Shown here: in pieces, positions 1 through 64,000 of the stretch
How the letters are laid out: every line of letters starts with the position of its first letter
How positions within the stretch are numbered: position 1 is the first letter of the stretch
Origin: Nocardioidaceae bacterium
GTDB lineage: Bacteria > Actinomycetota > Actinomycetes > Propionibacteriales > Nocardioidaceae
DNA length: 64,000 bases
Assembly: GCA_025980475.1 (NCBI GenBank)
Contig: JAICXL010000005.1
Coordinates: 4,636 to 68,635, forward strand
Direction of reading: 5' to 3'
Made by a program: the position numbers and the translations under genes
Notes under the pieces: model-generated
Told to the model about the DNA's origin: nothing
Databases searched by the model: none
Seen by the model: only the letters and a program-made list of their open reading frames with translations

Positions 1-964
1 CCGCGGGGTCGGTGGCCATCGCCCCGGCGATCCGGGCGGCGGCCGAGAAGCTCAGCGGGGCGATCACTGCCACGCCGGCGCCGAGCAGGGTGAAGCCGAC
101 CACCGCGACCGGCCAGGTCGGTGCGAACACCACGAGCGCGAGCGCCGCACAGGCCACGACGGCGCCGATGCGGAGCACGGGCACCGGTCCGAAGCGGGCG
201 ACCAGGCCGTCGCCGGCGAGCCGGATCGCTCCGCTCGCGACGAGGTAGGGGAAGGTCGCCAGCGCCACCAGCCCGCTCGGGGTGGGGAAGGTGTTGCGCA
301 GGTAGGTCGGTCCCCACGTCGACGCCGCCGTGTCGACCATGTAGAAGAGGACCATCGCGACGCCGACCAGCACGATCGGCCGCCACGGCACCTGCACCCG
401 CGCCGCCGCCTCCAGTGCCTGCTCGGCCCGGCGCAGGAACGGCGCGAACAGCACCACCAGTGGCACCACCGCCAGCGCGCCGGTGACGGCGAACGGGAGG
501 CCAGGTGTCGCCAGCGTGAAGCCCGAGCCGGCGATGCCGCCCAGGGTCCAGGCGCCATGGAAGGACGGCAGGATCGGTCGCCCGTAGCGGTGCTCGAGCG
601 CGACGGCCTGCATGTTGGTGGTGGCGTCGACGGTGCCGAGCGCGACGCCGTACGCCGCCATCGAGGTGACGAAGAGCCAGAACGCGCCGGCGGTCGCGAA
701 GACGGGCACCGCGACCGCGATGACGGCCAGCCCGCCGCGGAGGAGGACGGCGCTGTCCGTGCGCCGGCTCAGTGTCTCCGCGACCACCGACCCGACCCCC
801 GCGAGGAGCACCATCATCAGCAGCAGGCCCGAGAGGGTGAGCTCCCCGATGTGCCAGATCCGCTGCACCTCGGGCAGCCTGGTGGTCAGCCCGATGAACA
901 CGAAGCCCTGGGTGGAGAAGGCGGCCGCGGCGGCCAGCCGCGATCGGTGCAACGGAGCGGTCAC
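1..964 (-). CDS. MFS-type transporter, partial (3' end runs off the window start)
   Basis: Absent from the ORF track because there is no stop inside the window. Hand translation of the minus strand gives a continuous GC3-rich hydrophobic frame (..FAPTWPVAVVGFTLLGAGVAVIAPLSFSAAARIAG..) typical of MFS permeases. Candidate starts are GTG 964, TTG 952 and GTG 901; start uncertain. Confidence 0.6.
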   Translation of the reverse strand, partial: MTAPLHRSRLAAAAAFSTQGFVFIGLTTRLPEVQRIWHIGELTLSGLLLMMVLLAGVGSVVAETLSRRTDSAVLLRGGLAVIAVAVPVFATAGAFWLFVTSMAAYGVALGTVDATTNMQAVALEHRYGRPILPSFHGAWTLGGIAGSGFTLATPGLPFAVTGALAVVPLVVLFAPFLRRAEQALEAAARVQVPWRPIVLVGVAMVLFYMVDTAASTWGPTYLRNTFPTPSGLVALATFPYLVASGAIRLAGDGLVARFGPVPVLRIGAVVACAALALVVFAPTWPVAVVGFTLLGAGVAVIAPLSFSAAARIAGAMATDPA

Positions 965-1023
965 CGGCTGATGATCCCAGAAGGGGCGGCGGTCCGCTGC
1001 GACCGGTTTGCGATGATCGGGGG

Positions 1024-1605
1024 ATGGAGGCAGGTGCGGACGAGGACCCGAACGAGCTCTGGCTGGTGCGGCACGGCGAGACCGAGTGGAGCCGGACCGG
1101 CCGGCACACCGGCACCACCGAGGTGTCGCTGACCGAGCAGGGCGAGGAGGTCGCCCGCGGGTTGCGCGAGCGGCTCGCGGGTGTCGACTTCGGGCTGGTC
1201 CTCACCAGCCCGAGGGAACGCGCCCGGAGGACGGCGGCGCTGGCCGGCTTCCCCGACGCGCACGTCGAAGCAGACCTGGCCGAGTGGGACTACGGCGACT
1301 ACGAGGGCATCACCACGGCACAGATCCGCGAGCAGGTGCCGGGCTGGACGGTGTGGAGCCACCCCTGCCCGGGCGGCGAGACCGCGGCCCAGGTGGCTGC
1401 CCGGATGGACCGCGTCCTGGCCCGGGTGCGCGCGCACGGCGGCCGGGTCCTGGCCTTCGGCCACGGGCACGCATCCCGCGCCCTGGCTGCCCGCTGGCTC
1501 GACCAGCCGGTCGCCGAGGGCCGCCTCTTCAGCCTTGGTACGGCGACCATCTCCGTGCTCGGCTACGAGCACGGGGGACCCGTCGTCGACCGCTGGAACA
1601 GCTGA
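1024..1605 (+). CDS. histidine phosphatase (phosphoglycerate-mutase-like) family protein
   Basis: 193 aa with the catalytic RHGET motif (LVRHGETEWS) and a second His region (GHGHASRA). Divergent from the MFS gene. Confidence 0.9.
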   Translation: MEAGADEDPNELWLVRHGETEWSRTGRHTGTTEVSLTEQGEEVARGLRERLAGVDFGLVLTSPRERARRTAALAGFPDAHVEADLAEWDYGDYEGITTAQIREQVPGWTVWSHPCPGGETAAQVAARMDRVLARVRAHGGRVLAFGHGHASRALAARWLDQPVAEGRLFSLGTATISVLGYEHGGPVVDRWNS

Positions 1606-1624
1606 GGGCGGCTACCCTTGACGT

Positions 1625-2254
1625 GTGTCCCTCGCGGCCTCCTGCCCCCGGTGCACGTCCCCGCTGCAGCAGGGTGACGAGGGGTGGTCCTGCCTCCAGC
1701 ACGGCGACGTCGAGCCGCTGTGGCGTCCGGAGCGCGTCGACTACGACGCCTTCGCCGCGCTGGTCCGCCGGGCCGGGGACCTGCCGATCTACCTGCCCTG
1801 GCCGATGAGCCCCGGCTGGTCGATCGCCGACTTCGGCTGCGTGTCCGGCGCCGGCCCGTCCGCCACGGTGACCACCACCGCGGGGATCAGTGACCTCGAC
1901 GGGGAGGTCGAGGTCAGCGTCGTCGCCGAGGATCCCGGCGTCGGGCTCGGTGCCCGGGTGGCCGGGGCAAAGCACACCGACCCCGGTGACCAGGTCGGCG
2001 TCGGCCCGCCGGCCGTCCGCGTCCGGGCCGGCGGTCGAGCGGTGTCGATGTGGGTGGTCGACGTCGACGCCGGCGACGACTTCCTCGGCAGCTCCGTCTT
2101 CGCCGGCGAGGCCGACGGCCGGTGGCTCTGGCTCGTGCTCCGGCCCGCCTCCGCCGCGCTGTTGCTGCACGACGAGTGGTTGCTCGCCGACGTCACCGGC
2201 TTCGGTCCCCAGGCGCTGGAGATGCCCTTCGGCGGCCCGCGTCCCGCCTGGTGA
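1625..2254 (+). CDS. conserved hypothetical protein with N-terminal zinc-ribbon-like CPRC..C..H motif
   Basis: 209-aa GC3-rich ORF with a GTG start 20 nt after the upstream stop. No catalytic motif recognised. Confidence 0.7.
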   Translation: MSLAASCPRCTSPLQQGDEGWSCLQHGDVEPLWRPERVDYDAFAALVRRAGDLPIYLPWPMSPGWSIADFGCVSGAGPSATVTTTAGISDLDGEVEVSVVAEDPGVGLGARVAGAKHTDPGDQVGVGPPAVRVRAGGRAVSMWVVDVDAGDDFLGSSVFAGEADGRWLWLVLRPASAALLLHDEWLLADVTGFGPQALEMPFGGPRPAW

Positions 2255-2287
2255 GGTGCCACCGCGGCAAGCCCTAGGCTGGCGATC

Positions 2288-3145
2288 GTGCGCATCGACC
2301 TCCACACGCACACGACGCGGTCCGACGGCACGGAGTCACCGGCGGCGCTCGTGCGCCTGGCTCGACGGGCCGGCCTCGACGTGGTGGCGATCACCGACCA
2401 CGACACGACCGCCGGCTGGGAGGAGGCTGCGGCTGCCGCGGACGATGCCGGCATCGAGCTGGTCCGCGGGATGGAGCTCAGCACCCGGCACGGCGGCCGG
2501 AGCGTGCACCTGCTCGCCTACCTGACCGACCCGGCGGACGCGGAGCTGCTCGCCGAGACCGAGCGGGTGGTCGCAGGTCGGCGTGACCGGGTGCCCGCGC
2601 TGCTCGCCAAGCTGACTGCCGCGGGAGTCGAGCTCACGGCCGACGACATCGAGCGGGCGACCCCGCCCGGTGCGGTCACCGGCCGGCCGCACATCGCCGA
2701 CGCGCTGGTGGCCCGCGGCGTGGTCACCTCCCGCGACGCGGCGTTCGCGACCATCCTCGGGCCGAACGGGCCCGGCTTCGTGCGCCGCTATGCGACTCCG
2801 CTGGTCGAGGCGATCGGCCTGGTGGCCCGCGCCGGCGGGGTCAGCGTCCTGGCCCACCCGTGGGCCCGGTCGAGCAGGGAGGTGCTCGACCGCGAGACGC
2901 TCGCGCGACTCCGCGACGCCGGCCTGACCGGTGTCGAGGTCGATCACCAGGACCACGACAGCGACGTCCGCCGCGAGCTGCGCGCGCTCGCGGACCAGCT
3001 CGGACTCGTCGTCACGGGCTCCAGCGACTGGCACGGCGCCGGCAAGGCCGACCACGAGCTGGGCTGCAACACCACCGACCCCGAGCAGTACGCGCGCCTC
3101 AAGGAGTGCGCCCGCGCGGCGGCCGCGGCGGCCGGCCAGGGCTGA
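2288..3145 (+). CDS. PHP-domain metal-dependent phosphoesterase (TrpH/YciV-like)
   Basis: N-terminal RIDLHTHTTRSDG motif and AITDHDT, typical PHP His/Asp metal ligands. Confidence 0.9.
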   Translation: MRIDLHTHTTRSDGTESPAALVRLARRAGLDVVAITDHDTTAGWEEAAAAADDAGIELVRGMELSTRHGGRSVHLLAYLTDPADAELLAETERVVAGRRDRVPALLAKLTAAGVELTADDIERATPPGAVTGRPHIADALVARGVVTSRDAAFATILGPNGPGFVRRYATPLVEAIGLVARAGGVSVLAHPWARSSREVLDRETLARLRDAGLTGVEVDHQDHDSDVRRELRALADQLGLVVTGSSDWHGAGKADHELGCNTTDPEQYARLKECARAAAAAAGQG

Positions 3146-3177
3146 GCCGCGTACGCCGCGACTCCGGCGGACGAGGT

Positions 3178-3978
3178 CTACTTCCGGCCCAACGACTGGA
3201 AGCGCTGCAGCACCGGGCCCGGCACCAGGCGCGCAGCGCCGGCGATCGCCTTGTAGCGCAGCGACGGCACCGAGATGGCCCGACCGGCAGCCAGGTCCCC
3301 CAGCGCCTCCTTGACCAGGTCGTCGGCCTGCAGCCACAGGAAGCGCGGCGCCGAGTTGTGGCCGACGCCGAAGCGCTCGTGGAACTCCGTCCGGACGAAC
3401 CCGGGGCACAGCGCCATCACGGTCACTCCACTGCCGGCGTACTCCGCGTGCGCCCACTGGCTGAGCCGGATCACGTAGGCCTTGGCGGCGCTGTAGCTGC
3501 CGCGGGGCAGGAACCCCGCCACCGACGCCACGTTGACGATCTGGCCACGGCCCCGCGGGACCATCGCGGACAGGGCAACGTGGGTCAGCCGCATGGGTGC
3601 GACCACGTGCACGTCGAGCAGCGACTGCTCGGCCTCGAGCGGATTGTCCAGGAAGGGCCTCTTCAGTCCGAACCCGGCGTTGTTGACCAGCAGGTCCACG
3701 GGCCGGTCCGGGTCACCAAGCCGCCGCTCGACCTGCGCGAGCTGGGCGCGGTCGACGAGGTCGGCGGGGAGCACCTCGACGGTGACGCCGTGGCGGGCAC
3801 GCAGCCCGGCGGCGACGTCGTGCAGCCGATCCTCGTTGCGGGCGACCAGGACGAGGTCGTGGCCACGGGTGGCGAGCTGGTCGGCGAAGGCGCGACCGAT
3901 GCCGGAGGTCGGCCCGGTGACCAGTGCGGTGCCGGCCAGCGGGGAGGCGGGCGCGGAGGCGGGGGAGGAGCGCGACAT
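3178..3978 (-). CDS. SDR-family oxidoreductase
   Basis: Lies in the 3' part of the 478-aa track ORF. Has TGPTSGIGRA (TGxxxGIG cofactor motif), NNAG and the YSAAK catalytic Tyr-Lys. ATG at 3978 (alternative 3990); the upstream part of the ORF is Arg/Pro-rich junk overlapping the ParA-like gene. Confidence 0.85.
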   Translation of the reverse strand: MSRSSPASAPASPLAGTALVTGPTSGIGRAFADQLATRGHDLVLVARNEDRLHDVAAGLRARHGVTVEVLPADLVDRAQLAQVERRLGDPDRPVDLLVNNAGFGLKRPFLDNPLEAEQSLLDVHVVAPMRLTHVALSAMVPRGRGQIVNVASVAGFLPRGSYSAAKAYVIRLSQWAHAEYAGSGVTVMALCPGFVRTEFHERFGVGHNSAPRFLWLQADDLVKEALGDLAAGRAISVPSLRYKAIAGAARLVPGPVLQRFQSLGRK

Positions 3979-4038
3979 GCGGCACAGCATCGCGGGCGCG
4001 TGCGGTGTCGGCAACCCGGTGCGGCATGATGGGCCGCG

Positions 4039-4800
4039 ATGTCCACGACCCGGGTGCTCGCCGTCGCCAACCAGAAGGGTGGCGTCGCCAAGACCACCAC
4101 GGTCGCCTCCCTCGGTGCAGCCCTTGCCGACCTCGGCCAGCGGGTGCTGCTGGTCGACCTGGACCCGCAGGCCTGCCTGACCTTCAGCCTCGGCATCGAC
4201 CCCGAGGACCTCGAGGTCTCGGTCCACCACGTGCTCACCCAGGGGGCCGACCCCACTGGGGTGATCATCGAGACCGAGGACGGCGTCGACCTGCTCCCGG
4301 CGACGATCGAGCTGGCGCGGGCGGAGGCAGACCTCCTCACCCGCACCGGCCGGGAGTACGTCGTGCGCACGCTCGTCGAGGACGTGGACGGCTATGACTG
4401 GGTGCTGCTGGACTGCCCGCCGTCGCTGGGGGTGCTCACCGTCGCCGCCTTGACGGCCGCCACCGGGGTCCTGGTGCCGCTGCAGTGCGAGACGCTCTCG
4501 CACCGCGGGGTCGGCCAGCTGCTCGACACGGTGCACGACGTGCGCCGGTTCACCAACCGCGACCTGGAGGTCTGGGGCGTCCTGCCGACGCTCTACGACG
4601 GCCGCACGAACCATGCCCGCGCCGTGCTGGAGAACATCTCCGAGACCTACCAGCTCGACGTGGTGGAGCCGCCGATCCCGAAGTCGATCCGCTTCGCCGA
4701 GGCCCCCGCAGCCGGCCGGTCGATCCTGCGGACCTCGCGCAGCAGCAAAGGGGCCCAGGCCTACCGCGAGGTGGCTGCGAGCCTGCTGTCACGTAGTTGA
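4039..4800 (+). CDS. ParA/Soj-family P-loop ATPase
   Basis: Deviant Walker A (VANQKGGVAKTTT) and LLVDLDPQ motif; 253 aa. Confidence 0.9.
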   Translation: MSTTRVLAVANQKGGVAKTTTVASLGAALADLGQRVLLVDLDPQACLTFSLGIDPEDLEVSVHHVLTQGADPTGVIIETEDGVDLLPATIELARAEADLLTRTGREYVVRTLVEDVDGYDWVLLDCPPSLGVLTVAALTAATGVLVPLQCETLSHRGVGQLLDTVHDVRRFTNRDLEVWGVLPTLYDGRTNHARAVLENISETYQLDVVEPPIPKSIRFAEAPAAGRSILRTSRSSKGAQAYREVAASLLSRS

Positions 4801-4837
4801 GCCGTTCCGCGGCATCCGCCTGGCTGCCCCGGGTCGA

Positions 4838-6313
4838 CTAGCTCGCCTGGTCGCCAGCAGGTCGGCCGCCACGCGTACGGCTCCGGTTGCGGCGGCGCTT
4901 CGGGCGCTCGCCCGAGCCGGAAGCGGCCCCCGAACCTGACCCTGAACCCGACCCGGAGCCCGTCGACGCCGCGGAGTCACGGCCGCCGGACTGCTCGCGC
5001 CTCTGGTCTGAGGACCGGCCGCGGCTGCGCCCGCTGCGCTGCCCGCCGGAGCGATCGCCCCTGCCCGTGTCCTTCCTCGGGGGACGCTCGATCGTGCCCT
5101 CGGGGACCAGCCGACCCTTGGTGCCCGGCGCGATGCCCATGTCGTGGAAGAAGTGCTCGGAGCTGGAGTAGGTCTCGGCCGGGTCGTCGAACGGCAGGTC
5201 GAGGGCCTTGTTGATCATCTTCCAGCGGTGCAGGTCGGCCCAGTCGACGAAGGTGACCGCGATCCCGGTGGCACCGGCCCGCCCGGTGCGGCCGGTGCGG
5301 TGGATGTAGGTCTTCTCGTCCTCGGGGCAGGTGTAGTTGATCACGTGGGTGACGTCGTGCACGTCGATGCCGCGGGCGGCGACGTCGGTGGCGACCAGGA
5401 CCTGGATCTTGCCCTCGCGGAACCTGGTGAGGGCCTTCTCGCGGGCGACCTGTGCCATGTCACCGTGCAGCGGACTGGCCTTGAAACCGCGCTCGACGAG
5501 GTCGTCGGCGATCCGTTGCGACTGCCGCTTGGTGCGCGTGAAGACGATGGTCAGCCCGGCGCCCTCGGCCTGCAGCATCCGGCCGATCATCTCCGGCTTG
5601 TCGAGGTCGTGGGCCTGGTAGATGAACTGGGCCGTGGCCGGCACCGTGGCGTTCTCGTAGGACGACTCGGCGCGGATGTTCATCGGGTGCCGCATGTGGG
5701 TGCGCGCGAGCGCCACGATCGCCGCCGGCATGGTCGCGGAGAAGAGCATGGTCTGCCGGGTCTCCGGCGTCTTGGCCAGCAGCTTCTCGACGTCGGGTAG
5801 GAAGCCCAGGTCGAGCATCTCGTCGGCCTCGTCGAGCACCAGGCTCTTGACGTGGCTGATGTCCAGCGCCCTGCGGTTCATCAGGTCGATCAGCCGGCCC
5901 GGGGTGCCCACGACGACGTCGACGCCCTTCTCGAGGACGTCGAGCTGCTGCTCGTAGGGCACTCCGCCGTAGACGGTCAGCACCCGGATGCCGCGGTCGG
6001 CACCGGCGACGCTGAGGTCGCTGGAGACCTGCAGGGCCAGCTCGCGCGTCGGGGCCACGATCAGCGCCTGCGGCTTGCCCGGCGCGACGAGCTCCTCGTA
6101 GTCGGGGTCGTGCGCGGCCACGGCGCGCTGCAGCACCGGGATGCCGAACGCGAGCGTCTTGCCGGTGCCCGTGCGCGCCTGGCCGATCAGGTCCGTGCCC
6201 ATCAGGGCGACGGAGAGGGTCATCTCCTGGATGGCGAAAGGGGTCACGATGCCGACCCGCTCGAGGGCGTCGGCGATCTCGGGGAGGACCCCGAGCTCTC
6301 TGAAGGTGGTCAG
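4838..6313 (-). CDS. rhlE: DEAD-box ATP-dependent RNA helicase with basic RG/SG-rich C-terminal tail
   Basis: Motif I AQTGTGKT-like (ARTGTGKT), DEAD (LDEADEM), SAT and HRTGRTGRAG. The track start (GTG 6247) cuts off the Q-motif region; the in-frame upstream sequence LTTFRELGVLPEIADALERVGIVTPFAIQ is conserved-looking, implying a CTG start at 6313 (see finding). Confidence 0.85.
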   Translation of the reverse strand: MTTFRELGVLPEIADALERVGIVTPFAIQEMTLSVALMGTDLIGQARTGTGKTLAFGIPVLQRAVAAHDPDYEELVAPGKPQALIVAPTRELALQVSSDLSVAGADRGIRVLTVYGGVPYEQQLDVLEKGVDVVVGTPGRLIDLMNRRALDISHVKSLVLDEADEMLDLGFLPDVEKLLAKTPETRQTMLFSATMPAAIVALARTHMRHPMNIRAESSYENATVPATAQFIYQAHDLDKPEMIGRMLQAEGAGLTIVFTRTKRQSQRIADDLVERGFKASPLHGDMAQVAREKALTRFREGKIQVLVATDVAARGIDVHDVTHVINYTCPEDEKTYIHRTGRTGRAGATGIAVTFVDWADLHRWKMINKALDLPFDDPAETYSSSEHFFHDMGIAPGTKGRLVPEGTIERPPRKDTGRGDRSGGQRSGRSRGRSSDQRREQSGGRDSAASTGSGSGSGSGSGAASGSGERPKRRRNRSRTRGGRPAGDQAS

Positions 6314-6482
6314 GGCTCTTGCCTGTTCTGTGCGACGGCTGTTGTCTGTCGTGCCTGGTTCCGGACCCGATTCGGACCTGGCTCCGGGCCTGGTCTGCGC
6401 CGCGCCAGCCGGGGGATCTCGCGCTCGGGCGCGGCACCCCGGGGCCGCCGGCTCGGACCCAGTCTATCGGTACGCTGCGCGC

Positions 6483-7235
6483 ATGAGCGAACCGACGCAG
6501 CCGGGGGCCGCTGGCTCGACCCCGGGAGGCGCCGTGTCGGCGCCGCTGGGCGAGGCGGGCGCGGTCGCGTTCGACGACCCCGGTTACCGGGCCGCGGTGG
6601 TCGATCTGCTGGGCGCGGTCGCCTACGGCGAGCTGTCGGCCTTCGAGCGGCTCGCCGAGGACGCCAGGTCCGCGCCCTCGCTGGCCGACAAGGTCGCGCT
6701 GGGAAAGATGGCGAGCATCCAGTTCGGTCACGTCGAGCCGCTGCTCGACCGCATCGAGGCGCTCGGCGTCACGCCGGTCGCGGCGCTGGACCCCTTCCGC
6801 AAGCCCTTCGACGCCTTCCACGCCAAGACCGCGCCCAGCGACTGGCTCGAGGGGCTGATCAAGGCGTACGTCGGGGACGGGCTCGCCGCTGACTTCTACC
6901 GCGAGATCGCGGCGTTCCTCGACGCGGGCACCCGTGAGCTGATCATCGAGTCGCTGGCCGATGCCGGGCACGCGGACTTCGTCGTCGACCGGGTGCGCCG
7001 GGCGATCGAGTCCGACCCCCGGGTCGGGGGACGGCTCGCGCTGTGGGGCCGCCGGTTGATGGGCGAGGCCCTGTCGCAGGCGCAGCGGGTCGCGGCCGAG
7101 CGGGACTCCCTGGCTGCGTTGCTGGCAGGCGGGGTGGACCGGCCGGGCATGGATCTCGCGGCGCTGGGCCGGATGTTCAGCCGGATCACCGAGAACCACG
7201 CCCGGCGGATGGCCGAGCTCGGCCTCGCGGCCTGA
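6483..7235 (+). CDS. ferritin-like fold protein (conserved actinobacterial neighbour of the DEAD-box helicase)
   Basis: Internal ATG at 6483 of the 364-aa track ORF. Helical Ala/Leu/Glu-rich protein with repeated E..H-type pairs. The functional call comes from recalled family context only. Confidence 0.55.
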   Translation: MSEPTQPGAAGSTPGGAVSAPLGEAGAVAFDDPGYRAAVVDLLGAVAYGELSAFERLAEDARSAPSLADKVALGKMASIQFGHVEPLLDRIEALGVTPVAALDPFRKPFDAFHAKTAPSDWLEGLIKAYVGDGLAADFYREIAAFLDAGTRELIIESLADAGHADFVVDRVRRAIESDPRVGGRLALWGRRLMGEALSQAQRVAAERDSLAALLAGGVDRPGMDLAALGRMFSRITENHARRMAELGLAA

Positions 7236-7253
7236 ATGTCGCGCCGTGCAGCA

Positions 7254-7287
7254 GAAGGACCCCGAGCCTTCCGGCCCGGGGTCCTTC
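7254..7287. terminator. hairpin between convergent genes (bidirectional terminator candidate)
   Basis: AAGGACCCCG (7255-7264) pairs with CGGGGTCCTT (7277-7286), with a 12-nt loop. Sits between the stops of the 6483 (+) and 7294 (-) genes. Confidence 0.5.
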
Positions 7288-7293
7288 GCGGGC

Positions 7294-7557
7294 TCAGGAC
7301 TGCAGGCCCTTCTTGGTGTTTCGTCCGGTGACGGTGCTGGCGATGACCACGAGCACGGCGGCGATGATGATCGACACGATGAAGGCCAGCCAGTCGAAGC
7401 CGTTGGTGCCACCGAGCCAGCCATAGCCGATGATCACGCCAACGATGCCGCACAGGATCGTCAGCCACAGCGGCGTGTTGTCCCGTGTCCCGGGTGCGAC
7501 GAACTTGCCGAGCAGGCCGATGATGATGCCTGCGATGATCACGAATACCCAGCCCAT
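7294..7557 (-). CDS. GlsB/YeaQ/YmgE-family stress membrane protein
   Basis: MGWVFVIIAGIIIGLLGKF.. followed by glycine-zipper TM helices. ATG at 7557 is preceded by the strong RBS AAGGAGGGAG. Confidence 0.85.
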   Translation of the reverse strand: MGWVFVIIAGIIIGLLGKFVAPGTRDNTPLWLTILCGIVGVIIGYGWLGGTNGFDWLAFIVSIIIAAVLVVIASTVTGRNTKKGLQS

Positions 7558-7680
7558 GTGAAGCTCCCTCCTTGGGATCGGAAAAGTTGGTCCGGTCCGT
7601 TGGGGCAAGCATCTCCGCCCGCGCGGCGGCCAAACATCACCGATCGGTCACGGCGACGTCCGGTTGGCGGCGCCGCCGGG

Positions 7681-7902
7681 TCAGGACCGGAAGCCGACCT
7701 GGCCGCTGACACCGGTGGAGACGTCGACATAGGCCAGCTTGTCGGCCGGCACCACGACCCGGCGCCCGCGGGTGTCGCTGAGCGTGAGCACCCCGCCAGC
7801 GGCGATGGCCTTCGTGACCCGTTCCTCGATCTCGTCAGCAGCCAGGTCGGCGTCGATGGTGAGCTCTCGGTTGGCGTTCTGCACGCCGATCTTGACCTCC
7901 AT
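7681..7902 (-). CDS. DUF3107-family small protein (TB9.4-like)
   Basis: 73 aa, MEVKIGVQNANRELTIDADL.., with RBS AAGAGGAGG upstream of the ATG at 7902. The rest of the 407-aa track ORF is junk. Confidence 0.85.
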   Translation of the reverse strand: MEVKIGVQNANRELTIDADLAADEIEERVTKAIAAGGVLTLSDTRGRRVVVPADKLAYVDVSTGVSGQVGFRS

Positions 7903-7964
7903 CAGGAGGACCTCCTCTTTCGTGCTCTCGGTGCGCGGTCCAGGGCCGCGGTGCGGGGCGGGGG

Positions 7965-8588
7965 TCAGTGCTCGTCGGTGAGCGGGTAGCCGCGGATTCC
8001 GCGCCAGGCGAGCCCGGCGACCAGGGCGGCCGCATCGTCCCGGGGCATCCGGGACCCGTCCTGCAGCCAGAACCGGGCGCTGACCTGCGCCATTCCCACC
8101 AGCGAGACCGCGAGCAGCCGGGACTGCTCGTCGGTGAGCCCGGTGTCCTCGTGGATCACGCGTGCGATCAGGCGTGCACACTCCGTGGTCACCCGGTCGA
8201 CCCGCCGGCGGACGGACGTCTCGTTGGTCAGGTCGGACTCGAAGACCAGCCGGAAGGCGCCCTCGTCGCTCGCCACGTAGTCGTAGAAGGCGTGCACGGC
8301 CGCCGTGACGCGCTCCTTGTTGTCCTCGGTCGACTCGAGAGCCTGCTGCGAGCTGGAGATGATCGTGTCGCAGGCCTGGTCGAGCAGCGCCAGGTAGAGG
8401 TCGAGCTTGCCCGGGAAGTGCTGGTAGAGCACCGGCTTGGAGACCCCGGCCCGTTCGGCGATGTCGTCCATCGCGGCGGCGTGGTAGCCCTGCGCCACGA
8501 AGACCTCCAGCGCGGCACCGAGCAGCTGGGTGCGGCGCTGGCGCCGGGGGAGACGCCCGCCGCGGGGTCTCTCGTCGATCGTGCTCAC
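7965..8588 (-). CDS. TetR/AcrR-family transcriptional regulator
   Basis: N-terminal HTH (MDDIAERAGVSKPVLYQHFPGKLDLY); 207 aa. Confidence 0.9.
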   Translation of the reverse strand: MSTIDERPRGGRLPRRQRRTQLLGAALEVFVAQGYHAAAMDDIAERAGVSKPVLYQHFPGKLDLYLALLDQACDTIISSSQQALESTEDNKERVTAAVHAFYDYVASDEGAFRLVFESDLTNETSVRRRVDRVTTECARLIARVIHEDTGLTDEQSRLLAVSLVGMAQVSARFWLQDGSRMPRDDAAALVAGLAWRGIRGYPLTDEH

Positions 8589-8863
8589 AGGGAGACCCTA
8601 CTGTGCTGCCCGCGCCTCGCCGGCCGTGGCGCCGTGGTGCCTGCCGGCCGCCCCAGTCGGACCCGCAGGTCCTCGGTTGGTGGCAGGAGGGCCGAGGCAG
8701 GCGTCGCGCACTGCACAGCACCGGTGGTGAGGGCGATGCGCGCCTTCGAGTGACGACCGTTCCGGATGGCGGGACGATCGCCCGCGGTCGGCGGTCCCTG
8801 GGGAACATGAAGGCTCGTCGCGGTGTTGAACCGGACGAACCGTCTGCCGACCGGAGGAGAGCC

Positions 8864-10075
8864 GTGCCCTTCCCGCCCCTCGTGGAACCCGCCGAAGAGC
8901 TCACTGTCGACGAGGTACGCCGCTACAGCCGTCACCTGATCATTCCCGACGTCGGGATGAGCGGGCAGAAGCGGCTGAAGAACTCCAAGGTGCTCGTGAT
9001 CGGGGCCGGCGGCCTCGGCAGCCCGGCGCTGCTCTACCTGGCCGCCGCGGGGGTCGGCACCCTGGGCATCATCGACTTCGACGAGGTCGACGAGTCCAAC
9101 CTGCAGCGTCAGGTGATCCACGGGCAGAGCGACATCGGGAAGTCCAAGGCCGTCTCGGCCCGGGAGTCGATCGCGGAGATCAACCCGCTGGTCGAGGTCA
9201 TCGTGCACGAGGAGCGGCTCGACAACGACAACGTGATGGCGATCTTCGAGCCCTACGACCTGATCGTCGACGGCACCGACAACTTCGCGACGCGCTACCT
9301 GGTCAACGACGCGGCGTACTTCCTCCAGAAGCCCTACATCTGGGGCTCGATCTACCGCTTCGACGGCCAGGCCAGTGTCTTCTGGCCGCACGCCCCGGGT
9401 GGGGAAGCGCCGTGCTACCGCTGCCTCTACCCCGAGCCGCCGCCGCCCGGCATGGTGCCCAGCTGCGCAGAGGGCGGCGTGCTCGGCGTGCTCTGCGCGA
9501 GCATCGGCTCGATCCAGGTCAACGAGGCGATCAAGCTGCTCACCGGGATCGGCGAGCCGCTGGTCGGCAAGCTGATGATCTACGACGCCCTGGAGATGGA
9601 GTACCGCAAGCTCCGGGTGCGCAAGGACCCCGGCTGCGCGCTGTGCGGGGAGCACCCGACCGTCACGCAGCTGATCGACTACGACACCTTCTGCGGGGCC
9701 GTCTCCACCGAGGCCGCCGACGCCGCGGCCGGCTCGACGATCTCGGTCACCGAGCTCGAGCATATGCTCAAGGAGCGCGACGAGGGCAGCCGCGACTTCG
9801 TCCTGGTCGACGTGCGCGAGCCCAACGAGTTCGAGATCAACCGGATCCCCGGCTCGATCCTGATCCCCAAGGGCGAGTTCCTCAACGGCAACGCTCTGGA
9901 GCAGCTGCCCGCGGTCGACTCGGGCAAGCAGGTCGTGCTGCACTGCAAGTCCGGGGTCAGGTCCGCCGAGGCGCTGGCCGTCGTCAAGGGCGCCGGCTAC
10001 TCCGACGCCGTGCACGTCGGCGGCGGCGTGGTGGCCTGGGTCAACCAGATCGATCCCTCGCAGCCGTCCTACTGA
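8864..10075 (+). CDS. moeZ: adenylyltransferase/sulfurtransferase MoeZ (ThiF/MoeB E1 domain plus C-terminal rhodanese)
   Basis: RYSRHLIIPDVG, GAGGLGSP nucleotide loop, CxxC pairs (CYRC, CALC), and a rhodanese active-site loop HCKSGVRS. GTG 8864 is preceded by GGAGGAG; the track start at 8603 adds an Arg-rich junk extension. Confidence 0.9.
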   Translation: MPFPPLVEPAEELTVDEVRRYSRHLIIPDVGMSGQKRLKNSKVLVIGAGGLGSPALLYLAAAGVGTLGIIDFDEVDESNLQRQVIHGQSDIGKSKAVSARESIAEINPLVEVIVHEERLDNDNVMAIFEPYDLIVDGTDNFATRYLVNDAAYFLQKPYIWGSIYRFDGQASVFWPHAPGGEAPCYRCLYPEPPPPGMVPSCAEGGVLGVLCASIGSIQVNEAIKLLTGIGEPLVGKLMIYDALEMEYRKLRVRKDPGCALCGEHPTVTQLIDYDTFCGAVSTEAADAAAGSTISVTELEHMLKERDEGSRDFVLVDVREPNEFEINRIPGSILIPKGEFLNGNALEQLPAVDSGKQVVLHCKSGVRSAEALAVVKGAGYSDAVHVGGGVVAWVNQIDPSQPSY

Positions 10076-10156
10076 CCGTCCCGGGGGCGACGGCATAACC
10101 CCCCGCCCGGTCCTGTCGTTGGCGCTTGCACCAACGTTGGATCGGAAAGGTTCACC

Positions 10157-11026
10157 ATGCGCTTCACTCGGACCCGCGCACTCCTCGCCGTCGCCGCGTC
10201 GGCCGCGATCGCCGGCGCCGGCATCGCCACGGCGCCCGCCTCGTCGGCGACGCCGACCTGGGCGCCGGCCGCGACCGCTGCCATCCACCCGGGCACCATG
10301 ATGTACACCGCCGGTGCACAGTGCACCGCGAACTTCGTCTACACCGACGGGGTCGGCAACGTCTACGTCGGCTACGCGGCACACTGCGCCGGCACGGGCT
10401 CCTCGACCGACACCAACGGCTGCACGACCAACTCGGTCCCGCTCGGAACCAAGGTCGACTTCTCCAACGACGGCAACGTGCTCTCGGAAGGCACCATCGT
10501 CGGCCACGGCACGCTGGCCTACAGCTCCTGGATCACCGAGCACCGGCTCGGCACGACCGACGCCAACACGTGTGCCTACAACGACCTGGCGCTGGTGAAG
10601 GTCGACCCCGCCGACGCCGCCAAGGTCAACCCGTCGGTGCCGTTCTGGGGTGGGCCGACCGGGATCGACACCGACGGCACCAAGGCCGGCGACCAGGTGT
10701 GGACCTACGGCAACTCCAGCCTGCGAGCCGGGATCAGCGCGTTGTCCCCGCACACCGGCATCAGCCTCGGCGACCAGGCGGCCGACGGTGGCTGGTCGCA
10801 CCCGCTCTACACCGTGACGCCGGGCATCCCGGGGGACTCCGGGTCGGGCTTCATGACCGCAGGGGGCAAGGCCGTCGGCGTGCTCTCCACGCTCGGCCTC
10901 GCCCCGCTCCCGGCCTCGAACAACATCGGGGACCTGGCCAAGGAGCTCGCCTTCGCTCAGGCGCACTCGGGCATCAGCGGGCTGCAGCTGGTCGACGGCA
11001 CCGAGCCCTTCAACCCGGTCCTCTGA
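10157..11026 (+). CDS. secreted S1 (chymotrypsin-fold) serine protease, paralogue 1
   Basis: Signal peptide, then triad contexts AAHC (His), NDLALV (Asp) and GDSGSG (Ser). Confidence 0.85.
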   Translation: MRFTRTRALLAVAASAAIAGAGIATAPASSATPTWAPAATAAIHPGTMMYTAGAQCTANFVYTDGVGNVYVGYAAHCAGTGSSTDTNGCTTNSVPLGTKVDFSNDGNVLSEGTIVGHGTLAYSSWITEHRLGTTDANTCAYNDLALVKVDPADAAKVNPSVPFWGGPTGIDTDGTKAGDQVWTYGNSSLRAGISALSPHTGISLGDQAADGGWSHPLYTVTPGIPGDSGSGFMTAGGKAVGVLSTLGLAPLPASNNIGDLAKELAFAQAHSGISGLQLVDGTEPFNPVL

Positions 11027-11043
11027 CGGGATCCGACGTCGTG

Positions 11044-11919
11044 ATGACGAGGCAGGTGCTCACCCTCCCATCCGCGCGGATGCGCCTGTCCGCACCCCGG
11101 GCGGTGACCGCCGTGCTGGTCGCCGTACTCCTGCTCGCGGGGGTCCTCGCGGCCGGCCCGGCACCCGCCGTTGCGTCGGGGCAGCGGATCGGGCCCGGCG
11201 TGCAGATGTTCACCAAGGGCGCCCAGTGCACGGCGAACTTCGTCTTCAAGGACCGTCGCGGCCGCACCTTCGTGGGCTACGCCGCGCACTGCGCGGGCAA
11301 GGGCGACTCCTCGCAGACCAACGGCTGCCACACGGCCTCGTGGCCGCTCGGCACCCGGGTCGTCTTCCGCACGGGTGCGAACCTGCTGACCGGGGGGAGC
11401 GTGCTCGGGCACGGCACGCTGCGCTACAGCTCCTGGATCGCGATGCACCGCGCGCACACCACCGGTGCGGCGACCTGCGCCTACAACGACCTCGCGCTCG
11501 TGCAGGTCGACCGCGCGGACCTGCACCTGGTCGACCCGACGGTGCCTGTCCTCGGCGGACCGACCGGTGTCGCGGATCCTCCGGCCGTGGGCCGGAAGGC
11601 CTACACGTACGGCGCTTCCTCGCTGCGGGGCGGGCAGGCCAAGCAGGGCACGGTGCAGTCCCGCGGGCGGTGGACGAGCGAGGTGTTCACGTCGTCGCCG
11701 GGCATCCCGGGTGACTCCGGCAGCGGGTTCATGACCGCAGGCGGCAAGGCCTTCGGGGTGCTGTCCACGCTGGCCGTCTTCCCCGACACCGGCAGCAACG
11801 GCGTGGGCTCACTGGCGCGTGAGATGGCCTTCGCCGCCCGGCACGGGGTCGCCGGCCTGCGGCTGGTGCACGGCCGCACGGCGTTCGCCGCGCCCGGCAC
11901 CCTGGCCGGCCTGGGCTGA
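11044..11919 (+). CDS. secreted S1 serine protease, paralogue 2
   Basis: In frame within the 10126 track ORF, with ATG 11044 (GTG 11041 is an alternative). Signal/TM segment; AAHC, NDLALV and GDSGSG retained; clearly similar to paralogue 1 by eye. Confidence 0.85.
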   Translation: MTRQVLTLPSARMRLSAPRAVTAVLVAVLLLAGVLAAGPAPAVASGQRIGPGVQMFTKGAQCTANFVFKDRRGRTFVGYAAHCAGKGDSSQTNGCHTASWPLGTRVVFRTGANLLTGGSVLGHGTLRYSSWIAMHRAHTTGAATCAYNDLALVQVDRADLHLVDPTVPVLGGPTGVADPPAVGRKAYTYGASSLRGGQAKQGTVQSRGRWTSEVFTSSPGIPGDSGSGFMTAGGKAFGVLSTLAVFPDTGSNGVGSLAREMAFAARHGVAGLRLVHGRTAFAAPGTLAGLG

Positions 11920-12036
11920 GCGCTGCCCGAACCGGGCCGGGCGCTGTCAAGGACCCGCCGGGGGTGGTCCACTCCACCGCACCGCCCAAGCGGCCTAGGG
12001 CTGGGATGAAGCGGGACGAGGTGTGACGATCTGCCC

Positions 12037-12885
12037 ATGTCCTCCGGTCTCCTGCTCCGCGCTGCCGTGCGCGTCCTCGCCGTGGTGCTGGCGCTCGTGG
12101 CGGGGGTGGTGCTGGCCGCACCGGTCGGGGTCGCCAGCTCGGCGTTCCCGGTGCCGGAGGTGGACCGGATCGGCCCGGGCGTGCAGCTGGTGACCCACGG
12201 GGTCCCGTGCACGGCCGCGTTCGCGTTCCGCGACCGGGCCGGGCGCACCTACCTCGGCTACGCCGCCCGGTGCGCAAGCCCGGCCGGGAGGCTGGCCGGC
12301 AACGGCTGCCGGCACCGGTCCTGGCCCCGCGGCACGCCGGTGCGGGTCGCGATGGACGCGGTCCGCGGCCGTCGTGGGCAGACCCTGGCCCGCGGTGTCC
12401 TGCGCTACTCCTCATGGGCGGCGATGCACCGGGCCGCGACCCATGACCTGCGCGTCTGCCGCAACAACGACTTCGCCCTGGTGCAGGTGCTCGGACGCGG
12501 CTCACGGTCGGTGAGCCCGACCCTCGACTACTGGGACGGTCCCGGCGGGGTGGGGTCGCTCCCGGCCCCCGGTGCCGCCATGTTCGGCTGCACCGGCATG
12601 GTCGCCTCCGGCGTGCGCGGCCTGAACCCGGATGTGGCCACCCTCCGGCAGACCTGGCGCTGGGGTGCCGGGATCGCGCCGGTCCGCGGCCTGCGCAGCG
12701 ACGTCGGCGCCGGCTATGTCGACGACCAGGGCCGGGCCGCCGGGATCCTGCTGGCCGCGCCCGACGGACAGCGCCGGCTGGTCGCCTCCCTGTCGCTGGC
12801 GATGCGCTTCGCCCGCCACCACGGCGTGGGTGGCCTGCGGCTGGTGCCCGGTGCCTCCCCCTTCCACCCTTCGGCGGTCGCCTGA
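12037..12885 (+). CDS. S1 protease-like paralogue 3, catalytic His and Ser replaced (pseudoprotease)
   Basis: Same architecture and block order as paralogues 1 and 2, but AAHC is AARC (Arg codon 12268-12270) and GDSGSG is SDVGAG (Val codon 12703-12705). Asp context NNDFALV is retained. Confidence 0.75.
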   Translation: MSSGLLLRAAVRVLAVVLALVAGVVLAAPVGVASSAFPVPEVDRIGPGVQLVTHGVPCTAAFAFRDRAGRTYLGYAARCASPAGRLAGNGCRHRSWPRGTPVRVAMDAVRGRRGQTLARGVLRYSSWAAMHRAATHDLRVCRNNDFALVQVLGRGSRSVSPTLDYWDGPGGVGSLPAPGAAMFGCTGMVASGVRGLNPDVATLRQTWRWGAGIAPVRGLRSDVGAGYVDDQGRAAGILLAAPDGQRRLVASLSLAMRFARHHGVGGLRLVPGASPFHPSAVA

Positions 12886-12897
12886 TCTGATCTCCTC

Positions 12898-13197
12898 GTG
12901 GTCGACCGTGAGGAGTACGTCGAGCAGGTCCTGCGCCTGGTCGAGCAGGTCCCGGCCGGGCGGGTGACGTCCTACGGGCTGATCGCCGAGGTGGTCGGTC
13001 GTGGGGGTCCTCGCCAGGTCGGCAACGTGATGGCGCGTGAGGGTGGCGGCGTGCCGTGGTGGCGCGTCGTACGAGCCGACGGCTCACTGCCGCCTTCCCA
13101 CCAGGGGGAGGCGAGGCAGCGCTACCTCGAGGAGGGCACGCCGATGCGACCCTCCGGCTCGGTGGACATGCCACGCGCCTTCTGGCAGCCGGGTTGA
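12898..13197 (+). CDS. alkyltransferase-like (ATL) protein, MGMT DNA-binding domain without acceptor Cys
   Basis: 99 aa with VPAGRVTSYG and GGVPWWRVV: the canonical PCHRV site reads PWWRV (13054-13068). Confidence 0.8.
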   Translation: MVDREEYVEQVLRLVEQVPAGRVTSYGLIAEVVGRGGPRQVGNVMAREGGGVPWWRVVRADGSLPPSHQGEARQRYLEEGTPMRPSGSVDMPRAFWQPG

Positions 13198-13221
13198 TCC
13201 ACCACGTCCGGACGCATTCGG

Positions 13222-14619
13222 TCAGCGGGGGCGGGCGCGGGTGCGGTGGGCCAGCTCGGAGAGCGCGGCGGGAAACACCTCCGCGGGCGGGGTGACCAGG
13301 CCGGCCCCGACCTGCCCGACACCGGCGACCTTGCCGGCCATACCGGTGTTGATCTGCGGCAGGATCCCGGTGCGGCAGACGCGGGTGACGTCGATGCCCG
13401 TGGCGGTGCCCTGGAAGTCGAGCACCGGGATCGTCCATCGGGGGTTCTCGCCGAGGGTGATCTCGTGCATCCGCCTGGTCGTGGCCAACGCGTCGGGCAC
13501 GCTGCCGCCGACGAAGCGCACGATCGCCGGGGCCGTGGCCATCGCGAAGCCACCGATGCCCGCGGTCTCGGTGATCGCGGAGTCACCGATGTCGGGGTTG
13601 GCGTCGTCGGGACCGTAGTCGCCGAGGTAGAGCCCGTCCGCGACCTGGGCGGGCCCGGTGAACCACTGGTCGCCGGTGCCGGCCAGCTGGATGCCGAAGT
13701 CGGTGCCGTTGCGGGACATCGCGACGACCATCGTGGACCCCTCGATGTCGCGGGCGGCGTCGAGCATCAGCTTGCAGGCAGGCATCGCCAGGTTGAGGAA
13801 GAAGTGGTCGTTGCCGCCGATGAAGCGAAGGGCGTCGGCCACCTTGGCGGGCTCGTGGCCTGACGCCACCATCGCCGGGGCGAGGTCGCGCAGCAGCATC
13901 AGGGTGCCGGCCCGGTTGCGGTTGTGCGCCTCGTCGCCCATCTGCAGCATCTGGGTCAGGATCCCGGTGACGTCGACGGGGCCGGTCGCCCGCACGGCGT
14001 CCCGCAACAGCGGACCGAGCACGGCGGACATCCAGCGCAGCCGCTCGAGGACCTCGGGTGCGTAGGCGCCGTAGCGCAGCACCTTGCCGAGGCCCTCGTT
14101 GAGCGAGCAGAAGGTACGACGGCCGGTGGCCGGGTCCTCCAGCACGTACATCCACATCGACGCGGAGACGACCCCGGCCATCGGCCCGACCGCACGGTGG
14201 TGGTGGCAGGGGTCGAGCGAGACGCCGGACCCCGACTCGAAGAGGACGACCGCAGCCTCCGGGTCGTCGACGACGCCCTCGAGCGCAGCGGCTCCCATCA
14301 GGGCTCCCCGCAGCGGGCCCGACGCGTCGGCCCAGGCGATCGGCGGACCGGCGTGCAGGAAGTCACCAGGGGCAAGACCCAGGAGCTCGCCGGCCGGCGC
14401 GACGTCGACGAGCATCGCCTGCACGTCGAGCACCGCGGCCAGCGCTCGCTCGTTGGCGTCCTTGCGCAGCGGGTCGGCGGCGACGCAGGCGAGGTCGCCC
14501 TCCGTGCCGGGCATCGGCGGCCGCCAGTCCACCCGGACCACCGGGACTGCCTGTGCCTCGACCGCGTCGGCGAGGTGGTCGGTGCCGACGGCGACGACGG
14601 ACGCGGGCGCGCTGGTCAT
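13222..14619 (-). CDS. DUF1116-family protein (YlbE/AllG-like)
   Basis: 465 aa recognised as the YlbE-type family. ATGA overlap with the upstream FdrA-like gene (14616-14619). Confidence 0.75.
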   Translation of the reverse strand: MTSAPASVVAVGTDHLADAVEAQAVPVVRVDWRPPMPGTEGDLACVAADPLRKDANERALAAVLDVQAMLVDVAPAGELLGLAPGDFLHAGPPIAWADASGPLRGALMGAAALEGVVDDPEAAVVLFESGSGVSLDPCHHHRAVGPMAGVVSASMWMYVLEDPATGRRTFCSLNEGLGKVLRYGAYAPEVLERLRWMSAVLGPLLRDAVRATGPVDVTGILTQMLQMGDEAHNRNRAGTLMLLRDLAPAMVASGHEPAKVADALRFIGGNDHFFLNLAMPACKLMLDAARDIEGSTMVVAMSRNGTDFGIQLAGTGDQWFTGPAQVADGLYLGDYGPDDANPDIGDSAITETAGIGGFAMATAPAIVRFVGGSVPDALATTRRMHEITLGENPRWTIPVLDFQGTATGIDVTRVCRTGILPQINTGMAGKVAGVGQVGAGLVTPPAEVFPAALSELAHRTRARPR

Positions 14620-16076
14620 CGGGCTCCTCCAAGGATCTCCAGGGCACGCCGGGTGGCCCCGGCGTTGGACAGGTGCACCTCGGCGCCGGCGTCGGCGAGT
14701 GCCTGCGCCTGACGGTCGAGGCCCTGCGGGTCGAGCTCGGTGCCCACGCAGCTGACCACGACGGCAGGACCCGACCGGCGCGCCCGCTCGATCGCGGGCG
14801 CGAGCCGGGAGGCGGGGTCGGACTCGGCGCCGTGGCCCAGCACCACGTCCATCAGCACCACCCCGGTGCGCGGGTCGCTGGCCACCCGGTCGAGGTGCTC
14901 GAGGCGGAGCGTCGGATCGATCATCGGGTGGGCGCGCCCGGAGGTCAGGGCGTCGTCGCCGAAGTCGACCATCAGGTGGGTATCGGCCAGCAGGTCCGTG
15001 TCGAGGGCGAGGTCGGGGGACAGCGGGATGTTGCTGCGCACCGGGCCGAGGGCCGCCGTGGCGATCAGCATCGCCTCGTCGCAGAGAGTGCCGCCGACGA
15101 AGAGGCCCCGCAGCAGGTCACCGTGCGCCTCGCCGGCGCGCCCCCAGACGGGCCAGCCGGGGAGGTCGCGGCCGAGAGCGCGCAGAGCCTGCTCCGCCGC
15201 CGCGGTCAGGTCAGGTCGTCCCTGACCCAGCAGCGCGAGCTCGACCGGCGTCGCCAGCCGGTCGGCGCAGTCGCGGACGACCTCGGCCACCTCGTCCGCG
15301 GGCGGCTTGGAGACCACCACGACGAGCTCGACGCGGGGGTCGGCGTCGAGCCGGCGCAGCGCGGCCAGCGTGGAGCGTCCGCCGATGTCGGTGGACAGGT
15401 CGCGGCCGCCGACGCCGAGCGCCGTGCCGACGCCCACGCCGGCGTGCTCCAGCAGGCAGGCGAGCTGCTGGCAGCCGGTCCCGGACGCCGCGACGATGCC
15501 GACGGGCCCAGGGGAGCAGACGTTGGCGAAGCCGAGGCCCACCCCGTCCACGACTGCGGTCCCGCAGTCGGGTCCCATCACCAGCAGGTCGCGCTCGGCC
15601 GCCACCGTCTTCAGGGCCAGCTCGTGCTCGACCGGGACGTTGTCGCTGAACACCATCACGTCATGACCGGCGTCGAGGGCATCCATGGCCTCGACCAGCG
15701 CGCTCGGACCGGGCACCGACACCAGGACCGTCCCGCCCGCGACCCGCCGCAGCGCGGCCGCGGTGGTGCGGGGCGGTGCCACGTCGGTCGGTTGCGTCGT
15801 CCGGCGCCCGGTCGCGACGAGGGCTTCGTCGACGGCGGCCAGGGCAGCGGCGAGCCGGTCCGCGGAATCCACCCGGACCGCCACCACGAGGTCGTTCGCG
15901 GTGCACTCGGGCAGCGCGAAGCCCATCTGCGAGAGCAGGTCGAGGTTGAGCGGTGTGGCCATCGCGACCTGTGCCGACTCGACACCCGGGGCCTGCTGCA
16001 CCGAGCGGCTCACCTGGAGCAGCGCGACCGAGTCGGCGTAGGCGCCGGGGCGGACCTCGACGTGGGCGTGGCTCAT
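14616..16076 (-). CDS. fdrA: FdrA-family protein (succinyl-CoA-synthetase-like fold, AllF-like)
   Basis: 486 aa with ..VSVPGPSALVEAMDALDAGHDVMVFSDNVP.. and GIVAASGTG.., typical of FdrA. ATGA overlaps on both sides. Confidence 0.8.
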   Translation of the reverse strand: MSHAHVEVRPGAYADSVALLQVSRSVQQAPGVESAQVAMATPLNLDLLSQMGFALPECTANDLVVAVRVDSADRLAAALAAVDEALVATGRRTTQPTDVAPPRTTAAALRRVAGGTVLVSVPGPSALVEAMDALDAGHDVMVFSDNVPVEHELALKTVAAERDLLVMGPDCGTAVVDGVGLGFANVCSPGPVGIVAASGTGCQQLACLLEHAGVGVGTALGVGGRDLSTDIGGRSTLAALRRLDADPRVELVVVVSKPPADEVAEVVRDCADRLATPVELALLGQGRPDLTAAAEQALRALGRDLPGWPVWGRAGEAHGDLLRGLFVGGTLCDEAMLIATAALGPVRSNIPLSPDLALDTDLLADTHLMVDFGDDALTSGRAHPMIDPTLRLEHLDRVASDPRTGVVLMDVVLGHGAESDPASRLAPAIERARRSGPAVVVSCVGTELDPQGLDRQAQALADAGAEVHLSNAGATRRALEILGGAR

Positions 16077-16861
16077 GCTTCTCCATCCTGGTGGGTCTCC
16101 TCGAGCAGCCGGCGGGCGGCGCCGAGCACGAGACCGGCTCCGGAGGTGTGGCCCACCGCGGCGAGCCGGGCTGCTGCTGCGCCGACGGCGGTTTCGTCGC
16201 CGCCCGCCAGCGCCCGCACGAGGGCAGCGAACTGCGGGATCACCTCGCCGGCAGCCGCGCAGTCGATGAGGGTGGCCGAGAGCAGGGTCGTGCGGCTCCG
16301 GGGATCGGGGAGCGGAGCCGCCGGTCGACCCAGCGCGTGGTTGGTGGCCAGCCAGCCGCAGACGACGTCGTCACCCAGCGGGGTCAGGCCCGACCCGCGG
16401 CCGAGCAGCTCGCCCAGGGGTGCCTCGAGCGCGTCGTCGAGCTCGGCCAGGGCGGTGCTGCCGGCCGCGAGCAGCGGGGCCTGCAGCTCGGCCAGGGAGC
16501 ACCGGCCGACCCGGCGCAACGAGGGCACCGAGACGTCGACCAGGCGGCCGACGAGGACCGTGGTGTCGCCCAGTCGGAGCTGGCCGTCCCCGACCCGGGC
16601 CGTGGTGGCATCGGCAAGCACGCCCAGGTGCGGAAGCGCCGTACGCAGGGCACAGGGGACGGCCGTGGCGCCCGCGGCCACCACGCCGACGCACCAGCCG
16701 TCGAGCTCGAGGTAGACCGCGTGCCGGCCTCGGTGGACGATCCTCGCGACCCGCTCCGGGCCGGCCAGACGGGCCCGCAACCGGGCCGGTGCCGCGGCGG
16801 CGACGACGGCGCGCCCGGGCCTGCCCGGGCTGGTGCACTGCACCGTTGGGGCGGCGATCAT
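16073..16861 (-). CDS. DUF2877-family protein (YlbF/AllH-like)
   Basis: Motifs GRGSGLTPLGDDVVCGWL and GHTSGAGLVLG. Internal ATG 16861 chosen because the track start at 16993 would overlap the PucR gene. TACGGT -10 lies 7 nt upstream (leaderless candidate). Confidence 0.7.
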   Translation of the reverse strand: MIAAPTVQCTSPGRPGRAVVAAAAPARLRARLAGPERVARIVHRGRHAVYLELDGWCVGVVAAGATAVPCALRTALPHLGVLADATTARVGDGQLRLGDTTVLVGRLVDVSVPSLRRVGRCSLAELQAPLLAAGSTALAELDDALEAPLGELLGRGSGLTPLGDDVVCGWLATNHALGRPAAPLPDPRSRTTLLSATLIDCAAAGEVIPQFAALVRALAGGDETAVGAAAARLAAVGHTSGAGLVLGAARRLLEETHQDGEA

Positions 16862-16914
16862 GCCTGCGACCGTATCCCCGGCGGTAGCGTTTGCCGATGT
16901 GAGGACTTGCCAGC

Positions 16915-18207
16915 GTGACCACTGAGCCCCTGCAACACTTGCCAACCGCCAGCGCCGAGGCCCTGGCGCGCATCGATGCCCTCCACTCCGCATTGACCCA
17001 GATCGTGCTCGAGGGCGGGAACCTCAGCCAGATCGCCGCCGAGGCGGCTCGGCTGCTCGACGTCGGGGTGCTGGTCACCTCCACCGACGGGCGCGAGCGG
17101 GCGGCGGCCCTGGACGACTCCGCCCGCGTGGCGCTCGACGACGAGCAGCTGTTCGAGCCGACCGGCCGCTTCCGGGTCGAGCGCGTCGGTGGCGGTGTGC
17201 TATCGGTGGGCACGGGCGAGCTGCGGATGGTGCGGGTCGCGGCGGGGGGCACCGACCTGGCCCGGTTCCTCTGCCTGCGCCGCACCGGCACGATCCCCCT
17301 CGAGGACGTGCACGCCCTCGAACGGGCCGCTGCGGTCGCGGCGCTGCTGATCACCCATGAGGAGGCGATGACCGCGGTCGAGAACAAGTACCGCGGCGAC
17401 TTCCTGCGCGATGTCTTCCTCGGTCGCGCCGGCGACGCGGCCTACGTCGCCGAGCACGCCGAGACCTTCGGCTGGGACCTCGGCCGGCCCACCGTCGTGG
17501 TGGCTGCCGAGATCGACCCCCAGACCGGTGAGGAGGAGCCGGCCTCGAGCCAGGTCCGGCGCCGGTGGCAGGAGCGGTTCGCCTATGCATGGCAGCGGGT
17601 CACCAATGCGCAGGACAAGGCGATGCCCAGCGTGGACTTCTCCTCCGAGGTGGTCACGCTGCCCGGAGTGCCCGAGGGTGCGGAGCCGACCGCGGACGCG
17701 ATGGCGATCGCCGGCAACGTCGTGGATTCCCTGGTCAGCGGGGTCGCCGGGGACAAGGGGGGAGGCAGGCGGCCGTTCTCGGTCGGCGTGAGCCGGGTCG
17801 CACGCACGATCGACGAGCTGCCGCAGGCCTACGCGCAGGCCCGCCGGGCGGTCGAGGTCGGCCGGCGCATCCACGGCGGCGGCTCGACGACGTGGTTCGA
17901 CCAGCTGGGCATCCACCGGCTGATCGCGATGGTCCCCGACGAGCGCGAGCTCGCGACCTTCGCCCGGGACGTCCTCGGCGAGCTGGCCGTCGACAGCCAC
18001 GAGGCACGCGACCTCCGCGAGACCCTGCAGGTGCTGCTCGACACCAACTTCAACGTCGCGGAGGCGGCGCGGCTGCAGTTCTTCCACTACAACACGATGC
18101 GCTACCGGGTCAGCAAGCTGGAGCGGATCCTCGGGCCGCTCGGCCACGACCCGCACCTGCGGCTCGACGTCGCGGTGGCGCTGAAGGTGCTCGAGATCCT
18201 GTCCTGA
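16915..18207 (+). CDS. PucR-family transcriptional regulator
   Basis: C-terminal PucR HTH (NVAEAARLQFFHYNTMRYRVSKLERILG). Divergent from the FdrA-type operon. Confidence 0.9.
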   Translation: MTTEPLQHLPTASAEALARIDALHSALTQIVLEGGNLSQIAAEAARLLDVGVLVTSTDGRERAAALDDSARVALDDEQLFEPTGRFRVERVGGGVLSVGTGELRMVRVAAGGTDLARFLCLRRTGTIPLEDVHALERAAAVAALLITHEEAMTAVENKYRGDFLRDVFLGRAGDAAYVAEHAETFGWDLGRPTVVVAAEIDPQTGEEEPASSQVRRRWQERFAYAWQRVTNAQDKAMPSVDFSSEVVTLPGVPEGAEPTADAMAIAGNVVDSLVSGVAGDKGGGRRPFSVGVSRVARTIDELPQAYAQARRAVEVGRRIHGGGSTTWFDQLGIHRLIAMVPDERELATFARDVLGELAVDSHEARDLRETLQVLLDTNFNVAEAARLQFFHYNTMRYRVSKLERILGPLGHDPHLRLDVAVALKVLEILS

Positions 18208-18352
18208 CCCCGGCCGCCGCCGGTGCCGCCGCCGCGCCCACAACGGTTGCCAGCGGGGCCGGCGTTCCTTCGGCATCTCTCGCCGTCGATGGTGTGTGAT
18301 GGGCCTCACTACGTTGAGGCATCTCGGTCGCACTAGTGGCAGGAGGATCCAG

Positions 18353-19795
18353 ATGTCCATGTTCACCTGGCAAGAGGTGGACCCGGCGCCCGGGGAGGCC
18401 GTCGCCCCGGGGCAGCGGCTGAGCTGGGGTCGCACCGTCGGACTCGGTGCCCAGCACGTGGTCGCGATGTTCGGGGCCACGTTCGTCTTCCCGCTGGTGA
18501 TGGGGCTCGACCCCAACCTGGCGATCTTCTTCTCCGGCGTCTGCACGGTCCTCTTCCTGCTGGTCGTGGCCAACAGGGTGCCCAGCTACCTCGGCACCAG
18601 CGCCTCCTTCGTGGCCAGCGTCGCGGCGATCCGCGCTCAGGGCGGCAGCTCGGCAGACGTCACCGGCGCCATCCTCGTGGCCGGCGTCGCGCTGGCCCTG
18701 GTCGGCGTGGTGGTGCACTTCGCCGGCTCGGGCGTGATCCACAAGGTGCTGCCGCCGGCGGTCACCGGCGCCGTGGTCATGCTGATCGGCTTCAACCTGG
18801 CGCCGGTCGTCGCCGGCACATACTGGCCCCAGGACCAGTGGATCGCGCTGCTCACCGCCACCTTCATGGTCTGCGCGGCCATCCTGCTGCCCGGCTTCTG
18901 GGCCCGGATCGCCGTGTTCCTCGCGCTGATCTTCGGCTACCTCCTCTCGTTCCTCGCCGACACCCTCTTCGGCACGATCCACTCGATGCTGCCGGGCCAG
19001 AACCTGATGATGCCCGACATCGTCAACGGCAAGGCCACGATGGTGCCCTGCCCGAAGGAGGGCGGCATCAACTGCGTGGCGTCCGCCTTCGACCACGACC
19101 GGATCTGGGCCTGGTCGGGGGTCGGCAAGGCGGACTGGATCGGCTTCCCCCACGGCACCCTGGGCGACGGCGTCTCGGTCGTGCACGGCCCGAGCCTGTC
19201 GCTGACCTTCATCCTGCTGGTGCTGCCGGGCGTGATCGCCCTCATCGCCGAGAACACCGGCCACGTCAAGGCGGTTGCCGAGATGACCGGCGACAACCTC
19301 GACCCCTACATGGGTCGGGCGCTGGCCGCCGACGGCGTCGCCACCGCCCTGGCGAGCACCTTCGGCGGCTCACCGACCACGACCTACGCCGAGAACATCG
19401 GGGTGATGGCCTCGACCAAGGTCTACTCCACGGCCGCCTACTACGTCGCGGCGGCGGTCGCCATCCTGCTCGGGCTCTGTCCGAAGTTCGGGGCGATCGT
19501 CAACGCCACCCCTGGTGGGGTCCTCGGCGGCATCACCGTGGTGCTCTACGGCATGATCGGCCTGGTCGGCGCCAAGATCTGGGTCGAGAACGGGGTGGAC
19601 TTCGGCAACCCCGTCAACATGGTCGGCCTCGCCGCGGGCATCATCGCGGGCATCGGCGGGGTCACCATCACCTTCACCGACAACTTCTCCCTCGGCGGGA
19701 TCGCGCTCGGCACGATCCTGGTCATCGTCTACTTCCACCTGGTCAAGGGCAAGAAGGAAGAGCTGGGCGCGAAGGAAGTGACCGGAGCACTGTGA
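18353..19795 (+). CDS. NCS2 (uracil/xanthine-type) nucleobase:cation symporter
   Basis: LGAQHVVAMFGATFVFPL and later ENIGVM motifs, with multiple TM segments. ATG 18353 follows AGGAGG. Confidence 0.85.
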   Translation: MSMFTWQEVDPAPGEAVAPGQRLSWGRTVGLGAQHVVAMFGATFVFPLVMGLDPNLAIFFSGVCTVLFLLVVANRVPSYLGTSASFVASVAAIRAQGGSSADVTGAILVAGVALALVGVVVHFAGSGVIHKVLPPAVTGAVVMLIGFNLAPVVAGTYWPQDQWIALLTATFMVCAAILLPGFWARIAVFLALIFGYLLSFLADTLFGTIHSMLPGQNLMMPDIVNGKATMVPCPKEGGINCVASAFDHDRIWAWSGVGKADWIGFPHGTLGDGVSVVHGPSLSLTFILLVLPGVIALIAENTGHVKAVAEMTGDNLDPYMGRALAADGVATALASTFGGSPTTTYAENIGVMASTKVYSTAAYYVAAAVAILLGLCPKFGAIVNATPGGVLGGITVVLYGMIGLVGAKIWVENGVDFGNPVNMVGLAAGIIAGIGGVTITFTDNFSLGGIALGTILVIVYFHLVKGKKEELGAKEVTGAL

Positions 19796-20667
19796 AACCG
19801 GCTCCCTTCGCCTACCTGCGCCCGCGGACCCTCGAGGAGGCACTCGAGGCGCTGGCGGCCAATGAGGGAGCCAAGGTGCTCGCGGGCGGGCAGAGCCTGG
19901 TGCCGCTGCTGTCGATGCGGTTGGCGGCACCGGGCATGCTCGTCGACATCAACGCGCTGCCGGACCTGGGGGCGATCACCGTGGCGGACGACGGGGTCCG
20001 GGTCGGCGCCCTGGCCCGGCACGCGGCCGTCCTGGCCGACGAGGGCGCCCGCCGGGTGCAACCCCTCCTCGGCAAGGCGCTGCGCCACGTCGCGCACCCC
20101 ACCATCCGCAACAGGGGTACGACGGTCGGCTCGATCGTCCACGCCGACGGGGCCGCGGAGCTGCCCGCCGTGCTCCGCCTGCTCGACGGCTGGGTGGAGG
20201 TCGCCTCGGTCGCGGGCCGACGCACGATCCCCGCGGCGGAGCTCTTCGTGGGGCCGCTCGAGAGCTCACTGCGCCACGACGAGATCGCGGTGTCGGCCAC
20301 CTTCCCCGGTCTGCGGGCAGCCGAAGGCGTCGCCTTCGACGAGGTGGCGCGGCGCCACGGTGACTACGCGATGTGTGGCGTCGCCGCGCTGGTGCGGACG
20401 GAGGGGAAGCAGGTCGTGGCGGCGCGGGCGGCCTACCTCTCGGTCGAGGACGTCCCGACGGTCGTCGACCTGACGGCGGCGCTCGCCGACGGGGTGGATA
20501 CCGCGTCCCTGGCCGCAGCCGGCGAGCTCGCCCTGGCGCACCTCGAGCCGGTGGCCGACCTGCACGCCTCGGCCGCCTATCGTGCCCAGCTGGTGCGGGT
20601 GCTCACCCGCCGGGTGGTCGAGGCGGCGCATGCGGACGCGTTGACGAGGCAGGGGGTGGCGGCATGA
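19792..20667 (+). CDS. Mo-hydroxylase FAD-binding (medium, CoxM/CutM-like) subunit
   Basis: AGGQSLVPLLSMRL FAD motif. GTGA overlap with the permease stop. Confidence 0.85.
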   Translation: MKPAPFAYLRPRTLEEALEALAANEGAKVLAGGQSLVPLLSMRLAAPGMLVDINALPDLGAITVADDGVRVGALARHAAVLADEGARRVQPLLGKALRHVAHPTIRNRGTTVGSIVHADGAAELPAVLRLLDGWVEVASVAGRRTIPAAELFVGPLESSLRHDEIAVSATFPGLRAAEGVAFDEVARRHGDYAMCGVAALVRTEGKQVVAARAAYLSVEDVPTVVDLTAALADGVDTASLAAAGELALAHLEPVADLHASAAYRAQLVRVLTRRVVEAAHADALTRQGVAA

Positions 20668-21149
20668 CCGAGGAGCTGCACGAGATCCGGCTGCACGTCA
20701 ACGGGACGTCGTACGCCCTGACCGTTCCCGGCCGCCGGCTGCTCTCCGACGCGCTGCGCCACGACCTCGGGCTCACCGGCACCCACGTCGGCTGCGAGCA
20801 CGGCGTCTGTGGCGCCTGCACGATCCTCGTCGACGGTGCCCCGATGCGCTCGTGCCTGATGTTCGCGGTCTCGGCCGTCGACGCCGAGCTCACCACCGTC
20901 GAGGGGCTGGCTGACGCCGACGGCTCGCTCGGGCCGGTGCAGCAGGCGTTCCTCGAGTGCCACGGACTGCAGTGCGGCTTCTGCACGCCCGGCTTCCTGA
21001 CCACGATCACCGCCGGGCTGCGCGACAACCCCCGGCCCACGCACGCGGAGGCCCGCGAGATGGTCGCCGGCAACCTGTGCCGCTGCACTGGCTACCAGAA
21101 CATCGTCAAGGCTGTGGAGCGGGCCGCGGAGCTCGGGGCCGGCCGATGA
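20664..21149 (+). CDS. Mo-hydroxylase [2Fe-2S] small subunit
   Basis: GCEHGVCGACT, CGFCTPG and CRCTGY cysteine motifs. ATGA overlap upstream. Confidence 0.9.
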   Translation: MTEELHEIRLHVNGTSYALTVPGRRLLSDALRHDLGLTGTHVGCEHGVCGACTILVDGAPMRSCLMFAVSAVDAELTTVEGLADADGSLGPVQQAFLECHGLQCGFCTPGFLTTITAGLRDNPRPTHAEAREMVAGNLCRCTGYQNIVKAVERAAELGAGR

Positions 21150-23584
21150 CCACCAAGCTCGTCGGCGCCAAGGTGCAACGGGTCGAGGACCAGCGCTTCC
21201 TGCGCGGGCAGGGCAGGTACGTCGATGACATCGACGTCCACGCCGGCACCCCGACGCTGCACGCGGCGGTGCTGCGCTCGCCGCACGCGCACGCCCGGGT
21301 CCGGGACATCGACGTGGAGGCAGTGCTCGACGTCGAAGGCGTGCACGCGGTGTGGACCTACCAGGACCTGGCCGACCTGTCTGTGAACCTCGCCGACCCG
21401 CTGCCGCTGCTGATCCCGCATCCTGCGCTGACCCATGGGCGCACCCAGTACGCCCTGGCGAAGGACGAGGTCAACTACGTCGGGGAGGCGGTGGCGTTCG
21501 TGGTCGCCGACGACCGCTACCTCGCCGAGGACGCCGTCGACCGGATCCGGGTCGACTACGAGCCGCTGCCGCCGGTGGTCGGGATCGACGCTGCCCGCGC
21601 CGCCGAGCACCTCGTCCACGAGGACGTGCCGGGCAACGTCGGGGCGCGCCTGGAGCAGGAGGTCGGGGACGCGCGCGCGGCCATCGCCGACGCACCGCAC
21701 CGGCTGTCGCTCGACCTCACCGTCGAGCGCAGCGCCTCGACGCCGCTCGAGGGCCGCGGGGTGGTCGCCCGGTGGGACCCCGACATCGGCCGGCTGCAGG
21801 TCTGGACCTCGACCCAGACCTCCACCGGGGTCCGGGCGGCGGTCGCGGTCAAGCTCGGCCTCGACCTGGGCCAGGTCGACGTGATCACCCCCGACGTCGG
21901 TGGTGGCTTCGGCGTGAAGATCAACCACCCGTGGCCCGAGGAGCTGCTGGTGCCCGCGGCGGCCCGCGCGCTCGGCCGGACGGTGAAGTTCACCGAGGAC
22001 CGCCGCGAGCACTTCATCTCCGCCGCCCACGAGCGCGGCCAGGTCCACCACGTCGAGGTCGGCTTCGACGACGACGGGAGGCTGCTCGGCCTCGACGTCA
22101 CCTTCTGGCACGACCACGGTGCGTACACGCCGTACGGCCTGATCGTCCCGATCATCACCTCCACCCAGCTGCTCGGGCCCTACAAGCCACAGAGCTACCG
22201 GGTGGTCTTCGAGAGCCTCTACACGAACACGGTGATGGTCACCCCCTACCGCGGTGCCGGCCGGCCGCAGGGCTGCTTCGTGATGGAGCGGACCATGGAC
22301 GCGATCGCGGCCCACCTGCACAAGGACCGCACCGAGGTGCGCGCGACCAACTTCATCCAGCCCGACGAATTCCCCTACGACCAGGGGCTGGTCTTCCAGG
22401 ACGGCCGGGAGCTGGAGTACGACTCCGGTGACTACCCGAGGTCGCTGGAGATGATCAAGAGGCTGGTCGGCTGGGACGAGTTCGAGGCCTTCCGCGCCGA
22501 GATGGCCGCCGAGGGCCGGCGGGTCGGCATCGGCCTGGCCTGCTACGTCGAGGGCACCGGCGTCGGCCCCTACGAGGGGGCGCACGTGCACATCGAGACG
22601 ACCGGCAAGGTCAAGGTCGCCACCGGGCTGACCACGCAGGGGCAGGGGCACGCGACGGTCTTCGCACAGCTCGTGGCCGACGAGCTCGGGGTGCCGATGA
22701 CCGACGTCGAGGTGGTCACCGGCGACACGCGTCGGATGCCCTACGCGGTGGGGACGTTCGCCTCCCGGTCGGCGGTGATGAGTGGGTCCGCCGTACACCT
22801 GGCAGCGAAGCGGGCGAAGGAGAAGGTGCTCAGGATCGCCTCCGACGCGCTGGAGGCCGACGTCGACGACCTCGAGATCGTCGAGGGAGTGGTCAGCGTC
22901 AAGGGCTCGCCCGGGGCGTCCATCGACCTCGGCACGGTCGCGGTGCTGTCGAACCCGCTGCGCTACGCCTTCGACGAGAAGTCGCGCGCCGCGACGCAGT
23001 TCACCGTCGGTGACCCCGGCAAGCCGCCGGTGGCCGAGGACGACGAGCCAGGGCTCGAGGGCAAGGACTTCTACTCCCCGGAGCGGTCCACCTTCGCCTC
23101 CGGCATGCACGCCGTCATCGTCGAGACCGACCCGGACACCGCCGAGGTGAGGATCCTGAAGTACGCCGTGGTCCACGACTGCGGCAACCTGATCAACCCG
23201 ATGATCGTCGAGGGACAGATCCACGGCGGCATCGCCCAGGGCGTCGGGGGTGCGCTCTACGAACGGATGGCGTACGACGAGCACGGCCAGCTGCTCAATG
23301 CCTCGTTCATGGACTTCCTGATGCCCTACGTCACCGAGGTCCCCGACACGATCGAGATCGACCACCTCGAGACGCCCTCGCCGTTGAACCCGATCGGCGT
23401 CAAAGGGGCGGGGGAGGCCGGGGTGATCCCGTCCGCGGCGGTGTTCGCCGCGGCGATCGAGGACGCCGAGGCGCACGACCACCCGGGCCTGGCGATCACG
23501 GGCATGCCGATCTCGCCGTCGGAGCTGTTCGCCCTTCGACAGGCTCAGGAACCGCTGCTGAAGCAGCACGAGGAGGACGCATGA
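21146..23584 (+). CDS. Mo-hydroxylase molybdopterin-binding large subunit, form-II CoxL-like
   Basis: 812 aa with GGGFGVK Moco motif. The active-site loop reads PYRGAGRP (22247-22264), i.e. the AYRGAGR form-II signature rather than the AYxCSFR of true CO dehydrogenases. ATGA overlap upstream. Confidence 0.85.
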   Translation: MTTKLVGAKVQRVEDQRFLRGQGRYVDDIDVHAGTPTLHAAVLRSPHAHARVRDIDVEAVLDVEGVHAVWTYQDLADLSVNLADPLPLLIPHPALTHGRTQYALAKDEVNYVGEAVAFVVADDRYLAEDAVDRIRVDYEPLPPVVGIDAARAAEHLVHEDVPGNVGARLEQEVGDARAAIADAPHRLSLDLTVERSASTPLEGRGVVARWDPDIGRLQVWTSTQTSTGVRAAVAVKLGLDLGQVDVITPDVGGGFGVKINHPWPEELLVPAAARALGRTVKFTEDRREHFISAAHERGQVHHVEVGFDDDGRLLGLDVTFWHDHGAYTPYGLIVPIITSTQLLGPYKPQSYRVVFESLYTNTVMVTPYRGAGRPQGCFVMERTMDAIAAHLHKDRTEVRATNFIQPDEFPYDQGLVFQDGRELEYDSGDYPRSLEMIKRLVGWDEFEAFRAEMAAEGRRVGIGLACYVEGTGVGPYEGAHVHIETTGKVKVATGLTTQGQGHATVFAQLVADELGVPMTDVEVVTGDTRRMPYAVGTFASRSAVMSGSAVHLAAKRAKEKVLRIASDALEADVDDLEIVEGVVSVKGSPGASIDLGTVAVLSNPLRYAFDEKSRAATQFTVGDPGKPPVAEDDEPGLEGKDFYSPERSTFASGMHAVIVETDPDTAEVRILKYAVVHDCGNLINPMIVEGQIHGGIAQGVGGALYERMAYDEHGQLLNASFMDFLMPYVTEVPDTIEIDHLETPSPLNPIGVKGAGEAGVIPSAAVFAAAIEDAEAHDHPGLAITGMPISPSELFALRQAQEPLLKQHEEDA

Positions 23585-24228
23585 AGATCGCCGGTGAGGC
23601 GACCCTGGTCGCGCCCGTCGCCCAGGTCTGGGAGGCGCTGCTGGACCCCCGGGTCCTGGTGGCCACGATCCCCGGCTGCGAGCGGCTCGTCGCGACCGGC
23701 GAGAACGCCTACGACATGACCGTGACCGCCGGCGTCGCGGCGATCCGTGGGACCTACGCCGGCACCTGCGAGCTCAGCGACCTGAAGGAGCACGAGTCGC
23801 TGGTGCTGCGCGCGAGGGGCGCCGGTGCGCCGGGGACGATCGACGCCACGGTCCAGGTGCGCTTCGACGCCAACGAGGACGGCACCACCACGCTGTTCTA
23901 CGACGCGGACGCCATCGTCGGCGGGATGGTCGGCGGCGTGGGCCAGCGGATGCTCACGTCGGTGAGCAGGCGGATGGCGACGGAGTTCTTCAGCAACGTC
24001 GAGCGGGCGATCAGCGGGGTGGCGGCCCACGAGGAACCGGTTGCGCCGTCGACCGCTGCCGCCCCGACCGCGCCGGGTGTCTACACCGCGCCCCCACGGC
24101 CCGCTGGTGGGCTCGACCAGGACAGCTTCCTGAAGGGGGTGGCCCTGGGTGCCGGCCTGGTCCTGGCCGGGGCGGTCGTGGGCGGCGTCTTCGGGCGGAG
24201 GGCGCTGACGTGTCCGACCTCTCGGTGA
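23581..24228 (+). CDS. CoxG/SRPBCC-family protein with C-terminal TM anchor
   Basis: MKIAGEATLVAPVAQVWEALLDPRVL.. is a CoxG-like start. ATGA overlap with the large subunit. Confidence 0.75.
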   Translation: MKIAGEATLVAPVAQVWEALLDPRVLVATIPGCERLVATGENAYDMTVTAGVAAIRGTYAGTCELSDLKEHESLVLRARGAGAPGTIDATVQVRFDANEDGTTTLFYDADAIVGGMVGGVGQRMLTSVSRRMATEFFSNVERAISGVAAHEEPVAPSTAAAPTAPGVYTAPPRPAGGLDQDSFLKGVALGAGLVLAGAVVGGVFGRRALTCPTSR

Positions 24229-25601
24229 TCTCCACGGCCCGGGAGATGGCTGCGGCGGTCCGCGCCCGGGAGATCTCCGCCCGGGAGCTGCTCGACCTGC
24301 ACCTGGCCCGGATCGCGGAACGCAACCCGGAGCTCAACGCGATCGTCTCGATCGACGAGGAGAGGGCCCGGGCCGCCGCGGCGCGGGCCGACGAGCGCAC
24401 CGCGCTCGGCCTCGAGACCGGCCCGTTGCACGGCCTGCCCTTCGCCTTCAAGGACACCCACGACGTCGCCGGTTGGCGAACGACCTACGGCTCGCCCCTC
24501 TTCGCCGAGCACGTGCCCGACGCCGACGACCTCGTCGTGGAGCGCGTCCGCGGGGCGGGCGTGGTCATCCTCGGCCGGACCAACGTCCCCGAGTTCGCGG
24601 CGGGGTCGCACACCTTCAACCGGGTCTTCGGCACCACGCTCAACCCGGTCGACCCCAGCCGGTCGGCCGGCGGCTCGAGTGGCGGGGCGGCGTGTGCCCT
24701 GGCGTCGGGGATGCTGCCCCTGGCGGACGGCTCCGACATGGGCGGCTCGCTGCGCAACCCGGCGTCTTTCTGCGGCGTGGTCGGGATGCGGCCGTCGCTG
24801 GGCCGGGTGCCGGGCTGGCCGACGAGCAACCTCTGGGAGGCGACCGCCACCGCAGGGCCGATGGCGCGCAACGTCGCCGACCTGGCGCTGCTGCTCTCGG
24901 TGATGGCCGGACCGGACCCGCGGGTGCCGACCGCCCTCGCAGCGCCCGGCAGCGACTTCGCCCCGCCGGTCGCCGGGTCGCTGGGCGGACTCCGGGTCGC
25001 CCACTCGATCGACCTCGGCGGTGCCTTCGAGGTCGACGGCGCCGTGGCCGCCGTCGTCGAGGCGTCGGCCTCGGTCTTCGCGGCGGCGGGGGCCGACGTA
25101 CGTCCCGACCGTCCCGACCTCGCCGAGGCCGAGGACTGCTTCCGGACCCTGCGCGCCTGGCTGTTCCAGGCCTCCTTCGGCGATCTGCTGCGGGAGCATC
25201 CCGACGGCTTCAAGGAGTCGCTGGCCGACAACATCCGGGCCGGCGCGGCGCTCACCGGTGCCGATGTGGCGCGCGCCTACGCACAGCGGACCGCCCTGGC
25301 CGAGCGGATGCGGGCGTTCTTCACGAGCTACGACGTCCTGGTGCTGCCGGTCTCGCAGGTGCCGCCGTTCCCGGCCGACCAGGAGTTCCCCCGGTCGATC
25401 AACGGAAAGCCGATGAGCACCTACCTGGACTGGATGCGGTCCGCCTACTTCATCACCGTCACCGGGTGCCCGGCGATCTCCGTGCCGGGCCGCACCACTC
25501 CCGACGGCCTCCCGGTGGGCATCCAGGTCGTCGCGCCGCACGGCGCCGAGCGACGGCTGCTGGAGGTCGCCGCCGCGTTCGAGGAGGCGACCGCGGGCTG
25601 A
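24210..25601 (+). CDS. amidase-signature (AS) family amidase
   Basis: FAFKD (Lys), GGSSGGAA and GSDMGGSLR motifs of the Ser-cisSer-Lys triad. 19-nt overlap with the CoxG-like gene. Confidence 0.9.
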   Translation: MSDLSVISTAREMAAAVRAREISARELLDLHLARIAERNPELNAIVSIDEERARAAAARADERTALGLETGPLHGLPFAFKDTHDVAGWRTTYGSPLFAEHVPDADDLVVERVRGAGVVILGRTNVPEFAAGSHTFNRVFGTTLNPVDPSRSAGGSSGGAACALASGMLPLADGSDMGGSLRNPASFCGVVGMRPSLGRVPGWPTSNLWEATATAGPMARNVADLALLLSVMAGPDPRVPTALAAPGSDFAPPVAGSLGGLRVAHSIDLGGAFEVDGAVAAVVEASASVFAAAGADVRPDRPDLAEAEDCFRTLRAWLFQASFGDLLREHPDGFKESLADNIRAGAALTGADVARAYAQRTALAERMRAFFTSYDVLVLPVSQVPPFPADQEFPRSINGKPMSTYLDWMRSAYFITVTGCPAISVPGRTTPDGLPVGIQVVAPHGAERRLLEVAAAFEEATAG

Positions 25602-25616
25602 GGCTGCTGCGCCCCG

Positions 25617-25700
25617 TTGTCCACAGCCCAGCCCGCTTCCTGTGACTTCTCGGCCCCTTCCTGTGGAGGACCGGGCAGCAGCTGTGGACGCGCCTGTGCA
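25617..25700 (+). promoter_or_regulatory. DnaA-box-like / TGTGGA motif array (locus 1)
   Basis: Perfect TTGTCCACA at 25617-25625. CTTCCTGTGAC at 25636-25646, CTTCCTGTGGAG at 25657-25668, CTGTGGAC at 25682-25689 and TGTGCA at 25695-25700. Core spacing is 21, 21 and 12 nt. Confidence 0.5.
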
Positions 25701-25731
25701 TTGCGAGAATTCGTCGAAATAGTTGGCGAAA

Positions 25732-25960
25732 CCCCTTGCGCGGCCATCCCCGCGGGGCATAGAAATCTCTCACGCGGTCCCTCCGGGGATCAGCGGGACC
25801 GGCAGGAAGCGGTCGATCCAGACGCCGAGGAAACTCGTCGCAGTGGCAGGTGGCAGCGCCGCTGGGATCGATGGCGGAGAGTCAGTCGATCGGAGTGTCA
25901 CCGCCGATCATCAGAAGGGCCCGTGCAACTCATACTTGCGCGGGCCCTTCGTCTTTCTCC
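25732..25960 (+). ncRNA. candidate small RNA (predicted only from promoter-like and terminator elements)
   Basis: TAGTTG -10-like hexamer (25720-25725) lies 31 nt after the last TGTGGA core. A strong terminator ends the unit at about 25960. No convincing ORF; internal hairpins (CCCCGCGGGG; CGGTCCC..GGGACCG). Confidence 0.25.
25914..25960 (+). terminator. intrinsic terminator-like hairpin
   Basis: GAAGGGCCCG (25914-25923) pairs perfectly with CGGGCCCTTC (25941-25950). 17-nt loop, then the T-rich tail GTCTTTCTCC. Confidence 0.6.
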
Positions 25961-25991
25961 GATCGCCCTCACCGACGTGGCCGCCAGCGAT

Positions 25992-26026
25992 GCTATACAC
26001 GCTGTGATTGCTATACGCGCTATACT
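25992..26026 (+). repeat. three direct GCTATAC repeats; the last forms a TATACT -10
   Basis: GCTATAC at 25992, 26010 and 26019. TATACT (26021-26026) lies 6 nt before GTG 26033. Confidence 0.6.
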
Positions 26027-26032
26027 TCGCTG

Positions 26033-27181
26033 GTGCCTCGGATCGCCAATCCCTACCGGCCCGGGTTCAACCAGGCGCCGGCCTCCCTCGCCGGTCGCGA
26101 CGCCGTCCTTGCGGCGGTCCGGGAGGCGCTCGACGTCGCGGCGCTCGACGCACGCACACCGAGGCCGCTGGTGCTGGCCGGCGGCCGCGGCGTCGGCAAG
26201 ACGGTGCTCCTCGGCGAGACGGCCGCGATCGCCGCGGACACGTTGAGCTGGCTGACCGTTCCGGTCGAGGTGCGCCCCGGCCGGCCCTTCACCCCCCAGC
26301 TGGTCGAGCGCCTGCACACGGCCCGCCACCTCTACGACCAGGCGCCGGCCGGCGGCAAGCTGATGGTCAGCGGGGCGAAGGTGCGGGCGACCGTGCTGGG
26401 CGTGGGCGGCGAGCTCGACATCGTCCGTCGGGAGCCCGGTCCGGGACCCGCCGTTCCCCTGGAGGCGGCCCTGGCCGAGGCCTGCGAGGCGGCGCAGCGG
26501 CGTGGCGCGGGGCTGGTGGTGACGCTCGACGAGCTCCAGCTGGCCGGCCGCCACGAGCTGGCCGACTTCGCCGCCACCCTGCAGCAGCACGTCGGTGACG
26601 ACTGGCCGCTGGTGGTGGTGCTCGCCGGGCTGCCGAACATCCGCGACTCGCACCGGGGAGTGACCTACCTCGAGCGATCGGAGTGGCATGTCCTGGGACT
26701 GCTGGACCGGGCGGCCAGCGTCGAGGCCCTGACCGTCCCCGCTGCGGCCGCGGGCCGCCCGATGAGCGCCCCCGCAGCGGCAGCGCTCGCCGAGGCCTCG
26801 GGCGGCTACCCCGACGCGATCCAGGTGATGGGCCATCACGCCTGGCGCGCGTCGCACGGCGCGGCCCGGATCGACGTCTCGCACGTGCCGGGCGCGATCG
26901 AAGCCGCCGAGCAGGACCTCGCCGCCGGCCTCTACGCGTCCCGCTGGGAGGACGCGTCGCCCCGCGAGCGGGAGTACCTCGCGGCGCTGGCGTGGCTGCT
27001 CGCCGACGAGGAGGTCGTGGGCGGCGGCGCGGTCGCCCGTCGGCTGGGCAAGGACACCCGGAAGGTGTCCTACCTGCGCGACCGGCTGCTGCGCAAGGGC
27101 ACCGTCTTCGCCCAGGGCGGCGGCCTGCGCTTCGCCGTTCCGGGGATGGCCGGCTGGATCCGGTCACACGTCGGGCGTTGA
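26033..27181 (+). CDS. AAA+ ATPase with C-terminal winged-helix domain (Orc1/Cdc6-like 'ATP-binding protein')
   Basis: N-terminal NPYRPGF, Walker A GGRGVGKT, Walker B VVTLDELQ, and a C-terminal wHTH-like segment (REREYLAAL..ARRLGKDTRKVSYLRDRLLRKG). GTG 26033 chosen; the track start at 25850 runs through a terminator hairpin. Confidence 0.7.
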   Translation: MPRIANPYRPGFNQAPASLAGRDAVLAAVREALDVAALDARTPRPLVLAGGRGVGKTVLLGETAAIAADTLSWLTVPVEVRPGRPFTPQLVERLHTARHLYDQAPAGGKLMVSGAKVRATVLGVGGELDIVRREPGPGPAVPLEAALAEACEAAQRRGAGLVVTLDELQLAGRHELADFAATLQQHVGDDWPLVVVLAGLPNIRDSHRGVTYLERSEWHVLGLLDRAASVEALTVPAAAAGRPMSAPAAAALAEASGGYPDAIQVMGHHAWRASHGAARIDVSHVPGAIEAAEQDLAAGLYASRWEDASPREREYLAALAWLLADEEVVGGGAVARRLGKDTRKVSYLRDRLLRKGTVFAQGGGLRFAVPGMAGWIRSHVGR

Positions 27182-27228
27182 GGCGGACCCGCGGCGGCGG
27201 CGCGCCGGTCGTCACCCACAATGGGGCG

Positions 27229-27897
27229 GTGATCTACGAGGTCCTGCACAGCTTCGTCCCCCCGGTCGCCAAGGCGCTGTGGCGGCCGGACGTCCGCGGC
27301 CTCGAGAATGTCCCGCCCACCGGTGGGGTGATCCTGGCCAGCAACCACCTCAGCTTCGCCGACAGCGTGGTGATCCCGATCGTGGTGCCGCGCAAGGTGG
27401 TCTTCCTCGCCAAGTCCGACTACTTCACCGCCCCTGGCCTCGGCGGTGCCCTCCAGCGGGCGTGGTTCGAGGGGCTCGGGATGCTGCCGGTCGACCGCGA
27501 GGACACCAGGGCCGCGCTGACCTCCCTGGACACCGCGATGGCGGTGCTCGCCCGGGGGGAGGCGTTCGGGATCTACCCCGAGGGCACCCGGTCGCGCGAC
27601 GGACGGCTCTACCGCGGCCGCACCGGGGTGGCGCACCTGGCCCTGACGGCAGGCGTGCCCGTCGTACCCGTCGGGCTGCGTGGCACCGAGGAGCTCCAGC
27701 CGGTCGGCGCGAAGCTGCCCCGGCTGGTGAAGATCCGGGTCAGCCTGGGCGAGCCCATCGACTTCAAGAGCAGGTACGACGGTGTCCCCGCCGGCCGGGC
27801 CCGCCGCGAGGCGACCGACGAGATCATGGCCGCGATCCAGCAGCTGTCGGGCCAGGAACGCGCGGGCAGCTACAACGACCGCGCCCCCGACGCCTGA
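27229..27897 (+). CDS. lysophospholipid (1-acyl-sn-glycerol-3-phosphate) acyltransferase family protein
   Basis: HX4D motif (NHLSFAD) and YPEGTRSRDG block. GTG 27229 lies in frame within the 26683 track ORF. Confidence 0.8.
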   Translation: MIYEVLHSFVPPVAKALWRPDVRGLENVPPTGGVILASNHLSFADSVVIPIVVPRKVVFLAKSDYFTAPGLGGALQRAWFEGLGMLPVDREDTRAALTSLDTAMAVLARGEAFGIYPEGTRSRDGRLYRGRTGVAHLALTAGVPVVPVGLRGTEELQPVGAKLPRLVKIRVSLGEPIDFKSRYDGVPAGRARREATDEIMAAIQQLSGQERAGSYNDRAPDA

Positions 27898-28002
27898 GCG
27901 ACCGTCGTGGACCACCCGCCGCAGGAGGTGCCAACGGGAGCCCGGTCTGTCGGCAACATGTGCCGTCGCCCGGCCTGAGCGCGGACGGCTTGAATTCCTC
28001 CC

Positions 28003-30135
28003 ATGGAAGGCCAGCCCAGGACCGAGCGCCGCATCCGGATCGGCATCGACACCGGGGGCACCTTCACCGACGTGGTCGCCTTCGACGAGGACAGCGGCGA
28101 GCTGGTCAGCACCAAGACGCCCTCGACGCCGGCGAACCCGGCCGACGGCTTCATGGCCGGCATCGACAAGGTCCTCGGGCTCGTGGGCGCTGCGCCGGGC
28201 GCGGTCGCGGCGGTCAGCCACGGCACCACCGTCGCCACCAACCAGCTGCTCGAGGGCAAGGTGGAGCGGCTCGGCTTCGTCACCAACACCGGCTACGAGG
28301 CGATGCTCGAGATCGCCCGGCAGTCGGTGCCGGACGGCTACGGCAACTCCTACTTCTGGGTCAAGCCGGACCGGATCGTCCCGCGCGACCTGGTCAGGGG
28401 TGTCGAGGGCCGGCTGGACCACACCGGTGCCGAGGTCCGGCCGTTCGACGAGGCCGGCGCGCGGGGGGTGGCCCGCTGGTTCCGCGACCACGGCATCGAC
28501 ACCTTGGGCGTGTGCTTCCTGCACTCCTACGCCAACCCCGAGCACGAGGAGCGGATGCGCGCCGTGCTCCTCGAGGAGCATCCCGACGCGGTCGTCTCCC
28601 TGAGCAGTGCGGTGCTGCGGGAGTACCGCGAGTACGAGCGCGCGATGACCACCCTCGTCGACGCCGCGGTGAAGCCACGGCTGTCGCGCTACGTCGCCGA
28701 CATCACGGCCCGCTTGGCGGGCTACGCAGCCACCGCAGAGGAGTCTGCGGGGGGCGGTGCCCGTCGGGCGGTGCCGTTCTACGTGATGAAGTCCAACGGC
28801 GGCGTGCTCTCCGCCGAGCAGGTCGTGCACCAGCCGATCAGCACCGTCCTCTCGGGCCCGGCCGCCGGGGCGCTGGGGGCCGCGACGGTCGCGAAGGTGG
28901 CCGGCTTCGACCGGGTGCTCACCAGCGACGGGGGAGGCACCTCGACCGACGTCGCCCTGGTCGTCGACGGTGAGCCGACCCTGACCACGGAGGGGAGCGT
29001 CGGCGCCTTCCCCAGCAAGATCCCGATGATCGACGTGGTCACCGTGGGTGCCGGCGGCGGCTCGATCGCGTGGCTCTCGCCCGAGGGCACCCTCAAGGTC
29101 GGACCCCGGTCGGCCGGTGCCGATCCGGGGCCGCTGTGCTACGGCAAGGGCGGCACCGAGGTGACGATCACGGACGCCCACGCCTCCCTCGGCCGGATCC
29201 CGCCGCACCTGCTCGGCGGTGAGATCCCGCTCGACGTGGCCGCGGCCCGCAAGGGTGTCGAGGCGCTTGCCGCGCAGCTCGGCCTGGGCACCGTGGCCTG
29301 CGCGACCGGCATCCTCGAGGTATCCGCGTGGAACCAGGCCAACGCGTTGCGCCAGGTGACCGTCAAGCGTGGCCTCGACGTCCGCGACTTCACGCTGGTG
29401 ACCTTCGGGGGCTCCGGCTCGCTGCTGCTGTGCCGGCTGATGGACATCCTCGGCATCCCGACCGTGCTCGTCCCGCCGGACCCCGGGAACGTCTCGGCGT
29501 TCGGGCTGCTCACCGTGGACGTCAGGAACGACTACGTGCAGACCCACGTCGCGCTCGCGGACGCGCTCGACCCCGCGACCGTCGGGCAGGTGTACGACGA
29601 CCTCACCCGTGACGCCGCCGACGCACTGGTCCGTGAGGGCTTCCCACCCGATGAGCACGTGCTCGTCCGCACCGCCGACGTGCGCTACTTCGGTCAGGCG
29701 TTCGAGGTACGGGTCGCCGTACCCGACGGTCCGGTCGACAGCGCCCTCCTCGCCGAGGTGGCCGGGCGGTTCCACGCCGGGCACAGGGCGCTCTACGGCT
29801 ACGACTTCGCCGAGGACCCCGCCCAGCAGGTCGAGTGGGTCAACCTGCGGGTCACCGGGATCGGCCCGATCCGCCGGCCCGAGATCCGGCAGCACGCCGT
29901 CCAGCCGACCGCGCCGACCACCGCCCCCCGCAGCGTCCGGTCGGTCTGGTTCGACGCCGAGGGTGGCTACGACGAGACCCCGGTCCACTGGCGGCCCGAC
30001 CTGGCCCCGGGTGCGGTCGTCGCCGGGCCGGCGGTCATCGAGGAGTTCGGTTCGACGGTGCCGCTGCACCCGGGGTTCGTCGCCCGCGTCGACGAGTTCC
30101 TCAACATCGTGGTGACCAGGGAGGCCGGCCGATGA
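28003..30135 (+). CDS. hyuA: hydantoinase/oxoprolinase family protein, A (HyuA-like) subunit
   Basis: 710 aa with RIGIDTGGTFTDVV at the N-terminus, typical of hydantoinase A / 5-oxoprolinase / acetone-carboxylase beta. Confidence 0.85.
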   Translation: MEGQPRTERRIRIGIDTGGTFTDVVAFDEDSGELVSTKTPSTPANPADGFMAGIDKVLGLVGAAPGAVAAVSHGTTVATNQLLEGKVERLGFVTNTGYEAMLEIARQSVPDGYGNSYFWVKPDRIVPRDLVRGVEGRLDHTGAEVRPFDEAGARGVARWFRDHGIDTLGVCFLHSYANPEHEERMRAVLLEEHPDAVVSLSSAVLREYREYERAMTTLVDAAVKPRLSRYVADITARLAGYAATAEESAGGGARRAVPFYVMKSNGGVLSAEQVVHQPISTVLSGPAAGALGAATVAKVAGFDRVLTSDGGGTSTDVALVVDGEPTLTTEGSVGAFPSKIPMIDVVTVGAGGGSIAWLSPEGTLKVGPRSAGADPGPLCYGKGGTEVTITDAHASLGRIPPHLLGGEIPLDVAAARKGVEALAAQLGLGTVACATGILEVSAWNQANALRQVTVKRGLDVRDFTLVTFGGSGSLLLCRLMDILGIPTVLVPPDPGNVSAFGLLTVDVRNDYVQTHVALADALDPATVGQVYDDLTRDAADALVREGFPPDEHVLVRTADVRYFGQAFEVRVAVPDGPVDSALLAEVAGRFHAGHRALYGYDFAEDPAQQVEWVNLRVTGIGPIRRPEIRQHAVQPTAPTTAPRSVRSVWFDAEGGYDETPVHWRPDLAPGAVVAGPAVIEEFGSTVPLHPGFVARVDEFLNIVVTREAGR

Positions 30136-32057
30136 CCGACAGCCGCAGGGCGCCGACGCAGTTCCCCTTCGGCATGCTGACCGCCGACGCGGGTGCGGGC
30201 GCCGACCCGGTGCTGGTCGAGATCGTGCAGGGCTCGCTGGCCAGCGTGGAGCTGGAGGTCGAGACCGCGATCGCGCGCACCAGCCGCAGCCCGATGATCC
30301 GCGACGCCCACGACTTCCGCGCCGGCATCCACGACCGGCTGCTGCGCAAGCTCACCGGCCGCTCCTACTCGGCGCTCGTGCACCCCGTCGCGCGCGACTT
30401 CCCGATCGAGCAGATGCGTGCGGGCGACGTCTTCTTCCACAACGACGTCTACCGCTCCGAAGGCGGCATCGGCCACCTGCCCGACCTGTGCGTGACGGTG
30501 CCGGTGTTCGGCGGCACCTCCGGGCCACGCCGCGTCGTCGCGTTCGTGCAGGCCTTCGGGCACCACGACGACATCGGCGGGGCGGTCCCCGGCTCGATGC
30601 CCTCGCACGCCACCACGGTCTTCGAGGAGGGCCTGATGGTGCCCCCGATCCGGCTCTGGGACGCCGGCGTGCCGAACCGCAGCGCGCTGGCGATCATGAC
30701 CCGCAACAGCCGGATGCCGGAGTCGCTGGCCGCCGACCTCGACGCCGAGTGCTCGGCGTGCCTGATGGGAGCGCGGCGACTGGGCGAGCTCTTCGACCGC
30801 TACGGCGTGGAGACGGTCGAGTCGTGCTTCGACGCCATCATCGACCGCACCACCCAGACCTACCGCCGCGAGATCCTCTCCAGGATCCCGGTCGGGCAGT
30901 GGACCTGGGAGGACTACGCCGAGCACGACGGCGTCGACGAGCCCAGGCTGCACGCCCAGCGGATCACGCTGACCCGGACGGCGGCCGACGACCCCGGCGG
31001 CGAGCGGCTGGTCCTCGACTTCGCGGGCACCTCGCCACAGGCGAAGGGCCCGATCAACCACTGCGGCGACTACAGCGACGGCGTCTTCCTGAAGAAGTGG
31101 CTCGCCCCGATCCTGCGCAACCTTGCCGACACGCCTGCCCGGATGGCCGAGCTCGACGTCAACGAGGGCGTCGTTCCGCTCATCGAGATGCGCTTCCCGC
31201 CGCCGGGCACGCTGCTCACCCCGGTCTTCCCCGCCCCGACCAACGCGCGCACCTTCGTGATCCTGCGGCTGCTCGGCGTGCTGGCCGGTGTCGTGGCCAA
31301 GGCGGTGGACGGCCGGATGCCCGCCGACCAGGAGACGATCCGCTACACCGGGGTCTACGGCGAGGACGCCGACGGCCGGCCCTACCTGATGCGCGAGGTG
31401 CTCGGCGGCGGGTCGGGCGGTCGCTACTACGCCGACGGGGAGGACACCATCCACGTCGTTCCCGACTCCCGCAACCTGCCCACCGAGTTCACCGAGGCAC
31501 GGTTCCCCTTCCGCGTCGAGAGCCTGTCGTTGGCCGTGGACTCCGGCGGCGCCGGGCAGTTCCGCGGTGGCCTCGGCTACGAGAAGCAGATCCGGATGCT
31601 GAAGGACGCCCACTTCATGTCGATCGCCGACCGGTCGATCCTCTCCTGCTGGGGAGTTCGCGGCGGCAGGGCGGGCCAGCCGTTCAGCGTCACCATCGAC
31701 CCCGGCGGTCCGGACGAGCGCGAGGTCGACGCCCTGGCCGACGCCGAGCCGGTGCGGGCCGGCGAGGTGATCCGGATCCGCACCACCGGCGGCGGCGGCT
31801 GGGGCGACCCGCTCGAGCGGGACCCGGCCCTGGTCGTGCGCGACGTGGTCTGGCACAAGGTCTCAGCGGCGGCGGCGTTCGCGGACTACGGCGTCGTACT
31901 CACCGGGGCGGCTGCCGACGACAACCTCGGGTACGACGAGGCGGCCACCTCTCGCGAGCGTGCCTCGCGTGCGCCTGCCGAGCGCTTCTTCGACCGGGGC
32001 CCCGGCTATGCACGGCTCAGCGGCGGCGAAACCGCTGCCGCCGTCGACGCGCGCTGA
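30132..32057 (+). CDS. hyuB: hydantoinase B/oxoprolinase family protein (HyuB-like)
   Basis: ATGA overlap with hyuA. DPVLVEIVQGSL..IARTSRSPMIRDAHDF is typical of HyuB. Confidence 0.85.
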   Translation: MTDSRRAPTQFPFGMLTADAGAGADPVLVEIVQGSLASVELEVETAIARTSRSPMIRDAHDFRAGIHDRLLRKLTGRSYSALVHPVARDFPIEQMRAGDVFFHNDVYRSEGGIGHLPDLCVTVPVFGGTSGPRRVVAFVQAFGHHDDIGGAVPGSMPSHATTVFEEGLMVPPIRLWDAGVPNRSALAIMTRNSRMPESLAADLDAECSACLMGARRLGELFDRYGVETVESCFDAIIDRTTQTYRREILSRIPVGQWTWEDYAEHDGVDEPRLHAQRITLTRTAADDPGGERLVLDFAGTSPQAKGPINHCGDYSDGVFLKKWLAPILRNLADTPARMAELDVNEGVVPLIEMRFPPPGTLLTPVFPAPTNARTFVILRLLGVLAGVVAKAVDGRMPADQETIRYTGVYGEDADGRPYLMREVLGGGSGGRYYADGEDTIHVVPDSRNLPTEFTEARFPFRVESLSLAVDSGGAGQFRGGLGYEKQIRMLKDAHFMSIADRSILSCWGVRGGRAGQPFSVTIDPGGPDEREVDALADAEPVRAGEVIRIRTTGGGGWGDPLERDPALVVRDVVWHKVSAAAAFADYGVVLTGAAADDNLGYDEAATSRERASRAPAERFFDRGPGYARLSGGETAAAVDAR

Positions 32058-32414
32058 TCAGCTCCGCGTCAGGGCGTAGGCACCGGCGGCCGCGAACCCG
32101 GCCGAGGTCAGCGCGCCCATCGCGCGTGCGCGTGCCGGCGCGCCGCTCGCGCCGGCGATCAGGATCGTGTCCGCGGCGCTCATGCCCGTGGTCATCATCA
32201 TCAGCCGCCGCTGCTCGCTCTTCCCCTCGCTCAGCAGGAGCGCTGTTCCGATGACCGCGGTGCGGGTGCCCCACAGCCGCGTCATCGCCCGGGTGTCCGG
32301 GGCGTTGGACATGCCGTACAAGCCCGCGAACAGACGCGGGGTCAGGGCTGCCACGACCCCGAACGTCAACCCGGCAATGGCCGATGACTTGGTGATGTCT
32401 TCCGCGACTCCCAT
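32058..32414 (-). CDS. DUF4267-like small membrane protein
   Basis: 118-aa 3' portion of the 325-aa track ORF starting at ATG 32414; hydrophobic Gly/Ala-rich helices. Its stop abuts the hyuB stop. Confidence 0.5.
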   Translation of the reverse strand: MGVAEDITKSSAIAGLTFGVVAALTPRLFAGLYGMSNAPDTRAMTRLWGTRTAVIGTALLLSEGKSEQRRLMMMTTGMSAADTILIAGASGAPARARAMGALTSAGFAAAGAYALTRS

Positions 32415-32501
32415 GGCACGCTCCAGGGTTCGGCTCCGACGGCACTGTGCCGCCTGCTGCCACGCTACGGCGCTGCTCCCGACCCGTCCATAGGCATCCC
32501 G

Positions 32502-32924
32502 GTGCCGCGCACCGGGCCGTTTCGCGCGATGTCCTACGCTCGGAGCACCATGGAGGAGATGAAGGCCCGCAGGGTCGTCGATGCGCTTCGGGACCGCGGC
32601 ACGGATGCTGACCTGGCGCGCGTGGGCGTTCACCAGTTCGGGATCACCGTGCACCTCCGCGACGGCCGCGAGGCGGTCTGGGACTCCGACGACACCGCGT
32701 CGCTTGAGGCCCAGGTGATGCGCGACGGGATGCTGGTCGGCTTCGTGCCGGTGGTCGACGGGTCCGAGGACTACACCGAGGAGCAGGTCATCGACACGAT
32801 CGTCCGCGCCGACTACGACCAGCCGGTCGCCTCGCTGCGCACCGAGGCGCCGCCGCCGACACCCGCCCTGCCCCGCCGGGGCGGGCTGTTCCGCCGGTTC
32901 ATGGACGGTTTCCGCTACCGCTGA
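32502..32924 (+). CDS. hypothetical protein
   Basis: Good GC3 coding pattern and no recognised domain. Start uncertain (GTG 32502, ATG 32529, ATG 32550). Confidence 0.5.
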   Translation: MPRTGPFRAMSYARSTMEEMKARRVVDALRDRGTDADLARVGVHQFGITVHLRDGREAVWDSDDTASLEAQVMRDGMLVGFVPVVDGSEDYTEEQVIDTIVRADYDQPVASLRTEAPPPTPALPRRGGLFRRFMDGFRYR

Positions 32925-33057
32925 GCGCGTGGCCCGCGTGCCTGGCGCGGGTCCTCGGCCTGGTCCACCCAGATGTCGTTCATGCTCGTCGATCCTCCAT
33001 CTCCTCATGACCCCGCCGCCGCTGCGCATCCGCACGACCCGGCGACCGTCCCAGGGG

Positions 33058-33441
33058 TCAGTGCACCCGGTCGTGCGGCATCGGCAGCGGACTCACGCCG
33101 CCGAGGCGTCGCTGGAAGCGGACGTGCTCGGCGTGTGCGTCGAGCAGCCGCCAGAGTGCCTGGTGGGCGGCCCACGGCAGGGGGTCCTCGTCGCGCCGCC
33201 AGCTCGGCCCGAAGCTGATCCAGACCGGTGTCCAGTCCGCAGCTGCGTCCCAGGCGCCGCGGTGCTGCATCAGCATCCGGCGCCGGATCTGGAACGCGGT
33301 CCGGGGTCCGTCTGCGCAGGTCGGCGCGCTGCGTACCGGCCAGAGGTGCAGGTCGAGGGTCATCAGCTCAAGCTCGACGTCGGTCAGCACGCTCGGGTCG
33401 ACCAGGACGGTCGCCACGTTCTCGTGCGGGCCGCGTCTCAT
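33058..33441 (-). CDS. hypothetical protein
   Basis: 127 aa with a GC3-rich frame. No recognised motif and no clear RBS. Confidence 0.45.
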   Translation of the reverse strand: MRRGPHENVATVLVDPSVLTDVELELMTLDLHLWPVRSAPTCADGPRTAFQIRRRMLMQHRGAWDAAADWTPVWISFGPSWRRDEDPLPWAAHQALWRLLDAHAEHVRFQRRLGGVSPLPMPHDRVH

Positions 33442-33571
33442 CGGGGCAACCTAACCGGTGACCGCACGGCCGCGAAAGCCCCTGAGGCGGGTGAACCTTC
33501 GACGAGCCCGCCACGTGTGAAGGGAATGGGAGGGGGCACCGGAGGCGCCCCTGCCGACAGGAGAGCCGCCC

Positions 33572-34837
33572 GTGAGCACGCGCGTCGAGGCAGCACGACC
33601 ACCGGACCCGACGACCTCGGCCTGGGACCTGGTCATCGTCGGGGCCGGGCCTGCCGGAGCCGCGACCGCGCTCGGAGCGCTGGGCGCGGACCCGGGCCTG
33701 CGGGTGGCGCTGCTCGACCGCGCCGACTTCCCGCGCGACAAGGCCTGCGGTGACGGCGTCGCACCCCACGTCGTGGACCTCCTCGAGGCGGCCGGCGTCA
33801 CCGGGGTGGTCGACGGATGCGTGCCGGTGCCACGGCTGCGACTCTCCCGCGGCGGGCTCTGCGCCGACCGGACGATGACGCGTCCGGCCTGGGTGGTGCC
33901 CCGCACGGTCCTCGACCAGCGGATGGTCAGCGCCGCGCAACAGGCCGGGGCGACGCTTCTTCGCCACCGCACGCGGGCCCTGCAGCGGCGCGACCGGACG
34001 ATCGTGGTGGACCGCAGGCACGAGGCCTCGGTCGTCGTCGGCGCGGACGGCGCGCACTCAGTGGTCCGCAAGGCATCCGGCGTGCCCAGGAGCCCGATGG
34101 CCGTTGCGCTGCGTGGCTACGCACCGACGCCCGCCGACCGCTCAGGCATGCAGGTGCTGGTCTTCGGCACGAGCCGGCTCCCGTCGTACGCCTGGTCCTT
34201 CGACCGCGGCGACGGCCTGGCCAACATCGGGTACGGCGAGCTGCTGACCGGGCGTGACCGCCCGACCCGGGCCGAGCTGCTCGCCCGGCTCGACGAGCTG
34301 CTGCCCGGTGCCGCCCACGACGCCCGGAACTGGCGCGGTGCCCAGCTGCCCCTCTCCGGATGGCGCTGGCGACCACCAGATGGCCGCGTGCTGCTGGTCG
34401 GTGACGCCGCCGGCCTGGTCAACCCGATGACCGGCGAGGGCATCTACTACGCCGTGGCTACCGGGCTGGCCGCGGGGCGGGCCGCTGCGGAGGCGATCAG
34501 TGCGGGCCGTCCCGACACAGCGGGCGCGCGCTACCGCGCCGCCAGCGGGCCGGTGCTGGGCCGGCACCTGCCGCACAGTGCCACGGCTGCCCGGCTCTGC
34601 CGCGCCGGCGTGGTCATCGACGCGGGCCTGCGCGCCTCTGCGGCCGACCAGCGCGTCTTCGACGACCTCGTCGAGCTGGGGCTCGCCTGTGGCGGGATCA
34701 CGCCGGCCATGGCCCGTGGGGTGGCCCGCGGTGTGGCCCGCGGCCTGATCGGTGGCCGGGCCGGACGACCACGCACGACCATCCAGCCCGCGAGCCAGTC
34801 GCCGGAGAGGCAGGGGAGCCGAGAATGCGAATCGTGA
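33572..34837 (+). CDS. geranylgeranyl-reductase-family FAD-dependent oxidoreductase
   Basis: [13 protein letters not shown] dinucleotide fold, KACGDG, and [21 protein letters not shown]. Confidence 0.85.
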
Positions 34838-35916
34838 GCGTCCAGGGGGTCCTCCCCGAGCACCGCTACGAGCAGGCGCAGATCACCAGGTCGTTCACCA
34901 CCTCGATGCTGCGCGGGCAGGTCGACGAGGCCGTCGTCGCGCGCCTGCACCGCAACGCCCGCGTCGAGTCCCGGCACCTGGTGCTGCCGCTGGAGCGCTA
35001 CGGCGAGCTGCGCGACTTCGGCGAGTCCAACGACATCTTCATCGCCGCCGGCGTCGAGCTCGGCGCCCGCGCGGTCACCGACGCGCTGAAGGCCGCCGGC
35101 CTCACCCCGCAGGACGTCGACCTGATCGTGTCGGCGACGGTGACCGGGCTCGCCGTACCCTCCCTCGACGCCCGGATCGCCGCGCTCACCGGGATGCGGC
35201 CCGACGTGGTGCGGATGCCCCTGGTCGGTCTTGGCTGCGTTGCGGGCGCCGCCGGGGTGGCGCGGCTGCACGACTACCTGGTCGGGCACCCGGACGCCGT
35301 CGCCGTGCTGATGTCGGTGGAGCTGTGCTCGCTGACCCTGCAGCGCGACGACGTGTCGGCGCCGAACCTGGTGGCCAGTGGCCTGTTCGGCGACGGCGCC
35401 GCGGCTGTGGTGGCCGTCGGTGACCACCGGGCCCGCGACTGGGGGACCGACTCGCCCGGCCCGCCACGGCCGGACGTGCTGGCCTGCCGCAGCCGGCTCT
35501 ACCCCGACTCGGAGCGCACGATGGGCTGGGACGTCGGTGCGACCGGGCTGAAGATCGTGCTCGACGCCCACGTGCCGGAGCTGGTCAACGCCTACGTCGG
35601 TGATGATGTCCGCGGCTTCCTCGCCGACCACGGGCTGGGCCAGGACGACGTCGAGTGGTATGTCGCGCACCCAGGTGGACCGAAGGTGCTCGAGGCGATG
35701 CAGGACACCCTCGGGCTCGGGCAGGACGCCCTGCAGCTCACCTGGGACTCGCTGGCGCGGATCGGCAACCTCTCCTCGGCCTCGGTCCTGCACGTGCTGG
35801 CCGACACGCTCGTGCACCGGCCGCCGCGACCGGGGTCCTACGGACTGATGCTCGCGATGGGTCCGGGGTTCTGCTCCGAGCTGGTGCTGCTGCGCGCACC
35901 CGAGGCTGCCGGGTGA
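34825..35916 (+). CDS. type III polyketide synthase (chalcone/stilbene-synthase family, SrsA-like)
   Basis: Catalytic Cys ([10 protein letters not shown]), His ([11 protein letters not shown]) and Asn (IGNLSSASV). An alternative GTG start at 34834 would give a GTGA overlap with the upstream stop. Confidence 0.9.
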
Positions 35917-36470
35917 GCAGCGAGGCCTGGTTCACGCTCCTGGTCGGCGTGGTCGCGCTGGAGCGGCTGGCCGAGCTGGTCACCTCGAAGCGCAACGCCG
36001 CCTGGAGCAGGGCGCGCGGCGGCCGGGAGACCGGGCAGCGGCACTACGCGGTGATGGTCGTGCTGCACAGCGGCCTGCTGGCCGGTGCGCTCGCCGAGAC
36101 CTGGGCGCGGCGACCGGCGTTCGTCCCGGTGCTCGGGTGGACGATGCTCGCGCTGGTGCTGGCCTCCCAGGCGCTGCGGTGGTGGTGCATCAGCACGCTC
36201 GGACCGCGCTGGAACACGAGGGTGATCGTCGTGCCCGGTCTGGCCCCGGTGGCTGCCGGGCCCTACCGCTGGCTGCGCCACCCCAACTACGTCGCGGTCG
36301 TCGTCGAGGGGTTCGCCCTGCCGCTCGTGCACACGGCCTGGATCACCGCGGCCGTGTTCACCGCCTGCAACGCCGCCCTGCTCGCGGTGCGGATCCGGGT
36401 CGAGGAGGCCGCCCTGGCCACGCTGCCGGGCGCGCCCGGCGCCGCCGGGGTCGCCGGGGCCGGGCGGTGA
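35913..36470 (+). CDS. isoprenylcysteine carboxyl methyltransferase (ICMT)-family membrane methyltransferase (SrsB-like)
   Basis: GTGA overlap with the PKS gene. TM helices and [17 protein letters not shown] motif. Confidence 0.85.
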
Positions 36471-37495
36471 CCGACCTGCTCGTCGTCGGCGGTGGCCCGG
36501 CCGGCCTGGCCACGGCGCTCTACGGCGCCCGCGCCGGCCTGTCCGTGACCGTGCGCGAGCAACGCGCCGGTGTCATCGACAAGGCCTGCGGGGAGGGACT
36601 GATGCCGGGGGCCGTGACAGCCCTCGCCGACCTGGGCGTGTCGCCGGCCGGCCAGGAGCTGTGCGGGATCCGCTACGTGGCCCCCGGCCGACGGGCCGAG
36701 GCCCGCTTCCGCCGCGGTCCCGGCCGGGGGGTACGACGCACCACCCTGCATGCCGCGCTCAGGTCGGCCGCGCTGGCTGCGGGGGTCGAGCTCGAGCAGC
36801 GGGCCGTCTCCGACCTGCGGCAGCACGCCGACGGGGTCACCGTCGACGGCGAGCGCGTGTCGTGGGTGGTCGCCGCCGACGGCCTGCACTCGTCGGTCCG
36901 TCGCGGCCTCGGGCTGGAGGGACCGGCGACGCCGCACCGGCGCTACGGGCTGCGCCGGCACTTCAGGGTCGCGCCGTGGACGTCGTTCGTCGAGGTGCAC
37001 TGGGCCGACTCGACCGAGGCCTACCTCACCCCGGTGGCCCCCGACCTGCTCGGCGTCGCGCTGCTGACCTCGGCGCGCGGACCGTCCTTCGACCACCACC
37101 TCGCGCGGCTCCCGGAGCTCCGCGAGCGGCTCGCCGGGGCCACCCCGGCCGGGCCTGTGCTGGGCGCCGGCCCGCTGCGACAGCGGGTGCGCTCCCGGGT
37201 GGCCGGCCGGGTGCTGCTGGTCGGGGACGCCTCGGGCTACGTCGACGCGCTGACCGGTGAGGGCGTGGCCCTCGCCCTGGCCCAGGCCCGGGCCGCGGTG
37301 GCTGCCATCGTCGACGGCGACCCGCAGCGCTACGAACGGCACTGGCACGCGCTGACCCGTCGCTACCGGTTGCTCACGGCGTCGCTCCTCGGCGCCACGC
37401 GTGTGCCGCCGCTGCGCCGCGCCCTCGTCCCGACCGCGGAGCGGCTGCCGTTCGCCTTCGCGGCCGCGGTGAACAGCCTGGCCCGGCCGGTGTGA
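36467..37495 (+). CDS. FAD-dependent oxidoreductase/hydroxylase (SrsC-like position)
   Basis: GTGA overlap upstream. LLVVGGGPAGLA, KACGEG and LLVGDASGYVDALTGEGVALA. Confidence 0.85.
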   Translation: MTDLLVVGGGPAGLATALYGARAGLSVTVREQRAGVIDKACGEGLMPGAVTALADLGVSPAGQELCGIRYVAPGRRAEARFRRGPGRGVRRTTLHAALRSAALAAGVELEQRAVSDLRQHADGVTVDGERVSWVVAADGLHSSVRRGLGLEGPATPHRRYGLRRHFRVAPWTSFVEVHWADSTEAYLTPVAPDLLGVALLTSARGPSFDHHLARLPELRERLAGATPAGPVLGAGPLRQRVRSRVAGRVLLVGDASGYVDALTGEGVALALAQARAAVAAIVDGDPQRYERHWHALTRRYRLLTASLLGATRVPPLRRALVPTAERLPFAFAAAVNSLARPV

Positions 37496-37585
37496 AGGCG
37501 ATTGGCACAAGTTGCCGTGGCCCGGGCCGGCCGTTGGCTGTTCCTGCCCGTGCCGGGCCGTCGACGCCCCCCTAGATTCGACGCC

Positions 37586-38527
37586 ATGCGGATCGTGATG
37601 GCGCTCGGCGGCAACGCCATGACGTCACCCGACGGCCGCGCCCGCGTCAGCGACCAGCAGCAGGCGATCACGGGCGCCTGTGTGCACATCGCCGACCTGG
37701 TCGGGCGAGGCCACGACGTGGTGATCACCCACGGCAACGGTCCGCAGGTCGGCAACCTGCTGCTGAAGAACGAGCTCGCAGCCGCCGAGGTGCCGCCCGT
37801 CCCGCTGGACTGGTGCGGTGCGTCGACCCAGGCGACGATCGGAATCACGGTGATGGACGCGCTCGACGTCGCCCTCGCCCGGCTCGGCATCGACAAGCCC
37901 ACCGCGACGCTGGTCTCCCGCACCCTGGTGGACGCGGACGACCCCGGTTTCGCGCGGCCAACCAAGCCGATCGGGCGGCACCTCTCGCGGGACGACGCCC
38001 AGGTGCTGATCGACCACGGCCAGCACTTCGTCGAGGTTCCCGGCAAGGGCTGGCGTCGCGTGGTCGCCTCCCCGGAGCCGGTCGAGTGCCTGGACGCGCC
38101 GGCCGCCGACACGCTGCTCGGCGCCGGCTACGTGGTGGTCTGCTCCGGCGGCGGCGGGATCCCGACGGTCAGGCGATCCGACGGTTCGCTCGCCGGGGTC
38201 GAGGCCGTGATCGACAAGGACCTCACGGCCTCGCTGGTCGCCAGGCACATCAACGCCGACGTGCTGGTGATCGCCACCGATGTCGACCATGCGGTCACCG
38301 ACTACGGCACCGACCACGAGCAGCCGATCGGCGAGGTCACGGCGGCGGAGATGCGCCGGATCGCCGAGCAGCAGCACTTCGCCGCCGGCTCGATGGGCCC
38401 CAAGATCGAGGCGGTGACCCGCTTCGCCGAGCACGGCGGCACCGGGGTGATCACCTCGCTGGGCAACATCTCGGACGCGGTCGGTGGCCGCGCCGGCACC
38501 CGCGTCGTACCCGCTCCCCGAACCTGA
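37586..38527 (+). CDS. arcC: carbamate kinase
   Basis: [12 protein letters not shown].., [15 protein letters not shown], and GGGGIP with a C-terminal GSMGPKIEA block; 313 aa. Confidence 0.9.
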
Positions 38528-38552
38528 ACGCGCAGAAACCGAAAGGAACCCC

Positions 38553-39659
38553 ATGCCCTCCGCCATCGAAGTACGCAAGGTGCCGCTGCACTCCGTCTCC
38601 GACGCCTCCGAGCTCGGCAGGCTGATCGACGACGGCGTCTTCGAGGCCGATCGGGTGATCGCGGTGATCGGCAAGACCGAGGGCAACGGCGGCGTCAACG
38701 ACTACACGCGGATCATCGCCGACCGGGCCTTCCGCGAGATGCTGGTGTCGAAGGGCGCGGACGCCGAACGCGTCAAGGAGGTCCCGATCGTCTGGTCCGG
38801 CGGCACCGACGGGGTGATCAGCCCGCACGCGACGATCTTCGCGACCGTCGACCCGGATCCTGCACACGGGCCGACCGACGAGCCGCGCCTGACCGTCGGC
38901 TTCGCGATGAGCGAGAAGCTGCTCCCCGAGGACATCGGTCGGCAGGCGATGGTCAGCAAGGTCGCCGACGCGGTCAAGGTCGCGATGGAACGCGCGGGCA
39001 TCACCGACCCGGCCGAGGTGCACTACGTGCAGACCAAGACGCCGCTGCTCACGATCGACACGATCCAGGACGCGAAGAGCCGTGGCCACGACGTCTTCAC
39101 CGAGGACACCCTGGCCTCGATGGACGTCTCCAACGGCGGGACGGCACTGGGCATCGCGGTGGCTCTCGGGGAGATCGAGATGCCGCGCGACGAGGACGTG
39201 CTGCGTGACCGCTCGCTCTACTCCTCGGTGGCCTCGTGCTCCTCGGGGGTGGAGCTGGACCGGGCCCAGGTCGTGGTGGTGGGCAACGCCCCCGGGGTCG
39301 GCGGCCGGTACCGTATCGGGCACTCGGTGATGAAGGACGCCCTTGACCAGGACGGCGTCTGGGAGGCGATCCGGTCCGCCGGCCTCGACCTGCCCGAGCG
39401 GCCGCGCACCGCGGACCTCGACGGCCGGCTGGTCAACGTGTTCCTCAAGTGCGAGGCGTCCCAGGACGGCCAGGTGCGTGGGCGTCGCAACGCGATGCTC
39501 GACGACTCCGACGTGCACTGGCACCGGCAGATCAAGGCCTGTGTCGGCGGGGTGGCCGCGGCGGTCACCGGTGACCCCGCGGTGTTCGTGTCGGTGTCGG
39601 CCGCCCACCAGGGCCCGGACGGCGGCGGGCCGGTCGCCGCGATCGTGGACCTGGGCTGA
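38553..39659 (+). CDS. ring-opening amidohydrolase of the AtzD/TrzD/barbiturase family (barbiturase or cyanuric acid hydrolase)
   Basis: 368 aa. [34 protein letters not shown] and a C-terminal [15 protein letters not shown] all match my recollection of AtzD (GKTEGNGCVNDYTR .. AEHQGPAGGGPFAVI). RBS AAAGGAA precedes ATG 38553. Confidence 0.85.
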
Positions 39660-39663
39660 CCGG

Positions 39664-40203
39664 TCAGGCCGACGGGTCGCGGCCGGTGAAGGCGGCGATC
39701 CGGTCCGGCGCCGGCGCGTCGTCGGGCAGCTGCACCGCCGCACCGAAGGCGTTGCCCCGGTTGTCGTCGGTGAGGTTGTGCCGGATGAAGTCGAGTCCGC
39801 GCTCGGCGGCCTCGGCGTCGAGCTGGTCGGTGGGCCGCCCGAGGGCCCGGGCGAGGTCCCACGCGTGCACGGACAGCTCCGCGACCTGCCAGTCGACCCC
39901 CTCCGCCGTCGCGGCGTCGCCGGCCGCGTGCCAGGCCTGTCGCAGGTCGTCGGCGGCCGTGTCGAACGTCGCGGACCACCCCTCGCTCACCGGCTCCGGC
40001 GCGGCTGACCAGTCCGGTTGCTGCCCGCGGGCGGCCTCGGTGAATTTGCGCACGCCGCCGATCAGGTGTCCGACGAGCGTGGCGACGTCCCAGTCCTGGC
40101 AGGGGGTCGGGTCCTGCAGGTTCTCCTCGTGGACGTGCTCGAGCAGGTCGCTGATCTGGTCGAGCGCGCGGGAGAGTGAGGTGACGGCGGCATCGGCGTT
40201 CAT
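39664..40203 (-). CDS. DinB/MDMPI-N-like (TIGR03086-type) metal-binding protein
   Basis: 179-aa 3' part of the track ORF from ATG 40203. PCQDWDVATLVGHLIGG is typical of the mycothiol-dependent maleylpyruvate isomerase N-terminal-like fold. Confidence 0.6.
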   Translation of the reverse strand: MNADAAVTSLSRALDQISDLLEHVHEENLQDPTPCQDWDVATLVGHLIGGVRKFTEAARGQQPDWSAAPEPVSEGWSATFDTAADDLRQAWHAAGDAATAEGVDWQVAELSVHAWDLARALGRPTDQLDAEAAERGLDFIRHNLTDDNRGNAFGAAVQLPDDAPAPDRIAAFTGRDPSA

Positions 40204-40274
40204 CCGCTCATGACAGCCCTGCGCGGAACCCGTGGTCAAGGGCATTCCCGGTTGCGGCCCACGCGGGGCCCTGG

Positions 40275-41552
40275 TCAGCCGTCGAGCCAGTCGCGGATCG
40301 ACGTGTTGTGCTGGCCCAGCGTCGGCGGCGCCTGGTGCCGCGACCGACCTCCGGAGTGGCCGTTGTCGTCGAACCTGACCGGTGACCCGGGGAGCTCGAC
40401 CGTGCCGAGCGTCGAGTGGTCCACCGACACCACCAGCCCCTGCGAGCGGGTCTGGTCCCAGGCGTAGACGTCGTCGATGGTGCGCACCTTGCCCGCGGGC
40501 ACTCCGGCGGAGGCCAACCTGGAGAGGCAGTCCTCGGCGGTCGAGGACGCGAAGAGCTCCTCGAGGAGCTCGATCAGCGCGTCCCGGTTGGCGACCCGGT
40601 CGGGGTTGGTCGCGAAGCGCGGATCTCCTGCGTCGAGGCCGAACTCCTTGCACAGGGCCCGCCAGAGGTTCTCCGAGCCGCAGGCGATCTGCACCGGCGC
40701 GGTCGCGGTGGCGAACATCCCGTACGGCGCGATCGACGGATGGTGGTCGCCGGCAAGGCCGGGCACCTCGTGGGCGACGGTCCAGCGGGTGCCCTGGAAG
40801 GCGTGCACACCGACCACGCTGGCCAGCAGGGACGTCCGCACCACCCGGCCCCGGCCGGTGCGCTCCCGCTCGTGCAGCGCCGCCAGCACCCCGAAGGCGC
40901 CGTTCATCCCGGCCAGCAGCGAGGTGCGTACGACGCGGCCGCGCCCGGTCCGCGAGCGCTCGTGGAGAGCGGCGAGCACACCGAAGGCGCCGTTCATGCC
41001 GGCGATCAGGTCGGCGATCGGCACGCCGACCTTGGTCGGCTGCCCGGTGCCGGTGATCGACATCAGCCCGCCCTCGCCCTGGGCGATCTGGTCGTAGCCG
41101 GCGCGCTTCGCCTCCGGCCCGTCGTGCCCGAACCCGGTGATCGACAGCACCACAAGTCGCGGGTTCAGCTCGTGCAGTCGCTCCACGGAGAAGCCGAGCC
41201 GGTCGAGCACACCGGTGCGGAAGTTCTCCATCAGCACGTCGGCCCGCTCGACCAGCCGTGCCAGGACGTCGGCGTCGGCCGGGTCCTTCAGGTCGAGGGT
41301 GAGTGACTCCTTGTTGCGGTTGGCGGAGAGGAAGTACGACGACTCACGCGCGTCGGCGGGTCCGACGAAGGGAGGGCCCCACGACCGCGTGTCGTCGCCG
41401 GTCGGGCTCTCCACCTTGATCACCCGGGCGCCCATGTCGCCGAGCATCATCGCGGCGTGCGGGCCGGCCAGGGCGCGGGTCAGGTCGAGGACGAGCAGGT
41501 CGGCCAGCGGGCCGTCGGGCTGGGCGTCGGGCTGGAGACCGGGGGATGTCAT
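40275..41552 (-). CDS. family III (CaiB/BaiF) CoA-transferase carrying a 30-codon internal tandem duplication
   Basis: LLVLDLTRALAGPHAAMMLGDMGARVIKVE N-terminus and the catalytic-Asp region PIADLIAGMNGAFGVLAAL. The duplication is described as a separate feature and finding. Confidence 0.85.
   Translation of the reverse strand: MTSPGLQPDAQPDGPLADLLVLDLTRALAGPHAAMMLGDMGARVIKVESPTGDDTRSWGPPFVGPADARESSYFLSANRNKESLTLDLKDPADADVLARLVERADVLMENFRTGVLDRLGFSVERLHELNPRLVVLSITGFGHDGPEAKRAGYDQIAQGEGGLMSITGTGQPTKVGVPIADLIAGMNGAFGVLAALHERSRTGRGRVVRTSLLAGMNGAFGVLAALHERERTGRGRVVRTSLLASVVGVHAFQGTRWTVAHEVPGLAGDHHPSIAPYGMFATATAPVQIACGSENLWRALCKEFGLDAGDPRFATNPDRVANRDALIELLEELFASSTAEDCLSRLASAGVPAGKVRTIDDVYAWDQTRSQGLVVSVDHSTLGTVELPGSPVRFDDNGHSGGRSRHQAPPTLGQHNTSIRDWLDG
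40824..41003 (-). repeat. in-frame tandem duplication, 2 x 90 bp, inside the CoA-transferase gene
   Basis: 40824-40913 versus 40914-41003. Both encode AGMNGAFGVLAALHER(E/S)RTGRGRVVRTSLL. My hand alignment gives 72/90 nt identical and 29/30 aa identical. Confidence 0.9.
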
Positions 41553-41558
41553 AGGTCG

Positions 41559-41568
41559 ACCCTAGGCT
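41559..41568. promoter_or_regulatory. overlapping divergent -10 elements (TAGGGT on minus, TAGGCT on plus)
   Basis: On the minus strand, TAGGGT (41559-41564) lies 6 nt before ATG 41552. On the plus strand, TAGGCT (41563-41568) lies 6 nt before GTG 41575. Both fit TAnnnT-N6-start leaderless geometry. Confidence 0.45.
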
Positions 41569-44500
41569 GTGCGCGTGACTGACTACGAGCTGGTTCGGGA
41601 GCGGGTGGAGCGCGCCCGGGGGCCGCGTCTCGACGCGAGCCAGCAGGCAGTCGTCGACCACGCGACCGGTCCGCTGCTGGTGCTCGCGGGCCCGGGCACG
41701 GGGAAGACCACGACGCTGGTGGAGGCCATCGTCGACCGCATCGAGCGTCGCGGCGCGGACCCGGAGTCGGTGCTCGCGCTCACCTTCAGCCGCAAGGCCG
41801 CCGAGCAGCTGCGCGACCGGGTCACCGCCCGTCTGGGCCGCACGCTGTCGTCGAACCTGTCCTCGACCTTCCACTCGTTCGCCTATGCGCTGGTGCGGCA
41901 CTTCGCCTCGCCGGAGCTCTACGCCGAGCCGCTGCACCTGCTCTCGGCCCCGGAGCAGGACGTCGTGATCGCCGAGCTGCTGCGCGGTCCCGACGCGGTG
42001 GCCTGGCCCGACGGGTTCCGGGCCGCGGTCGGCACCCGTGGCTTCGCCCGCGAGCTGCAGGACCTGCTCGCCCGCGCAAGGGAGCGTGGCCTCGACGCCG
42101 ACGCGTTGCGGCGTCTTGGCCAGGCGTCGGGCCGGACCGAGTTCTCCTCGGCCGGCGCCTTCCTCGAGTCCTACCTCGACAACCTCGACTTCCAGAGCGC
42201 GCTCGACTACGCCGGCCTCGTCGCCCGCGCGGTCAGCGACGCCGAGCGCCACCGCGAGGAGCTGCGGGCGCGCTACCGGCACGTCTTCGTCGACGAGTAC
42301 CAGGACACCGATCCCGCCCAGGTCGCCCTGTTGCGCGCGCTGGTCGGCCCTGGTTGTGAGCTCGTCGTGGTGGGGGACCCGGACCAGTCCATCTACGGCT
42401 TCCGGGGTGCCGATGTTCGCGGGATCCTCGACTTCCCGGACAGCTTCCCCAAGCAGGACGGCAGCAGGGCCGACGTCGTCGCGCTGAGCACCACTCGTCG
42501 TTTCGGCCCGCGGATCCTCACCGCGGTCGGCCGGGTCTCCAGCTCCATCGGGGTCGCCGGGTCGATCGACGCCGCGTCATTGCAGGCGTTCCGCCGGCCC
42601 GAGGCGGCCATCGGTCCCCTCGGCGACGGCCGGGTCGAGGTCACCACCTACGACACCGCCCGGTCGGAGACCGAGCACGTCGCCGACCTGCTCCGACGCG
42701 CCCATCTCGAGGACGGCCTGGCCTGGTCCGACATCGCCGTGCTGGTCCGCTCCGGACGCACCAGCATCCCGGCGCTGCGCCGTTCACTGGTGGCGGCCGG
42801 GGTGCCCGTCGAGGTCGCCAGCGACGACACCCCGCTGGTCCGCGAACCGTCGGTGCTCCCGCTGCTGGACGCCCTGCACGCGGTGGTCAACCTCGACAAC
42901 GACGACCCGGCACACCGCGACCCCCTCGACGCCGTCCGCGCGGAGGCGCTGCTGCTCTCGCCGCTCGCGGGCCTCGACGCGATCGAGCTCCGCGCGCTCG
43001 CCTGGGAGCTGCGGACCCGTGAGAAGGCCCGCTGTGCGGAGGATGGCGACGCAGCGCGGCCGTCGAGCGACCTCGTGCGCGAGGCCGTGCTGCGGCCCGG
43101 GGCACTCGACGGGGTCGAGCTCCCCGCCGCGGCCAAGGTCCGCCGGCTGGGCCTGCTGCTGCGGGCCGCCCGTGAGGTGACCGTCGAGGGCGGCACCGTC
43201 GAGCAGGCCCTGTGGGAGCTCTGGTCGGGCACGTCGTGGCCGGAGCGGCTCAGCCGTGCCGTCGACGCGGGCGGGCCGGGGGCGCGGATGGCGCACCGCG
43301 AGCTGGACGCGGTCTGCGCGCTCTTCGACGCGGCCGCGCGGGCGGAGGAGCAGCGCGAGCACACCAGTGTCGCGAACTTCCTCGAGACCCTGCGGGCCCA
43401 GGAGATCCCCGCCGACACCCTGGCCGAGCGCGGGGTGCGGGGAGACGCCGTACGCCTGCTCACCGCGCACCGGTCCAAGGGCCTGGAGTGGCGGCTGGTC
43501 GTGGTCGCACACGTGCAGGAGGACGCCTGGCCAGACGTACGACGACGCGCGTCGCTGCTCCAGGCCGACCGGCTCGGCGACGGCGAGCTGCAGCCGCCCC
43601 GGCCCGTCCGGGAGCTCCTCAACGAGGAGCGGCGGCTGTTCTACGTCGCCTGCACGCGTGCCCGCCAGCGCCTCGTGGTCACCGCGGTCGCGTCGCCGGA
43701 CGACGACGGCGAGCAGCCTTCCCGCTTCCTCGCCGAGCTGGGCGTCACCGTCGAGCACGTGGCGGGGCGGCCAAGACGGCCGCTGTCCCTGGCAGGCCTG
43801 GTCGCCGACCTGCGTCGTGCCGTCACGGACCCCGCGACGACTCCGGCGCTCCGCGATGCCGCGGCCCGCCGGCTTGCCCGGCTGGCGGGGGAGACCGTGG
43901 CTGATCGGCCGCTGGTGCCGGCGGCCGACCCGGCCTCGTGGTGGGGCATCCGCGAGCTGTCGCGGTCCGACCTCCCGGTGCGGCCGTCCGACGAGCCGGT
44001 CGTGCTGTCAGCGAGCGCGCTCGCGGGCCTGCTGGAGTGCCCGGCGCGCTGGTTCCTCGAGCGGGAGGCCGGCGGGTCGTCGAGGTCCAGCGCCGCCCAG
44101 GGCTTCGGCAACATCGTGCACGTCATCGCCGACCTGGTCTCGCGCGGTGAGCTCGAGACGACCCCCGAGCAGGTCGACGAGCTGCTCGAGCACGTCGACG
44201 CGGTCTGGCACCAGCTGGCCTTCCGCACGCCGTGGTCGGGCACCCGGGAGCGGGCGGAGCTGCGTGCCGCGTTGCAGCGCTTCGTCGCCTGGCACCAGCG
44301 CCCCGATGCCCGCACCGTGCTGGCCACCGAGCAGGAGCTGACGGCCGAGGTGACCCTGCCCGACGGCCAGCGGGTGCGGCTGCACGGCTATGCCGACCGG
44401 CTCGAGGTTGACGACGCCGGCCGCGTCATCGTGGTCGACCTGAAGACCGGCAAGTACCCCCCCACCGACGCCTCGCTGGCGGAGAACCCGCAGCTCGGCC

Positions 44501-44796
44501 TCTACCAGTACGCCGTCGACCACGGCGCCGCCGACGAGCTGGTCGAGGCGCCCGCCGCGTCCGGCGGAGCGGAGCTGTGGCAGCTGCGCAAGGAGAGCAA
44601 GGGCACGCTGAAGGTGCAGGCACAGCCGCCGCCGGAGGCCGAGGACGGCCAGCCGCTGGTCATCGAGACCCAGCTGATGGCGGCGGCCAGCGCGCTGCGC
44701 GACGAGCGGTTCGACGCCAGGCCGGGCCCTTACTGCGAGCGCTGCCCCTTCGCGACGTTCTGCCCGGCGAAGGCGGCCGGGACGGTGCTGTCATGA
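41569..44796 (+). CDS. adnA: helicase-nuclease AdnA (UvrD-like motor plus C-terminal PD-(D/E)XK nuclease with Cys cluster)
   Basis: Walker A AGPGTGKTT, VDEYQDTD, and a C-terminal nuclease domain with C..CxxCx5C (LLECP .. YCERCPFATFCP). The start may be GTG 41575 rather than 41569. Confidence 0.85.
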   Translation: MRVTDYELVRERVERARGPRLDASQQAVVDHATGPLLVLAGPGTGKTTTLVEAIVDRIERRGADPESVLALTFSRKAAEQLRDRVTARLGRTLSSNLSSTFHSFAYALVRHFASPELYAEPLHLLSAPEQDVVIAELLRGPDAVAWPDGFRAAVGTRGFARELQDLLARARERGLDADALRRLGQASGRTEFSSAGAFLESYLDNLDFQSALDYAGLVARAVSDAERHREELRARYRHVFVDEYQDTDPAQVALLRALVGPGCELVVVGDPDQSIYGFRGADVRGILDFPDSFPKQDGSRADVVALSTTRRFGPRILTAVGRVSSSIGVAGSIDAASLQAFRRPEAAIGPLGDGRVEVTTYDTARSETEHVADLLRRAHLEDGLAWSDIAVLVRSGRTSIPALRRSLVAAGVPVEVASDDTPLVREPSVLPLLDALHAVVNLDNDDPAHRDPLDAVRAEALLLSPLAGLDAIELRALAWELRTREKARCAEDGDAARPSSDLVREAVLRPGALDGVELPAAAKVRRLGLLLRAAREVTVEGGTVEQALWELWSGTSWPERLSRAVDAGGPGARMAHRELDAVCALFDAAARAEEQREHTSVANFLETLRAQEIPADTLAERGVRGDAVRLLTAHRSKGLEWRLVVVAHVQEDAWPDVRRRASLLQADRLGDGELQPPRPVRELLNEERRLFYVACTRARQRLVVTAVASPDDDGEQPSRFLAELGVTVEHVAGRPRRPLSLAGLVADLRRAVTDPATTPALRDAAARRLARLAGETVADRPLVPAADPASWWGIRELSRSDLPVRPSDEPVVLSASALAGLLECPARWFLEREAGGSSRSSAAQGFGNIVHVIADLVSRGELETTPEQVDELLEHVDAVWHQLAFRTPWSGTRERAELRAALQRFVAWHQRPDARTVLATEQELTAEVTLPDGQRVRLHGYADRLEVDDAGRVIVVDLKTGKYPPTDASLAENPQLGLYQYAVDHGAADELVEAPAASGGAELWQLRKESKGTLKVQAQPPPEAEDGQPLVIETQLMAAASALRDERFDARPGPYCERCPFATFCPAKAAGTVLS

Positions 44797-47700
44797 CGAT
44801 CCGGACACCCCGGGACCTGCAGGAGCTGATGCGGGCGTCGTACCCCCTCAGCGACCAGCAGTGGGCGGCCGTGACCGCCCCGCTGGAGCCGGCGGTCGTC
44901 ATCGCCGGCGCAGGCTCGGGCAAGACCTCGCTGATGGCCGCGCGCGTCGTCTACCTCGTGGCGACCGGTGCGGTGTCGCCCGACGAGGTGCTCGGCCTGA
45001 CCTTCACCACCAAGGCCACCGCTGAGCTCGCCGGCCGGGTCCGCGCGTCGCTGGACGCCGCCGGCCTGGGCCGGGGGATCGGCGAGGAGGGCGAGCCGGA
45101 GCGGCTCGAGCCGACGGTCTCGACCTACAACGCCTGTGCCGCGACGTTGCTCTCCGAGCACGGCCTGCGGATCGGCCACGAGCCCGACACCCGCGTGCTG
45201 GCCGACGCCTCGCGCTACCAGCTCGCCGCCCGTGCGGTCGAGCGGCACCGTGCGCCCGTGCAGCAGCTCAGCGACAGCCCGAAGCACGTGATCAGCTACC
45301 TCCTCCAGCTCGACGCGGCGCTGAGCGAACACCTGGTCACCATCGAGCAGGTCCGCGACTTCCAGCGACGGGAGCGGCCGCTCTTCGAGGAGTCGCTGGT
45401 GACCTCCCGGGCCAGGAAGGACCTCGAGACCGTGCTGGTCCGGATGACGCAGCGTGAGGAGCTGCTCGACTTGGTCGAGGACTACCGCCGGCTCAAGCAG
45501 CAGCTCGGCCTGATGGACTTCTCCGACCAGGTCGCGCTGGCCGCCCGGCTGGTCACCGAGCACCCGGACGTGGGCGCGGCCGAGCGGGCGAAGTTCCGGA
45601 TCGTGCTGCTCGACGAGTACCAGGACACCTCGGTCGCCCAGGCCCGGCTGCTCGCCGCCCTGTTCTCCGGCCCGGACGCCTCGTCCGGCCGGGGGCACCC
45701 GGTCACTGCGGTCGGCGATCCCAACCAGGCCATCTACGGCTGGCGCGGCGCGTCGGTGTCGAACATCCTGGAGTTCGGCTCGTGGTTCCCGACGGCCGAC
45801 GGCCGGCCGGTCGCGACCTACCCCCTCACCGTCAACCGGCGCTCCGACACCCGCATCCTCGAGGTGGCCAACCGCCTGGCCGCGCCGCTGGCCGACGACA
45901 CCGACCAGGTGCGGCCGCTCGAGCCGCAGCCCGGGGCCGCCGCCGGTCAGGTGCGGGCGTCGGTCCACGAGACCCTCGCCGACGAGCTGGCCGCGCTGCC
46001 CGACGAGGTCATCGCGGTGCGCGAGGCGATGGCCGAGCCGTCGTGGCGCGAGATCGGCGTGCTCACCCGCGACAACGCGATGGCCGCCGACGTCTTCGAC
46101 GCCTTGACGGCCAGGGAGGTCCCCGTCGAGATCGTCGGCCTCAAGGGGCTGCTCCGGCTGCCGGAGGTCGCCGAGGTCGTCTCGACACTCGCGCTGCTGC
46201 ACGACCTCACCGCCAACGCCGACCTGCTCACGCTGCTCAACGGCCCACGCTGGGCGATCGGGCCGCGCGACCTGGCCCTGCTGGGCAGGCGCGCGCAGCA
46301 GCTGGCCGGCAAGCAGCAGCACGTCGCGGCGCACGGAGTCGATGACGGCCTCGCCAGGGCGGTCGAGGGCGCCGACCCGACCGAGCTGGTCTCCTTGTGC
46401 GATGCGCTCGACGACCCGGGTGAGTCGTCGTACTCCTCCGAGGCCCGGGAGCGCTTCGCGCTGCTCTCGGGCGAGCTGCGGATGCTGCGCCGGCACGTCG
46501 GCGACCCGCTGCTCGACCTGGTCCGGCGGATCATCGACACCAGTGGGCTCGACGTCGAGCTGGCCTCGTCGGTGTCACCGGCCGCGGCCGCGCGTCGGGA
46601 CAACCTCGACCTCTTCGTGAAGGCGGTCGCCGAGTTCCAGGCCGTCGACGGCACCGTCACGCTGCCCGCGCTCCTGGCCTACCTCGCGGCCGAGGACGAG
46701 CTGGGCACCGGCCTCGACGTCGCCACCCCCACCGAGGCCGACTCCGTCAAGCTGCTCACCGTGCATCGGGCGAAGGGCCTGGAGTGGGACGCGGTCTTCC
46801 TCGTCGGGGTGTGCCAGGAGAAGTTCCCGAGCACGAAGGCCCGCAGCCAGTGGACCACCGGCTGCTGGGTGCTGCCCGCCCCACTTCGCGGTGATGCGGC
46901 CGACGTGCCGCAGCTGCGCGGCCACGAGAAGGCCGACCTCGACCGGCTCAAGCTCGAGGCCCGCGCCCACGAGGCCCGAGAGGAGCTCCGGCTCGGTTAC
47001 GTCGCCTTCACCCGGGCGCGGCACCTGCTGTCGGTCTCCTCGCACGTGTGGCGGCCCGACCGGAAGACCCCCCTCGGCCCGTCCGCCTACCAGCAGGTCG
47101 TCCGCGATCAGCTGGCGGAGTGGGGGCTGGCGCCCGCCTCCTGGATCGACCGCCCCGAGAAGGGCGCGCCGAACCCGCTGACGGAGACGCCGGTGTCGGT
47201 GCAGTGGCCGATGGCGGGGCGCACCCGCGAGGCGGAGCTGCGCGTTCGCGCGGCGACGCTGGTCCGCTCGGCCTCGCCGGACGCCCAGGATCCGGAGCTC
47301 GACGTGCTCGAGAGCGCCCGCGTCCAGGAGTGGGACGACGAGCTGGAGCGGTTGCTCGCCGAGGCGCGGGCCGAACGGGCCGACGTCGTCGAGGTGCCGA
47401 TGCCACCGAGCCTGTCGGCGACCGCGGTCGCGCGGCTGCAGGAGGACCCGTCGTGGTTCGCCCGTGAGCTGGCCCGGCCGATGCCGCGGCGGCCCTCGCC
47501 CGCGGCCCGGTTCGGCACCCGCTTCCACGCCTGGGTCGAGGCCAGGTTCGGCCAGCAGGGGCTGATCGAGCCCGATGAGCTGCCCGGCCGCGCCGATCAG
47601 GGCATCGACGGCGAGGACGAGCTGCGCGAGCTGGTCAAGGCCTTCGAGTCCGGTCCGTTCGCCGACCGGCCGCCGCATCGCATGGAGGCGCCGTTCGCGC

Positions 47701-47969
47701 TGGTGCTCGGCGGGCAGGTGGTGCGCGGCCGGATCGACGCGGTCTATCGGGAGGCCGACGGGTCCTGGCTGGTGGTGGACTGGAAGACCAACCGCCGCCA
47801 CGACGCCGACGCGCTGCAGCTGGCGATCTACCGAGTCGCCTGGGCGGAGCTGGTCGGGGTTCCCGTCGGCGCGGTGCGCGCTGCGTTCTTCTACGTGCGC
47901 GACGGCGACCTGGTCGTGCCCCCGGCCCTGCCCGACCGCGCCCTGCTCGAGCGCCTGGTCACCGGCTGA
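44793..47969 (+). CDS. adnB: helicase-nuclease AdnB
   Basis: ATGA overlap with adnA. AGAGSGKTS Walker A, LDEYQDTS, and a RecB-type nuclease block (GRIDAVY..VVDWKT..QLAIY). Confidence 0.85.
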   Translation: MTIRTPRDLQELMRASYPLSDQQWAAVTAPLEPAVVIAGAGSGKTSLMAARVVYLVATGAVSPDEVLGLTFTTKATAELAGRVRASLDAAGLGRGIGEEGEPERLEPTVSTYNACAATLLSEHGLRIGHEPDTRVLADASRYQLAARAVERHRAPVQQLSDSPKHVISYLLQLDAALSEHLVTIEQVRDFQRRERPLFEESLVTSRARKDLETVLVRMTQREELLDLVEDYRRLKQQLGLMDFSDQVALAARLVTEHPDVGAAERAKFRIVLLDEYQDTSVAQARLLAALFSGPDASSGRGHPVTAVGDPNQAIYGWRGASVSNILEFGSWFPTADGRPVATYPLTVNRRSDTRILEVANRLAAPLADDTDQVRPLEPQPGAAAGQVRASVHETLADELAALPDEVIAVREAMAEPSWREIGVLTRDNAMAADVFDALTAREVPVEIVGLKGLLRLPEVAEVVSTLALLHDLTANADLLTLLNGPRWAIGPRDLALLGRRAQQLAGKQQHVAAHGVDDGLARAVEGADPTELVSLCDALDDPGESSYSSEARERFALLSGELRMLRRHVGDPLLDLVRRIIDTSGLDVELASSVSPAAAARRDNLDLFVKAVAEFQAVDGTVTLPALLAYLAAEDELGTGLDVATPTEADSVKLLTVHRAKGLEWDAVFLVGVCQEKFPSTKARSQWTTGCWVLPAPLRGDAADVPQLRGHEKADLDRLKLEARAHEAREELRLGYVAFTRARHLLSVSSHVWRPDRKTPLGPSAYQQVVRDQLAEWGLAPASWIDRPEKGAPNPLTETPVSVQWPMAGRTREAELRVRAATLVRSASPDAQDPELDVLESARVQEWDDELERLLAEARAERADVVEVPMPPSLSATAVARLQEDPSWFARELARPMPRRPSPAARFGTRFHAWVEARFGQQGLIEPDELPGRADQGIDGEDELRELVKAFESGPFADRPPHRMEAPFALVLGGQVVRGRIDAVYREADGSWLVVDWKTNRRHDADALQLAIYRVAWAELVGVPVGAVRAAFFYVRDGDLVVPPALPDRALLERLVTG

Positions 47970-48160
47970 TGCCGCGTCCGGTCGTGCGCGGCATCGCTCG
48001 ACACGCCGGTGCCCCGGGACCAAGGGCGCCTCTGCGGCGTCATGGCACCGTTGGGACAGCGGGCGCGGATCTGGCCCGGGTGTGATGGCACCGGGTGCCC
48101 GGGCACCGGGTGTCATAGCGGAGGGGCCGGCAGGCGTCTTGGGTACCGAGGAGGAATCCT

Positions 48161-48688
48161 GTGACGACAGAGCTCGCCGAGTTCGTCCGGCTGCGGCACG
48201 CGGCACTGGTGCGGCGTGCCTACCTGCTTGTCGGTGACCAGACGGCTGCCGAGGACGTCGTCCAGGAGGCCCTGGCCCGCACCTGCGCCGCATCGCGCCG
48301 CCGGCGGGTCCAGGACCTCGAGGCCTACACGCGAAGGGTGATGACCAACCTGGTCATCAGCGGGCACCGCCGCGCGCGGAGGTCGGAGAGACCGGCCGGG
48401 GACCTCGACCTCGAGGCCTCGGCGGATCCCGAGCAGCCCCATCAGTGGGCCGAGGAGCGGGCACTGCACGAGGAGATGTGGCGCGTGCTGCAGGCGCTCT
48501 CGCCGCAGCAGCGCAGCGTGCTGGTGCTCCGGTTCTACGAGGGCCTGGGCGAGGCAGAGATCGCCGAGGCGCTGAACGTCACCGTCGGCACCGTCCGGCA
48601 GCACACGGCGCGCGGGTTGCGCCACCTGCGCGCCCTGATCACCCCGACCGGAACCACCGAGGAGGCGCACAGCCGTGAAGAGCACTGA
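48161..48688 (+). CDS. ECF (SigE-type) RNA polymerase sigma factor
   Basis: Region 2 (AEDVVQEAL) and region 4 HTH (LSPQQRSVLVLRFYEGLGEAEIAEALNVTVGTVRQHTARG). Confidence 0.85.
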   Translation: MTTELAEFVRLRHAALVRRAYLLVGDQTAAEDVVQEALARTCAASRRRRVQDLEAYTRRVMTNLVISGHRRARRSERPAGDLDLEASADPEQPHQWAEERALHEEMWRVLQALSPQQRSVLVLRFYEGLGEAEIAEALNVTVGTVRQHTARGLRHLRALITPTGTTEEAHSREEH

Positions 48689-49274
48689 GGACCACCTGCG
48701 CGAGATGCTGGCCGAGCGCGCCGACAGGGTGCGGCCCGGCCCGGTGCCGGAGGAGCTGGCCCGCGAGGCGGCCCGGCCGGACCGCCGCTTCCCGGTCCCG
48801 GCACTGCTGGCCGCAGCGGCCGTGGTGGTGGTCGTGGCCGTGGCAGCCCTGGTCCCGCTGATCGGGCGGGGCGACGGCGACGGGCACCCGGCGCCGGCCG
48901 CGACCTCGTCGAGCGGCGCGACGCAGCTTCCCCACCGTGGGACGGGCAAGCTGCCCGCGACCTCGCGATACCCGGCCGCAGGCGTGTGCGGCCGGGTCGC
49001 CTCCTCGGTGGTCACGGTCCGGATCGAGCCGGACGTCCCCGTGCCGCGTTGCTCGATGGTCCGCGCCGACCAGTCCCTGCGGGTGGTCAACCGCACCGGC
49101 GACTACGGCCAGCGGGCGCACCCGGTCCGGGTCTGGTGGGTCCCCGGCCAGCCGGTCCGGCTCACGCCGGGGGAGTCGCACACCTTCCCGAGGCGGTTCG
49201 GCGACTACCTCGAGCGGGGCGTCCACGAGCTCCGCATCACCCGCGCGTACACCGCCGAGATCTGGCTGCGCTAG
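48675..49274 (+). CDS. single-pass membrane protein downstream of the ECF sigma (possible anti-sigma/partner)
   Basis: 14-nt overlap with the sigma gene and one TM segment (ALLAAAAVVVVVAVAALVPLI). No ZAS motif, so the role is inferred from position only. Confidence 0.5.
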   Translation: MKSTEDHLREMLAERADRVRPGPVPEELAREAARPDRRFPVPALLAAAAVVVVVAVAALVPLIGRGDGDGHPAPAATSSSGATQLPHRGTGKLPATSRYPAAGVCGRVASSVVTVRIEPDVPVPRCSMVRADQSLRVVNRTGDYGQRAHPVRVWWVPGQPVRLTPGESHTFPRRFGDYLERGVHELRITRAYTAEIWLR

Positions 49275-49417
49275 ACACCGGGGCGCGCGTTTCCGGACCG
49301 CCGGACACCGCCGACGACCAGCAAATGCGGCGTTCGGGACCCGGGCGCACCTACCGTGGAACGCCGAACGCGTCGGTCGGCCGGTGTGCGACCGACCTCG
49401 CTGACGAACGGAGCTCC

Positions 49418-50248
49418 ATGGTCCGCCGTGTGATCGCCGCCCTCAGCGGCCTCGCTGTCCTCGCCCTGCTCGCCGGGTCCACCATGCCGGCGGCGAGCGC
49501 GGCGCCGTCCGACGGTTCCTCGCACCACTACGACGCCCGGGGCCTCGACTCCTGCAACGCGCCGACCCACGCACAGATGGCGGCGTTCTGGCACCAGACT
49601 CCATGGTGGTGGTGGGGGGTCTACATCGGCGGGAGCAACCGCGCCTGCCCCAACACGAACCTCACCCCCCGCTGGATCCACCGCGAGGTGCGCCGGGGCT
49701 GGGGGCTGCAGCCGATCTGGGTCGGCCTGCAGGCTCCCTGCGCCAACCAGGGCGGCCTCGCGACGATGAGCTGGCATGCGGCGCGGGCCTACAAGCAGGG
49801 CCGGCGCGCCGCGGTGAACGCCTACAACCGGGTCCGCGCGCTCCACATGAACACCCACACTCCCGTGGTCTTCGACATGGAGGCCTTCGACACCGGCAGG
49901 GCCAGCTGCCTGCGTGCCGTCGAGGCCTTCGTCCGCGGATGGAGCCACCAGCTGCAGGTGAAGCCGCGGCAGGTGCCCGGCTACTACGGGTCCTCCTGTG
50001 CGTCCGCACTGACGACGATGTGGGACGTCTCGCCCCGACCGTCCTACGTGTGGGGCGCGAACTACGGCACCGGACGCCACGTCGACCAGATGAGCTGTGT
50101 GAGCCCAGGCATCTGGCCGCACCGGCTCAAGCAGTACACCGGGGGCACGCACATCACCGAGAACGGCGTCACGCTCTCGGCCGACAAGGACTGCGCCGAC
50201 GGCCCGATGTACGCCGCACGCCGCCACGACCTTCACGTCTGCACCTGA
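49418..50248 (+). CDS. secreted DUF1906 (Rv2525c-like, glycoside-hydrolase-like) protein
   Basis: Signal peptide (ALSGLAVLALLAGSTMPAASA), then a G.D.C.AP...MAAF..YIGG pattern recalled for DUF1906. Confidence 0.6.
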   Translation: MVRRVIAALSGLAVLALLAGSTMPAASAAPSDGSSHHYDARGLDSCNAPTHAQMAAFWHQTPWWWWGVYIGGSNRACPNTNLTPRWIHREVRRGWGLQPIWVGLQAPCANQGGLATMSWHAARAYKQGRRAAVNAYNRVRALHMNTHTPVVFDMEAFDTGRASCLRAVEAFVRGWSHQLQVKPRQVPGYYGSSCASALTTMWDVSPRPSYVWGANYGTGRHVDQMSCVSPGIWPHRLKQYTGGTHITENGVTLSADKDCADGPMYAARRHDLHVCT

Positions 50249-50262
50249 GGAGGAGGTCGATC

Positions 50263-51174
50263 GTGCCGATGACCCGCCGTGCGTCGACGGTGCTGTCCGT
50301 CGCCGGGCTGCTGTGCGCCTGCCTCCTCTCGGCGTGCAGCGACCGCCCTGCGGCCGATGGCGTGGTGCCGTGGACCGATGAGCCCGCCCAGGGTGCCCTG
50401 CTCGCCCAGTCGACGACCGCCCCTCGGTGCCAGGTCTCCGCGCTGTCCCTGCCTCGCGGCGAGCAGGCGTGGGGTGGCGTCTGGCACGACGCGGTCTCCG
50501 GATACTTCACGATCCGGAATTCCGGGCGCGCCGGTTGCCAGCTGGCCGCGCCTGCCCGGGTCACCGCCGCCACCCGGGAGGGGCCCAAGGACCTCGCGAT
50601 CGGCCCGCTGGCCGACAGGACGGTCGTCCTGGCACCGGGCGACGAGGTGCAGGTGCAGGTGAGCTCGCCGTACGACTGCGGCAAGCCGCTCCTCGAGTCC
50701 ACCGGCTTGGTGGTGGCGCTCGCGACCGGCCGGCTGCACGTGCGGCACGCGCGGATGGCGGTCCAGTGCGGGGGCGGCCTGGCCGACTTCAGCGCCCGGG
50801 ACACGAGCACGGTGGCCACCACGCCCGCGGCCGGGCTGCAGGCCCGGCTGTCCAGAGTCCCCGGAAGCGTCGGACCGGGCAGCACGGTGAGCTACACCGT
50901 CACACTCACCAACCCGGCCTCGCGGCGCGTCACCCTCGAGCAGTGCCCCTCCTACGAGGAGGGCATCAAGGGACAGCCGTCGTCGGTGCACCGCTACCAG
51001 CTCAACTGCGACGGGGCGCCCGCGATCGGGCCCCACCGGAGCGTCACCTTCGCCATGCAGCTTCCCCTGCCGGACCATGCCGACGCGGGGGCGGCCGTGC
51101 TGGACTGGCACCTGCAGGTGCCGGGCCCCGTCAGCGCGGCGCAGTTCGCCTCGGCGCGCGTGAACATCCGCTGA
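50263..51174 (+). CDS. lipoprotein, DUF4232-like
   Basis: GAGGAGGAGG RBS, then GTG 50263. Lipobox LLSAC and Cys pairs flanking beta-rich segments. Confidence 0.55.
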   Translation: MPMTRRASTVLSVAGLLCACLLSACSDRPAADGVVPWTDEPAQGALLAQSTTAPRCQVSALSLPRGEQAWGGVWHDAVSGYFTIRNSGRAGCQLAAPARVTAATREGPKDLAIGPLADRTVVLAPGDEVQVQVSSPYDCGKPLLESTGLVVALATGRLHVRHARMAVQCGGGLADFSARDTSTVATTPAAGLQARLSRVPGSVGPGSTVSYTVTLTNPASRRVTLEQCPSYEEGIKGQPSSVHRYQLNCDGAPAIGPHRSVTFAMQLPLPDHADAGAAVLDWHLQVPGPVSAAQFASARVNIR

Positions 51175-51237
51175 GGCCCGCCGCCGCGGGCTGCTCCGAT
51201 GTGGGTGCTTACGAGCAGCACAGTTAATGTCGGCGGC

Positions 51238-53148
51238 ATGACTCTCGAGCCGCTTGCCCTCCCGCACGACGACTGGGCGGACTGGTTGCGCGACCGTGGT
51301 CGGGCGGAGCTCCGCCGGGCCGCCGACCACGTCGCCGCGTTGAAGACCGCTGCCCTGGGCGACGACGCGGTCCTGCAGCTGTGGAATGACGCGAACACGG
51401 CGCTGGCCAACGCGCTGTCGGTCTCGACCGTGATGGCGGCCGTGCATCCGGATCCCACGGTCGTCCGGCTCGGTGAGGAGCTCGAGACCGAGGCCCGCCG
51501 GTTCGGCAACGACCTGCTGCTCGACGGAGAGGTCTTCGCCCAGCTGGCGTCGCTGCGCACCGACCCGCTGGACGACGCCGCCCGCCGGGTGCTCGCCAAG
51601 GCGCTGCTGGACTTCCGGCGGGCCGGAGTCGACCGGGACGAGGACACTCGGGGGCAGCTGCGCGACCTCAACGAGCGCCTGACGACGCTCGGCCAGGCGT
51701 TCGCCCGCAACATCCGTGAGGGACGTCGCGAGACCAGCGTGCCGACCAGAGCCCTGCAAGGGATGCCCGAGGACTTCCGCGAGGCCCATCCCGCCGACGA
51801 CGACGGCATGGTCACGATCACCACGGAGTACCCCGACACGCATCCGTTCCTGCGCTCCTCGAGGGATGCGGGCGCGCGCCGACAGGTGGCGGAGACCTAC
51901 TTCAACCTGGCCTGGCCCGACAACGACGCCGTGCTGCAGGACCTGCTCCGCGCGCGTCACGAGAAGGCGACGCTGCTGGGCTACGACGGCTGGCCCGACT
52001 ACGACGCCGAGGTCAAGATGATCGGCACCGGCAAGGCGATCGCAGAGTTCGTCGACGAGATCGCCGAGAAGGCCGGGGAGAAGGGCCGTGCCGAGCTGGA
52101 GGTGCTCCGGGCGAGGGCTGCCGAGGCCGGCGAGGACATCGACCTGGCCAGCTGGCGCTATTGGTTCGAGACGGTCCAGCGGGAACGCTACGGCGTGGAC
52201 AGCCGCGAGGTCCGGCAGTACTTCGACCACACCAAGGTGCGCCAGGGACTGCTCGACGTGACCGCGCGCCTGTTCGGGGTGGCCTACACGCCGATCGAGG
52301 CGGCGAGCTGGCACGAGGAGGTGTCGTCGTACGACGTGTCGCTGGCGGGGCCCGACGGGATCGCCGAGCGGATCGGGCGGATCCACCTCGACCTGCACCC
52401 GCGGACGAACAAGTACAACCACGCCGCGCAGTTCGACCTGGTCCCCGGGATCCGTGGCCGGCAGCTCGCCGAGGGCGTGCTGGTCTGCAACTTCCCGCGC
52501 GGGCTGATGGACCACCACGAGGTGGTCACGCTGTTCCACGAGTTCGGCCACCTGCTGCACCACGTGCTCGCCGGCCGGCACGCGTGGGTGCGCTTCTCCG
52601 GCGTCGCCACCGAGTGGGACTTCGTCGAGGCGCCGTCGCAGATGCTCGAGGAGTGGGCCTGGGACGCCGACGTGCTGCGCACCTTCGCCACCGACGCCGA
52701 CGGCCAGCCGATCCCGGCCGAGCTGGTGCAGCGGATGCGCGATGCGGACGAGTACGGCCTGGGCCTGCTCGCCCGCACGCAGATGTTCTACGCAGCGGTC
52801 TCCTACCGGTTCCACCAGGAGCGGCCCGACGACCTCACCGCCCGCATGTGGGAGCTGTACGACGCCTACAGCCTCGTGCAGCCGCTGCAGGGCACCCACT
52901 TCCACACGGGCTTCGGGCACCTCGAGGGCTACTCGTCCGGGTACTACACCTACATGTGGTCGAAGGTGATCGCGAAGGACATGTTCTCCGCGTTCGACCC
53001 CGACGACCTGTTCGCCGAGGGGGTCTCCCGGCGCTACCGCGACAAGGTGCTGGTGCCCGGCGGCTCGCAGGACGCGGCCGACCTGGTGGCGGACTTCCTC
53101 GACCGCCCCTACGACGCCGACGCGTTCACGGCATGGCTCACCAGATGA
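51238..53148 (+). CDS. M3-family zinc metallopeptidase (oligopeptidase / dipeptidyl carboxypeptidase-like)
   Basis: HEFGH zinc motif (TLFHEFGHLLHH) with a downstream E (VEAPSQMLE). Confidence 0.85.
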   Translation: MTLEPLALPHDDWADWLRDRGRAELRRAADHVAALKTAALGDDAVLQLWNDANTALANALSVSTVMAAVHPDPTVVRLGEELETEARRFGNDLLLDGEVFAQLASLRTDPLDDAARRVLAKALLDFRRAGVDRDEDTRGQLRDLNERLTTLGQAFARNIREGRRETSVPTRALQGMPEDFREAHPADDDGMVTITTEYPDTHPFLRSSRDAGARRQVAETYFNLAWPDNDAVLQDLLRARHEKATLLGYDGWPDYDAEVKMIGTGKAIAEFVDEIAEKAGEKGRAELEVLRARAAEAGEDIDLASWRYWFETVQRERYGVDSREVRQYFDHTKVRQGLLDVTARLFGVAYTPIEAASWHEEVSSYDVSLAGPDGIAERIGRIHLDLHPRTNKYNHAAQFDLVPGIRGRQLAEGVLVCNFPRGLMDHHEVVTLFHEFGHLLHHVLAGRHAWVRFSGVATEWDFVEAPSQMLEEWAWDADVLRTFATDADGQPIPAELVQRMRDADEYGLGLLARTQMFYAAVSYRFHQERPDDLTARMWELYDAYSLVQPLQGTHFHTGFGHLEGYSSGYYTYMWSKVIAKDMFSAFDPDDLFAEGVSRRYRDKVLVPGGSQDAADLVADFLDRPYDADAFTAWLTR

Positions 53149-54017
53149 CCATCGCGCTCGGCCAGCCGGCGCACGACCGCCTCGCGGAGAGGCGGACCGA
53201 CAGCGACTGGCTCGAGAAGGCCTGGGCAGGCCCCGACACCCGTGTTCTCGTGGTTGCCGGCACCCGGCTCCACGCCGTCGACGGGCGGCTCGACTGGATC
53301 TCGCCGGGCGACGCGCCCGACGGCATCCGGGTGCTGCTCGGCCGGATGGGGGACGGGCCGCTGTCTTTCGCAGTGCTGGCCGACAAGGCGGCCGGTGCCG
53401 GGGACTGGACCCCGCTGCGGCCCGTGCTCGCCGGCCTGGAGCCTGCGGACGCGGCATTCGCGGTGCACGCCGTCGGGCTCGCCGAGTGGCACTTCGCGGT
53501 CCGCAACTGTCCCCGGTGCGGGGCGCTGCTGCAGTCCACGCAGTCCGGCCACGTGCTGGCCTGTCCGGCCTGCGGGCGGCAGCAGTTCCCACGCACGGAC
53601 CCGGCGGTGATCATGCTGGTCACCGACGACGACGGCCGGGCCCTGCTGGGCCGCCAGCCGGTCTGGCCGGAGGGCCGCTGGTCGACGCTCGCCGGCTTCG
53701 TCGAACCGGGGGAGTCCATCGAGCAGGCCGTGCGGCGCGAGGTGCTGGAGGAGACCGGCGTGCGCGTCGGCGAGGTGCGCTACTTCGGCTCGCAGCCCTG
53801 GCCGCTGCCCGCGTCACTGATGCTCGGCTTCGTCGGGCACGCGGAGTCACTGGACATCGCCGTGGACCAGCACGAGATCGAGGACGCCCGGTGGTTCACC
53901 CGCGACGACGTGCGGGCCGGGACGGCCGACGGCAGCCTGGTGCTGCCCGGCGGCGTCTCGATCAGCCGCTCACTCGTCGAGCACTGGTACGGCCAGCCCC
54001 TCCCCGGTCACTGGTGA
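53145..54017 (+). CDS. nudC: NAD(+)/NADH diphosphatase NudC
   Basis: Zinc ribbon CPRCG..CPACG, Nudix box GFVEPGESIEQAVRREVLEETGV, and the NADH-PPase signature SQPWPLPAS. ATGA overlap with the M3 peptidase gene. Confidence 0.9.
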   Translation: MTIALGQPAHDRLAERRTDSDWLEKAWAGPDTRVLVVAGTRLHAVDGRLDWISPGDAPDGIRVLLGRMGDGPLSFAVLADKAAGAGDWTPLRPVLAGLEPADAAFAVHAVGLAEWHFAVRNCPRCGALLQSTQSGHVLACPACGRQQFPRTDPAVIMLVTDDDGRALLGRQPVWPEGRWSTLAGFVEPGESIEQAVRREVLEETGVRVGEVRYFGSQPWPLPASLMLGFVGHAESLDIAVDQHEIEDARWFTRDDVRAGTADGSLVLPGGVSISRSLVEHWYGQPLPGHW

Positions 54018-54065
54018 GGTTCACTTCCCCCCCCCGTGGCCCGTTGAGTCGGGCCTCGTGGCCGC

Positions 54066-54329
54066 TCAGAGGCTGGCGAGCTTCTCCTTGACCTGCGCGA
54101 CCGACGGGTTGGTGTGCGCCGTGCCGTCGGAGTAGACCAGCGTCGGGACGGTCTGGTTGCCGTTGTTGGCCGACATCACGACCTCGGCAGCGGAGGGGTC
54201 CTGCTCGATGTCGACGACGTCGAACTCGATGCCCTCGCGGTCCAGCTGGTTCTTGAGCCGGTGGCAGTAACCGCACCACGGGGTGCTGTACATCGTGAAC
54301 CGGGACCCGGACTTCAGGTGCTGCGACAT
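54066..54329 (-). CDS. mycoredoxin / glutaredoxin-like protein
   Basis: 87 aa with the CGYC active site (YSTPWCGYCHRLK) and a TVPT cis-Pro loop. Confidence 0.85.
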   Translation of the reverse strand: MSQHLKSGSRFTMYSTPWCGYCHRLKNQLDREGIEFDVVDIEQDPSAAEVVMSANNGNQTVPTLVYSDGTAHTNPSVAQVKEKLASL

Positions 54330-54401
54330 CAGGCCTGTCTCTCCTCGCGTCTAGTCTTTCTGACGGTTGCAACAACCCCGACCGAGGAGACATTCCGCCC
54401 G

Positions 54402-56480
54402 ATGACCGCCGACGACCTGCTCGCCGCGCTCGATCCCGAGCAGCGTGCGGTGGCCCAGGCGCTGCGCGGCCCGGTGCGGGTGCTGGCCGGCGCGGGCACC
54501 GGCAAGACCCGCGCGATCACGCACCGGATCGCCTACGGCGTGGCCACCGGCGTCTACAACCCGATGGAGGTGCTCGCGGTCACCTTCACCACCCGCGCCG
54601 CCGGCGAGATGCGCGGCCGGCTCCGACAGCTCGGCGCGGCCGGCGTGCAGGCGCGCACCTTCCACTCCGCGGCGCTGCGGCAGCTGCGCTACTTCTGGCC
54701 CCAGGTGTACGGCGGGGCCCCGCCGACCCTGACCGAGTCGAAGATCCCGGTGATCGCCGGCGCCGCCCGACGCAACCGGCTCGACGTCGACCAGGCCCGG
54801 CTGCGCGACCTGGCCAGCGAGATCGAGTGGGCCAAGGTCAGCAACGTGCGCCCCGACGACTACGAACGCCTCGCACCGGCCCGGGGCCGTGAGGTCGCCG
54901 GGCTCGACGCCGCCAGCGTCGCGCGCGTCTTCGAGACCTACGAGGAGCTCAAGCGCGAGCAGGGCCGGATGGACATGGAGGACGTGCTGCTCATCGGCGC
55001 CGCCCTGCTCACCGAGGACGACCGGGTCGCCGCCGAGGTGCGTCGGCAGTACAAGTGGTTCGTCGTCGACGAGTTCCAGGACGTCAGCCCGATCCAGTCC
55101 GCGCTGCTCGACCTCTGGCTCGGCGGCCGCGACGAGCTCTGCGTGGTGGGCGACCCGGCGCAGACCATCTACTCGTTCGCCGGCGCGCGAGCGTCCTACC
55201 TCACCGACTTCACCGCGAGATTCCCGGGCGCGACCACGATCGAGCTGGTCCGCAACTACCGCTCGACCCCGCAGGTCGTCGAGACCGCCAACGCGCTGAT
55301 GCGCGGCACTGCGACCCGTGGCGTGCAGCTGCTGGCCCAACGCGAGCCCGGCCCGACGGTGACCTGGCACGAGCTGCCCGACGAGGTGGCCGAGGCCGAG
55401 GCGGTCGCCGAGGAGGTGGCCCGGCTGAAGGCGGCGGGCACGCCGCTGCGCGAGATGGCCGTGCTGCTCCGGATCAACGCCCAGTCCGAGGCCTTCGAGG
55501 ACGCGCTGACCAGCCGCGGCATCGCCTACGTCGTGCGCGGTGCGGCCCGGTTCTTCGACCGGCCCGAGGTCCGTCAGGCGATCGCCCTGATGCGCGGCAA
55601 CGTGCGCGCCGGCGAGGCCGCCCGGGACGGGCTCGTCGAGCAGGTCCGTGGCGTGCTCGGCGGGATGGGCTGGTCGATCGGGGCGCCCACCGCGCGCGGT
55701 CAGGCCCGTGACCGCTGGGAGTCGCTGCAGGCCCTGGTGTCCCAGGCCGAGGACTACGTCGAGGCCGAGATCGCCCCCACGCTGGAGGGCTTCGTCGCCG
55801 AGCTGGACCGCCGCGCCCACGAGCAGCACGCCCCGGTCGCCGAGGGCGTCACGCTCGCCACCCTGCACACCGCCAAGGGCCTGGAGTGGGACGCGGTCTT
55901 CCTGGGCGGCCTGCAGGAGGGTTCGATGCCGATCAGCTATGCCGACACCCCTGCGGCCGTCGAGGAGGAGCGCCGGCTGCTCTACGTCGGCATCACCCGC
56001 GCCCGCGCCCACCTCTGGCTGTCGTGGTCGTTGGCCCGCAACCCGGGCGGCCAGGCTCGTCGGCGGCCGTCCCGGTTCCTCGACGGGTTGCGGCCGGCGT
56101 CGACCACCGACCGGCCCGTCACCGGTGGCTCGGGGCGCTCGCGGCGCAAGGACAGGCGGGCCGCGCTGTGCAAGCTCTGCCAGAAGCCGCTGGGCAGCTC
56201 CCGCGAGCGCAACCGCGGCTACTGCGAGGACTGCCCCATCCCCTACGACGAGGAGCTGTTCGAGTCGCTGAAGGTCTGGCGCAAGGAACGCGCAGCGGCG
56301 GAGAGCGTCCCGGCGTACGTCGTCTTCTCCGACGCCACCCTGGAGGCGCTGGCAGAAGTGCGTCCGAGCGGGAAGCAGGCGCTGTTGCGGGTCAACGGGA
56401 TCGGCCAGGCCAAGCTGGAGAAGTATGCCGACGACCTGCTCGAGATCCTGGCCGGGGACTCCGCAGAGAAACCTCGTTAA
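54402..56480 (+). CDS. uvrD2: ATP-dependent DNA helicase UvrD2 (UvrD core, tetracysteine module, HRDC)
   Basis: AGAGTGKTR, VDEFQDVS, Cys module CKLCQ..YCEDCP, and a C-terminal HRDC-like segment (VFSDATLEALAE..LLRVNGIGQAKLEKY). Confidence 0.9.
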   Translation: MTADDLLAALDPEQRAVAQALRGPVRVLAGAGTGKTRAITHRIAYGVATGVYNPMEVLAVTFTTRAAGEMRGRLRQLGAAGVQARTFHSAALRQLRYFWPQVYGGAPPTLTESKIPVIAGAARRNRLDVDQARLRDLASEIEWAKVSNVRPDDYERLAPARGREVAGLDAASVARVFETYEELKREQGRMDMEDVLLIGAALLTEDDRVAAEVRRQYKWFVVDEFQDVSPIQSALLDLWLGGRDELCVVGDPAQTIYSFAGARASYLTDFTARFPGATTIELVRNYRSTPQVVETANALMRGTATRGVQLLAQREPGPTVTWHELPDEVAEAEAVAEEVARLKAAGTPLREMAVLLRINAQSEAFEDALTSRGIAYVVRGAARFFDRPEVRQAIALMRGNVRAGEAARDGLVEQVRGVLGGMGWSIGAPTARGQARDRWESLQALVSQAEDYVEAEIAPTLEGFVAELDRRAHEQHAPVAEGVTLATLHTAKGLEWDAVFLGGLQEGSMPISYADTPAAVEEERRLLYVGITRARAHLWLSWSLARNPGGQARRRPSRFLDGLRPASTTDRPVTGGSGRSRRKDRRAALCKLCQKPLGSSRERNRGYCEDCPIPYDEELFESLKVWRKERAAAESVPAYVVFSDATLEALAEVRPSGKQALLRVNGIGQAKLEKYADDLLEILAGDSAEKPR

Positions 56481-56515
56481 ATGATTTGCCGCGCCGGAGA
56501 TCGCACGAGTAGTGT
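56476..56515 (+). promoter_or_regulatory. whiB7 promoter candidate with upstream AT-rich tract
   Basis: AT-rich GTTAAATGATTT (56476-56487), -35 TTGCCG (56486-56491), 18-nt spacer, -10 TAGTGT (56510-56515). Confidence 0.5.
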
Positions 56516-56587
56516 CTCGGACACCCGAAGTATGCGCATCACGACCCTGACGAGGCCGGCGCCCGACTACCACGAAGGAGGTGCACG

Positions 56588-56812
56588 ATGAACATCACCA
56601 AGCCCACCAGCGCGATCGCTCCGCGGTCGGCTCTCGTCGTGCCCACCCTCGGCTGCTCGTTCGGCACCGCTGTGTCCGTCAAGGGGTCCGTCAAGGGGTC
56701 CTTCAAGGGCTTCGGCACCGGCTACGCCGCCACCATGCGTGAGCGCCACGTGGATGCCGCCGTCATCACGGCCACCCCGGGGACCCATGCCTGGAGACCA
56801 CCTGTCACATGA
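56588..56812 (+). CDS. whiB7 leader uORF (74 codons)
   Basis: Strong RBS GAAGGAGGTG 4 nt upstream of the ATG. Contains 3 x 12-bp repeat encoding SVKG-SVKG-SFKG (56675-56710). Its stop sits inside a hairpin just upstream of the attenuator terminator. Confidence 0.55.
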   Translation: MNITKPTSAIAPRSALVVPTLGCSFGTAVSVKGSVKGSFKGFGTGYAATMRERHVDAAVITATPGTHAWRPPVT

Positions 56813-56840
56813 GACGACTCTCATTGACCGGCAGCCTCCA

Positions 56841-56883
56841 GGCCGCGGAACCCGACAAGGGATCCGCGGCCTTTCTGTTTCTT
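56841..56883 (+). terminator. intrinsic terminator (attenuator) in the whiB7 5' leader
   Basis: GGCCGCGGA (56841-56849) pairs with TCCGCGGCC (56863-56871), followed by TTTCTGTTTCTT. Located 58 nt upstream of the whiB7 ATG. Confidence 0.8.
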
Positions 56884-56940
56884 CCAGCACTTCCCCCCAG
56901 GTTTCCCGCAAGCGATCAGGTCAGACGAAGGAGGTGACAC

Positions 56941-57219
56941 ATGACCATCAGCGTTCTCGACCACAAGGCGGCCGGACTCGCCGGTGAGCTGCCCTGCCGG
57001 GTCAACGACGCGGAGCTGTTCTTCGCGGAGTCGCCCAGCGACGTGGAGCTGGCCAAGGCCCTCTGCCAGGGCTGCCCGGTCCGGGCCGAGTGCCTCGTGG
57101 GTGCGCTCGAGCGCCGTGAGCCCTGGGGCGTCTGGGGCGGAGAGCTGTTCCTCCAGGGGACGGTGATCCCCCGCAAGCGCCCCCGGGGCCGGCCCCGCAA
57201 GAACGAGGTGGCGGCGTGA
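56941..57219 (+). CDS. whiB7: WhiB7 (WhiB-like Fe-S transcription factor with C-terminal AT-hook)
   Basis: Four Cys (C..CxxCxxxxxC), GVWGG turn, and AT-hook RKRPRGRPRK. RBS GAAGGAGGTG. Confidence 0.95.
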   Translation: MTISVLDHKAAGLAGELPCRVNDAELFFAESPSDVELAKALCQGCPVRAECLVGALERREPWGVWGGELFLQGTVIPRKRPRGRPRKNEVAA

Positions 57220-57268
57220 CCACCACCACGACACCCGACGCGGCACCGCCGTCCGTCCACCACCAGGG

Positions 57269-57472
57269 ATGACCACCATGAACGACACCTTGAATCGGAG
57301 CATCACGATGAATCTCATCCAGGAGAACCTCGCCCGGGCGCATATGAACGCGCGCCTGGAGGAGGCGCGCATGTCACGGCGTGGGCACCAGCTCGCCGCC
57401 GCACGGCGCCTCTCCCGCAAGGCGGAGCGCGCTGCTGCCCAGGCGCGCCTCGCCCTCGCCCGCGCTCTGTAG
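57269..57472 (+). CDS. small hypothetical coiled-coil protein
   Basis: GC3-rich Arg/Ala-rich helix. The likelier start is ATG 57308 (MNLIQENLARA..), which is preceded by GGAG. Confidence 0.45.
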   Translation: MTTMNDTLNRSITMNLIQENLARAHMNARLEEARMSRRGHQLAAARRLSRKAERAAAQARLALARAL

Positions 57473-57643
57473 TGCGGGTCCTGACCCCCGTCGGCCGGGG
57501 GTTCGGGACGGCAGGTGACACCCCCTGACCAGGGGTACCTGATCGCGGGAAACCCGGAGGCCGGGTCCGGATCGAGCTGAGCTCGCCGGGCCCGGCCTTC
57601 GTCATCTCCAGATGGCCGACGTCGTGGACTATCCTTCGACGAC

Positions 57644-57805
57644 GTGGTGACGTGTGCGTTCTGCGGAGAGGTCGTCGAGTCCGACGAAGCGCCGATCAGC
57701 TGGACCTCGGCGGTGGAGCAGGGCCACGTCAAGCACTTCTGCGGGCGCTGCTCGCGTGAGCACCTGCGAGCGATGGAGGCGAAGCTCGACAGCGAGTGGT
57801 GGTAG
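57644..57805 (+). CDS. small CxxC..CxxC zinc-ribbon protein (53 aa, not in the ORF track)
   Basis: Hand translation gives VVTCAFCGEVVESDEAPISWTSAVEQGHVKHFCGRCSREHLRAMEAKLDSEWW*. Strong GC3 bias; convergent with the ABC1 kinase gene. Confidence 0.55.
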   Translation: MVTCAFCGEVVESDEAPISWTSAVEQGHVKHFCGRCSREHLRAMEAKLDSEWW

Positions 57806-57808
57806 CCC

Positions 57809-59173
57809 TCAGCCCGCGAAGCCGGGCAGCGACTCCTCCAGCAGCGCCCGGAACGGCACCGTCGCGCCGAGCTGGCTGAGCACCCCGATGGCGCCCACCC
57901 AGGTGCGGTGGATCAGCAGGTAGGAGGCCGGCAGGTTCAGCCGCAGCATCACCGGGAACGCGTCGCCGCGCGGGTCGTTGATCCGGCGGAACTGCTCCTG
58001 CATCCACTCGCGGGAGAACGTGAACTGCTCGACGGCGGCCGGCTCGATGAACGGCCCGAGGTAGGACCGCAGCGCGTCGGCGTCGATGCGGACCCGCTCC
58101 CGGATGAAGCCCTCGTCGCGTAGCGCGGTGACCAGCTGGTCGTAGTCGTCCATCGAGGCGATCCGGATCAGCGCCCCGATCGTGCGGGGCAGCTCCCGCT
58201 GGGGCAGCCGGGCCACCGCCCCGAAGTCGAGCACGCCGAGCCGGCCGGGGCCGCCGTCCGCGGCCGGCAGCAGCCGGAAGTTGCCCGGGTGCGGGTCGGC
58301 ATGCAGCATCCCGGTGCGCGCCGGGCAGGAGAAGAGGAAGTGGGCCAGCTGCCCGCCGTAGTGATCGCGCTCGGCCTGCGTGCCCGCGCGGATCACCTGC
58401 GCCAGCGACCCGGCGCTCTCCATCCACTCCGTGACCAGCACCTTCTCGGAGTGGGCGACCACGTCGGGCACCACGATGTCGGGGTCGTCGAGGTACTCCG
58501 CGGCGAACGCGGCCTGGGCCTGCGCCTCCAGGGTGTAGTCGAGCTCCTCCACCGTGCGTTCCTGCAGCTCGGTGACCAGCGCCCGGACGTCGATGCCCGG
58601 CATCATCGGGCCGATGCTGCGAGCCAGCCGGGAGAGCTGGCGCAGGTCGCTGCGCAGGGCGGCGGCGGCGCCGGGGTACTGCACCTTGACCGCGACGTCA
58701 CGCTCGCCCGTGTCGTCGCGCCAGCGGGCCTTGTGAACCTGGCCGATCGAAGCGGCCGCGGCCGGCATCGGGTCGAGGTCGAGCAGGTGCCCGGCCCAGT
58801 CGTCGCCGAGCTGCTCGGTGAGGATCTGCCGAACGGTGATCGTCGGCATCGGCGGGGCGGAGTCCTGCAGCCGGGTGAGCTGCTCCCGGTACGGCGCTGC
58901 CAGCTCCTCCGGCAGGGCGGCCTCGAAGATCGACATCGCCTGGCCGACCTTCATCGCCCCGCCCTTCAGCTCGCCGAGGGTGCGGAAGAGCTGCTCGGCG
59001 GTGCGCTGCTGCACCTCGGTGAGCACGGTGTCGGCAGGAGCGCCGCCGATGCGCTTGCCGAACCCGAGCGCGGTGCGACCGGCGTACCCCAGGGGCAGGG
59101 CCGCCAGCCGGGCCGTCCGCTGGACGGCCCTGCGCGGGAGCTCGGTCACGGCATGCCGCTCATGCCGCTCCAA
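57809..59173 (-). CDS. ABC1/UbiB-family atypical protein kinase
   Basis: 454 aa with AASIGQVHKA, a VAVKVQYPG block and HADPHPGN catalytic-loop motifs. Confidence 0.9.
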   Translation of the reverse strand: MERHERHAVTELPRRAVQRTARLAALPLGYAGRTALGFGKRIGGAPADTVLTEVQQRTAEQLFRTLGELKGGAMKVGQAMSIFEAALPEELAAPYREQLTRLQDSAPPMPTITVRQILTEQLGDDWAGHLLDLDPMPAAAASIGQVHKARWRDDTGERDVAVKVQYPGAAAALRSDLRQLSRLARSIGPMMPGIDVRALVTELQERTVEELDYTLEAQAQAAFAAEYLDDPDIVVPDVVAHSEKVLVTEWMESAGSLAQVIRAGTQAERDHYGGQLAHFLFSCPARTGMLHADPHPGNFRLLPAADGGPGRLGVLDFGAVARLPQRELPRTIGALIRIASMDDYDQLVTALRDEGFIRERVRIDADALRSYLGPFIEPAAVEQFTFSREWMQEQFRRINDPRGDAFPVMLRLNLPASYLLIHRTWVGAIGVLSQLGATVPFRALLEESLPGFAG

Positions 59174-59191
59174 GCGGGCTTTCAGGAGTCC

Positions 59192-59971
59192 TCATGCCTC
59201 CATTGTGACCGAGGACCCCTGGCCCCACGTGCAGCCACACTCGGGATGCCGCCACCACGCCTGGGCGGCCACCTCGCCCACGGCCGGGTCGATGCGCACC
59301 GTCCGCGACCAGGTCGAGGGGCAGCCGCCCGCGGCGAAGGTCGCCAGGTCGCGCACCGCCCAGGCCATCGCGAGCGTGCCCAGCACGAGGTCGGTGCTGC
59401 CCGGAGGCGCGTGCACGTAGCGGTCGACGAGCAGCAGGTGCGCGGAGTCCTCGGCCGCGCGGTGCAGGTCCACGCAGCGCAGGCAGGCCGACCGACCGGG
59501 CACCGAGAACGGGCCGAGGATCGCCAGGCCGTCGACAAGCCGGACCGGCAGGTGCGGCTGCCCGGCGCGGGCGACCGGCGCCAGCAGCTCACGATCGAGC
59601 TCACCGGACGAGGCGAGCAGCACCAGGTCCGCCCCGCGGGCATCCGTCGTGTGCGCCAGGCCGGCGGCGGCGAGCAGTGGCAGGGGGTCAGCAGGGGGCT
59701 CCCCGGCCACGGCCACGGACATCGGGGCGGTCGGTCGGCCCAGCACCGCCAGGCCGCGCTCGACGAGCTCGGCTGTGAGGTCGGTCGTGAGCTCGGCGGC
59801 CTCGGGGGCGATCGGGACACCGGTGGCCAGCGCGCTCAGCGCCTGCTCGATGGCCGGGGTCCGAGCCAGCCGGACGGCACGACGGTGCTCGAGGCCCACC
59901 TGCAGCAGGTGACGGCCCAGCCGCACGACCCGCACGCCCGCAGCGAGCGCTGCCCGGTCCTCCGCATCCAT
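59192..59971 (-). CDS. hypothetical protein, degenerate E1/ThiF-like or cyclodehydratase-docking-like fold with CxxC and CxC motifs
   Basis: ACLRCVDLH and HPECGC motifs; the nucleotide loop is degenerate (VAVAGEPP). Sits 18 nt upstream of the ABC1 kinase gene. ATG 59971 fits leaderless geometry. Confidence 0.55.
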   Translation of the reverse strand: MDAEDRAALAAGVRVVRLGRHLLQVGLEHRRAVRLARTPAIEQALSALATGVPIAPEAAELTTDLTAELVERGLAVLGRPTAPMSVAVAGEPPADPLPLLAAAGLAHTTDARGADLVLLASSGELDRELLAPVARAGQPHLPVRLVDGLAILGPFSVPGRSACLRCVDLHRAAEDSAHLLLVDRYVHAPPGSTDLVLGTLAMAWAVRDLATFAAGGCPSTWSRTVRIDPAVGEVAAQAWWRHPECGCTWGQGSSVTMEA

Positions 59972-59977
59972 GGCCCG

Positions 59978-60024
59978 ACCGTAGGGCGGACGACGGGATC
60001 GGGCCAACCGTCGTCCACAGGAAG
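59978..60024 (-). promoter_or_regulatory. leaderless promoter with upstream CTTCCTGTGGAC motif (locus 2)
   Basis: Minus strand reads CTTCCTGTGGAC (60013-60024), then 29 nt (so 30 nt after the TGTGGA core), TACGGT (59978-59983), 6 nt, ATG 59971. A -35-like TTGGCC lies 18 nt upstream of the -10. Confidence 0.5.
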
Positions 60025-60081
60025 GCGCAGACGGCGGGACACCTCCCGGAGGAGGGTCCCGCCGTCAGGCGTCTGGGTGGC

Positions 60082-60240
60082 TCAGGCCTTGCCGAGGATG
60101 CGGTTGAGGTTCGTGCCGCAGACCGGGCAGACGGCCTTGGCCATCCGGGTGCCCTTGTCGTTGACCTTGACCTCGCCCTCGGCCTCGCGCTTCTCCTTGC
60201 ACTTCACGCAGTAGAACTCGCCGCTCCAGGTCTCCGCCAT
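60082..60240 (-). CDS. DUF5679-like small zinc-ribbon protein (52 aa, not in the ORF track)
   Basis: Hand translation gives MAETWSGEFYCVKCKEKREAEGEVKVNDKGTRMAKAVCPVCGTNLNRILGKA*. RBS AAGGAGG lies 5 nt upstream. The 64-aa track ORF here is in the wrong frame. Confidence 0.75.
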   Translation of the reverse strand: MAETWSGEFYCVKCKEKREAEGEVKVNDKGTRMAKAVCPVCGTNLNRILGKA

Positions 60241-60396
60241 GACGGCCTCCTTGATCCATGTTGCTTGGTCGTCGCGGCGGGAGTCCGGATCGACCCGCCG
60301 GGGTTCACGCTTGGAGAACCGTCCTCGACCCTACGGCAGAGTCGCGCACAAGTCCCGCACCCCCCCGGTATGTCGCCGCTGGGTAGTCTCCGGGCC

Positions 60397-61275
60397 ATGC
60401 CCGAGACGAGTCCCGAAGCAAGCCCGGAAGCAAGCCCGGAAACAAGCCCGGAAGCAAGCCCGGACGCGACTGCGGTCCCCGCTCCGGAGCTGGCCCAGCT
60501 GCGCCTCGAGCGGCCCGCCGACGGGGTTGCCCTGCTCACCCTGGACCAGCCGGGGCGCCGCAACGCGATGTCCGATGAGATGACCGCGTCGTGGGTCCGG
60601 GCGGTCGACGCGCTCGCCGCGGACCGCTCGGTCCGGGTGGTGGTGGTGACGGGGGAGGGTACGGCGTTCTGCTCCGGGGGCAACACGTCCTGGATCGCCA
60701 GCGAGCCGGATGCCTCTGTCGGCGCGCTGCGCGAGCGGATGCTCCCGTTCTACCGGCAGTGGCTCTCGATCCGCCGGCTCGAGGTGCCGACCATCGCGGC
60801 GGTGAACGGGCCCGCCATCGGCGCCGGCCTCTGCCTGGCGCTGGCCTGCGACCTCCGTTACGCCGCCGACACGGCCCGGCTGGGCGCTCCGTTCGTGCGA
60901 CTCGGGATGCATGCCGGCATGGCTGCGACGTTCCTGCTGCCCGACGTCGTCGGGGACGCCCACGCCCGCGAGCTGCTGCTGACCGGGCGCACGGTCGACG
61001 CCCAGGAGGCGCTGCGCCTCGGGCTGGTGAGCCGGGTCTTCGATGCCGACGGGTTCCTCGGTGAGGTGCTCGACGTCGCCCGGGGCATCGCGGGCACGGC
61101 GCCGGTGGCGAGCCGGCTGACCAAGGTCGCGCTGCAGAACGGCGGGCATGCCGACTTCGAGGCGGCGCTGCAGTGGGAGGCGCTGGCGCAGCCGGTCACG
61201 CTGGCCACCGAGGACCTGCAGGAGGGCATCCGCGCAGCGCGGGAGAAGCGGCCGCCGGTCTTCCGCGGCCGTTGA
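60397..61275 (+). CDS. enoyl-CoA hydratase/isomerase (crotonase) family protein with N-terminal SPEA repeat
   Basis: Crotonase blocks (VVVVTGEGTAFCSGGN; AAVNGPAIGAGLCLALACDLR). Start is ATG 60397 or ATG 60370. Confidence 0.85.
   Translation: MPETSPEASPEASPETSPEASPDATAVPAPELAQLRLERPADGVALLTLDQPGRRNAMSDEMTASWVRAVDALAADRSVRVVVVTGEGTAFCSGGNTSWIASEPDASVGALRERMLPFYRQWLSIRRLEVPTIAAVNGPAIGAGLCLALACDLRYAADTARLGAPFVRLGMHAGMAATFLLPDVVGDAHARELLLTGRTVDAQEALRLGLVSRVFDADGFLGEVLDVARGIAGTAPVASRLTKVALQNGGHADFEAALQWEALAQPVTLATEDLQEGIRAAREKRPPVFRGR
60409..60468 (+). repeat. 5 x 12-bp tandem repeat (AGCCCGGAAGCA consensus) encoding (SPEA)n
   Basis: Copies at 60409, 60421, 60433, 60445 and 60457, with 0-3 mismatches each. 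Confidence 0.9.
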
Positions 61276-61300
61276 GGGCCCCGGGACCGGACGGCCGCAG

Positions 61301-61399
61301 TTCTCCACTTCCTGTGGACAACGCTGTGGACAACTTGTGGACGGCGGGGCCTGTGTTGTGGATCACACGGGTGCGGCAGGCGGCGGGTCGGCGTAGGTT
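61301..61399 (+). promoter_or_regulatory. DnaA-box-like array plus leaderless promoter (locus 3)
   Basis: Bottom-strand boxes are TTGTCCACA x2 (61313-61321, 61325-61333), CCGTCCACA (61336-61344) and TGATCCACA (61357-61365); top-strand TTCTCCACT (61301-61309). TAGGTT (61394-61399) lies 6 nt before GTG 61406. Confidence 0.55.
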
Positions 61400-61405
61400 G
61401 CGCCC

Positions 61406-62479
61406 GTGAGTGCCAGCGACGCCGACCGCGAGCCGTACGCCGCCGGGCCGGTCGCCGCCCTGCGCCGGATCGCGTTCCTGCTCGAGCGCACCCAGCAGGA
61501 GACCTACAAGGTCAAGGCCTACCGGGGCGCCGCGGACACGATCCTGCAGCTTGATCCCGACGACGTCGCCGCGCGGGTCCGCGAGGGCCGGCTGCGCGAG
61601 CTGCCCGGGATCGGTGCCTCGACCGCACAGGTCATCGAGGAGGCCGTCGAAGGCCGCGTGCCCGAGCGGCTGGCGAAGCTCGAGCGGGAGCTCGGTGGCC
61701 CGCTGGTGGAGGGGGGTACGACGCTCCGCCCGCTGCTCCGTGGCGACCTGCACTCCCACTCGGACTGGTCCGACGGCGGCTCGCCGATCGAGGAGATGGC
61801 GTTCACCGCGATGGAGGTCGGCCACGACTACCTGGTGCTGACCGACCACTCGCCCCGGTTGAAGGTGGCCAACGGGCTCTCGGCCGCCCGGCTAGCCCGG
61901 CAGCTCGAGGTGATCGACGCGGTCAACGAGCACGTGTCGTCGGGAGCCCCGGCGTCCGACGGGTTCCGGCTGCTGAAGGGCATCGAGGTCGACATCCTCG
62001 ACGACGGCTCCCTGGACCAGACCGAGGAGATGCTGGGCAGGCTCGACGTGAGGGTCGCCTCGGTCCACTCCAAGCTGCGGATGGAGGAGGCCGCGATGAC
62101 CCGCCGGATGGTGGCCGCGGCCCGCAACCGGTTCACCAACGTGCTCGGCCACTGCACCGGCCGGCTGGTCAAGGGCGGTCGCGGCATCCGGCCACAGTCG
62201 CAGTTCGACGCCCGGGCTGTCTTCGAGGCCTGCGCCGAGCACGACGTCGCAGTGGAGATCAACTCCCGCCCCGAGCGCCGGGACCCGCCCACCGACCTGC
62301 TGCGGCTGGCGATCGACCTCGGCTGCATCTTCTCGATCGACTCCGACTCCCATGCCCCCGGCCAGCTGGACTTCCTGGTCCATGGCTGCGCCCGCGCCGA
62401 GGAGCTGGGCCTGTCGCCCGACCGGATCGTGAACACCTGGCCCCGCGAGAAGCTGCTGGCCTGGGCCGCGAAGGGGTGA
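61406..62479 (+). CDS. PHP-domain protein with N-terminal helix-hairpin-helix region (PolX-like C-terminal architecture, no polymerase palm seen)
   Basis: LPGIGASTAQVI HhH motif and PHP motifs GDLHSHSDWSDG, LVLTDHS and SDSH. Confidence 0.8.
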   Translation: MSASDADREPYAAGPVAALRRIAFLLERTQQETYKVKAYRGAADTILQLDPDDVAARVREGRLRELPGIGASTAQVIEEAVEGRVPERLAKLERELGGPLVEGGTTLRPLLRGDLHSHSDWSDGGSPIEEMAFTAMEVGHDYLVLTDHSPRLKVANGLSAARLARQLEVIDAVNEHVSSGAPASDGFRLLKGIEVDILDDGSLDQTEEMLGRLDVRVASVHSKLRMEEAAMTRRMVAAARNRFTNVLGHCTGRLVKGGRGIRPQSQFDARAVFEACAEHDVAVEINSRPERRDPPTDLLRLAIDLGCIFSIDSDSHAPGQLDFLVHGCARAEELGLSPDRIVNTWPREKLLAWAAKG

Positions 62480-62500
62480 CCGGCGGGGTACCTTCTCGAC

Positions 62501-63025
62501 ATGGCAGGAGGTGTGCGAGAGGACGTCGAGGTGCGCCGCTCCCGCCGGCGCACGCGCACGGTGTCGGCCTACCGCAAGGACGGCAAGGTGATCGTGCTGA
62601 TCCCGGCCCGCTTCAGCCGGGCCGAGGAGGACGAGTGGGTCACCACGATGCTCGGCCGGCTCGAGCGGTCGGAGGCCCGGCGCCGGCGCACCGACGACCA
62701 GCTCATGCGTCGGGCGCAGCAGCTCAGCGAGGAGTGGCTCCACGGCCGGGCCGAGCCGGTCTCGGTGCGCTGGGTCGACAACATGACCACCCGCTGGGGC
62801 TCGTGCACCACCGTCGACCGGACCATCCGGTTGTCCGACCGGCTCCAGCAGATGCCGTCCTGGGTGGTCGACTACGTGCTGCTCCACGAGCTGGCACACC
62901 TGCTCGAGCCCGGGCACAACCAGCGGTTCTGGCGCTGGGTCGACCAGTTCCCCAGGGCCGAGCGCGCCAAGGGCTATCTCGAGGGCGTCGCCCAGGCGGC
63001 GAACCTGCAGCTCGACGAGCTCTGA
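62501..63025 (+). CDS. M48/DUF45 (YgjP-like) zinc metallopeptidase family protein
   Basis: HELAHL zinc motif (VLLHELAHLLEPGHN) and the RWGSC block typical of DUF45. Confidence 0.8.
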   Translation: MAGGVREDVEVRRSRRRTRTVSAYRKDGKVIVLIPARFSRAEEDEWVTTMLGRLERSEARRRRTDDQLMRRAQQLSEEWLHGRAEPVSVRWVDNMTTRWGSCTTVDRTIRLSDRLQQMPSWVVDYVLLHELAHLLEPGHNQRFWRWVDQFPRAERAKGYLEGVAQAANLQLDEL

Positions 63026-63052
63026 GGTCTCCTCGACCGGTTGCCGACCCAG

Positions 63053-63616
63053 TCACCCGGGAAGCCGGGCCAGCGACAGTCGCACCAGCTCGAGCATGTC
63101 CGGCGCGTCTGTCGGCAGGTCGTCCACCGGCCACCAGCGCACGTCCAGCGACTCCTCGCTGACCGCGGGCACCGTCGCGGCCGGGACCCGCGCGCAGAAC
63201 CGCACGTCGAGGTGCTGCACCTGCCCGCGCGGGTCGCAGAAGTCCACCGGGTGCCGGGACAGGTGGACCGGCGCGGGGTCCACGACGAGGCCGGGTACGC
63301 CGGACTCCTCGGTCGCCTCGCGCAGCGCAGCGCCGGACAGTGACTGGTCCGCCGGCTCGAGGTGGCCGCCGAAGTGGAACCAGCGGCGCGCCTTGCGGTG
63401 CAGGTTCAGCAGCACCTGCGCTCCGTCGTCGCTGACCACCAGGGCACCTGCGGTCAGGTGGGCCGGGAAGCACGACCGGGAGCACCCGTCGGGATGGACA
63501 GCCAGGTGGCCGACGTACGCCTTGCGCAGGGCCTCCTGGGCGGGGTCCGGCGGCTGCCAGGCGGACAGCACCGCCCGGGCGTCCGCGTGCAGGTCCGGCC
63601 CCGGGCCGACGCTCAC
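63053..63616 (-). CDS. NUDIX hydrolase
   Basis: Nudix box GGHLEPADQSLSGAALREATEESGV. GTG 63616 forms a GTGA overlap with the upstream gene's stop. Confidence 0.8.
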   Translation of the reverse strand: MSVGPGPDLHADARAVLSAWQPPDPAQEALRKAYVGHLAVHPDGCSRSCFPAHLTAGALVVSDDGAQVLLNLHRKARRWFHFGGHLEPADQSLSGAALREATEESGVPGLVVDPAPVHLSRHPVDFCDPRGQVQHLDVRFCARVPAATVPAVSEESLDVRWWPVDDLPTDAPDMLELVRLSLARLPG

Positions 63617-64000
63617 GCGCCGGTGTCGTCGCCGGGACCGTCCGGGTCGTCCGGGTCGTCGGGCGAGCCGGACCCGAGCAGCTCTTCCAGGGCCCGGTCG
63701 AACTCCTCCGAGCTGAGCTCGGTCGGCTCGGAGAGGTCCTCGCGGAAGCCGAGCGGGTCGTCGAGGTCCGCCGCCGTGGGGAGCAGGTCGGGATGGGCCC
63801 AGACCGCGTCCCGCCCCTCCTGGCCCTGGCGGGAGCGGAGCGAGCCCCACAGGGTGGAGGCGTCGCGCAGCCGGCGCGGCCGCAGCTCGAGACCGACCAG
63901 CGCCGCGAAGGTCTGCTCGGCGGGGCCACCGGCGGCACGACGGCGCCGGATGGCCTCCTGGAGCTTGGCGGCTTCGGGCATCCGCTCCGCGGCGGCCTGG
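63613..64000 (-). CDS. zinc-dependent metalloprotease-like (DUF2342-type) protein, C-terminal part only (5' end outside window)
   Basis: ..FAALVGLELRPRRLRDASTLW.. block followed by an acidic Asp/Pro tail. The ORF is open to the window end. Confidence 0.5.
   Translation of the reverse strand, partial: QAAAERMPEAAKLQEAIRRRRAAGGPAEQTFAALVGLELRPRRLRDASTLWGSLRSRQGQEGRDAVWAHPDLLPTAADLDDPLGFREDLSEPTELSSEEFDRALEELLGSGSPDDPDDPDGPGDDTGA

What the first reader, a model, noticed from the sequence alone, without database searches (positions are those of the whole stretch)
18353..25601. Form-II CoxL-like molybdenum hydroxylase operon fused to a nucleobase permease and an amidase
Seen: six genes (permease, FAD, 2Fe-2S, Mo subunit, CoxG-like, amidase) are linked by GTGA/ATGA overlaps at 19792, 20664, 21146 and 23581 and by a 19-nt overlap at 24210. 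The large subunit carries PYRGAGRP (22247-22264), not the CO-dehydrogenase AYxCSFR loop. Established: form-II CoxL-like enzymes mostly lack assigned substrates. Inference: coupling to an NCS2 uracil/xanthine-type transporter and a PucR regulator points to a nucleobase substrate, making this a concrete candidate for the genetically unassigned uracil/thymine dehydrogenase.
Basis: partly seen in the sequence, partly recalled or inferred. Interest (0 to 1): 0.65.

Follow-up and report, generated by a model that had tools for sequence, protein, structure and literature searches.

The report
Candidate uracil dehydrogenase operon beside barbiturase
This six-gene operon most likely encodes the long-sought molybdenum enzyme that oxidises uracil to barbiturate, because the same window and many other actinobacterial genomes place it next to barbiturase, the enzyme that uses that product.

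Summary
Six translationally coupled genes lie at 18353-25601: a UraA-type NCS2 permease, FAD, 2Fe-2S and Mo subunits, a CoxG-like protein and an amidase. The large subunit has the loop VTPYRGAGRPQ with no cysteine, so it cannot be a Mo-Cu CO dehydrogenase, although NCBIfam NF040766 names this clade as one.

The same window encodes a barbiturase orthologue at 38553-39659 (82% identical to the solved Rhodococcus enzyme), preceded by a carbamate kinase.

In other genomes (Pseudonocardia, Nocardioides, Marmoricola, Jatrophihabitans, Blastococcus, Embleya, Nonomuraea, Rhodococcus) orthologues of the Mo subunit (58-91% identity) lie in the same gene neighbourhood as barbiturase. In the compact versions the order is permease-FAD-FeS-Mo-CoxG-(amidase)-HyuA-HyuB-(CoA-transferase)-carbamate kinase-barbiturase. 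This includes Rhodococcus qingshengii, a close relative of the strain in which the oxidative pyrimidine pathway was characterised. Paralogues at 44% identity or less have unrelated neighbours.

The best reading is uracil/thymine dehydrogenase (EC 1.17.99.4), confidence about 0.8. No paper in the searchable library assigns it a gene.

The downstream steps are only partly resolved. The roles of the AllFGH-like genes, the carbamate kinase, the amidase and HyuAB are inferred or unknown. No enzyme assay exists.

The parts
13222..14619 (-). AllG-like subunit (PF06545), 46% identical to E. coli YlbE/AllG
   Evidence: syntenic in L001, L085, L087, L088, L092, L093
14616..16076 (-). AllF/FdrA-like subunit (Ligase_CoA), 37% identical to E. 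coli FdrA/AllF
16073..16780 (-). AllH-like subunit (PF11392). The start is uncertain: 16780 is preferred over 16993, which would overlap pucR
16915..18207 (+). PucR-family regulator (GGDEF_2 plus HTH_30), divergent from the allHFG-like genes
18239..18288 (+). Conserved promoter/operator block upstream of the permease: CACAACGGTTGCCAGCG and TTCCTTCGGCA-N5-CGCCGTCG
   Evidence: Conserved in the window, L001 and L085. TTGCCAGCG occurs only here and at 16907-16915 in the whole window
18353..19795 (+). NCS2 permease of UraA/RutG type, the probable uracil/thymine importer
19792..20667 (+). FAD-binding medium subunit (CoxM-like)
20664..21149 (+). Small subunit with two [2Fe-2S] clusters. All eight ligand cysteines are present (C44, 49, 52, 64; C104, 107, 139, 141)
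21146..23584 (+). Molybdopterin large subunit, the candidate uracil/thymine dehydrogenase catalytic subunit. Active-site loop VTPYRGAGRPQ (PYRGAGRP = nt 22244-22267); conserved Glu757 in KGAGEAG (nt 23414-23416)
23581..24228 (+). CoxG-like SRPBCC protein with an Ala/Pro-rich linker and a C-terminal hydrophobic helix. Probable membrane/quinone coupling factor
   Evidence: role of CoxG from PMC12202499
24210..25601 (+). Amidase-signature enzyme (K81, S156, S180). Candidate ureidomalonase (N-malonylurea hydrolase) or malonamidase
25914..25960 (+). Terminator-like hairpin (15-bp stem plus T-rich tail) that closes the permease-to-amidase operon
27952..27964 (+). Palindrome GGCAACATGTGCC upstream of hyuA
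28003..30135 (+). HyuA (ATP-dependent hydantoinase/oxoprolinase family, alpha). Conserved partner of barbiturase; role unknown
30132..32057 (+). HyuB (hydantoinase B/oxoprolinase family)
37502..37517 (+). Palindrome TTGGCACAAGTTGCCG, 82 nt upstream of the carbamate kinase start. It is orthologous to sites at -81 to -83 in 25 of 77 promoter regions examined (76 other loci plus this window, which is itself one of the 25)
37586..38527 (+). Carbamate kinase (NCBIfam PRK12352, 302 bits against a cut-off of 266)
   Evidence: directly upstream of barbiturase in 78 of 80 loci
38553..39659 (+). Barbiturase orthologue (AtzD/TrzD fold)
40275..41552 (-). Family III CoA-transferase, the candidate malonate CoA-transferase. 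A homologue lies within 10 kb of barbiturase in 61 of 80 loci

Best explanation
Genes 19792-23584 encode a heterotrimeric Mo-pterin/FAD/[2Fe-2S] hydroxylase of the CoxLMS architecture. I propose that it is uracil/thymine dehydrogenase (EC 1.17.99.4).

Proposed pathway:
1. Uracil or thymine enters through the UraA-type permease (18353-19795).
2. The Mo centre hydroxylates C6 to give barbiturate or 5-methylbarbiturate.
3. Electrons pass through the two Fe-S clusters and FAD. The membrane-anchored CoxG-like protein probably passes them on to menaquinone.
4. Barbiturase (38553-39659) opens the ring to ureidomalonate.
5. Ureidomalonate is cleaved to malonate in one of two ways. The amidase (24210-25601) may hydrolyse it to urea plus malonate. 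Alternatively the AllFGH-like carbamoyltransferase (13222-16780) may cleave it with phosphate to malonamate plus carbamoyl phosphate. In that case the carbamate kinase (37586-38527) makes ATP and the amidase deamidates malonamate.
6. The family III CoA-transferase (40275-41552) activates malonate.

A PucR-type regulator, with shared operator-like sites, would control these transcription units.

Shown here: gene content, domain integrity, orthology of the barbiturase, and conserved synteny.
Inferred: the substrate, every reaction step, the electron acceptor and the regulation.
For: 1. Barbiturase in the window. It scores 655 bits and is 82% identical to solved barbiturase 5HWE. The best cyanuric acid hydrolase scores 326 bits.

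2. Conserved linkage.
- Pseudonocardia acidicola L085 carries AllG-AllF-AllH <> PucR-perm-FAD-FeS-Mo-CoxG-amidase-HyuA-HyuB-NmrA-CK-Bar-CoAT within 22 kb.
- The same order is seen in N. terrigena L067, Pseudonocardia L069 and L073, Marmoricola L061, Jatrophihabitans L063, and L021 and L060.
- Blastococcus L084 has CK-Bar-perm-FAD-FeS-Mo-CoxG.
- Embleya L087 has both modules within 12 kb.
- In Nonomuraea, Bar lies about 31 kb from the Mo gene.
- Among barbiturase loci with a complete hyuA, 18 of 21 with at least 3 kb of sequence upstream show a gene of this operon, and 9 of 9 with at least 4 kb do.

3. Link to the biochemistry. Rhodococcus qingshengii has a barbiturase 99% identical to the characterised R. 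erythropolis enzyme. Its locus reads upp <> bar-amidase-aminotransferase-perm-FAD-FeS-Mo(62%, same VTPYRGAGRPQ)-CoxG-HyuA. R. erythropolis JCM3132 grows on pyrimidines through this pathway (PMC3961730, PMC3758960).

4. A clean clade boundary. Barbiturase-linked orthologues are 58-91% identical to the window protein, and the four scanned score 1400-1490 bits on NF040766. The next homologues are 44% identical or less, score 765-895 (below the cut-off of 950), and have unrelated neighbours.

5. The permease. It is closest to RutG (337 bits) and uracil permease (240 bits), against 141 bits for xanthine permease. Its best PDB match is UraA (181 bits) against UapA (53 bits). The residues aligned to UraA E241, H245 and E290 are unchanged; their role in binding uracil is from my memory of the UraA structure.

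6. The chemistry fits. Hydroxylation of a ring carbon next to nitrogen is the standard reaction of this family. The closest solved relatives include quinoline 2-oxidoreductase and 6-hydroxypseudooxynicotine dehydrogenase.

7. Cofactor sites are intact.

8. No paper in the searched library assigns a gene to this EC number.
Against: - There is no biochemical or genetic test. The case is guilt by association.
- Linkage is not universal. Three barbiturase loci (L011, L054, L064) carry only HyuAB-CoAT-CK-Bar between housekeeping genes.
- An Aeromicrobium contig has perm-FAD-FeS-Mo-CoxG with no barbiturase within 9 kb.
- Rhodococcus sp. ZPP plasmid pRZP2 has the cluster with no barbiturase within 20 kb. 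On that plasmid the Mo and HyuA matches are each split in two.
- In this window the operon and barbiturase are 13 kb apart (amidase stop to barbiturase start; 15 kb from the Mo gene) and in separate transcription units.
- HyuAB is as tightly linked to barbiturase as anything else, yet has no place in the textbook pathway. The real pathway may therefore differ from the one assumed.
- The AllFGH-like genes and PucR are best known from purine/allantoin catabolism.
- The literature search covers open-access papers only. An assignment published in a subscription journal would have been missed.
Confidence: 0.8

Rival explanations
1. It is an aerobic (form II, or NCBIfam 'group 5') carbon monoxide dehydrogenase, as NCBI annotation names this clade.
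For: NCBIfam NF040766, 'aerobic carbon-monoxide dehydrogenase large subunit', scores 1489 bits against a cut-off of 950. The sources name the homologues that way. The architecture is CoxLMS plus CoxG. M. smegmatis CoxL is among the top PDB matches at 430 bits.
Against: The active-site loop is VTPYRGAGRPQ. The cysteine of (A/S)YRCS(F/L)R, which carries the copper, is absent in every orthologue examined. No coxD/E/F-type maturation gene (AAA MoxR, VWA, XdhC) was found in the window. The operon is translationally coupled to a uracil-type permease and an amidase and is linked to barbiturase. The activity of form II enzymes is stated to be unresolved (PMC13240472). Quinoline 2-oxidoreductase scores higher than any CODH.
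Confidence: 0.03
2. It hydroxylates a purine or another N-heterocycle whose breakdown runs through oxalurate. The AllFGH-like oxamate carbamoyltransferase and the carbamate kinase would then do their E. coli job, and barbiturase linkage would reflect a mixed nucleobase-catabolism island.
For: The PucR-family regulator, the AllFGH-like genes and the carbamate kinase are components of purine/allantoin catabolism elsewhere (PMC11326118, PMC9843812). NCS2 transporters also carry xanthine and urate.
Against: No uricase, allantoinase, allantoicase, ureidoglycolate dehydrogenase or XDH gene is in the window or in the compact clusters. The permease is of UraA/RutG type, not PbuX/UapA type. In the compact clusters barbiturase, not any purine enzyme, is the recurring ring-opening partner. 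The Rhodococcus and Blastococcus loci keep Mo plus Bar but show no AllFGH within the 10-kb flanks fetched. The window AllF and AllG are only 37% and 46% identical to the E. coli proteins.
Confidence: 0.08
3. It is a pyrimidine-ring hydroxylase in the barbiturase pathway, but its physiological substrate is not uracil itself. Candidates are thymine only, 5-substituted uracils, 4(3H)-pyrimidinone or 4,6-dihydroxypyrimidine, or a product of HyuAB.
For: HyuAB and an NmrA-like reductase are conserved in the cluster and have no role in the textbook pathway. Substrate range cannot be read from the sequence.
Against: The only biochemically documented biological route to barbiturate is uracil oxidation (PMC3758960). 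The uracil-type permease is the first gene of the operon. The Rhodococcus locus has upp next to bar.
Confidence: 0.09

Closest known systems
Uracil/thymine dehydrogenase, EC 1.17.99.4 (the 'uracil-thymine oxidase' of the Rhodococcus/Nocardia/Mycobacterium oxidative pyrimidine pathway)
   Same: The predicted reaction, uracil to barbiturate, feeds barbiturase. Orthologues sit beside bar in Rhodococcus, the genus in which the pathway was characterised (PMC3758960).
   Different: The activity has no gene assigned in any paper I could search. Identity with the historical enzyme is inferred, not shown. I recall the EC entry and its pathway partners from memory.
Quinoline 2-oxidoreductase QorLMS (PDB 1T3Q) and 6-hydroxypseudooxynicotine (ketone) dehydrogenase (PDB 7DQX)
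   Same: These are the best solved relatives (457 and 434 bits). They share the three-subunit Mo/FAD/2Fe-2S architecture and hydroxylate a ring carbon next to nitrogen.
   Different: The similarity is distant, roughly a third of the score of true orthologues. The gene context and presumed substrate differ. Sixty-six positions are invariant in the barbiturase-linked clade and differ in the nearest paralogues, for example GGGFGVKI-x-HPW and GDTRR-x-x-YAV.
Form I Mo-Cu CO dehydrogenase CoxLMS with CoxG (PDB 1N5W, 8UEM)
   Same: Subunit architecture, a downstream CoxG-like gene and a conserved active-site glutamate. CoxG delivers menaquinone to the enzyme in M. smegmatis (PMC12202499).
   Different: There is no cysteine in the active-site loop and there are no Cu-maturation genes. 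The operon is coupled to a permease and an amidase.
E. coli allFGHK (oxamic transcarbamylase plus carbamate kinase)
   Same: Homologues of all three subunits and of the kinase are present (Pfam AllG, AllH, FdrA). The known reaction is phosphorolysis of an N-acylurea to carbamoyl phosphate (PMC11326118).
   Different: Identity is 37-46%, and AllH is detectable only by profile. The kinase lies 20 kb away, next to barbiturase. There are no allantoin genes. The proposed substrate is ureidomalonate, which is oxalurate plus one CH2. That proposal is my inference.
Rut and reductive Pyd pyrimidine catabolic pathways
   Same: The physiological purpose is the same: uracil or thymine as a nitrogen and carbon source, with an NCS2 importer (RutG-like).
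   Different: The chemistry is entirely different. Here a Mo-dependent hydroxylation is followed by hydrolytic opening of barbiturate.

Membership tests
Xanthine oxidase / Mo-hydroxylase family, heterotrimeric CoxLMS-type | Large subunit with a/b-hammerhead and two MoCo-binding domains | tested here: met
   PF01315, PF02738 and PF20256, all far above their cut-offs
Xanthine oxidase / Mo-hydroxylase family, heterotrimeric CoxLMS-type | FAD subunit (FAD_binding_5 plus CO_deh_flav_C) and a small subunit with two [2Fe-2S] clusters, eight Cys ligands | tested here: met
   Cys 44, 49, 52, 64 and 104, 107, 139, 141
Xanthine oxidase / Mo-hydroxylase family, heterotrimeric CoxLMS-type | Conserved active-site glutamate near the C-terminus | tested here: met
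   E757 in KGAGEAG, invariant in all nine aligned sequences. Equivalence to the catalytic Glu of XDH and CoxL is by motif position, from memory
Form I Mo-Cu CO dehydrogenase | (A/S)YRCS(F/L)R loop with the Cu-binding cysteine | tested here: not met
   The loop is VTPYRGAGRPQ. Motif definition from PMC13240472
Form I Mo-Cu CO dehydrogenase | coxD/E/F-type maturation genes nearby | tested here: not met
   No MoxR-AAA, VWA or XdhC family hit among the window's called genes
Form II CoxL (King and Weber) | AYRGAGR active-site motif | tested here: inconclusive
   The window has PYRGAGR, with Pro in place of Ala in all orthologues. I built no phylogeny with reference form II sequences
NCBIfam NF040766 (CODH_aero_grp5) | Whole-protein score of at least 950 bits | tested here: met
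   1489 bits. This tests membership of the sequence family, not the function in its name
Uracil/thymine dehydrogenase, EC 1.17.99.4 | Oxidises uracil to barbiturate and thymine to 5-methylbarbiturate with an artificial or respiratory acceptor | not testable with these tools
   Needs an enzyme assay
Uracil/thymine dehydrogenase, EC 1.17.99.4 | Acts in one pathway with barbiturase (shared genomic neighbourhood as a proxy) | tested here: met
Uracil/thymine dehydrogenase, EC 1.17.99.4 | Present in organisms with the demonstrated pathway | tested here: met
   A 62% identical orthologue lies beside bar in R. qingshengii, whose Bar is 99% identical to the R. erythropolis enzyme. The type strain's own genome was not examined
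Barbiturase (AtzD/TrzD ring-opening amidohydrolases), for 38553-39659 | Closer to characterised barbiturase than to cyanuric acid hydrolases | tested here: met
   655 bits and 82% identity to 5HWE, against at most 326 bits to any cyanuric acid hydrolase. The NCBIfam cyanuric-acid equivalog NF052395 also passes (478 against a cut-off of 360), so automatic naming is ambiguous
NCS2 uracil permeases (UraA/RutG) | Substrate-site residues of UraA (E241, H245, E290) | tested here: met
   AENTGH and YAENIGV align with AEHVGH and YGENIGV. The residue roles are from my memory of the UraA structure
NCS2 uracil permeases (UraA/RutG) | Reaches the NCBIfam equivalog cut-offs | tested here: not met
   RutG 337 bits against 759; uracil permease 240 bits against 477. 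It is a related subfamily, not an equivalog
Oxamate carbamoyltransferase AllFGH | Three subunits AllF, AllG and AllH encoded together | tested here: met
   PF00549/FdrA, PF06545 and PF11392 in one overlapping gene string, 13222-16780
Oxamate carbamoyltransferase AllFGH | Acts on oxalurate within allantoin catabolism | tested here: not met
   No allantoin-pathway genes in the window. Substrate is not testable here
Amidase signature family | Ser-cisSer-Lys triad and the GGSSGG / G-x-D-x-GGS-x-R motifs | tested here: met
   K81, GGSSGG at 154-159, GSDMGGSLR at 174-182; PF01425 361 bits

The most novel reading that the evidence does not exclude
The actinobacterial cluster encodes an undescribed form of the oxidative pyrimidine pathway that conserves energy.

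After uracil dehydrogenase and barbiturase, ureidomalonate would not simply be hydrolysed to urea. An AllFGH-type carbamoyltransferase would cleave it with phosphate, or the universally linked ATP-dependent HyuAB enzyme would act on ureidomalonate or on urea. Either route would yield carbamoyl phosphate, which the barbiturase-adjacent carbamate kinase converts to ATP.

The amidase-only hydrolytic route seen in Rhodococcus would then be the alternative branch.

This is consistent with two observations. Carbamate kinase sits next to barbiturase in 78 of 80 loci. Within the 10-kb flanks fetched, amidase and kinase partly replace each other: the Rhodococcus locus has amidase and no kinase, while the Blastococcus and Jatrophihabitans-type loci have kinase and no amidase.
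Probability: 0.35. Interest if true: 0.8.

Novelty: new member of a known kind. Interest (0 to 1): 0.72.

Why it matters
The oxidative pyrimidine pathway was described in the 1950s (PMC3758960). No paper in the library I could search assigns a gene to its first enzyme.

- **A testable assignment.** A specific gene set, with orthologues in genetically tractable Rhodococcus, makes the question testable with one knockout and one enzyme assay.
- **Substrate for a CoxL-like clade.** It would give a substrate to a clade of CoxL-like enzymes without the copper-binding cysteine. The function of such 'form II'-type enzymes is otherwise unresolved.
- **Annotation correction.** It would correct a systematic label. 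NCBIfam NF040766 names this clade 'aerobic carbon-monoxide dehydrogenase large subunit' in many actinobacterial genomes. That can inflate gene-based estimates of CO-oxidation potential.
- **More orphan steps.** The conserved extra genes (HyuAB, carbamate kinase, AllFGH-like, CoA-transferase) point to further unassigned steps, including the ureidomalonase gene.

Tried and rejected
- **Literature.** Seven full-text searches used barbiturase, uracil dehydrogenase, ureidomalonase, EC numbers, malonylurea and related terms (one search failed on syntax). None found a paper assigning the gene. Seffernick 2012 (PMC3415516) is not held.
- **A wasted comparison.** Comparing barbiturase with the amidase was uninformative.
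- **A false operator site.** GGCAACCTGTGCC at 21069 looked like a third operator site. It is conserved only because it encodes the Fe-S motif GNLCRC, so I rejected it.
- **Sigma-54 promoter.** I considered reading the TGGCA-N5-TGCCA palindrome as a sigma-54 promoter. The GG-to-GC spacing is two nt too short, and from memory Actinobacteria lack sigma-54.
- **Sigma-70 promoters.** The scan found none in 16500-33000. That is expected for a high-GC actinobacterium and tells us nothing.
- **RNA genes.** The Rfam and tRNA scans were empty.
- **Genes seen in relatives.** tblastn for NmrA-like, RidA, XdhC, the ACC-like carboxyltransferase, the aminotransferase and upp found none in this window.
- **Amidase as malonamidase E2.** The PDB search gave only generic amidase-signature relatives (GatA, urethanases, AtzE) at 185-210 bits, so the amidase cannot be called from sequence.

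Full report
**Observation**

Pfam confirms each:
- NCS2 permease, 18353-19795
- FAD subunit, 19792-20667
- 2Fe-2S subunit, 20664-21149
- Mo large subunit, 21146-23584
- CoxG-like protein, 23581-24228
- amidase-signature enzyme, 24210-25601

The junctions are GTGA at 19792 and ATGA at 20664, 21146 and 23581. There is a 19-nt overlap at 24210-24228. The 24210 start is supported by a GGAGG upstream and by orthologue N-termini. A 15-bp hairpin with a T-rich tail at 25914-25960 closes the operon. A PucR-family gene lies upstream at 16915-18207.

**What else is in the window**

Further genes matter.
- Divergent from pucR lie homologues of the three subunits of E. coli oxamic transcarbamylase: AllG at 13222-14619, AllF/FdrA at 14616-16076 and AllH at 16073-16780. 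AllG is 46% and AllF 37% identical to the E. coli proteins. The enzyme is described in PMC11326118.
- Downstream lie HyuA and HyuB, ATP-dependent hydantoinase/oxoprolinase-family subunits, at 28003-32057.
- A carbamate kinase lies at 37586-38527 (PRK12352, 302 bits against a cut-off of 266).
- Twenty-five nt after the kinase comes an AtzD/TrzD-fold protein at 38553-39659. It scores 655 bits and is 82% identical to the solved barbiturase 5HWE. The best cyanuric acid hydrolase scores 326 bits.
- A family III CoA-transferase follows on the opposite strand at 40275-41552.

The rest of the window is housekeeping and holds no allantoin or urate genes.

Barbiturase is the second enzyme of the oxidative pyrimidine pathway: uracil to barbiturate to ureidomalonate to urea plus malonate (PMC3758960).

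**Comparative genomics**

I scanned one genome per species for relatives of the window's barbiturase and kept 80 loci with 10-kb flanks. tblastn with the window's proteins gave these results:
- Carbamate kinase lies directly upstream of barbiturase in 78 of 80 loci.
- HyuA or HyuB is present in 59 loci and the CoA-transferase in 61.
- Where the flank reaches far enough, the order is FeS-Mo-CoxG-(amidase)-(acyltransferase)-HyuA-HyuB-(CoA-transferase)-CK-Bar. Examples are L067, L069, L073, L061, L063, L060, L021 and L042.
With at least 4 kb, 9 of 9 do.

Pseudonocardia acidicola shows the whole set in 22 kb: AllG-AllF-AllH <> PucR-perm-FAD-FeS-Mo-CoxG-amidase-HyuA-HyuB-NmrA-CK-Bar-CoAT. The window therefore holds the same system, interrupted by insertions. 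The clearest is a type III polyketide synthase cassette at 33704-37495, which has no tblastn match in any of the 80 barbiturase loci.

The upstream part, AllGFH <> (PucR) perm-FAD-FeS-Mo-CoxG-amidase ... HyuAB, recurs in N. panaciterrulae, N. dongkuii and Nocardioides sp. cx-173.

Outside these families:
- Blastococcus has CK-Bar-perm-FAD-FeS-Mo(64%)-CoxG.
- Embleya has both modules within 12 kb.
- In Nonomuraea the barbiturase lies about 31 kb from the Mo gene.

**Link to the biochemistry**

I used the sequence of the crystallised Rhodococcus erythropolis barbiturase as a query. It found a 99% identical protein in R. qingshengii. That locus reads XdhC, PucR, permease, carboxyltransferase, CoA-transferase, PucR, upp <> Bar-amidase-aminotransferase-permease-FAD-FeS-Mo-CoxG-like-HyuA.

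Its Mo subunit is 62% identical to the window's and carries the same VTPYRGAGRPQ loop. Its permeases are 62-64% identical to the window's. R. erythropolis JCM3132 is the strain in which barbiturase and ureidomalonase were characterised (PMC3961730, PMC3758960).

**Clade boundary**

Against the plasmid collection, which includes some mislabelled chromosomes, identity drops from 58.6% to 44% with nothing in between. The 44% homologues in Serratia and Variovorax have unrelated neighbours: no NCS2 permease, no PucR and no barbiturase.

NCBIfam NF040766 follows the same boundary. The window, Rhodococcus, Blastococcus and Aeromicrobium proteins score 1401-1489 bits. The two paralogues score 895 and 765, below the cut-off of 950.

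The model's name, 'aerobic carbon-monoxide dehydrogenase large subunit', is contradicted by the missing copper-binding cysteine (motif definition in PMC13240472). The window also holds no Cu-maturation genes.

The best solved relatives are quinoline 2-oxidoreductase (457 bits), 6-hydroxypseudooxynicotine dehydrogenase (434 bits) and M. smegmatis CoxL (430 bits). All three are distant.

**Other supporting details**

- The permease is nearest RutG (337 bits) and uracil permease (240 bits), not xanthine permease (141 bits).
- Its best PDB match is UraA (181 bits), against UapA at 53 bits. The residues aligned to UraA E241, H245 and E290 are unchanged.
- The small subunit has all eight Fe-S cysteines. 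The amidase has its K81, S156, S180 triad.
- The CoxG-like protein ends in a hydrophobic helix. That fits the membrane and quinone role shown for CoxG in M. smegmatis (PMC12202499).
- Sixty-six positions are invariant in the barbiturase-linked clade and differ in both paralogues. They include GGGFGVKI-x-HPW and GDTRR-x-x-YAV.

**Regulation (suggestive only)**

- GGCA-N5-TGCC occurs 7 times in the window against about 2 expected.
- Two copies are intergenic: upstream of hyuA at 27952-27964 and upstream of the kinase at 37504-37516.
- The kinase site lies at -82. Related palindromes (consensus about TGGCAAC-N3-TTGCCAGCG) sit at -81 to -83 of the kinase start in 25 of 77 promoter regions examined (76 other loci plus this window, which is itself one of the 25).
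- The half-site TTGCCAGCG occurs only twice in the 64-kb window, at the pucR start (16907) and 98 nt upstream of the permease (18247). I estimate about 0.7 occurrences by chance from base composition.
- The permease upstream block is conserved in three genomes.
- A third exact match, at 21069, is coding sequence for GNLCRC and is not a site.

**Mechanism I commit to**

The Mo enzyme is uracil/thymine dehydrogenase. The permease imports the base. CoxG couples the enzyme to the quinone pool. Barbiturase opens the product.

For ureidomalonate I see two routes. Both are inferred.
- Hydrolysis by the amidase to urea plus malonate. This is the Rhodococcus arrangement: Bar and the amidase overlap, and no kinase or AllFGH lies within 10 kb.
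- Phosphorolysis by the AllFGH-like complex to malonamate plus carbamoyl phosphate. The kinase then makes ATP and the amidase deamidates malonamate.

Within the 10-kb flanks fetched, amidase and kinase partly replace each other. Blastococcus, Jatrophihabitans, L021 and L071 have the kinase and no amidase. Rhodococcus has the amidase and no kinase. The Nocardioides and Pseudonocardia loci examined have both.

The CoA-transferase would activate malonate. In Rhodococcus, Embleya and Nonomuraea an AccD/AccA-like carboxyltransferase sits next to it.

HyuAB is as tightly linked to barbiturase as the kinase, and I cannot place it.

**Caveats**

- Three barbiturase loci (L011, L054, L064) contain only HyuAB-CoAT-CK-Bar between housekeeping genes.
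- One Aeromicrobium contig has the five-gene core without barbiturase within 9 kb.
- Rhodococcus sp. ZPP plasmid pRZP2 has a copy without barbiturase within 20 kb. There the Mo and HyuA matches are each split in two.
- I could not check whole genomes for the missing partner.
- No activity data exist, and the literature check is limited to the held library.

**Verdict**

I put confidence at about 0.8 that this is the uracil/thymine dehydrogenase. It is a new functional member of a known enzyme family. It fills an orphan step first described in the 1950s and implies that a widely applied database name is wrong.

Noticed in passing
window 28003-32057; loci L003-L094: HyuA/HyuB (ATP-dependent hydantoinase/oxoprolinase family, nearest caprolactamase but far below its cut-off) occur in 59 of 80 barbiturase loci. 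They are also present in the Rhodococcus, Blastococcus, Embleya and Nonomuraea loci, often with an NmrA-like reductase. The textbook oxidative pyrimidine pathway has no step for them.
   Followed up: partly
window 37586-38527 with 38553-39659; L003-L082: A carbamate kinase gene lies directly upstream of barbiturase in 78 of 80 loci. That implies carbamoyl phosphate is made downstream of barbiturase. Within the 10-kb flanks, amidase and kinase partly replace each other across lineages.
   Followed up: partly
window 33704-37495: A cassette of FAD oxidoreductase, type III polyketide synthase, ICMT-family methyltransferase and FAD monooxygenase. From memory it resembles the srsABC phenolic-lipid genes of Streptomyces. 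It sits between hyuB and the carbamate kinase and has no tblastn match in any of the 80 barbiturase loci, so it looks like an insertion into the pyrimidine cluster.
   Followed up: partly
window 37502-37517, 27952-27964, 18239-18288, 16889-16915: Palindromic sites related to TGGCAAC-N3-TTGCCAGCG lie upstream of the kinase and hyuA. Half-sites TTGCCAGCG lie upstream of the permease and at the pucR start. The kinase site is positionally conserved (-81 to -83) in 25 of 77 promoter regions examined. This is probably the operator of the cluster's regulator.
   Followed up: partly
NCBIfam NF040766, as applied to window 21146-23584 and its orthologues: The curated model that names this clade 'aerobic carbon-monoxide dehydrogenase large subunit' coincides with the barbiturase-linked clade among the six sequences scanned. 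All aligned members of that clade lack the Cu-binding cysteine, so the name is probably a systematic mis-annotation.
   Followed up: yes
window 38553-39659: The barbiturase orthologue also passes the NCBIfam equivalog for cyanuric acid amidohydrolase (NF052395, 478 bits against a cut-off of 360). Sources name close relatives variously 'cyanuric acid amidohydrolase', 'barbiturase' or 'ring-opening amidohydrolase'.
   Followed up: yes
window 25602-26032: A 430-nt non-coding stretch follows the amidase. It contains a strong hairpin terminator (25914-25950) and three copies of GCTATAC (25992, 26010, 26019) just upstream of an AAA_16 ATPase gene (26033-27181). Its G+C content looks lower than the surrounding sequence.
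   Followed up: no
L011 11441-12861 (Phycicoccus sonneratiae): Immediately downstream of a stand-alone HyuAB-CoAT-CK-Bar module lie a YqcI/YcgG-family gene and a DUF1989 gene. From memory, DUF1989 is the family annotated as urea-carboxylase-associated, which hints at urea handling.
   Followed up: no
L086 (Rhodococcus sp. ZPP plasmid pRZP2, 20001-25350): A plasmid-borne copy of the cluster: amidase, CoAT, XdhC, PucR, permease, FAD, FeS, Mo, CoxG, HyuAB, NmrA. The Mo subunit and HyuA each match in two pieces and are missing from the gene table, so they are likely frameshifted pseudogenes. No barbiturase lies within 20 kb.
   Followed up: partly
window 41569-47969: Two adjacent UvrD-helicase plus PD-(D/E)XK nuclease proteins (1075 and 1058 aa) that look like AdnA/AdnB. 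About 30 of the 80 barbiturase loci have them as the conserved downstream neighbour, which marks the chromosomal position of the cluster in those loci, many of them Nocardioides.
   Followed up: no
window 8864-10075: A ThiF plus rhodanese fusion, of MoeZ/MoeB type (sulfur-carrier activation, possibly for Moco synthesis). It lies upstream of the cluster and occupies the same relative position in N. dongkuii (L092).
   Followed up: no
window 23581-24228: The CoxG-like protein has a COXG domain (aa 5-145), an Ala/Pro-rich linker and a C-terminal hydrophobic segment (FLKGVALGAGLVLAGAVVGGVFG). This suggests a membrane tether.
   Followed up: partly

Follow-up and report, generated by a model that had tools for sequence, protein, structure and literature searches.

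The window, a 64,000-nucleotide stretch of a Nocardioidaceae contig, contains a gene for an ArcC-type carbamate kinase (CK), arcC, followed on the plus strand by a gene for a ring-opening amidohydrolase of the AtzD/TrzD 'Toblerone' family, bar. The kinase gene (37586..38527, 313 aa) runs from ATG 37586 to TGA 38525-38527, and bar (38553..39659, 368 aa) from ATG 38553 to TGA 39657-39659. The 25-bp spacer that separates them, with CK upstream, holds a predicted ribosome-binding site, GAAAGGAA (38541..38548, plus strand), with the ATG 4 nt downstream. At the other end, a convergent gene has its stop at 39664, 4 bp beyond the end of the operon. Long frames of ~690 aa over the pair are high-GC artefacts, and the arcC-bar fusion proteins at which they hinted were rejected, since arcC and bar occupy separate reading frames and a stop intervenes.

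Judged by its sequence, the first gene is a member of the carbamate kinase family, with full-length agreement with curated models. In profile searches the protein matched Pfam AA_kinase and scored 301.6 bits against the CK subfamily NF009007, above the cut-off of 266, and 341.8 bits against the NCBIfam arcC equivalog TIGR00746, slightly below the cut-off of 358.25. Residues 2-309 match solved CKs end to end (E 2e-74 to 2e-52), and in alignments with 1e19 and 1b7b all conserved CK blocks were identical or conservative. Thus, the original prediction of an arcC-type CK with its stop at 38527 holds, and because all carbamate-kinase blocks are carried, the protein does not appear to be a different enzyme of the amino-acid-kinase family. 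The second protein gave full-length family matches (PF09663, 480.7 bits; TIGR02714, 589 bits) and aligned with the solved barbiturase 5hwe at 655 bits and ~86% identity over 368 aa, against at most 326 bits for any solved cyanuric acid hydrolase (CAH). By these scores the ring-opener, likewise predicted from the start with its ATG at 38553, is a barbiturase orthologue and not a CAH. The protein also passes the NCBIfam equivalog NF052395 'cyanuric acid amidohydrolase' (478 against a cut-off of 360), so that automatic naming would mislabel the gene. Cyanurate catabolism (atzD-atzEGHF or trzD-biuH) resembles the present locus in its Toblerone-fold ring-opener and AtzE-like amidase-signature (AS) amidase, but the ring-opener here falls in the barbiturase clade.

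The geometry of the upstream region indicates that arcC-bar has its own promoter, predicted to be of leaderless type. A -10-like hexamer, TAGATT (37574..37579, plus strand), is separated from the arcC ATG by the 6-nt spacer CGACGC, and CACTAGGTTCGnnGC-ATG is found at the equivalent position in most related loci. Further upstream on the same strand, an operator-like palindrome, TGGCA-N5-TGCC, starts at 37503 (-83 from the ATG) and a degenerate copy, TGGCT-N5-TGCC, at 37535 (-51), the pair spanning 37503..37549. The same palindrome lies at -81 to -83 or -49 in the arcC upstream regions of other genomes, in 34 of 76 as an exact match and in 44 of 76 under relaxed matching. As a sigma-54 element, TGGCAC-N-TTGC upstream of arcC was rejected, since its GG-to-GC spacing is 8 nt and not 10 and the palindrome is at -83. 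Scanning of 37200-40000 gave no consensus sigma-70 promoter or intrinsic terminator, a scan that is uninformative in 73% GC actinobacterial DNA.

Among the 80 closest loci, CK is directly upstream of barbiturase in 78, with a median gap of 45 nt and with flanking genes that differ between loci. These loci belong to several actinobacterial orders and include Nocardioides, Phycicoccus, Knoellia, Pseudonocardia, Streptosporangiaceae and Jatrophihabitans. Across a sample of 301 genomes drawn evenly from the class, barbiturase identity was bimodal (73-90% versus 38-44%), and 64 genomes were carriers by a threshold of at least 70% identity; arcC and bar were adjacent in 28 of 29 loci of this sample. 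The adjacency is far above chance expectation and, as the original prediction proposed to check, it recurs in other genomes and is not unique to this one. Moreover, a separate CK type, with 56-65% identity to the window CK, occurs in 56 of the 63 carriers other than the genome of the window, and outside carriers it appeared only once in the sample, as a contig-end fragment; generic CKs in the sample are 39-47% identical. The pairing might reflect inherited synteny without functional coupling, given that many of the 80 loci come from related genera with an adnAB neighbourhood in common. However, the pair endures across several orders while its surroundings rearrange, its CK clade is specific to barbiturase genomes, and a dedicated promoter with conserved operators serves it. 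We therefore disfavour inherited synteny and consider it highly improbable.

The gene content around arcC-bar suggests an island for uracil breakdown that extends over ~28 kb here. A PucR-family regulator (16915..18207, plus strand, start codon provisional) is divergent from allH, an arrangement kept in other genomes, and is followed by an NCS2 permease closest to RutG and uracil permease (18296..19795, plus strand). Next is a molybdenum hydroxylase, a candidate uracil/thymine dehydrogenase (19792..24228, plus strand), with FAD subunit (19792-20667), 2Fe-2S subunit (20664-21149), MoCo large subunit (about 21146-23584) and CoxG (23581-24228). The AS amidase (24210..25601, plus strand) resembles AtzE-type amidases (277 bits) and matches malonamidase E2 weakly (89 bits). 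A role as universal ureidomalonase or malonamidase was rejected, since its close orthologues are confined to the family to which the window belongs, and the enzyme is a lineage-specific accessory of the island. HydA (28003-30135) and HydB (about 30201-32057), both on the plus strand, belong to the ATP-dependent hydantoinase/oxoprolinase family. Beyond bar lies a family III CoA-transferase (40275..41552, minus strand), which in many relatives immediately precedes arcC in the same orientation. Hence, the two-gene unit of the original prediction stands as a conserved adjacency with a short spacer but not as the full extent of the system.

On the minus strand at 13222-16861, overlapping genes encode homologues of all three subunits of the E. 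coli oxamate carbamoyltransferase AllFGH. These are an AllH-like subunit (DUF2877; 16073..16861, start ATG 16861; PF11392, 76 bits), an AllF/FdrA-like subunit with Ligase_CoA and CoA_binding domains (14616..16076; NF004760 FdrA, 378 bits, below the cut-off of 433) and an AllG-like subunit (DUF1116; 13222..14619; PF06545, 324 bits). The E. coli counterpart, the single operon allFGHK, produces carbamoyl phosphate and, from it, ATP (PMC11326118). In the window, allHFG is 21 kb from arcC on the opposite strand, and the kinase is outside its operon. CK does share an operon with the AllFGH-type genes in a second AllG clade and in the distant genome G196 (locus L115), where a 12.7-kb stretch holds the molybdenum hydroxylase, bar, permease, allH-allF-allG and CK. 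HydAB was not found in the G196 genome, and its compact cluster contains nothing purine-specific. We regard the AllHFG-like complex as the probable carbamoyl-phosphate-forming enzyme of the island. Its substrate we infer from genomic context and from chemical analogy with oxalurate, and this context favours ureidomalonate over oxalurate.

The promoters of arcC and allH are alike. Both carry TGGCA-N5/TGGCT-N5 sites at -83 and -51, a -10 hexamer, a spacer of 6-7 nt and a leaderless-type ATG. At allH, the hexamer is TACGGT (16874-16869, minus strand), 7 nt from ATG 16861, and the two operator-like sites (16898..16944, minus strand) are TGGCA-N5-TGCAG at -83 and TGGCA-N5-TCACA at -51. A PWM built from the arcC-upstream sites of other genomes found its best match in the 64-kb window at allH/pucR, and in 20 other genomes 7 of 7 matches scoring at least 13 fell in allH/pucR/permease intergenic regions. 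A further operator-like palindrome, CGGCA-N5-TGCCG (27951..27965, plus strand), has the hydA ATG 52 nt downstream. We propose that arcC-bar is a self-contained, regulated two-gene operon within an oxidative pyrimidine catabolic island and regulon.

Co-occurrence across the class links AllG to barbiturase: AllG was found in 63 of 64 barbiturase genomes and in 13 of 237 without barbiturase, although such counts overstate the statistical support because kin are not independent. Among those 13, the high-scoring type is present in only 4. Within families the counts of bar and AllG are identical (f1, 6/13; f4, 8/14; f13, 10/14; f18, 12/14), and in ~40 of 50 further carriers AllG is on the same contig as bar, at 11-48 kb. 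All six sampled genomes with only CAH-like homologues (38-44% identity) lacked AllG, and at least 8 of the sampled genomes have an AllG of the second clade next to a generic CK. Urease alpha shows the opposite tendency, being encoded in 14 of 64 genomes with barbiturase and in 91 of the 237 without it.

Descriptions of the oxidative pyrimidine pathway date from the 1950s (PMC3758960). In its classical form in Rhodococcus, Nocardia and Mycobacterium it comprises uracil-thymine dehydrogenase, barbiturase and ureidomalonase (Soong et al. 2001, 2002, as cited in PMC3758960). In Rhodococcus erythropolis a hydrolytic ureidomalonase is reported to yield urea and malonate (Soong et al. 2001, as cited there), and thus the textbook route exists at least in that organism. 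The original prediction had placed its carbamoyl-phosphate-forming step outside the described barbiturate pathway, and this is supported. The last step described for that pathway is hydrolysis to urea and malonate. The present island resembles the classical pathway in its barbiturase, close to the solved enzyme, and in the candidate molybdenum hydroxylase of the same island. However, the classical pathway has no kinase, transcarbamylase or ATP-dependent hydantoinase, whereas here all three are conserved alongside barbiturase and enzymes that use urea are largely lacking. As far as we know, barbiturase is the only enzyme of the oxidative pathway to which a gene has been assigned.

In the 92.8%-complete genome, no urease alpha, urea carboxylase or allophanate hydrolase scored over cut-off, so urea would be a dead end here. 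No AllD-type ureidoglycolate dehydrogenase (Ldh_2/AllD) passed its cut-off either, and the permease is uracil/RutG-like rather than xanthine-like; judging from this gene content, there is no evident source of oxalurate. An OHCU decarboxylase in the genome implies some purine catabolism. These observations bear on whether textbook hydrolysis alone operates, with ureidomalonase making urea and malonate as reported in Rhodococcus (cited in PMC3758960), while AllHFG and CK would serve another ureide, such as purine-derived oxalurate, and would merely be co-located in a nucleobase island. The PucR-type regulator and the OHCU decarboxylase fit such an arrangement, and the AS amidase could be the ureidomalonase. 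However, orthologues of this amidase are limited to one family, whereas AllG and CK follow barbiturase from family to family, CK is tied to bar and not to purine genes, and the compact cluster of G196, the uracil-type permease and the missing AllD and urea-using enzymes all argue the other way. Hydrolysis alone is thus unlikely, if still worth weighing.

Our best explanation is that ureidomalonate and phosphate are converted to carbamoyl phosphate and malonamate, from which CK then makes ATP, and we lean modestly towards this reaction. It builds on the observed gene identities, conserved adjacency, co-occurrence and common promoter and operator architecture; the substrates and all reactions past barbiturase we infer. 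According to this model, the RutG-like permease would take up uracil (or thymine), the molybdenum hydroxylase would oxidise it to barbiturate, and barbiturase would open the ring to give ureidomalonate (N-malonylurea). The AllH-AllF-AllG-like complex would then split the acyl-urea with phosphate into carbamoyl phosphate and malonamate, and the barbiturase-adjacent CK would move the phosphate to ADP, leaving ATP, NH3 and CO2. Malonamate or malonate may pass to accessory enzymes, which in this lineage would include the AS amidase, and to the family III CoA-transferase, alone or together with a carboxyl-transferase. The original prediction of a carbamoyl-phosphate-forming step after ring opening gains support from the pairing conserved across orders, the identity of the ring-opener as barbiturase and the AllHFG-like set in the island. 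It had pointed to the missing step but overlooked the candidate enzyme in the same island.

Several features count against this explanation, among them the hydrolytic ureidomalonase of Rhodococcus, the OHCU decarboxylase, the FdrA-like subunit's score below the NCBIfam cut-off and the distance of allHFG from arcC, on the other strand. In addition, HydAB is tied to barbiturase as tightly as AllG, yet is given no necessary role: a HydB orthologue (77-91% identity) is present in 61 of 63 barbiturase genomes versus 1 of 70 non-carriers. HydAB might then be the partner of the kinase in place of AllHFG, O-phosphorylating the carbonyl of an amide or ureide, be it urea, ureidomalonate or a ring of the barbiturate type, so that C-N cleavage leaves carbamoyl phosphate, with chemistry analogous to the acyl-phosphate intermediate of 5-oxoprolinase. 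Since the adjacent CK would regain the ATP, cleavage of the ring or of urea would be ATP-neutral. In many loci hydA-hydB-(CoAT)-arcC-bar is contiguous, the hydB-arcC gap is 6-18 nt in three of them (L016, L054 and L069), the same operator is present at the hydA promoter, and urease is missing from most carriers. However, carriers without HydB (G196 and G136) retain CK, there directly after AllG, the equally conserved AllHFG would be left without a role, and we know of no member of the ATP-dependent hydantoinase/oxoprolinase family that releases carbamoyl phosphate. We consider a HydAB-kinase partnership quite improbable.

The direction of the kinase reaction should also be considered. CKs are reversible, CK-like enzymes are carbamoyl-phosphate synthetases in some archaea (PMC6022934), and the window CK is the only one in the genome, so ureido carbamate freed by hydrolysis might be combined with ATP into carbamoyl phosphate for arginine or pyrimidine synthesis. 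This leaves the co-occurrence of AllFGH unexplained and places an ATP cost inside a catabolic regulon, and the characterised AllFGH-linked CK, AllK, is catabolic (PMC9843812, PMC11326118). An anabolic kinase is therefore very unlikely. For the catabolic kinase of our model, the arginine deiminase pathway (arcA-arcB-arcC) is a precedent, in which a CK of the same family harvests ATP from carbamoyl phosphate. In that operon, arcC adjoins arginine deiminase (ADI) and a catabolic ornithine carbamoyltransferase, whereas here neither is on the window's contig. Only two OTCace-domain genes exist in the genome, one argF-like beside argB (contig C18) and one pyrB-like (C4), and an ADI-family gene is split across the ends of contigs C42 and C70. 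Thus, the absence of ornithine or putrescine carbamoyltransferase and of ADI near arcC, noted originally, is correct for the window. With an ADI-family gene elsewhere and a single CK, the kinase could also serve arginine catabolism.

The closest known system is allFGHK of E. coli (PMC11326118, PMC9843812), which shares homologues of all three transcarbamylase subunits together with a CK, and for which the proposed chemistry is alike, namely phosphorolysis of an N-acylurea to carbamoyl phosphate and an amide, and then ATP. Urease-negative enterics have been discussed for that system, and most carriers here are likewise without urease. However, allFGHK has an allantoin context (allECD), whereas here the context is barbiturase, a uracil-type permease and a molybdenum hydroxylase, and AllD was not found. 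The substrate of E. coli AllFGH is oxalurate, and the ureidomalonate proposed here is one carbon longer. Moreover, the kinase here is apart from allHFG, in an operon with barbiturase, the gene order is allH-allF-allG, and the FdrA-like subunit scores under the cut-off of the NCBIfam FdrA model.

In the literature searched, which excludes Seffernick et al. 2012, no paper linked barbiturase with carbamate kinase or AllFGH-type genes. We give about even chances to the full proposal that oxidative pyrimidine catabolism in actinomycetes has an undescribed branch that conserves ATP and does without urea. In this branch, an AllHFG-type 'malonamate (ureidomalonate) carbamoyltransferase' and a dedicated CK would replace ureidomalonase, HydAB would perform a further step, and one regulator would act through TGGCA-N5-TGCCA operators on leaderless promoters.

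The locus and its relatives offer a concrete gene set for this pathway, comprising permease, molybdenum hydroxylase, barbiturase, AllHFG-like complex, CK and HydAB. Several of these genes are likely to be misannotated: barbiturase satisfies the 'cyanuric acid amidohydrolase' rule, the molybdenum subunit goes by the name 'CO dehydrogenase', and the AllFGH homologues would be taken for oxalurate enzymes. The predicted end products are NH3, CO2 and ATP, by way of carbamoyl phosphate, instead of the urea of the textbook route. If this is true, it would explain how ring nitrogen is recovered in the many carriers that are urease-negative, and the AllFGH enzyme family, identified only recently, would gain a wider range of substrates.

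In the window (73% GC; contig C15 of a 2.76-Mb, 92.8% complete genome), arcC runs from the ATG at 37586 to the TGA at 38527 (313 aa) and bar from the ATG at 38553 to the TGA at 39659 (368 aa), both on the forward strand. The 25-bp spacer contains GAAAGGAA, four bases 5′ of the bar ATG. The arcC product matches AA_kinase and scores 301.6 bits on carbamate kinase (CK) subfamily NF009007 (cut-off 266) and 341.8 bits, slightly below the cut-off of 358.25, on the arcC model TIGR00746. It can be aligned with solved CKs over its whole length, keeps the conserved CK blocks and is, by sequence, a carbamate kinase of predicted activity. The bar product is a full-length AtzD/TrzD-family match with 655 bits and ~86% identity to the solved barbiturase 5hwe, versus at most 326 bits to any solved cyanuric acid hydrolase, and its sequence clearly belongs to the barbiturase clade. 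Gene models, family scores and CK blocks thus agree with the original prediction of a CK paired with a barbiturase-type enzyme. Since the stop of a convergent gene lies 4 bp from the bar stop, the unit is predicted to be bicistronic. In addition, this barbiturase orthologue scores above the cut-off of the NCBIfam equivalog NF052395 'cyanuric acid amidohydrolase AtzD' (478 vs 360), and hence barbiturases are probably auto-annotated as cyanuric acid hydrolases.

The search of other genomes for this adjacency, proposed with the original prediction, showed that it is not unique to the window. A scan with one genome per species gave 80 related loci (barbiturase identity 82–90%) from Nocardioides, Phycicoccus, Knoellia, Oryzobacter, Pseudonocardia, Streptosporangiaceae and Jatrophihabitans, and a CK gene lies directly upstream of bar in 78 of them, with a median gap of 45 nt (range −14 to 123). 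Apparent arcC–bar fusion proteins were rejected as open-frame artefacts. Of 301 genomes drawn evenly from the class, 64 encode a barbiturase with 70% identity or more, and six others have just a homologue of 38–44%; CK is immediately upstream of bar in 28 of 29 sampled loci other than the window's own. CK identities to the window CK are bimodal in this sample: of the 63 other barbiturase carriers, 56 have the 56–65% type, which is otherwise present just once, as a contig-end fragment in genome G140, versus generic CKs (39–47%) in about 95 other genomes.

The pairing had been read as implying a carbamoyl-phosphate-forming step after ring opening. In E. coli, AllF–AllG–AllH is the oxamic transcarbamylase, which converts oxalurate and phosphate to carbamoyl phosphate and oxamate, and the gene of the catabolic carbamate kinase AllK belongs to the same operon as allFGH (PMC11326118, PMC9843812). 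Homologues of all three subunits are encoded on the reverse strand of the window, as allG (13222–14619), an fdrA-like allF (14616–16076) and allH (16073–16861). The three subunits are common to both systems, but their neighbours in the window are a barbiturase, a uracil-type permease and a Mo-hydroxylase. The barbiturase product is ureidomalonate (N-malonylurea; PMC3758960), and on chemical grounds this would be the CH2-homologue of oxalurate. In the class sample, 63 of the 64 barbiturase genomes have AllG (the sole exception is 75% complete), compared with 13 of 237 genomes without barbiturase, just four of these having the high-scoring type, and per-family counts are the same for bar and AllG (f1 6/13, f4 8/14, f13 10/14, f18 12/14), although co-occurrence counts from related genomes overstate independence. 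AllG was absent from all six genomes of the sample with only a cyanuric acid hydrolase-like homologue. Moreover, it is present in 49 of 50 further barbiturase carriers, on the same contig as bar and 11–48 kb off in about 40. In G196, a genome which belongs to another family and whose barbiturase is 74% identical, Mo-hydroxylase, bar, NCS2 permease, allH–allF–allG and CK genes lie within 12.7 kb, and no HydB orthologue was found in that genome. Three unpublished genomes contribute to the counts, G050/L066 to the 80 loci, G085/L099 to the 64 carriers and G056 to the AllG-only group, and no conclusion rests on them. The AllHFG homologues, their co-occurrence and linkage with bar and the G196 cluster support the expected carbamoyl-phosphate-forming step, for which this context suggests the activity. 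A second, lower-scoring AllG clade (200–290 bits; G097, G304 (L118), G136, G137 (L117), G077, G116, G124, G172 and G323) lies beside generic CKs in actinomycetes with or without barbiturase; this points to a wider association of AllG with CKs and is a further contextual link between the AllHFG trio and arcC–bar. The clade may be the true oxalurate system or a system for yet another ureide.

The textbook oxidative pyrimidine route ends in urea and malonate (PMC3758960). In the 92.8%-complete genome, urease alpha, urea carboxylase and allophanate hydrolase gave no match over cut-off, and in the class sample urease alpha occurs in 14 of 64 barbiturase carriers vs 91 of 237 non-carriers; the AllFGH paper argues likewise against a urea route in urease-negative enterics (PMC11326118). 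AllD gave no match over cut-off, so an oxalurate source is not evident, although an OHCU decarboxylase is present in the genome. As predicted, no ornithine carbamoyltransferase gene lies near arcC; the genome's two OTCace genes, argF-like and pyrB-like, are on other contigs. The predicted absence of arginine deiminase holds for the surroundings of arcC but not for the genome, where an ADI-family match is split over two contig ends (C42:9231–9884 and C70:43126–43836; model positions 149–377 and 1–249), probably one gene broken by assembly. Since arcC is the genome's only CK gene, it may have a second role in arginine catabolism.

HydAB, an ATP-dependent hydantoinase/oxoprolinase-family pair (hydA–hydB, 28003–32057, forward strand), is a core component of the island. 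With an in-frame HydB query in the class sample, orthologues at 77–91% identity, an unusually high conservation, were found in 61 of 63 barbiturase carriers, and in one of 70 non-carriers, a fragmented genome that also has a high-scoring AllG. The carriers lacking HydB, G196 and G136, are exactly those with CK after AllG. The HydA/HydB pair thus marks barbiturase genomes as well as AllG does; described pyrimidine pathways give it no role, and the nearest model of HydA, caprolactamase alpha, scores far below cut-off. HydAB might use ATP to open a second ring such as 5-methylbarbiturate, hydrolyse malonamate in an ATP-dependent reaction or form carbamoyl phosphate directly, and the adjacent CK could offset the ATP cost.

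Unbiased ORF clustering in the loci and family scans placed arcC–bar (37586–39659) at the end of this larger island. Divergent from allH, the forward strand carries a pucR-type regulator (16915–18207), a RutG/uracil-type permease (18296–19795), a Mo-hydroxylase with FAD, 2Fe-2S and MoCo subunits and CoxG (19792–24228), an AS amidase (24210–25601) and, before hydA, a PlsC-like acyltransferase (26683–27897). The Mo large subunit (about 21146–23584) scores 1488 bits on NF040766 ('aerobic CO dehydrogenase large subunit, group 5'), a name which is likely a misnomer in view of the uracil-type permease and barbiturase context. The amidase is regarded as accessory, because its close orthologues are confined to the window's own family and it has no specific malonamidase likeness. 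Between the Mo-hydroxylase/amidase operon and the acyltransferase–hydAB genes, a low-GC intergenic stretch followed by a forward-strand AAA_16 (AAA+) ATPase gene (25602–27181; gene from about 25850) is missing from most related loci. In many relatives hydA–hydB–(CoA-transferase, sometimes with carboxyl-transferase)–arcC–bar form one string, and gene content varies among loci both between hydB and arcC and 3′ of bar. In the window, forward-strand genes for a type III PKS, a flavoprotein and an FAD-oxidoreductase (33572–37495) separate hydB from arcC and seem to have been inserted into the catabolic island, as this position is empty or holds unrelated genes in other genomes; a family III CoA-transferase lies on the convergent side (40275–41552, reverse strand). 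In some lineages (loci L084 (1468–2985), L061, L077, L079 and L116), the CoA-transferase gene is followed by one with a Carboxyl_trans domain, directly upstream of arcC or bar, a placement which fits an exit of carbon from the pathway by malonyl-CoA decarboxylation.

Upstream of arcC, most relatives have CACTAGGTTCGnnGC-ATG, with a −10-like hexamer 6–7 nt before the start codon. A −10 hexamer just before the ATG is typical for leaderless actinobacterial genes. In 34 of 76 cases the relatives' arcC is preceded, at −81 to −83 or −49, by an exact TGGCA-N5-TGCCA palindrome, and relaxed matching raises this to 44 of 76. The window arcC promoter has palindrome elements at −83 and −51 and the hexamer TAGATT, and the allH promoter has the same layout, in which TACGGT is separated by 7 nt from the ATG at 16861 and palindromes again lie at −83 and −51. 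When the 64-kb window was scanned with a weight matrix derived exclusively from sites upstream of arcC in other genomes, the match at allH/pucR ranked first, that at arcC second and one 52 nt before hydA fourth. GGCA-N5-TGCC occurs seven times in the window vs 2.0 ± 1.3 in shuffles; the five exact matches inside coding regions (12298, 21069, 28319, 48087 and 55366; 21069 and 28319 inside island genes) are probably chance. In 20 other genomes allG–allF–allH are always divergent from pucR–permease or directly from the permease, and all seven matrix matches scoring at least 13 lie in those intergenic regions. The sharing of these putative operators by arcC, allH and hydA argues for one regulon.

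On balance we lean slightly towards one mechanism as the most likely, in which ureidomalonate would be phosphorolysed by an AllHFG-type enzyme and ATP would then be made by the barbiturase-linked CK. A search of a literature library found no publication linking barbiturase with carbamate kinase or AllFGH. In nitrifiers, allFGHK adjoins biuret and triuret genes (a 2025 study, PMC12625717), which hints that the family acts on ureides besides oxalurate. If true, this mechanism would represent a variant of the allFGHK module and a revised last step of the oxidative pyrimidine pathway.
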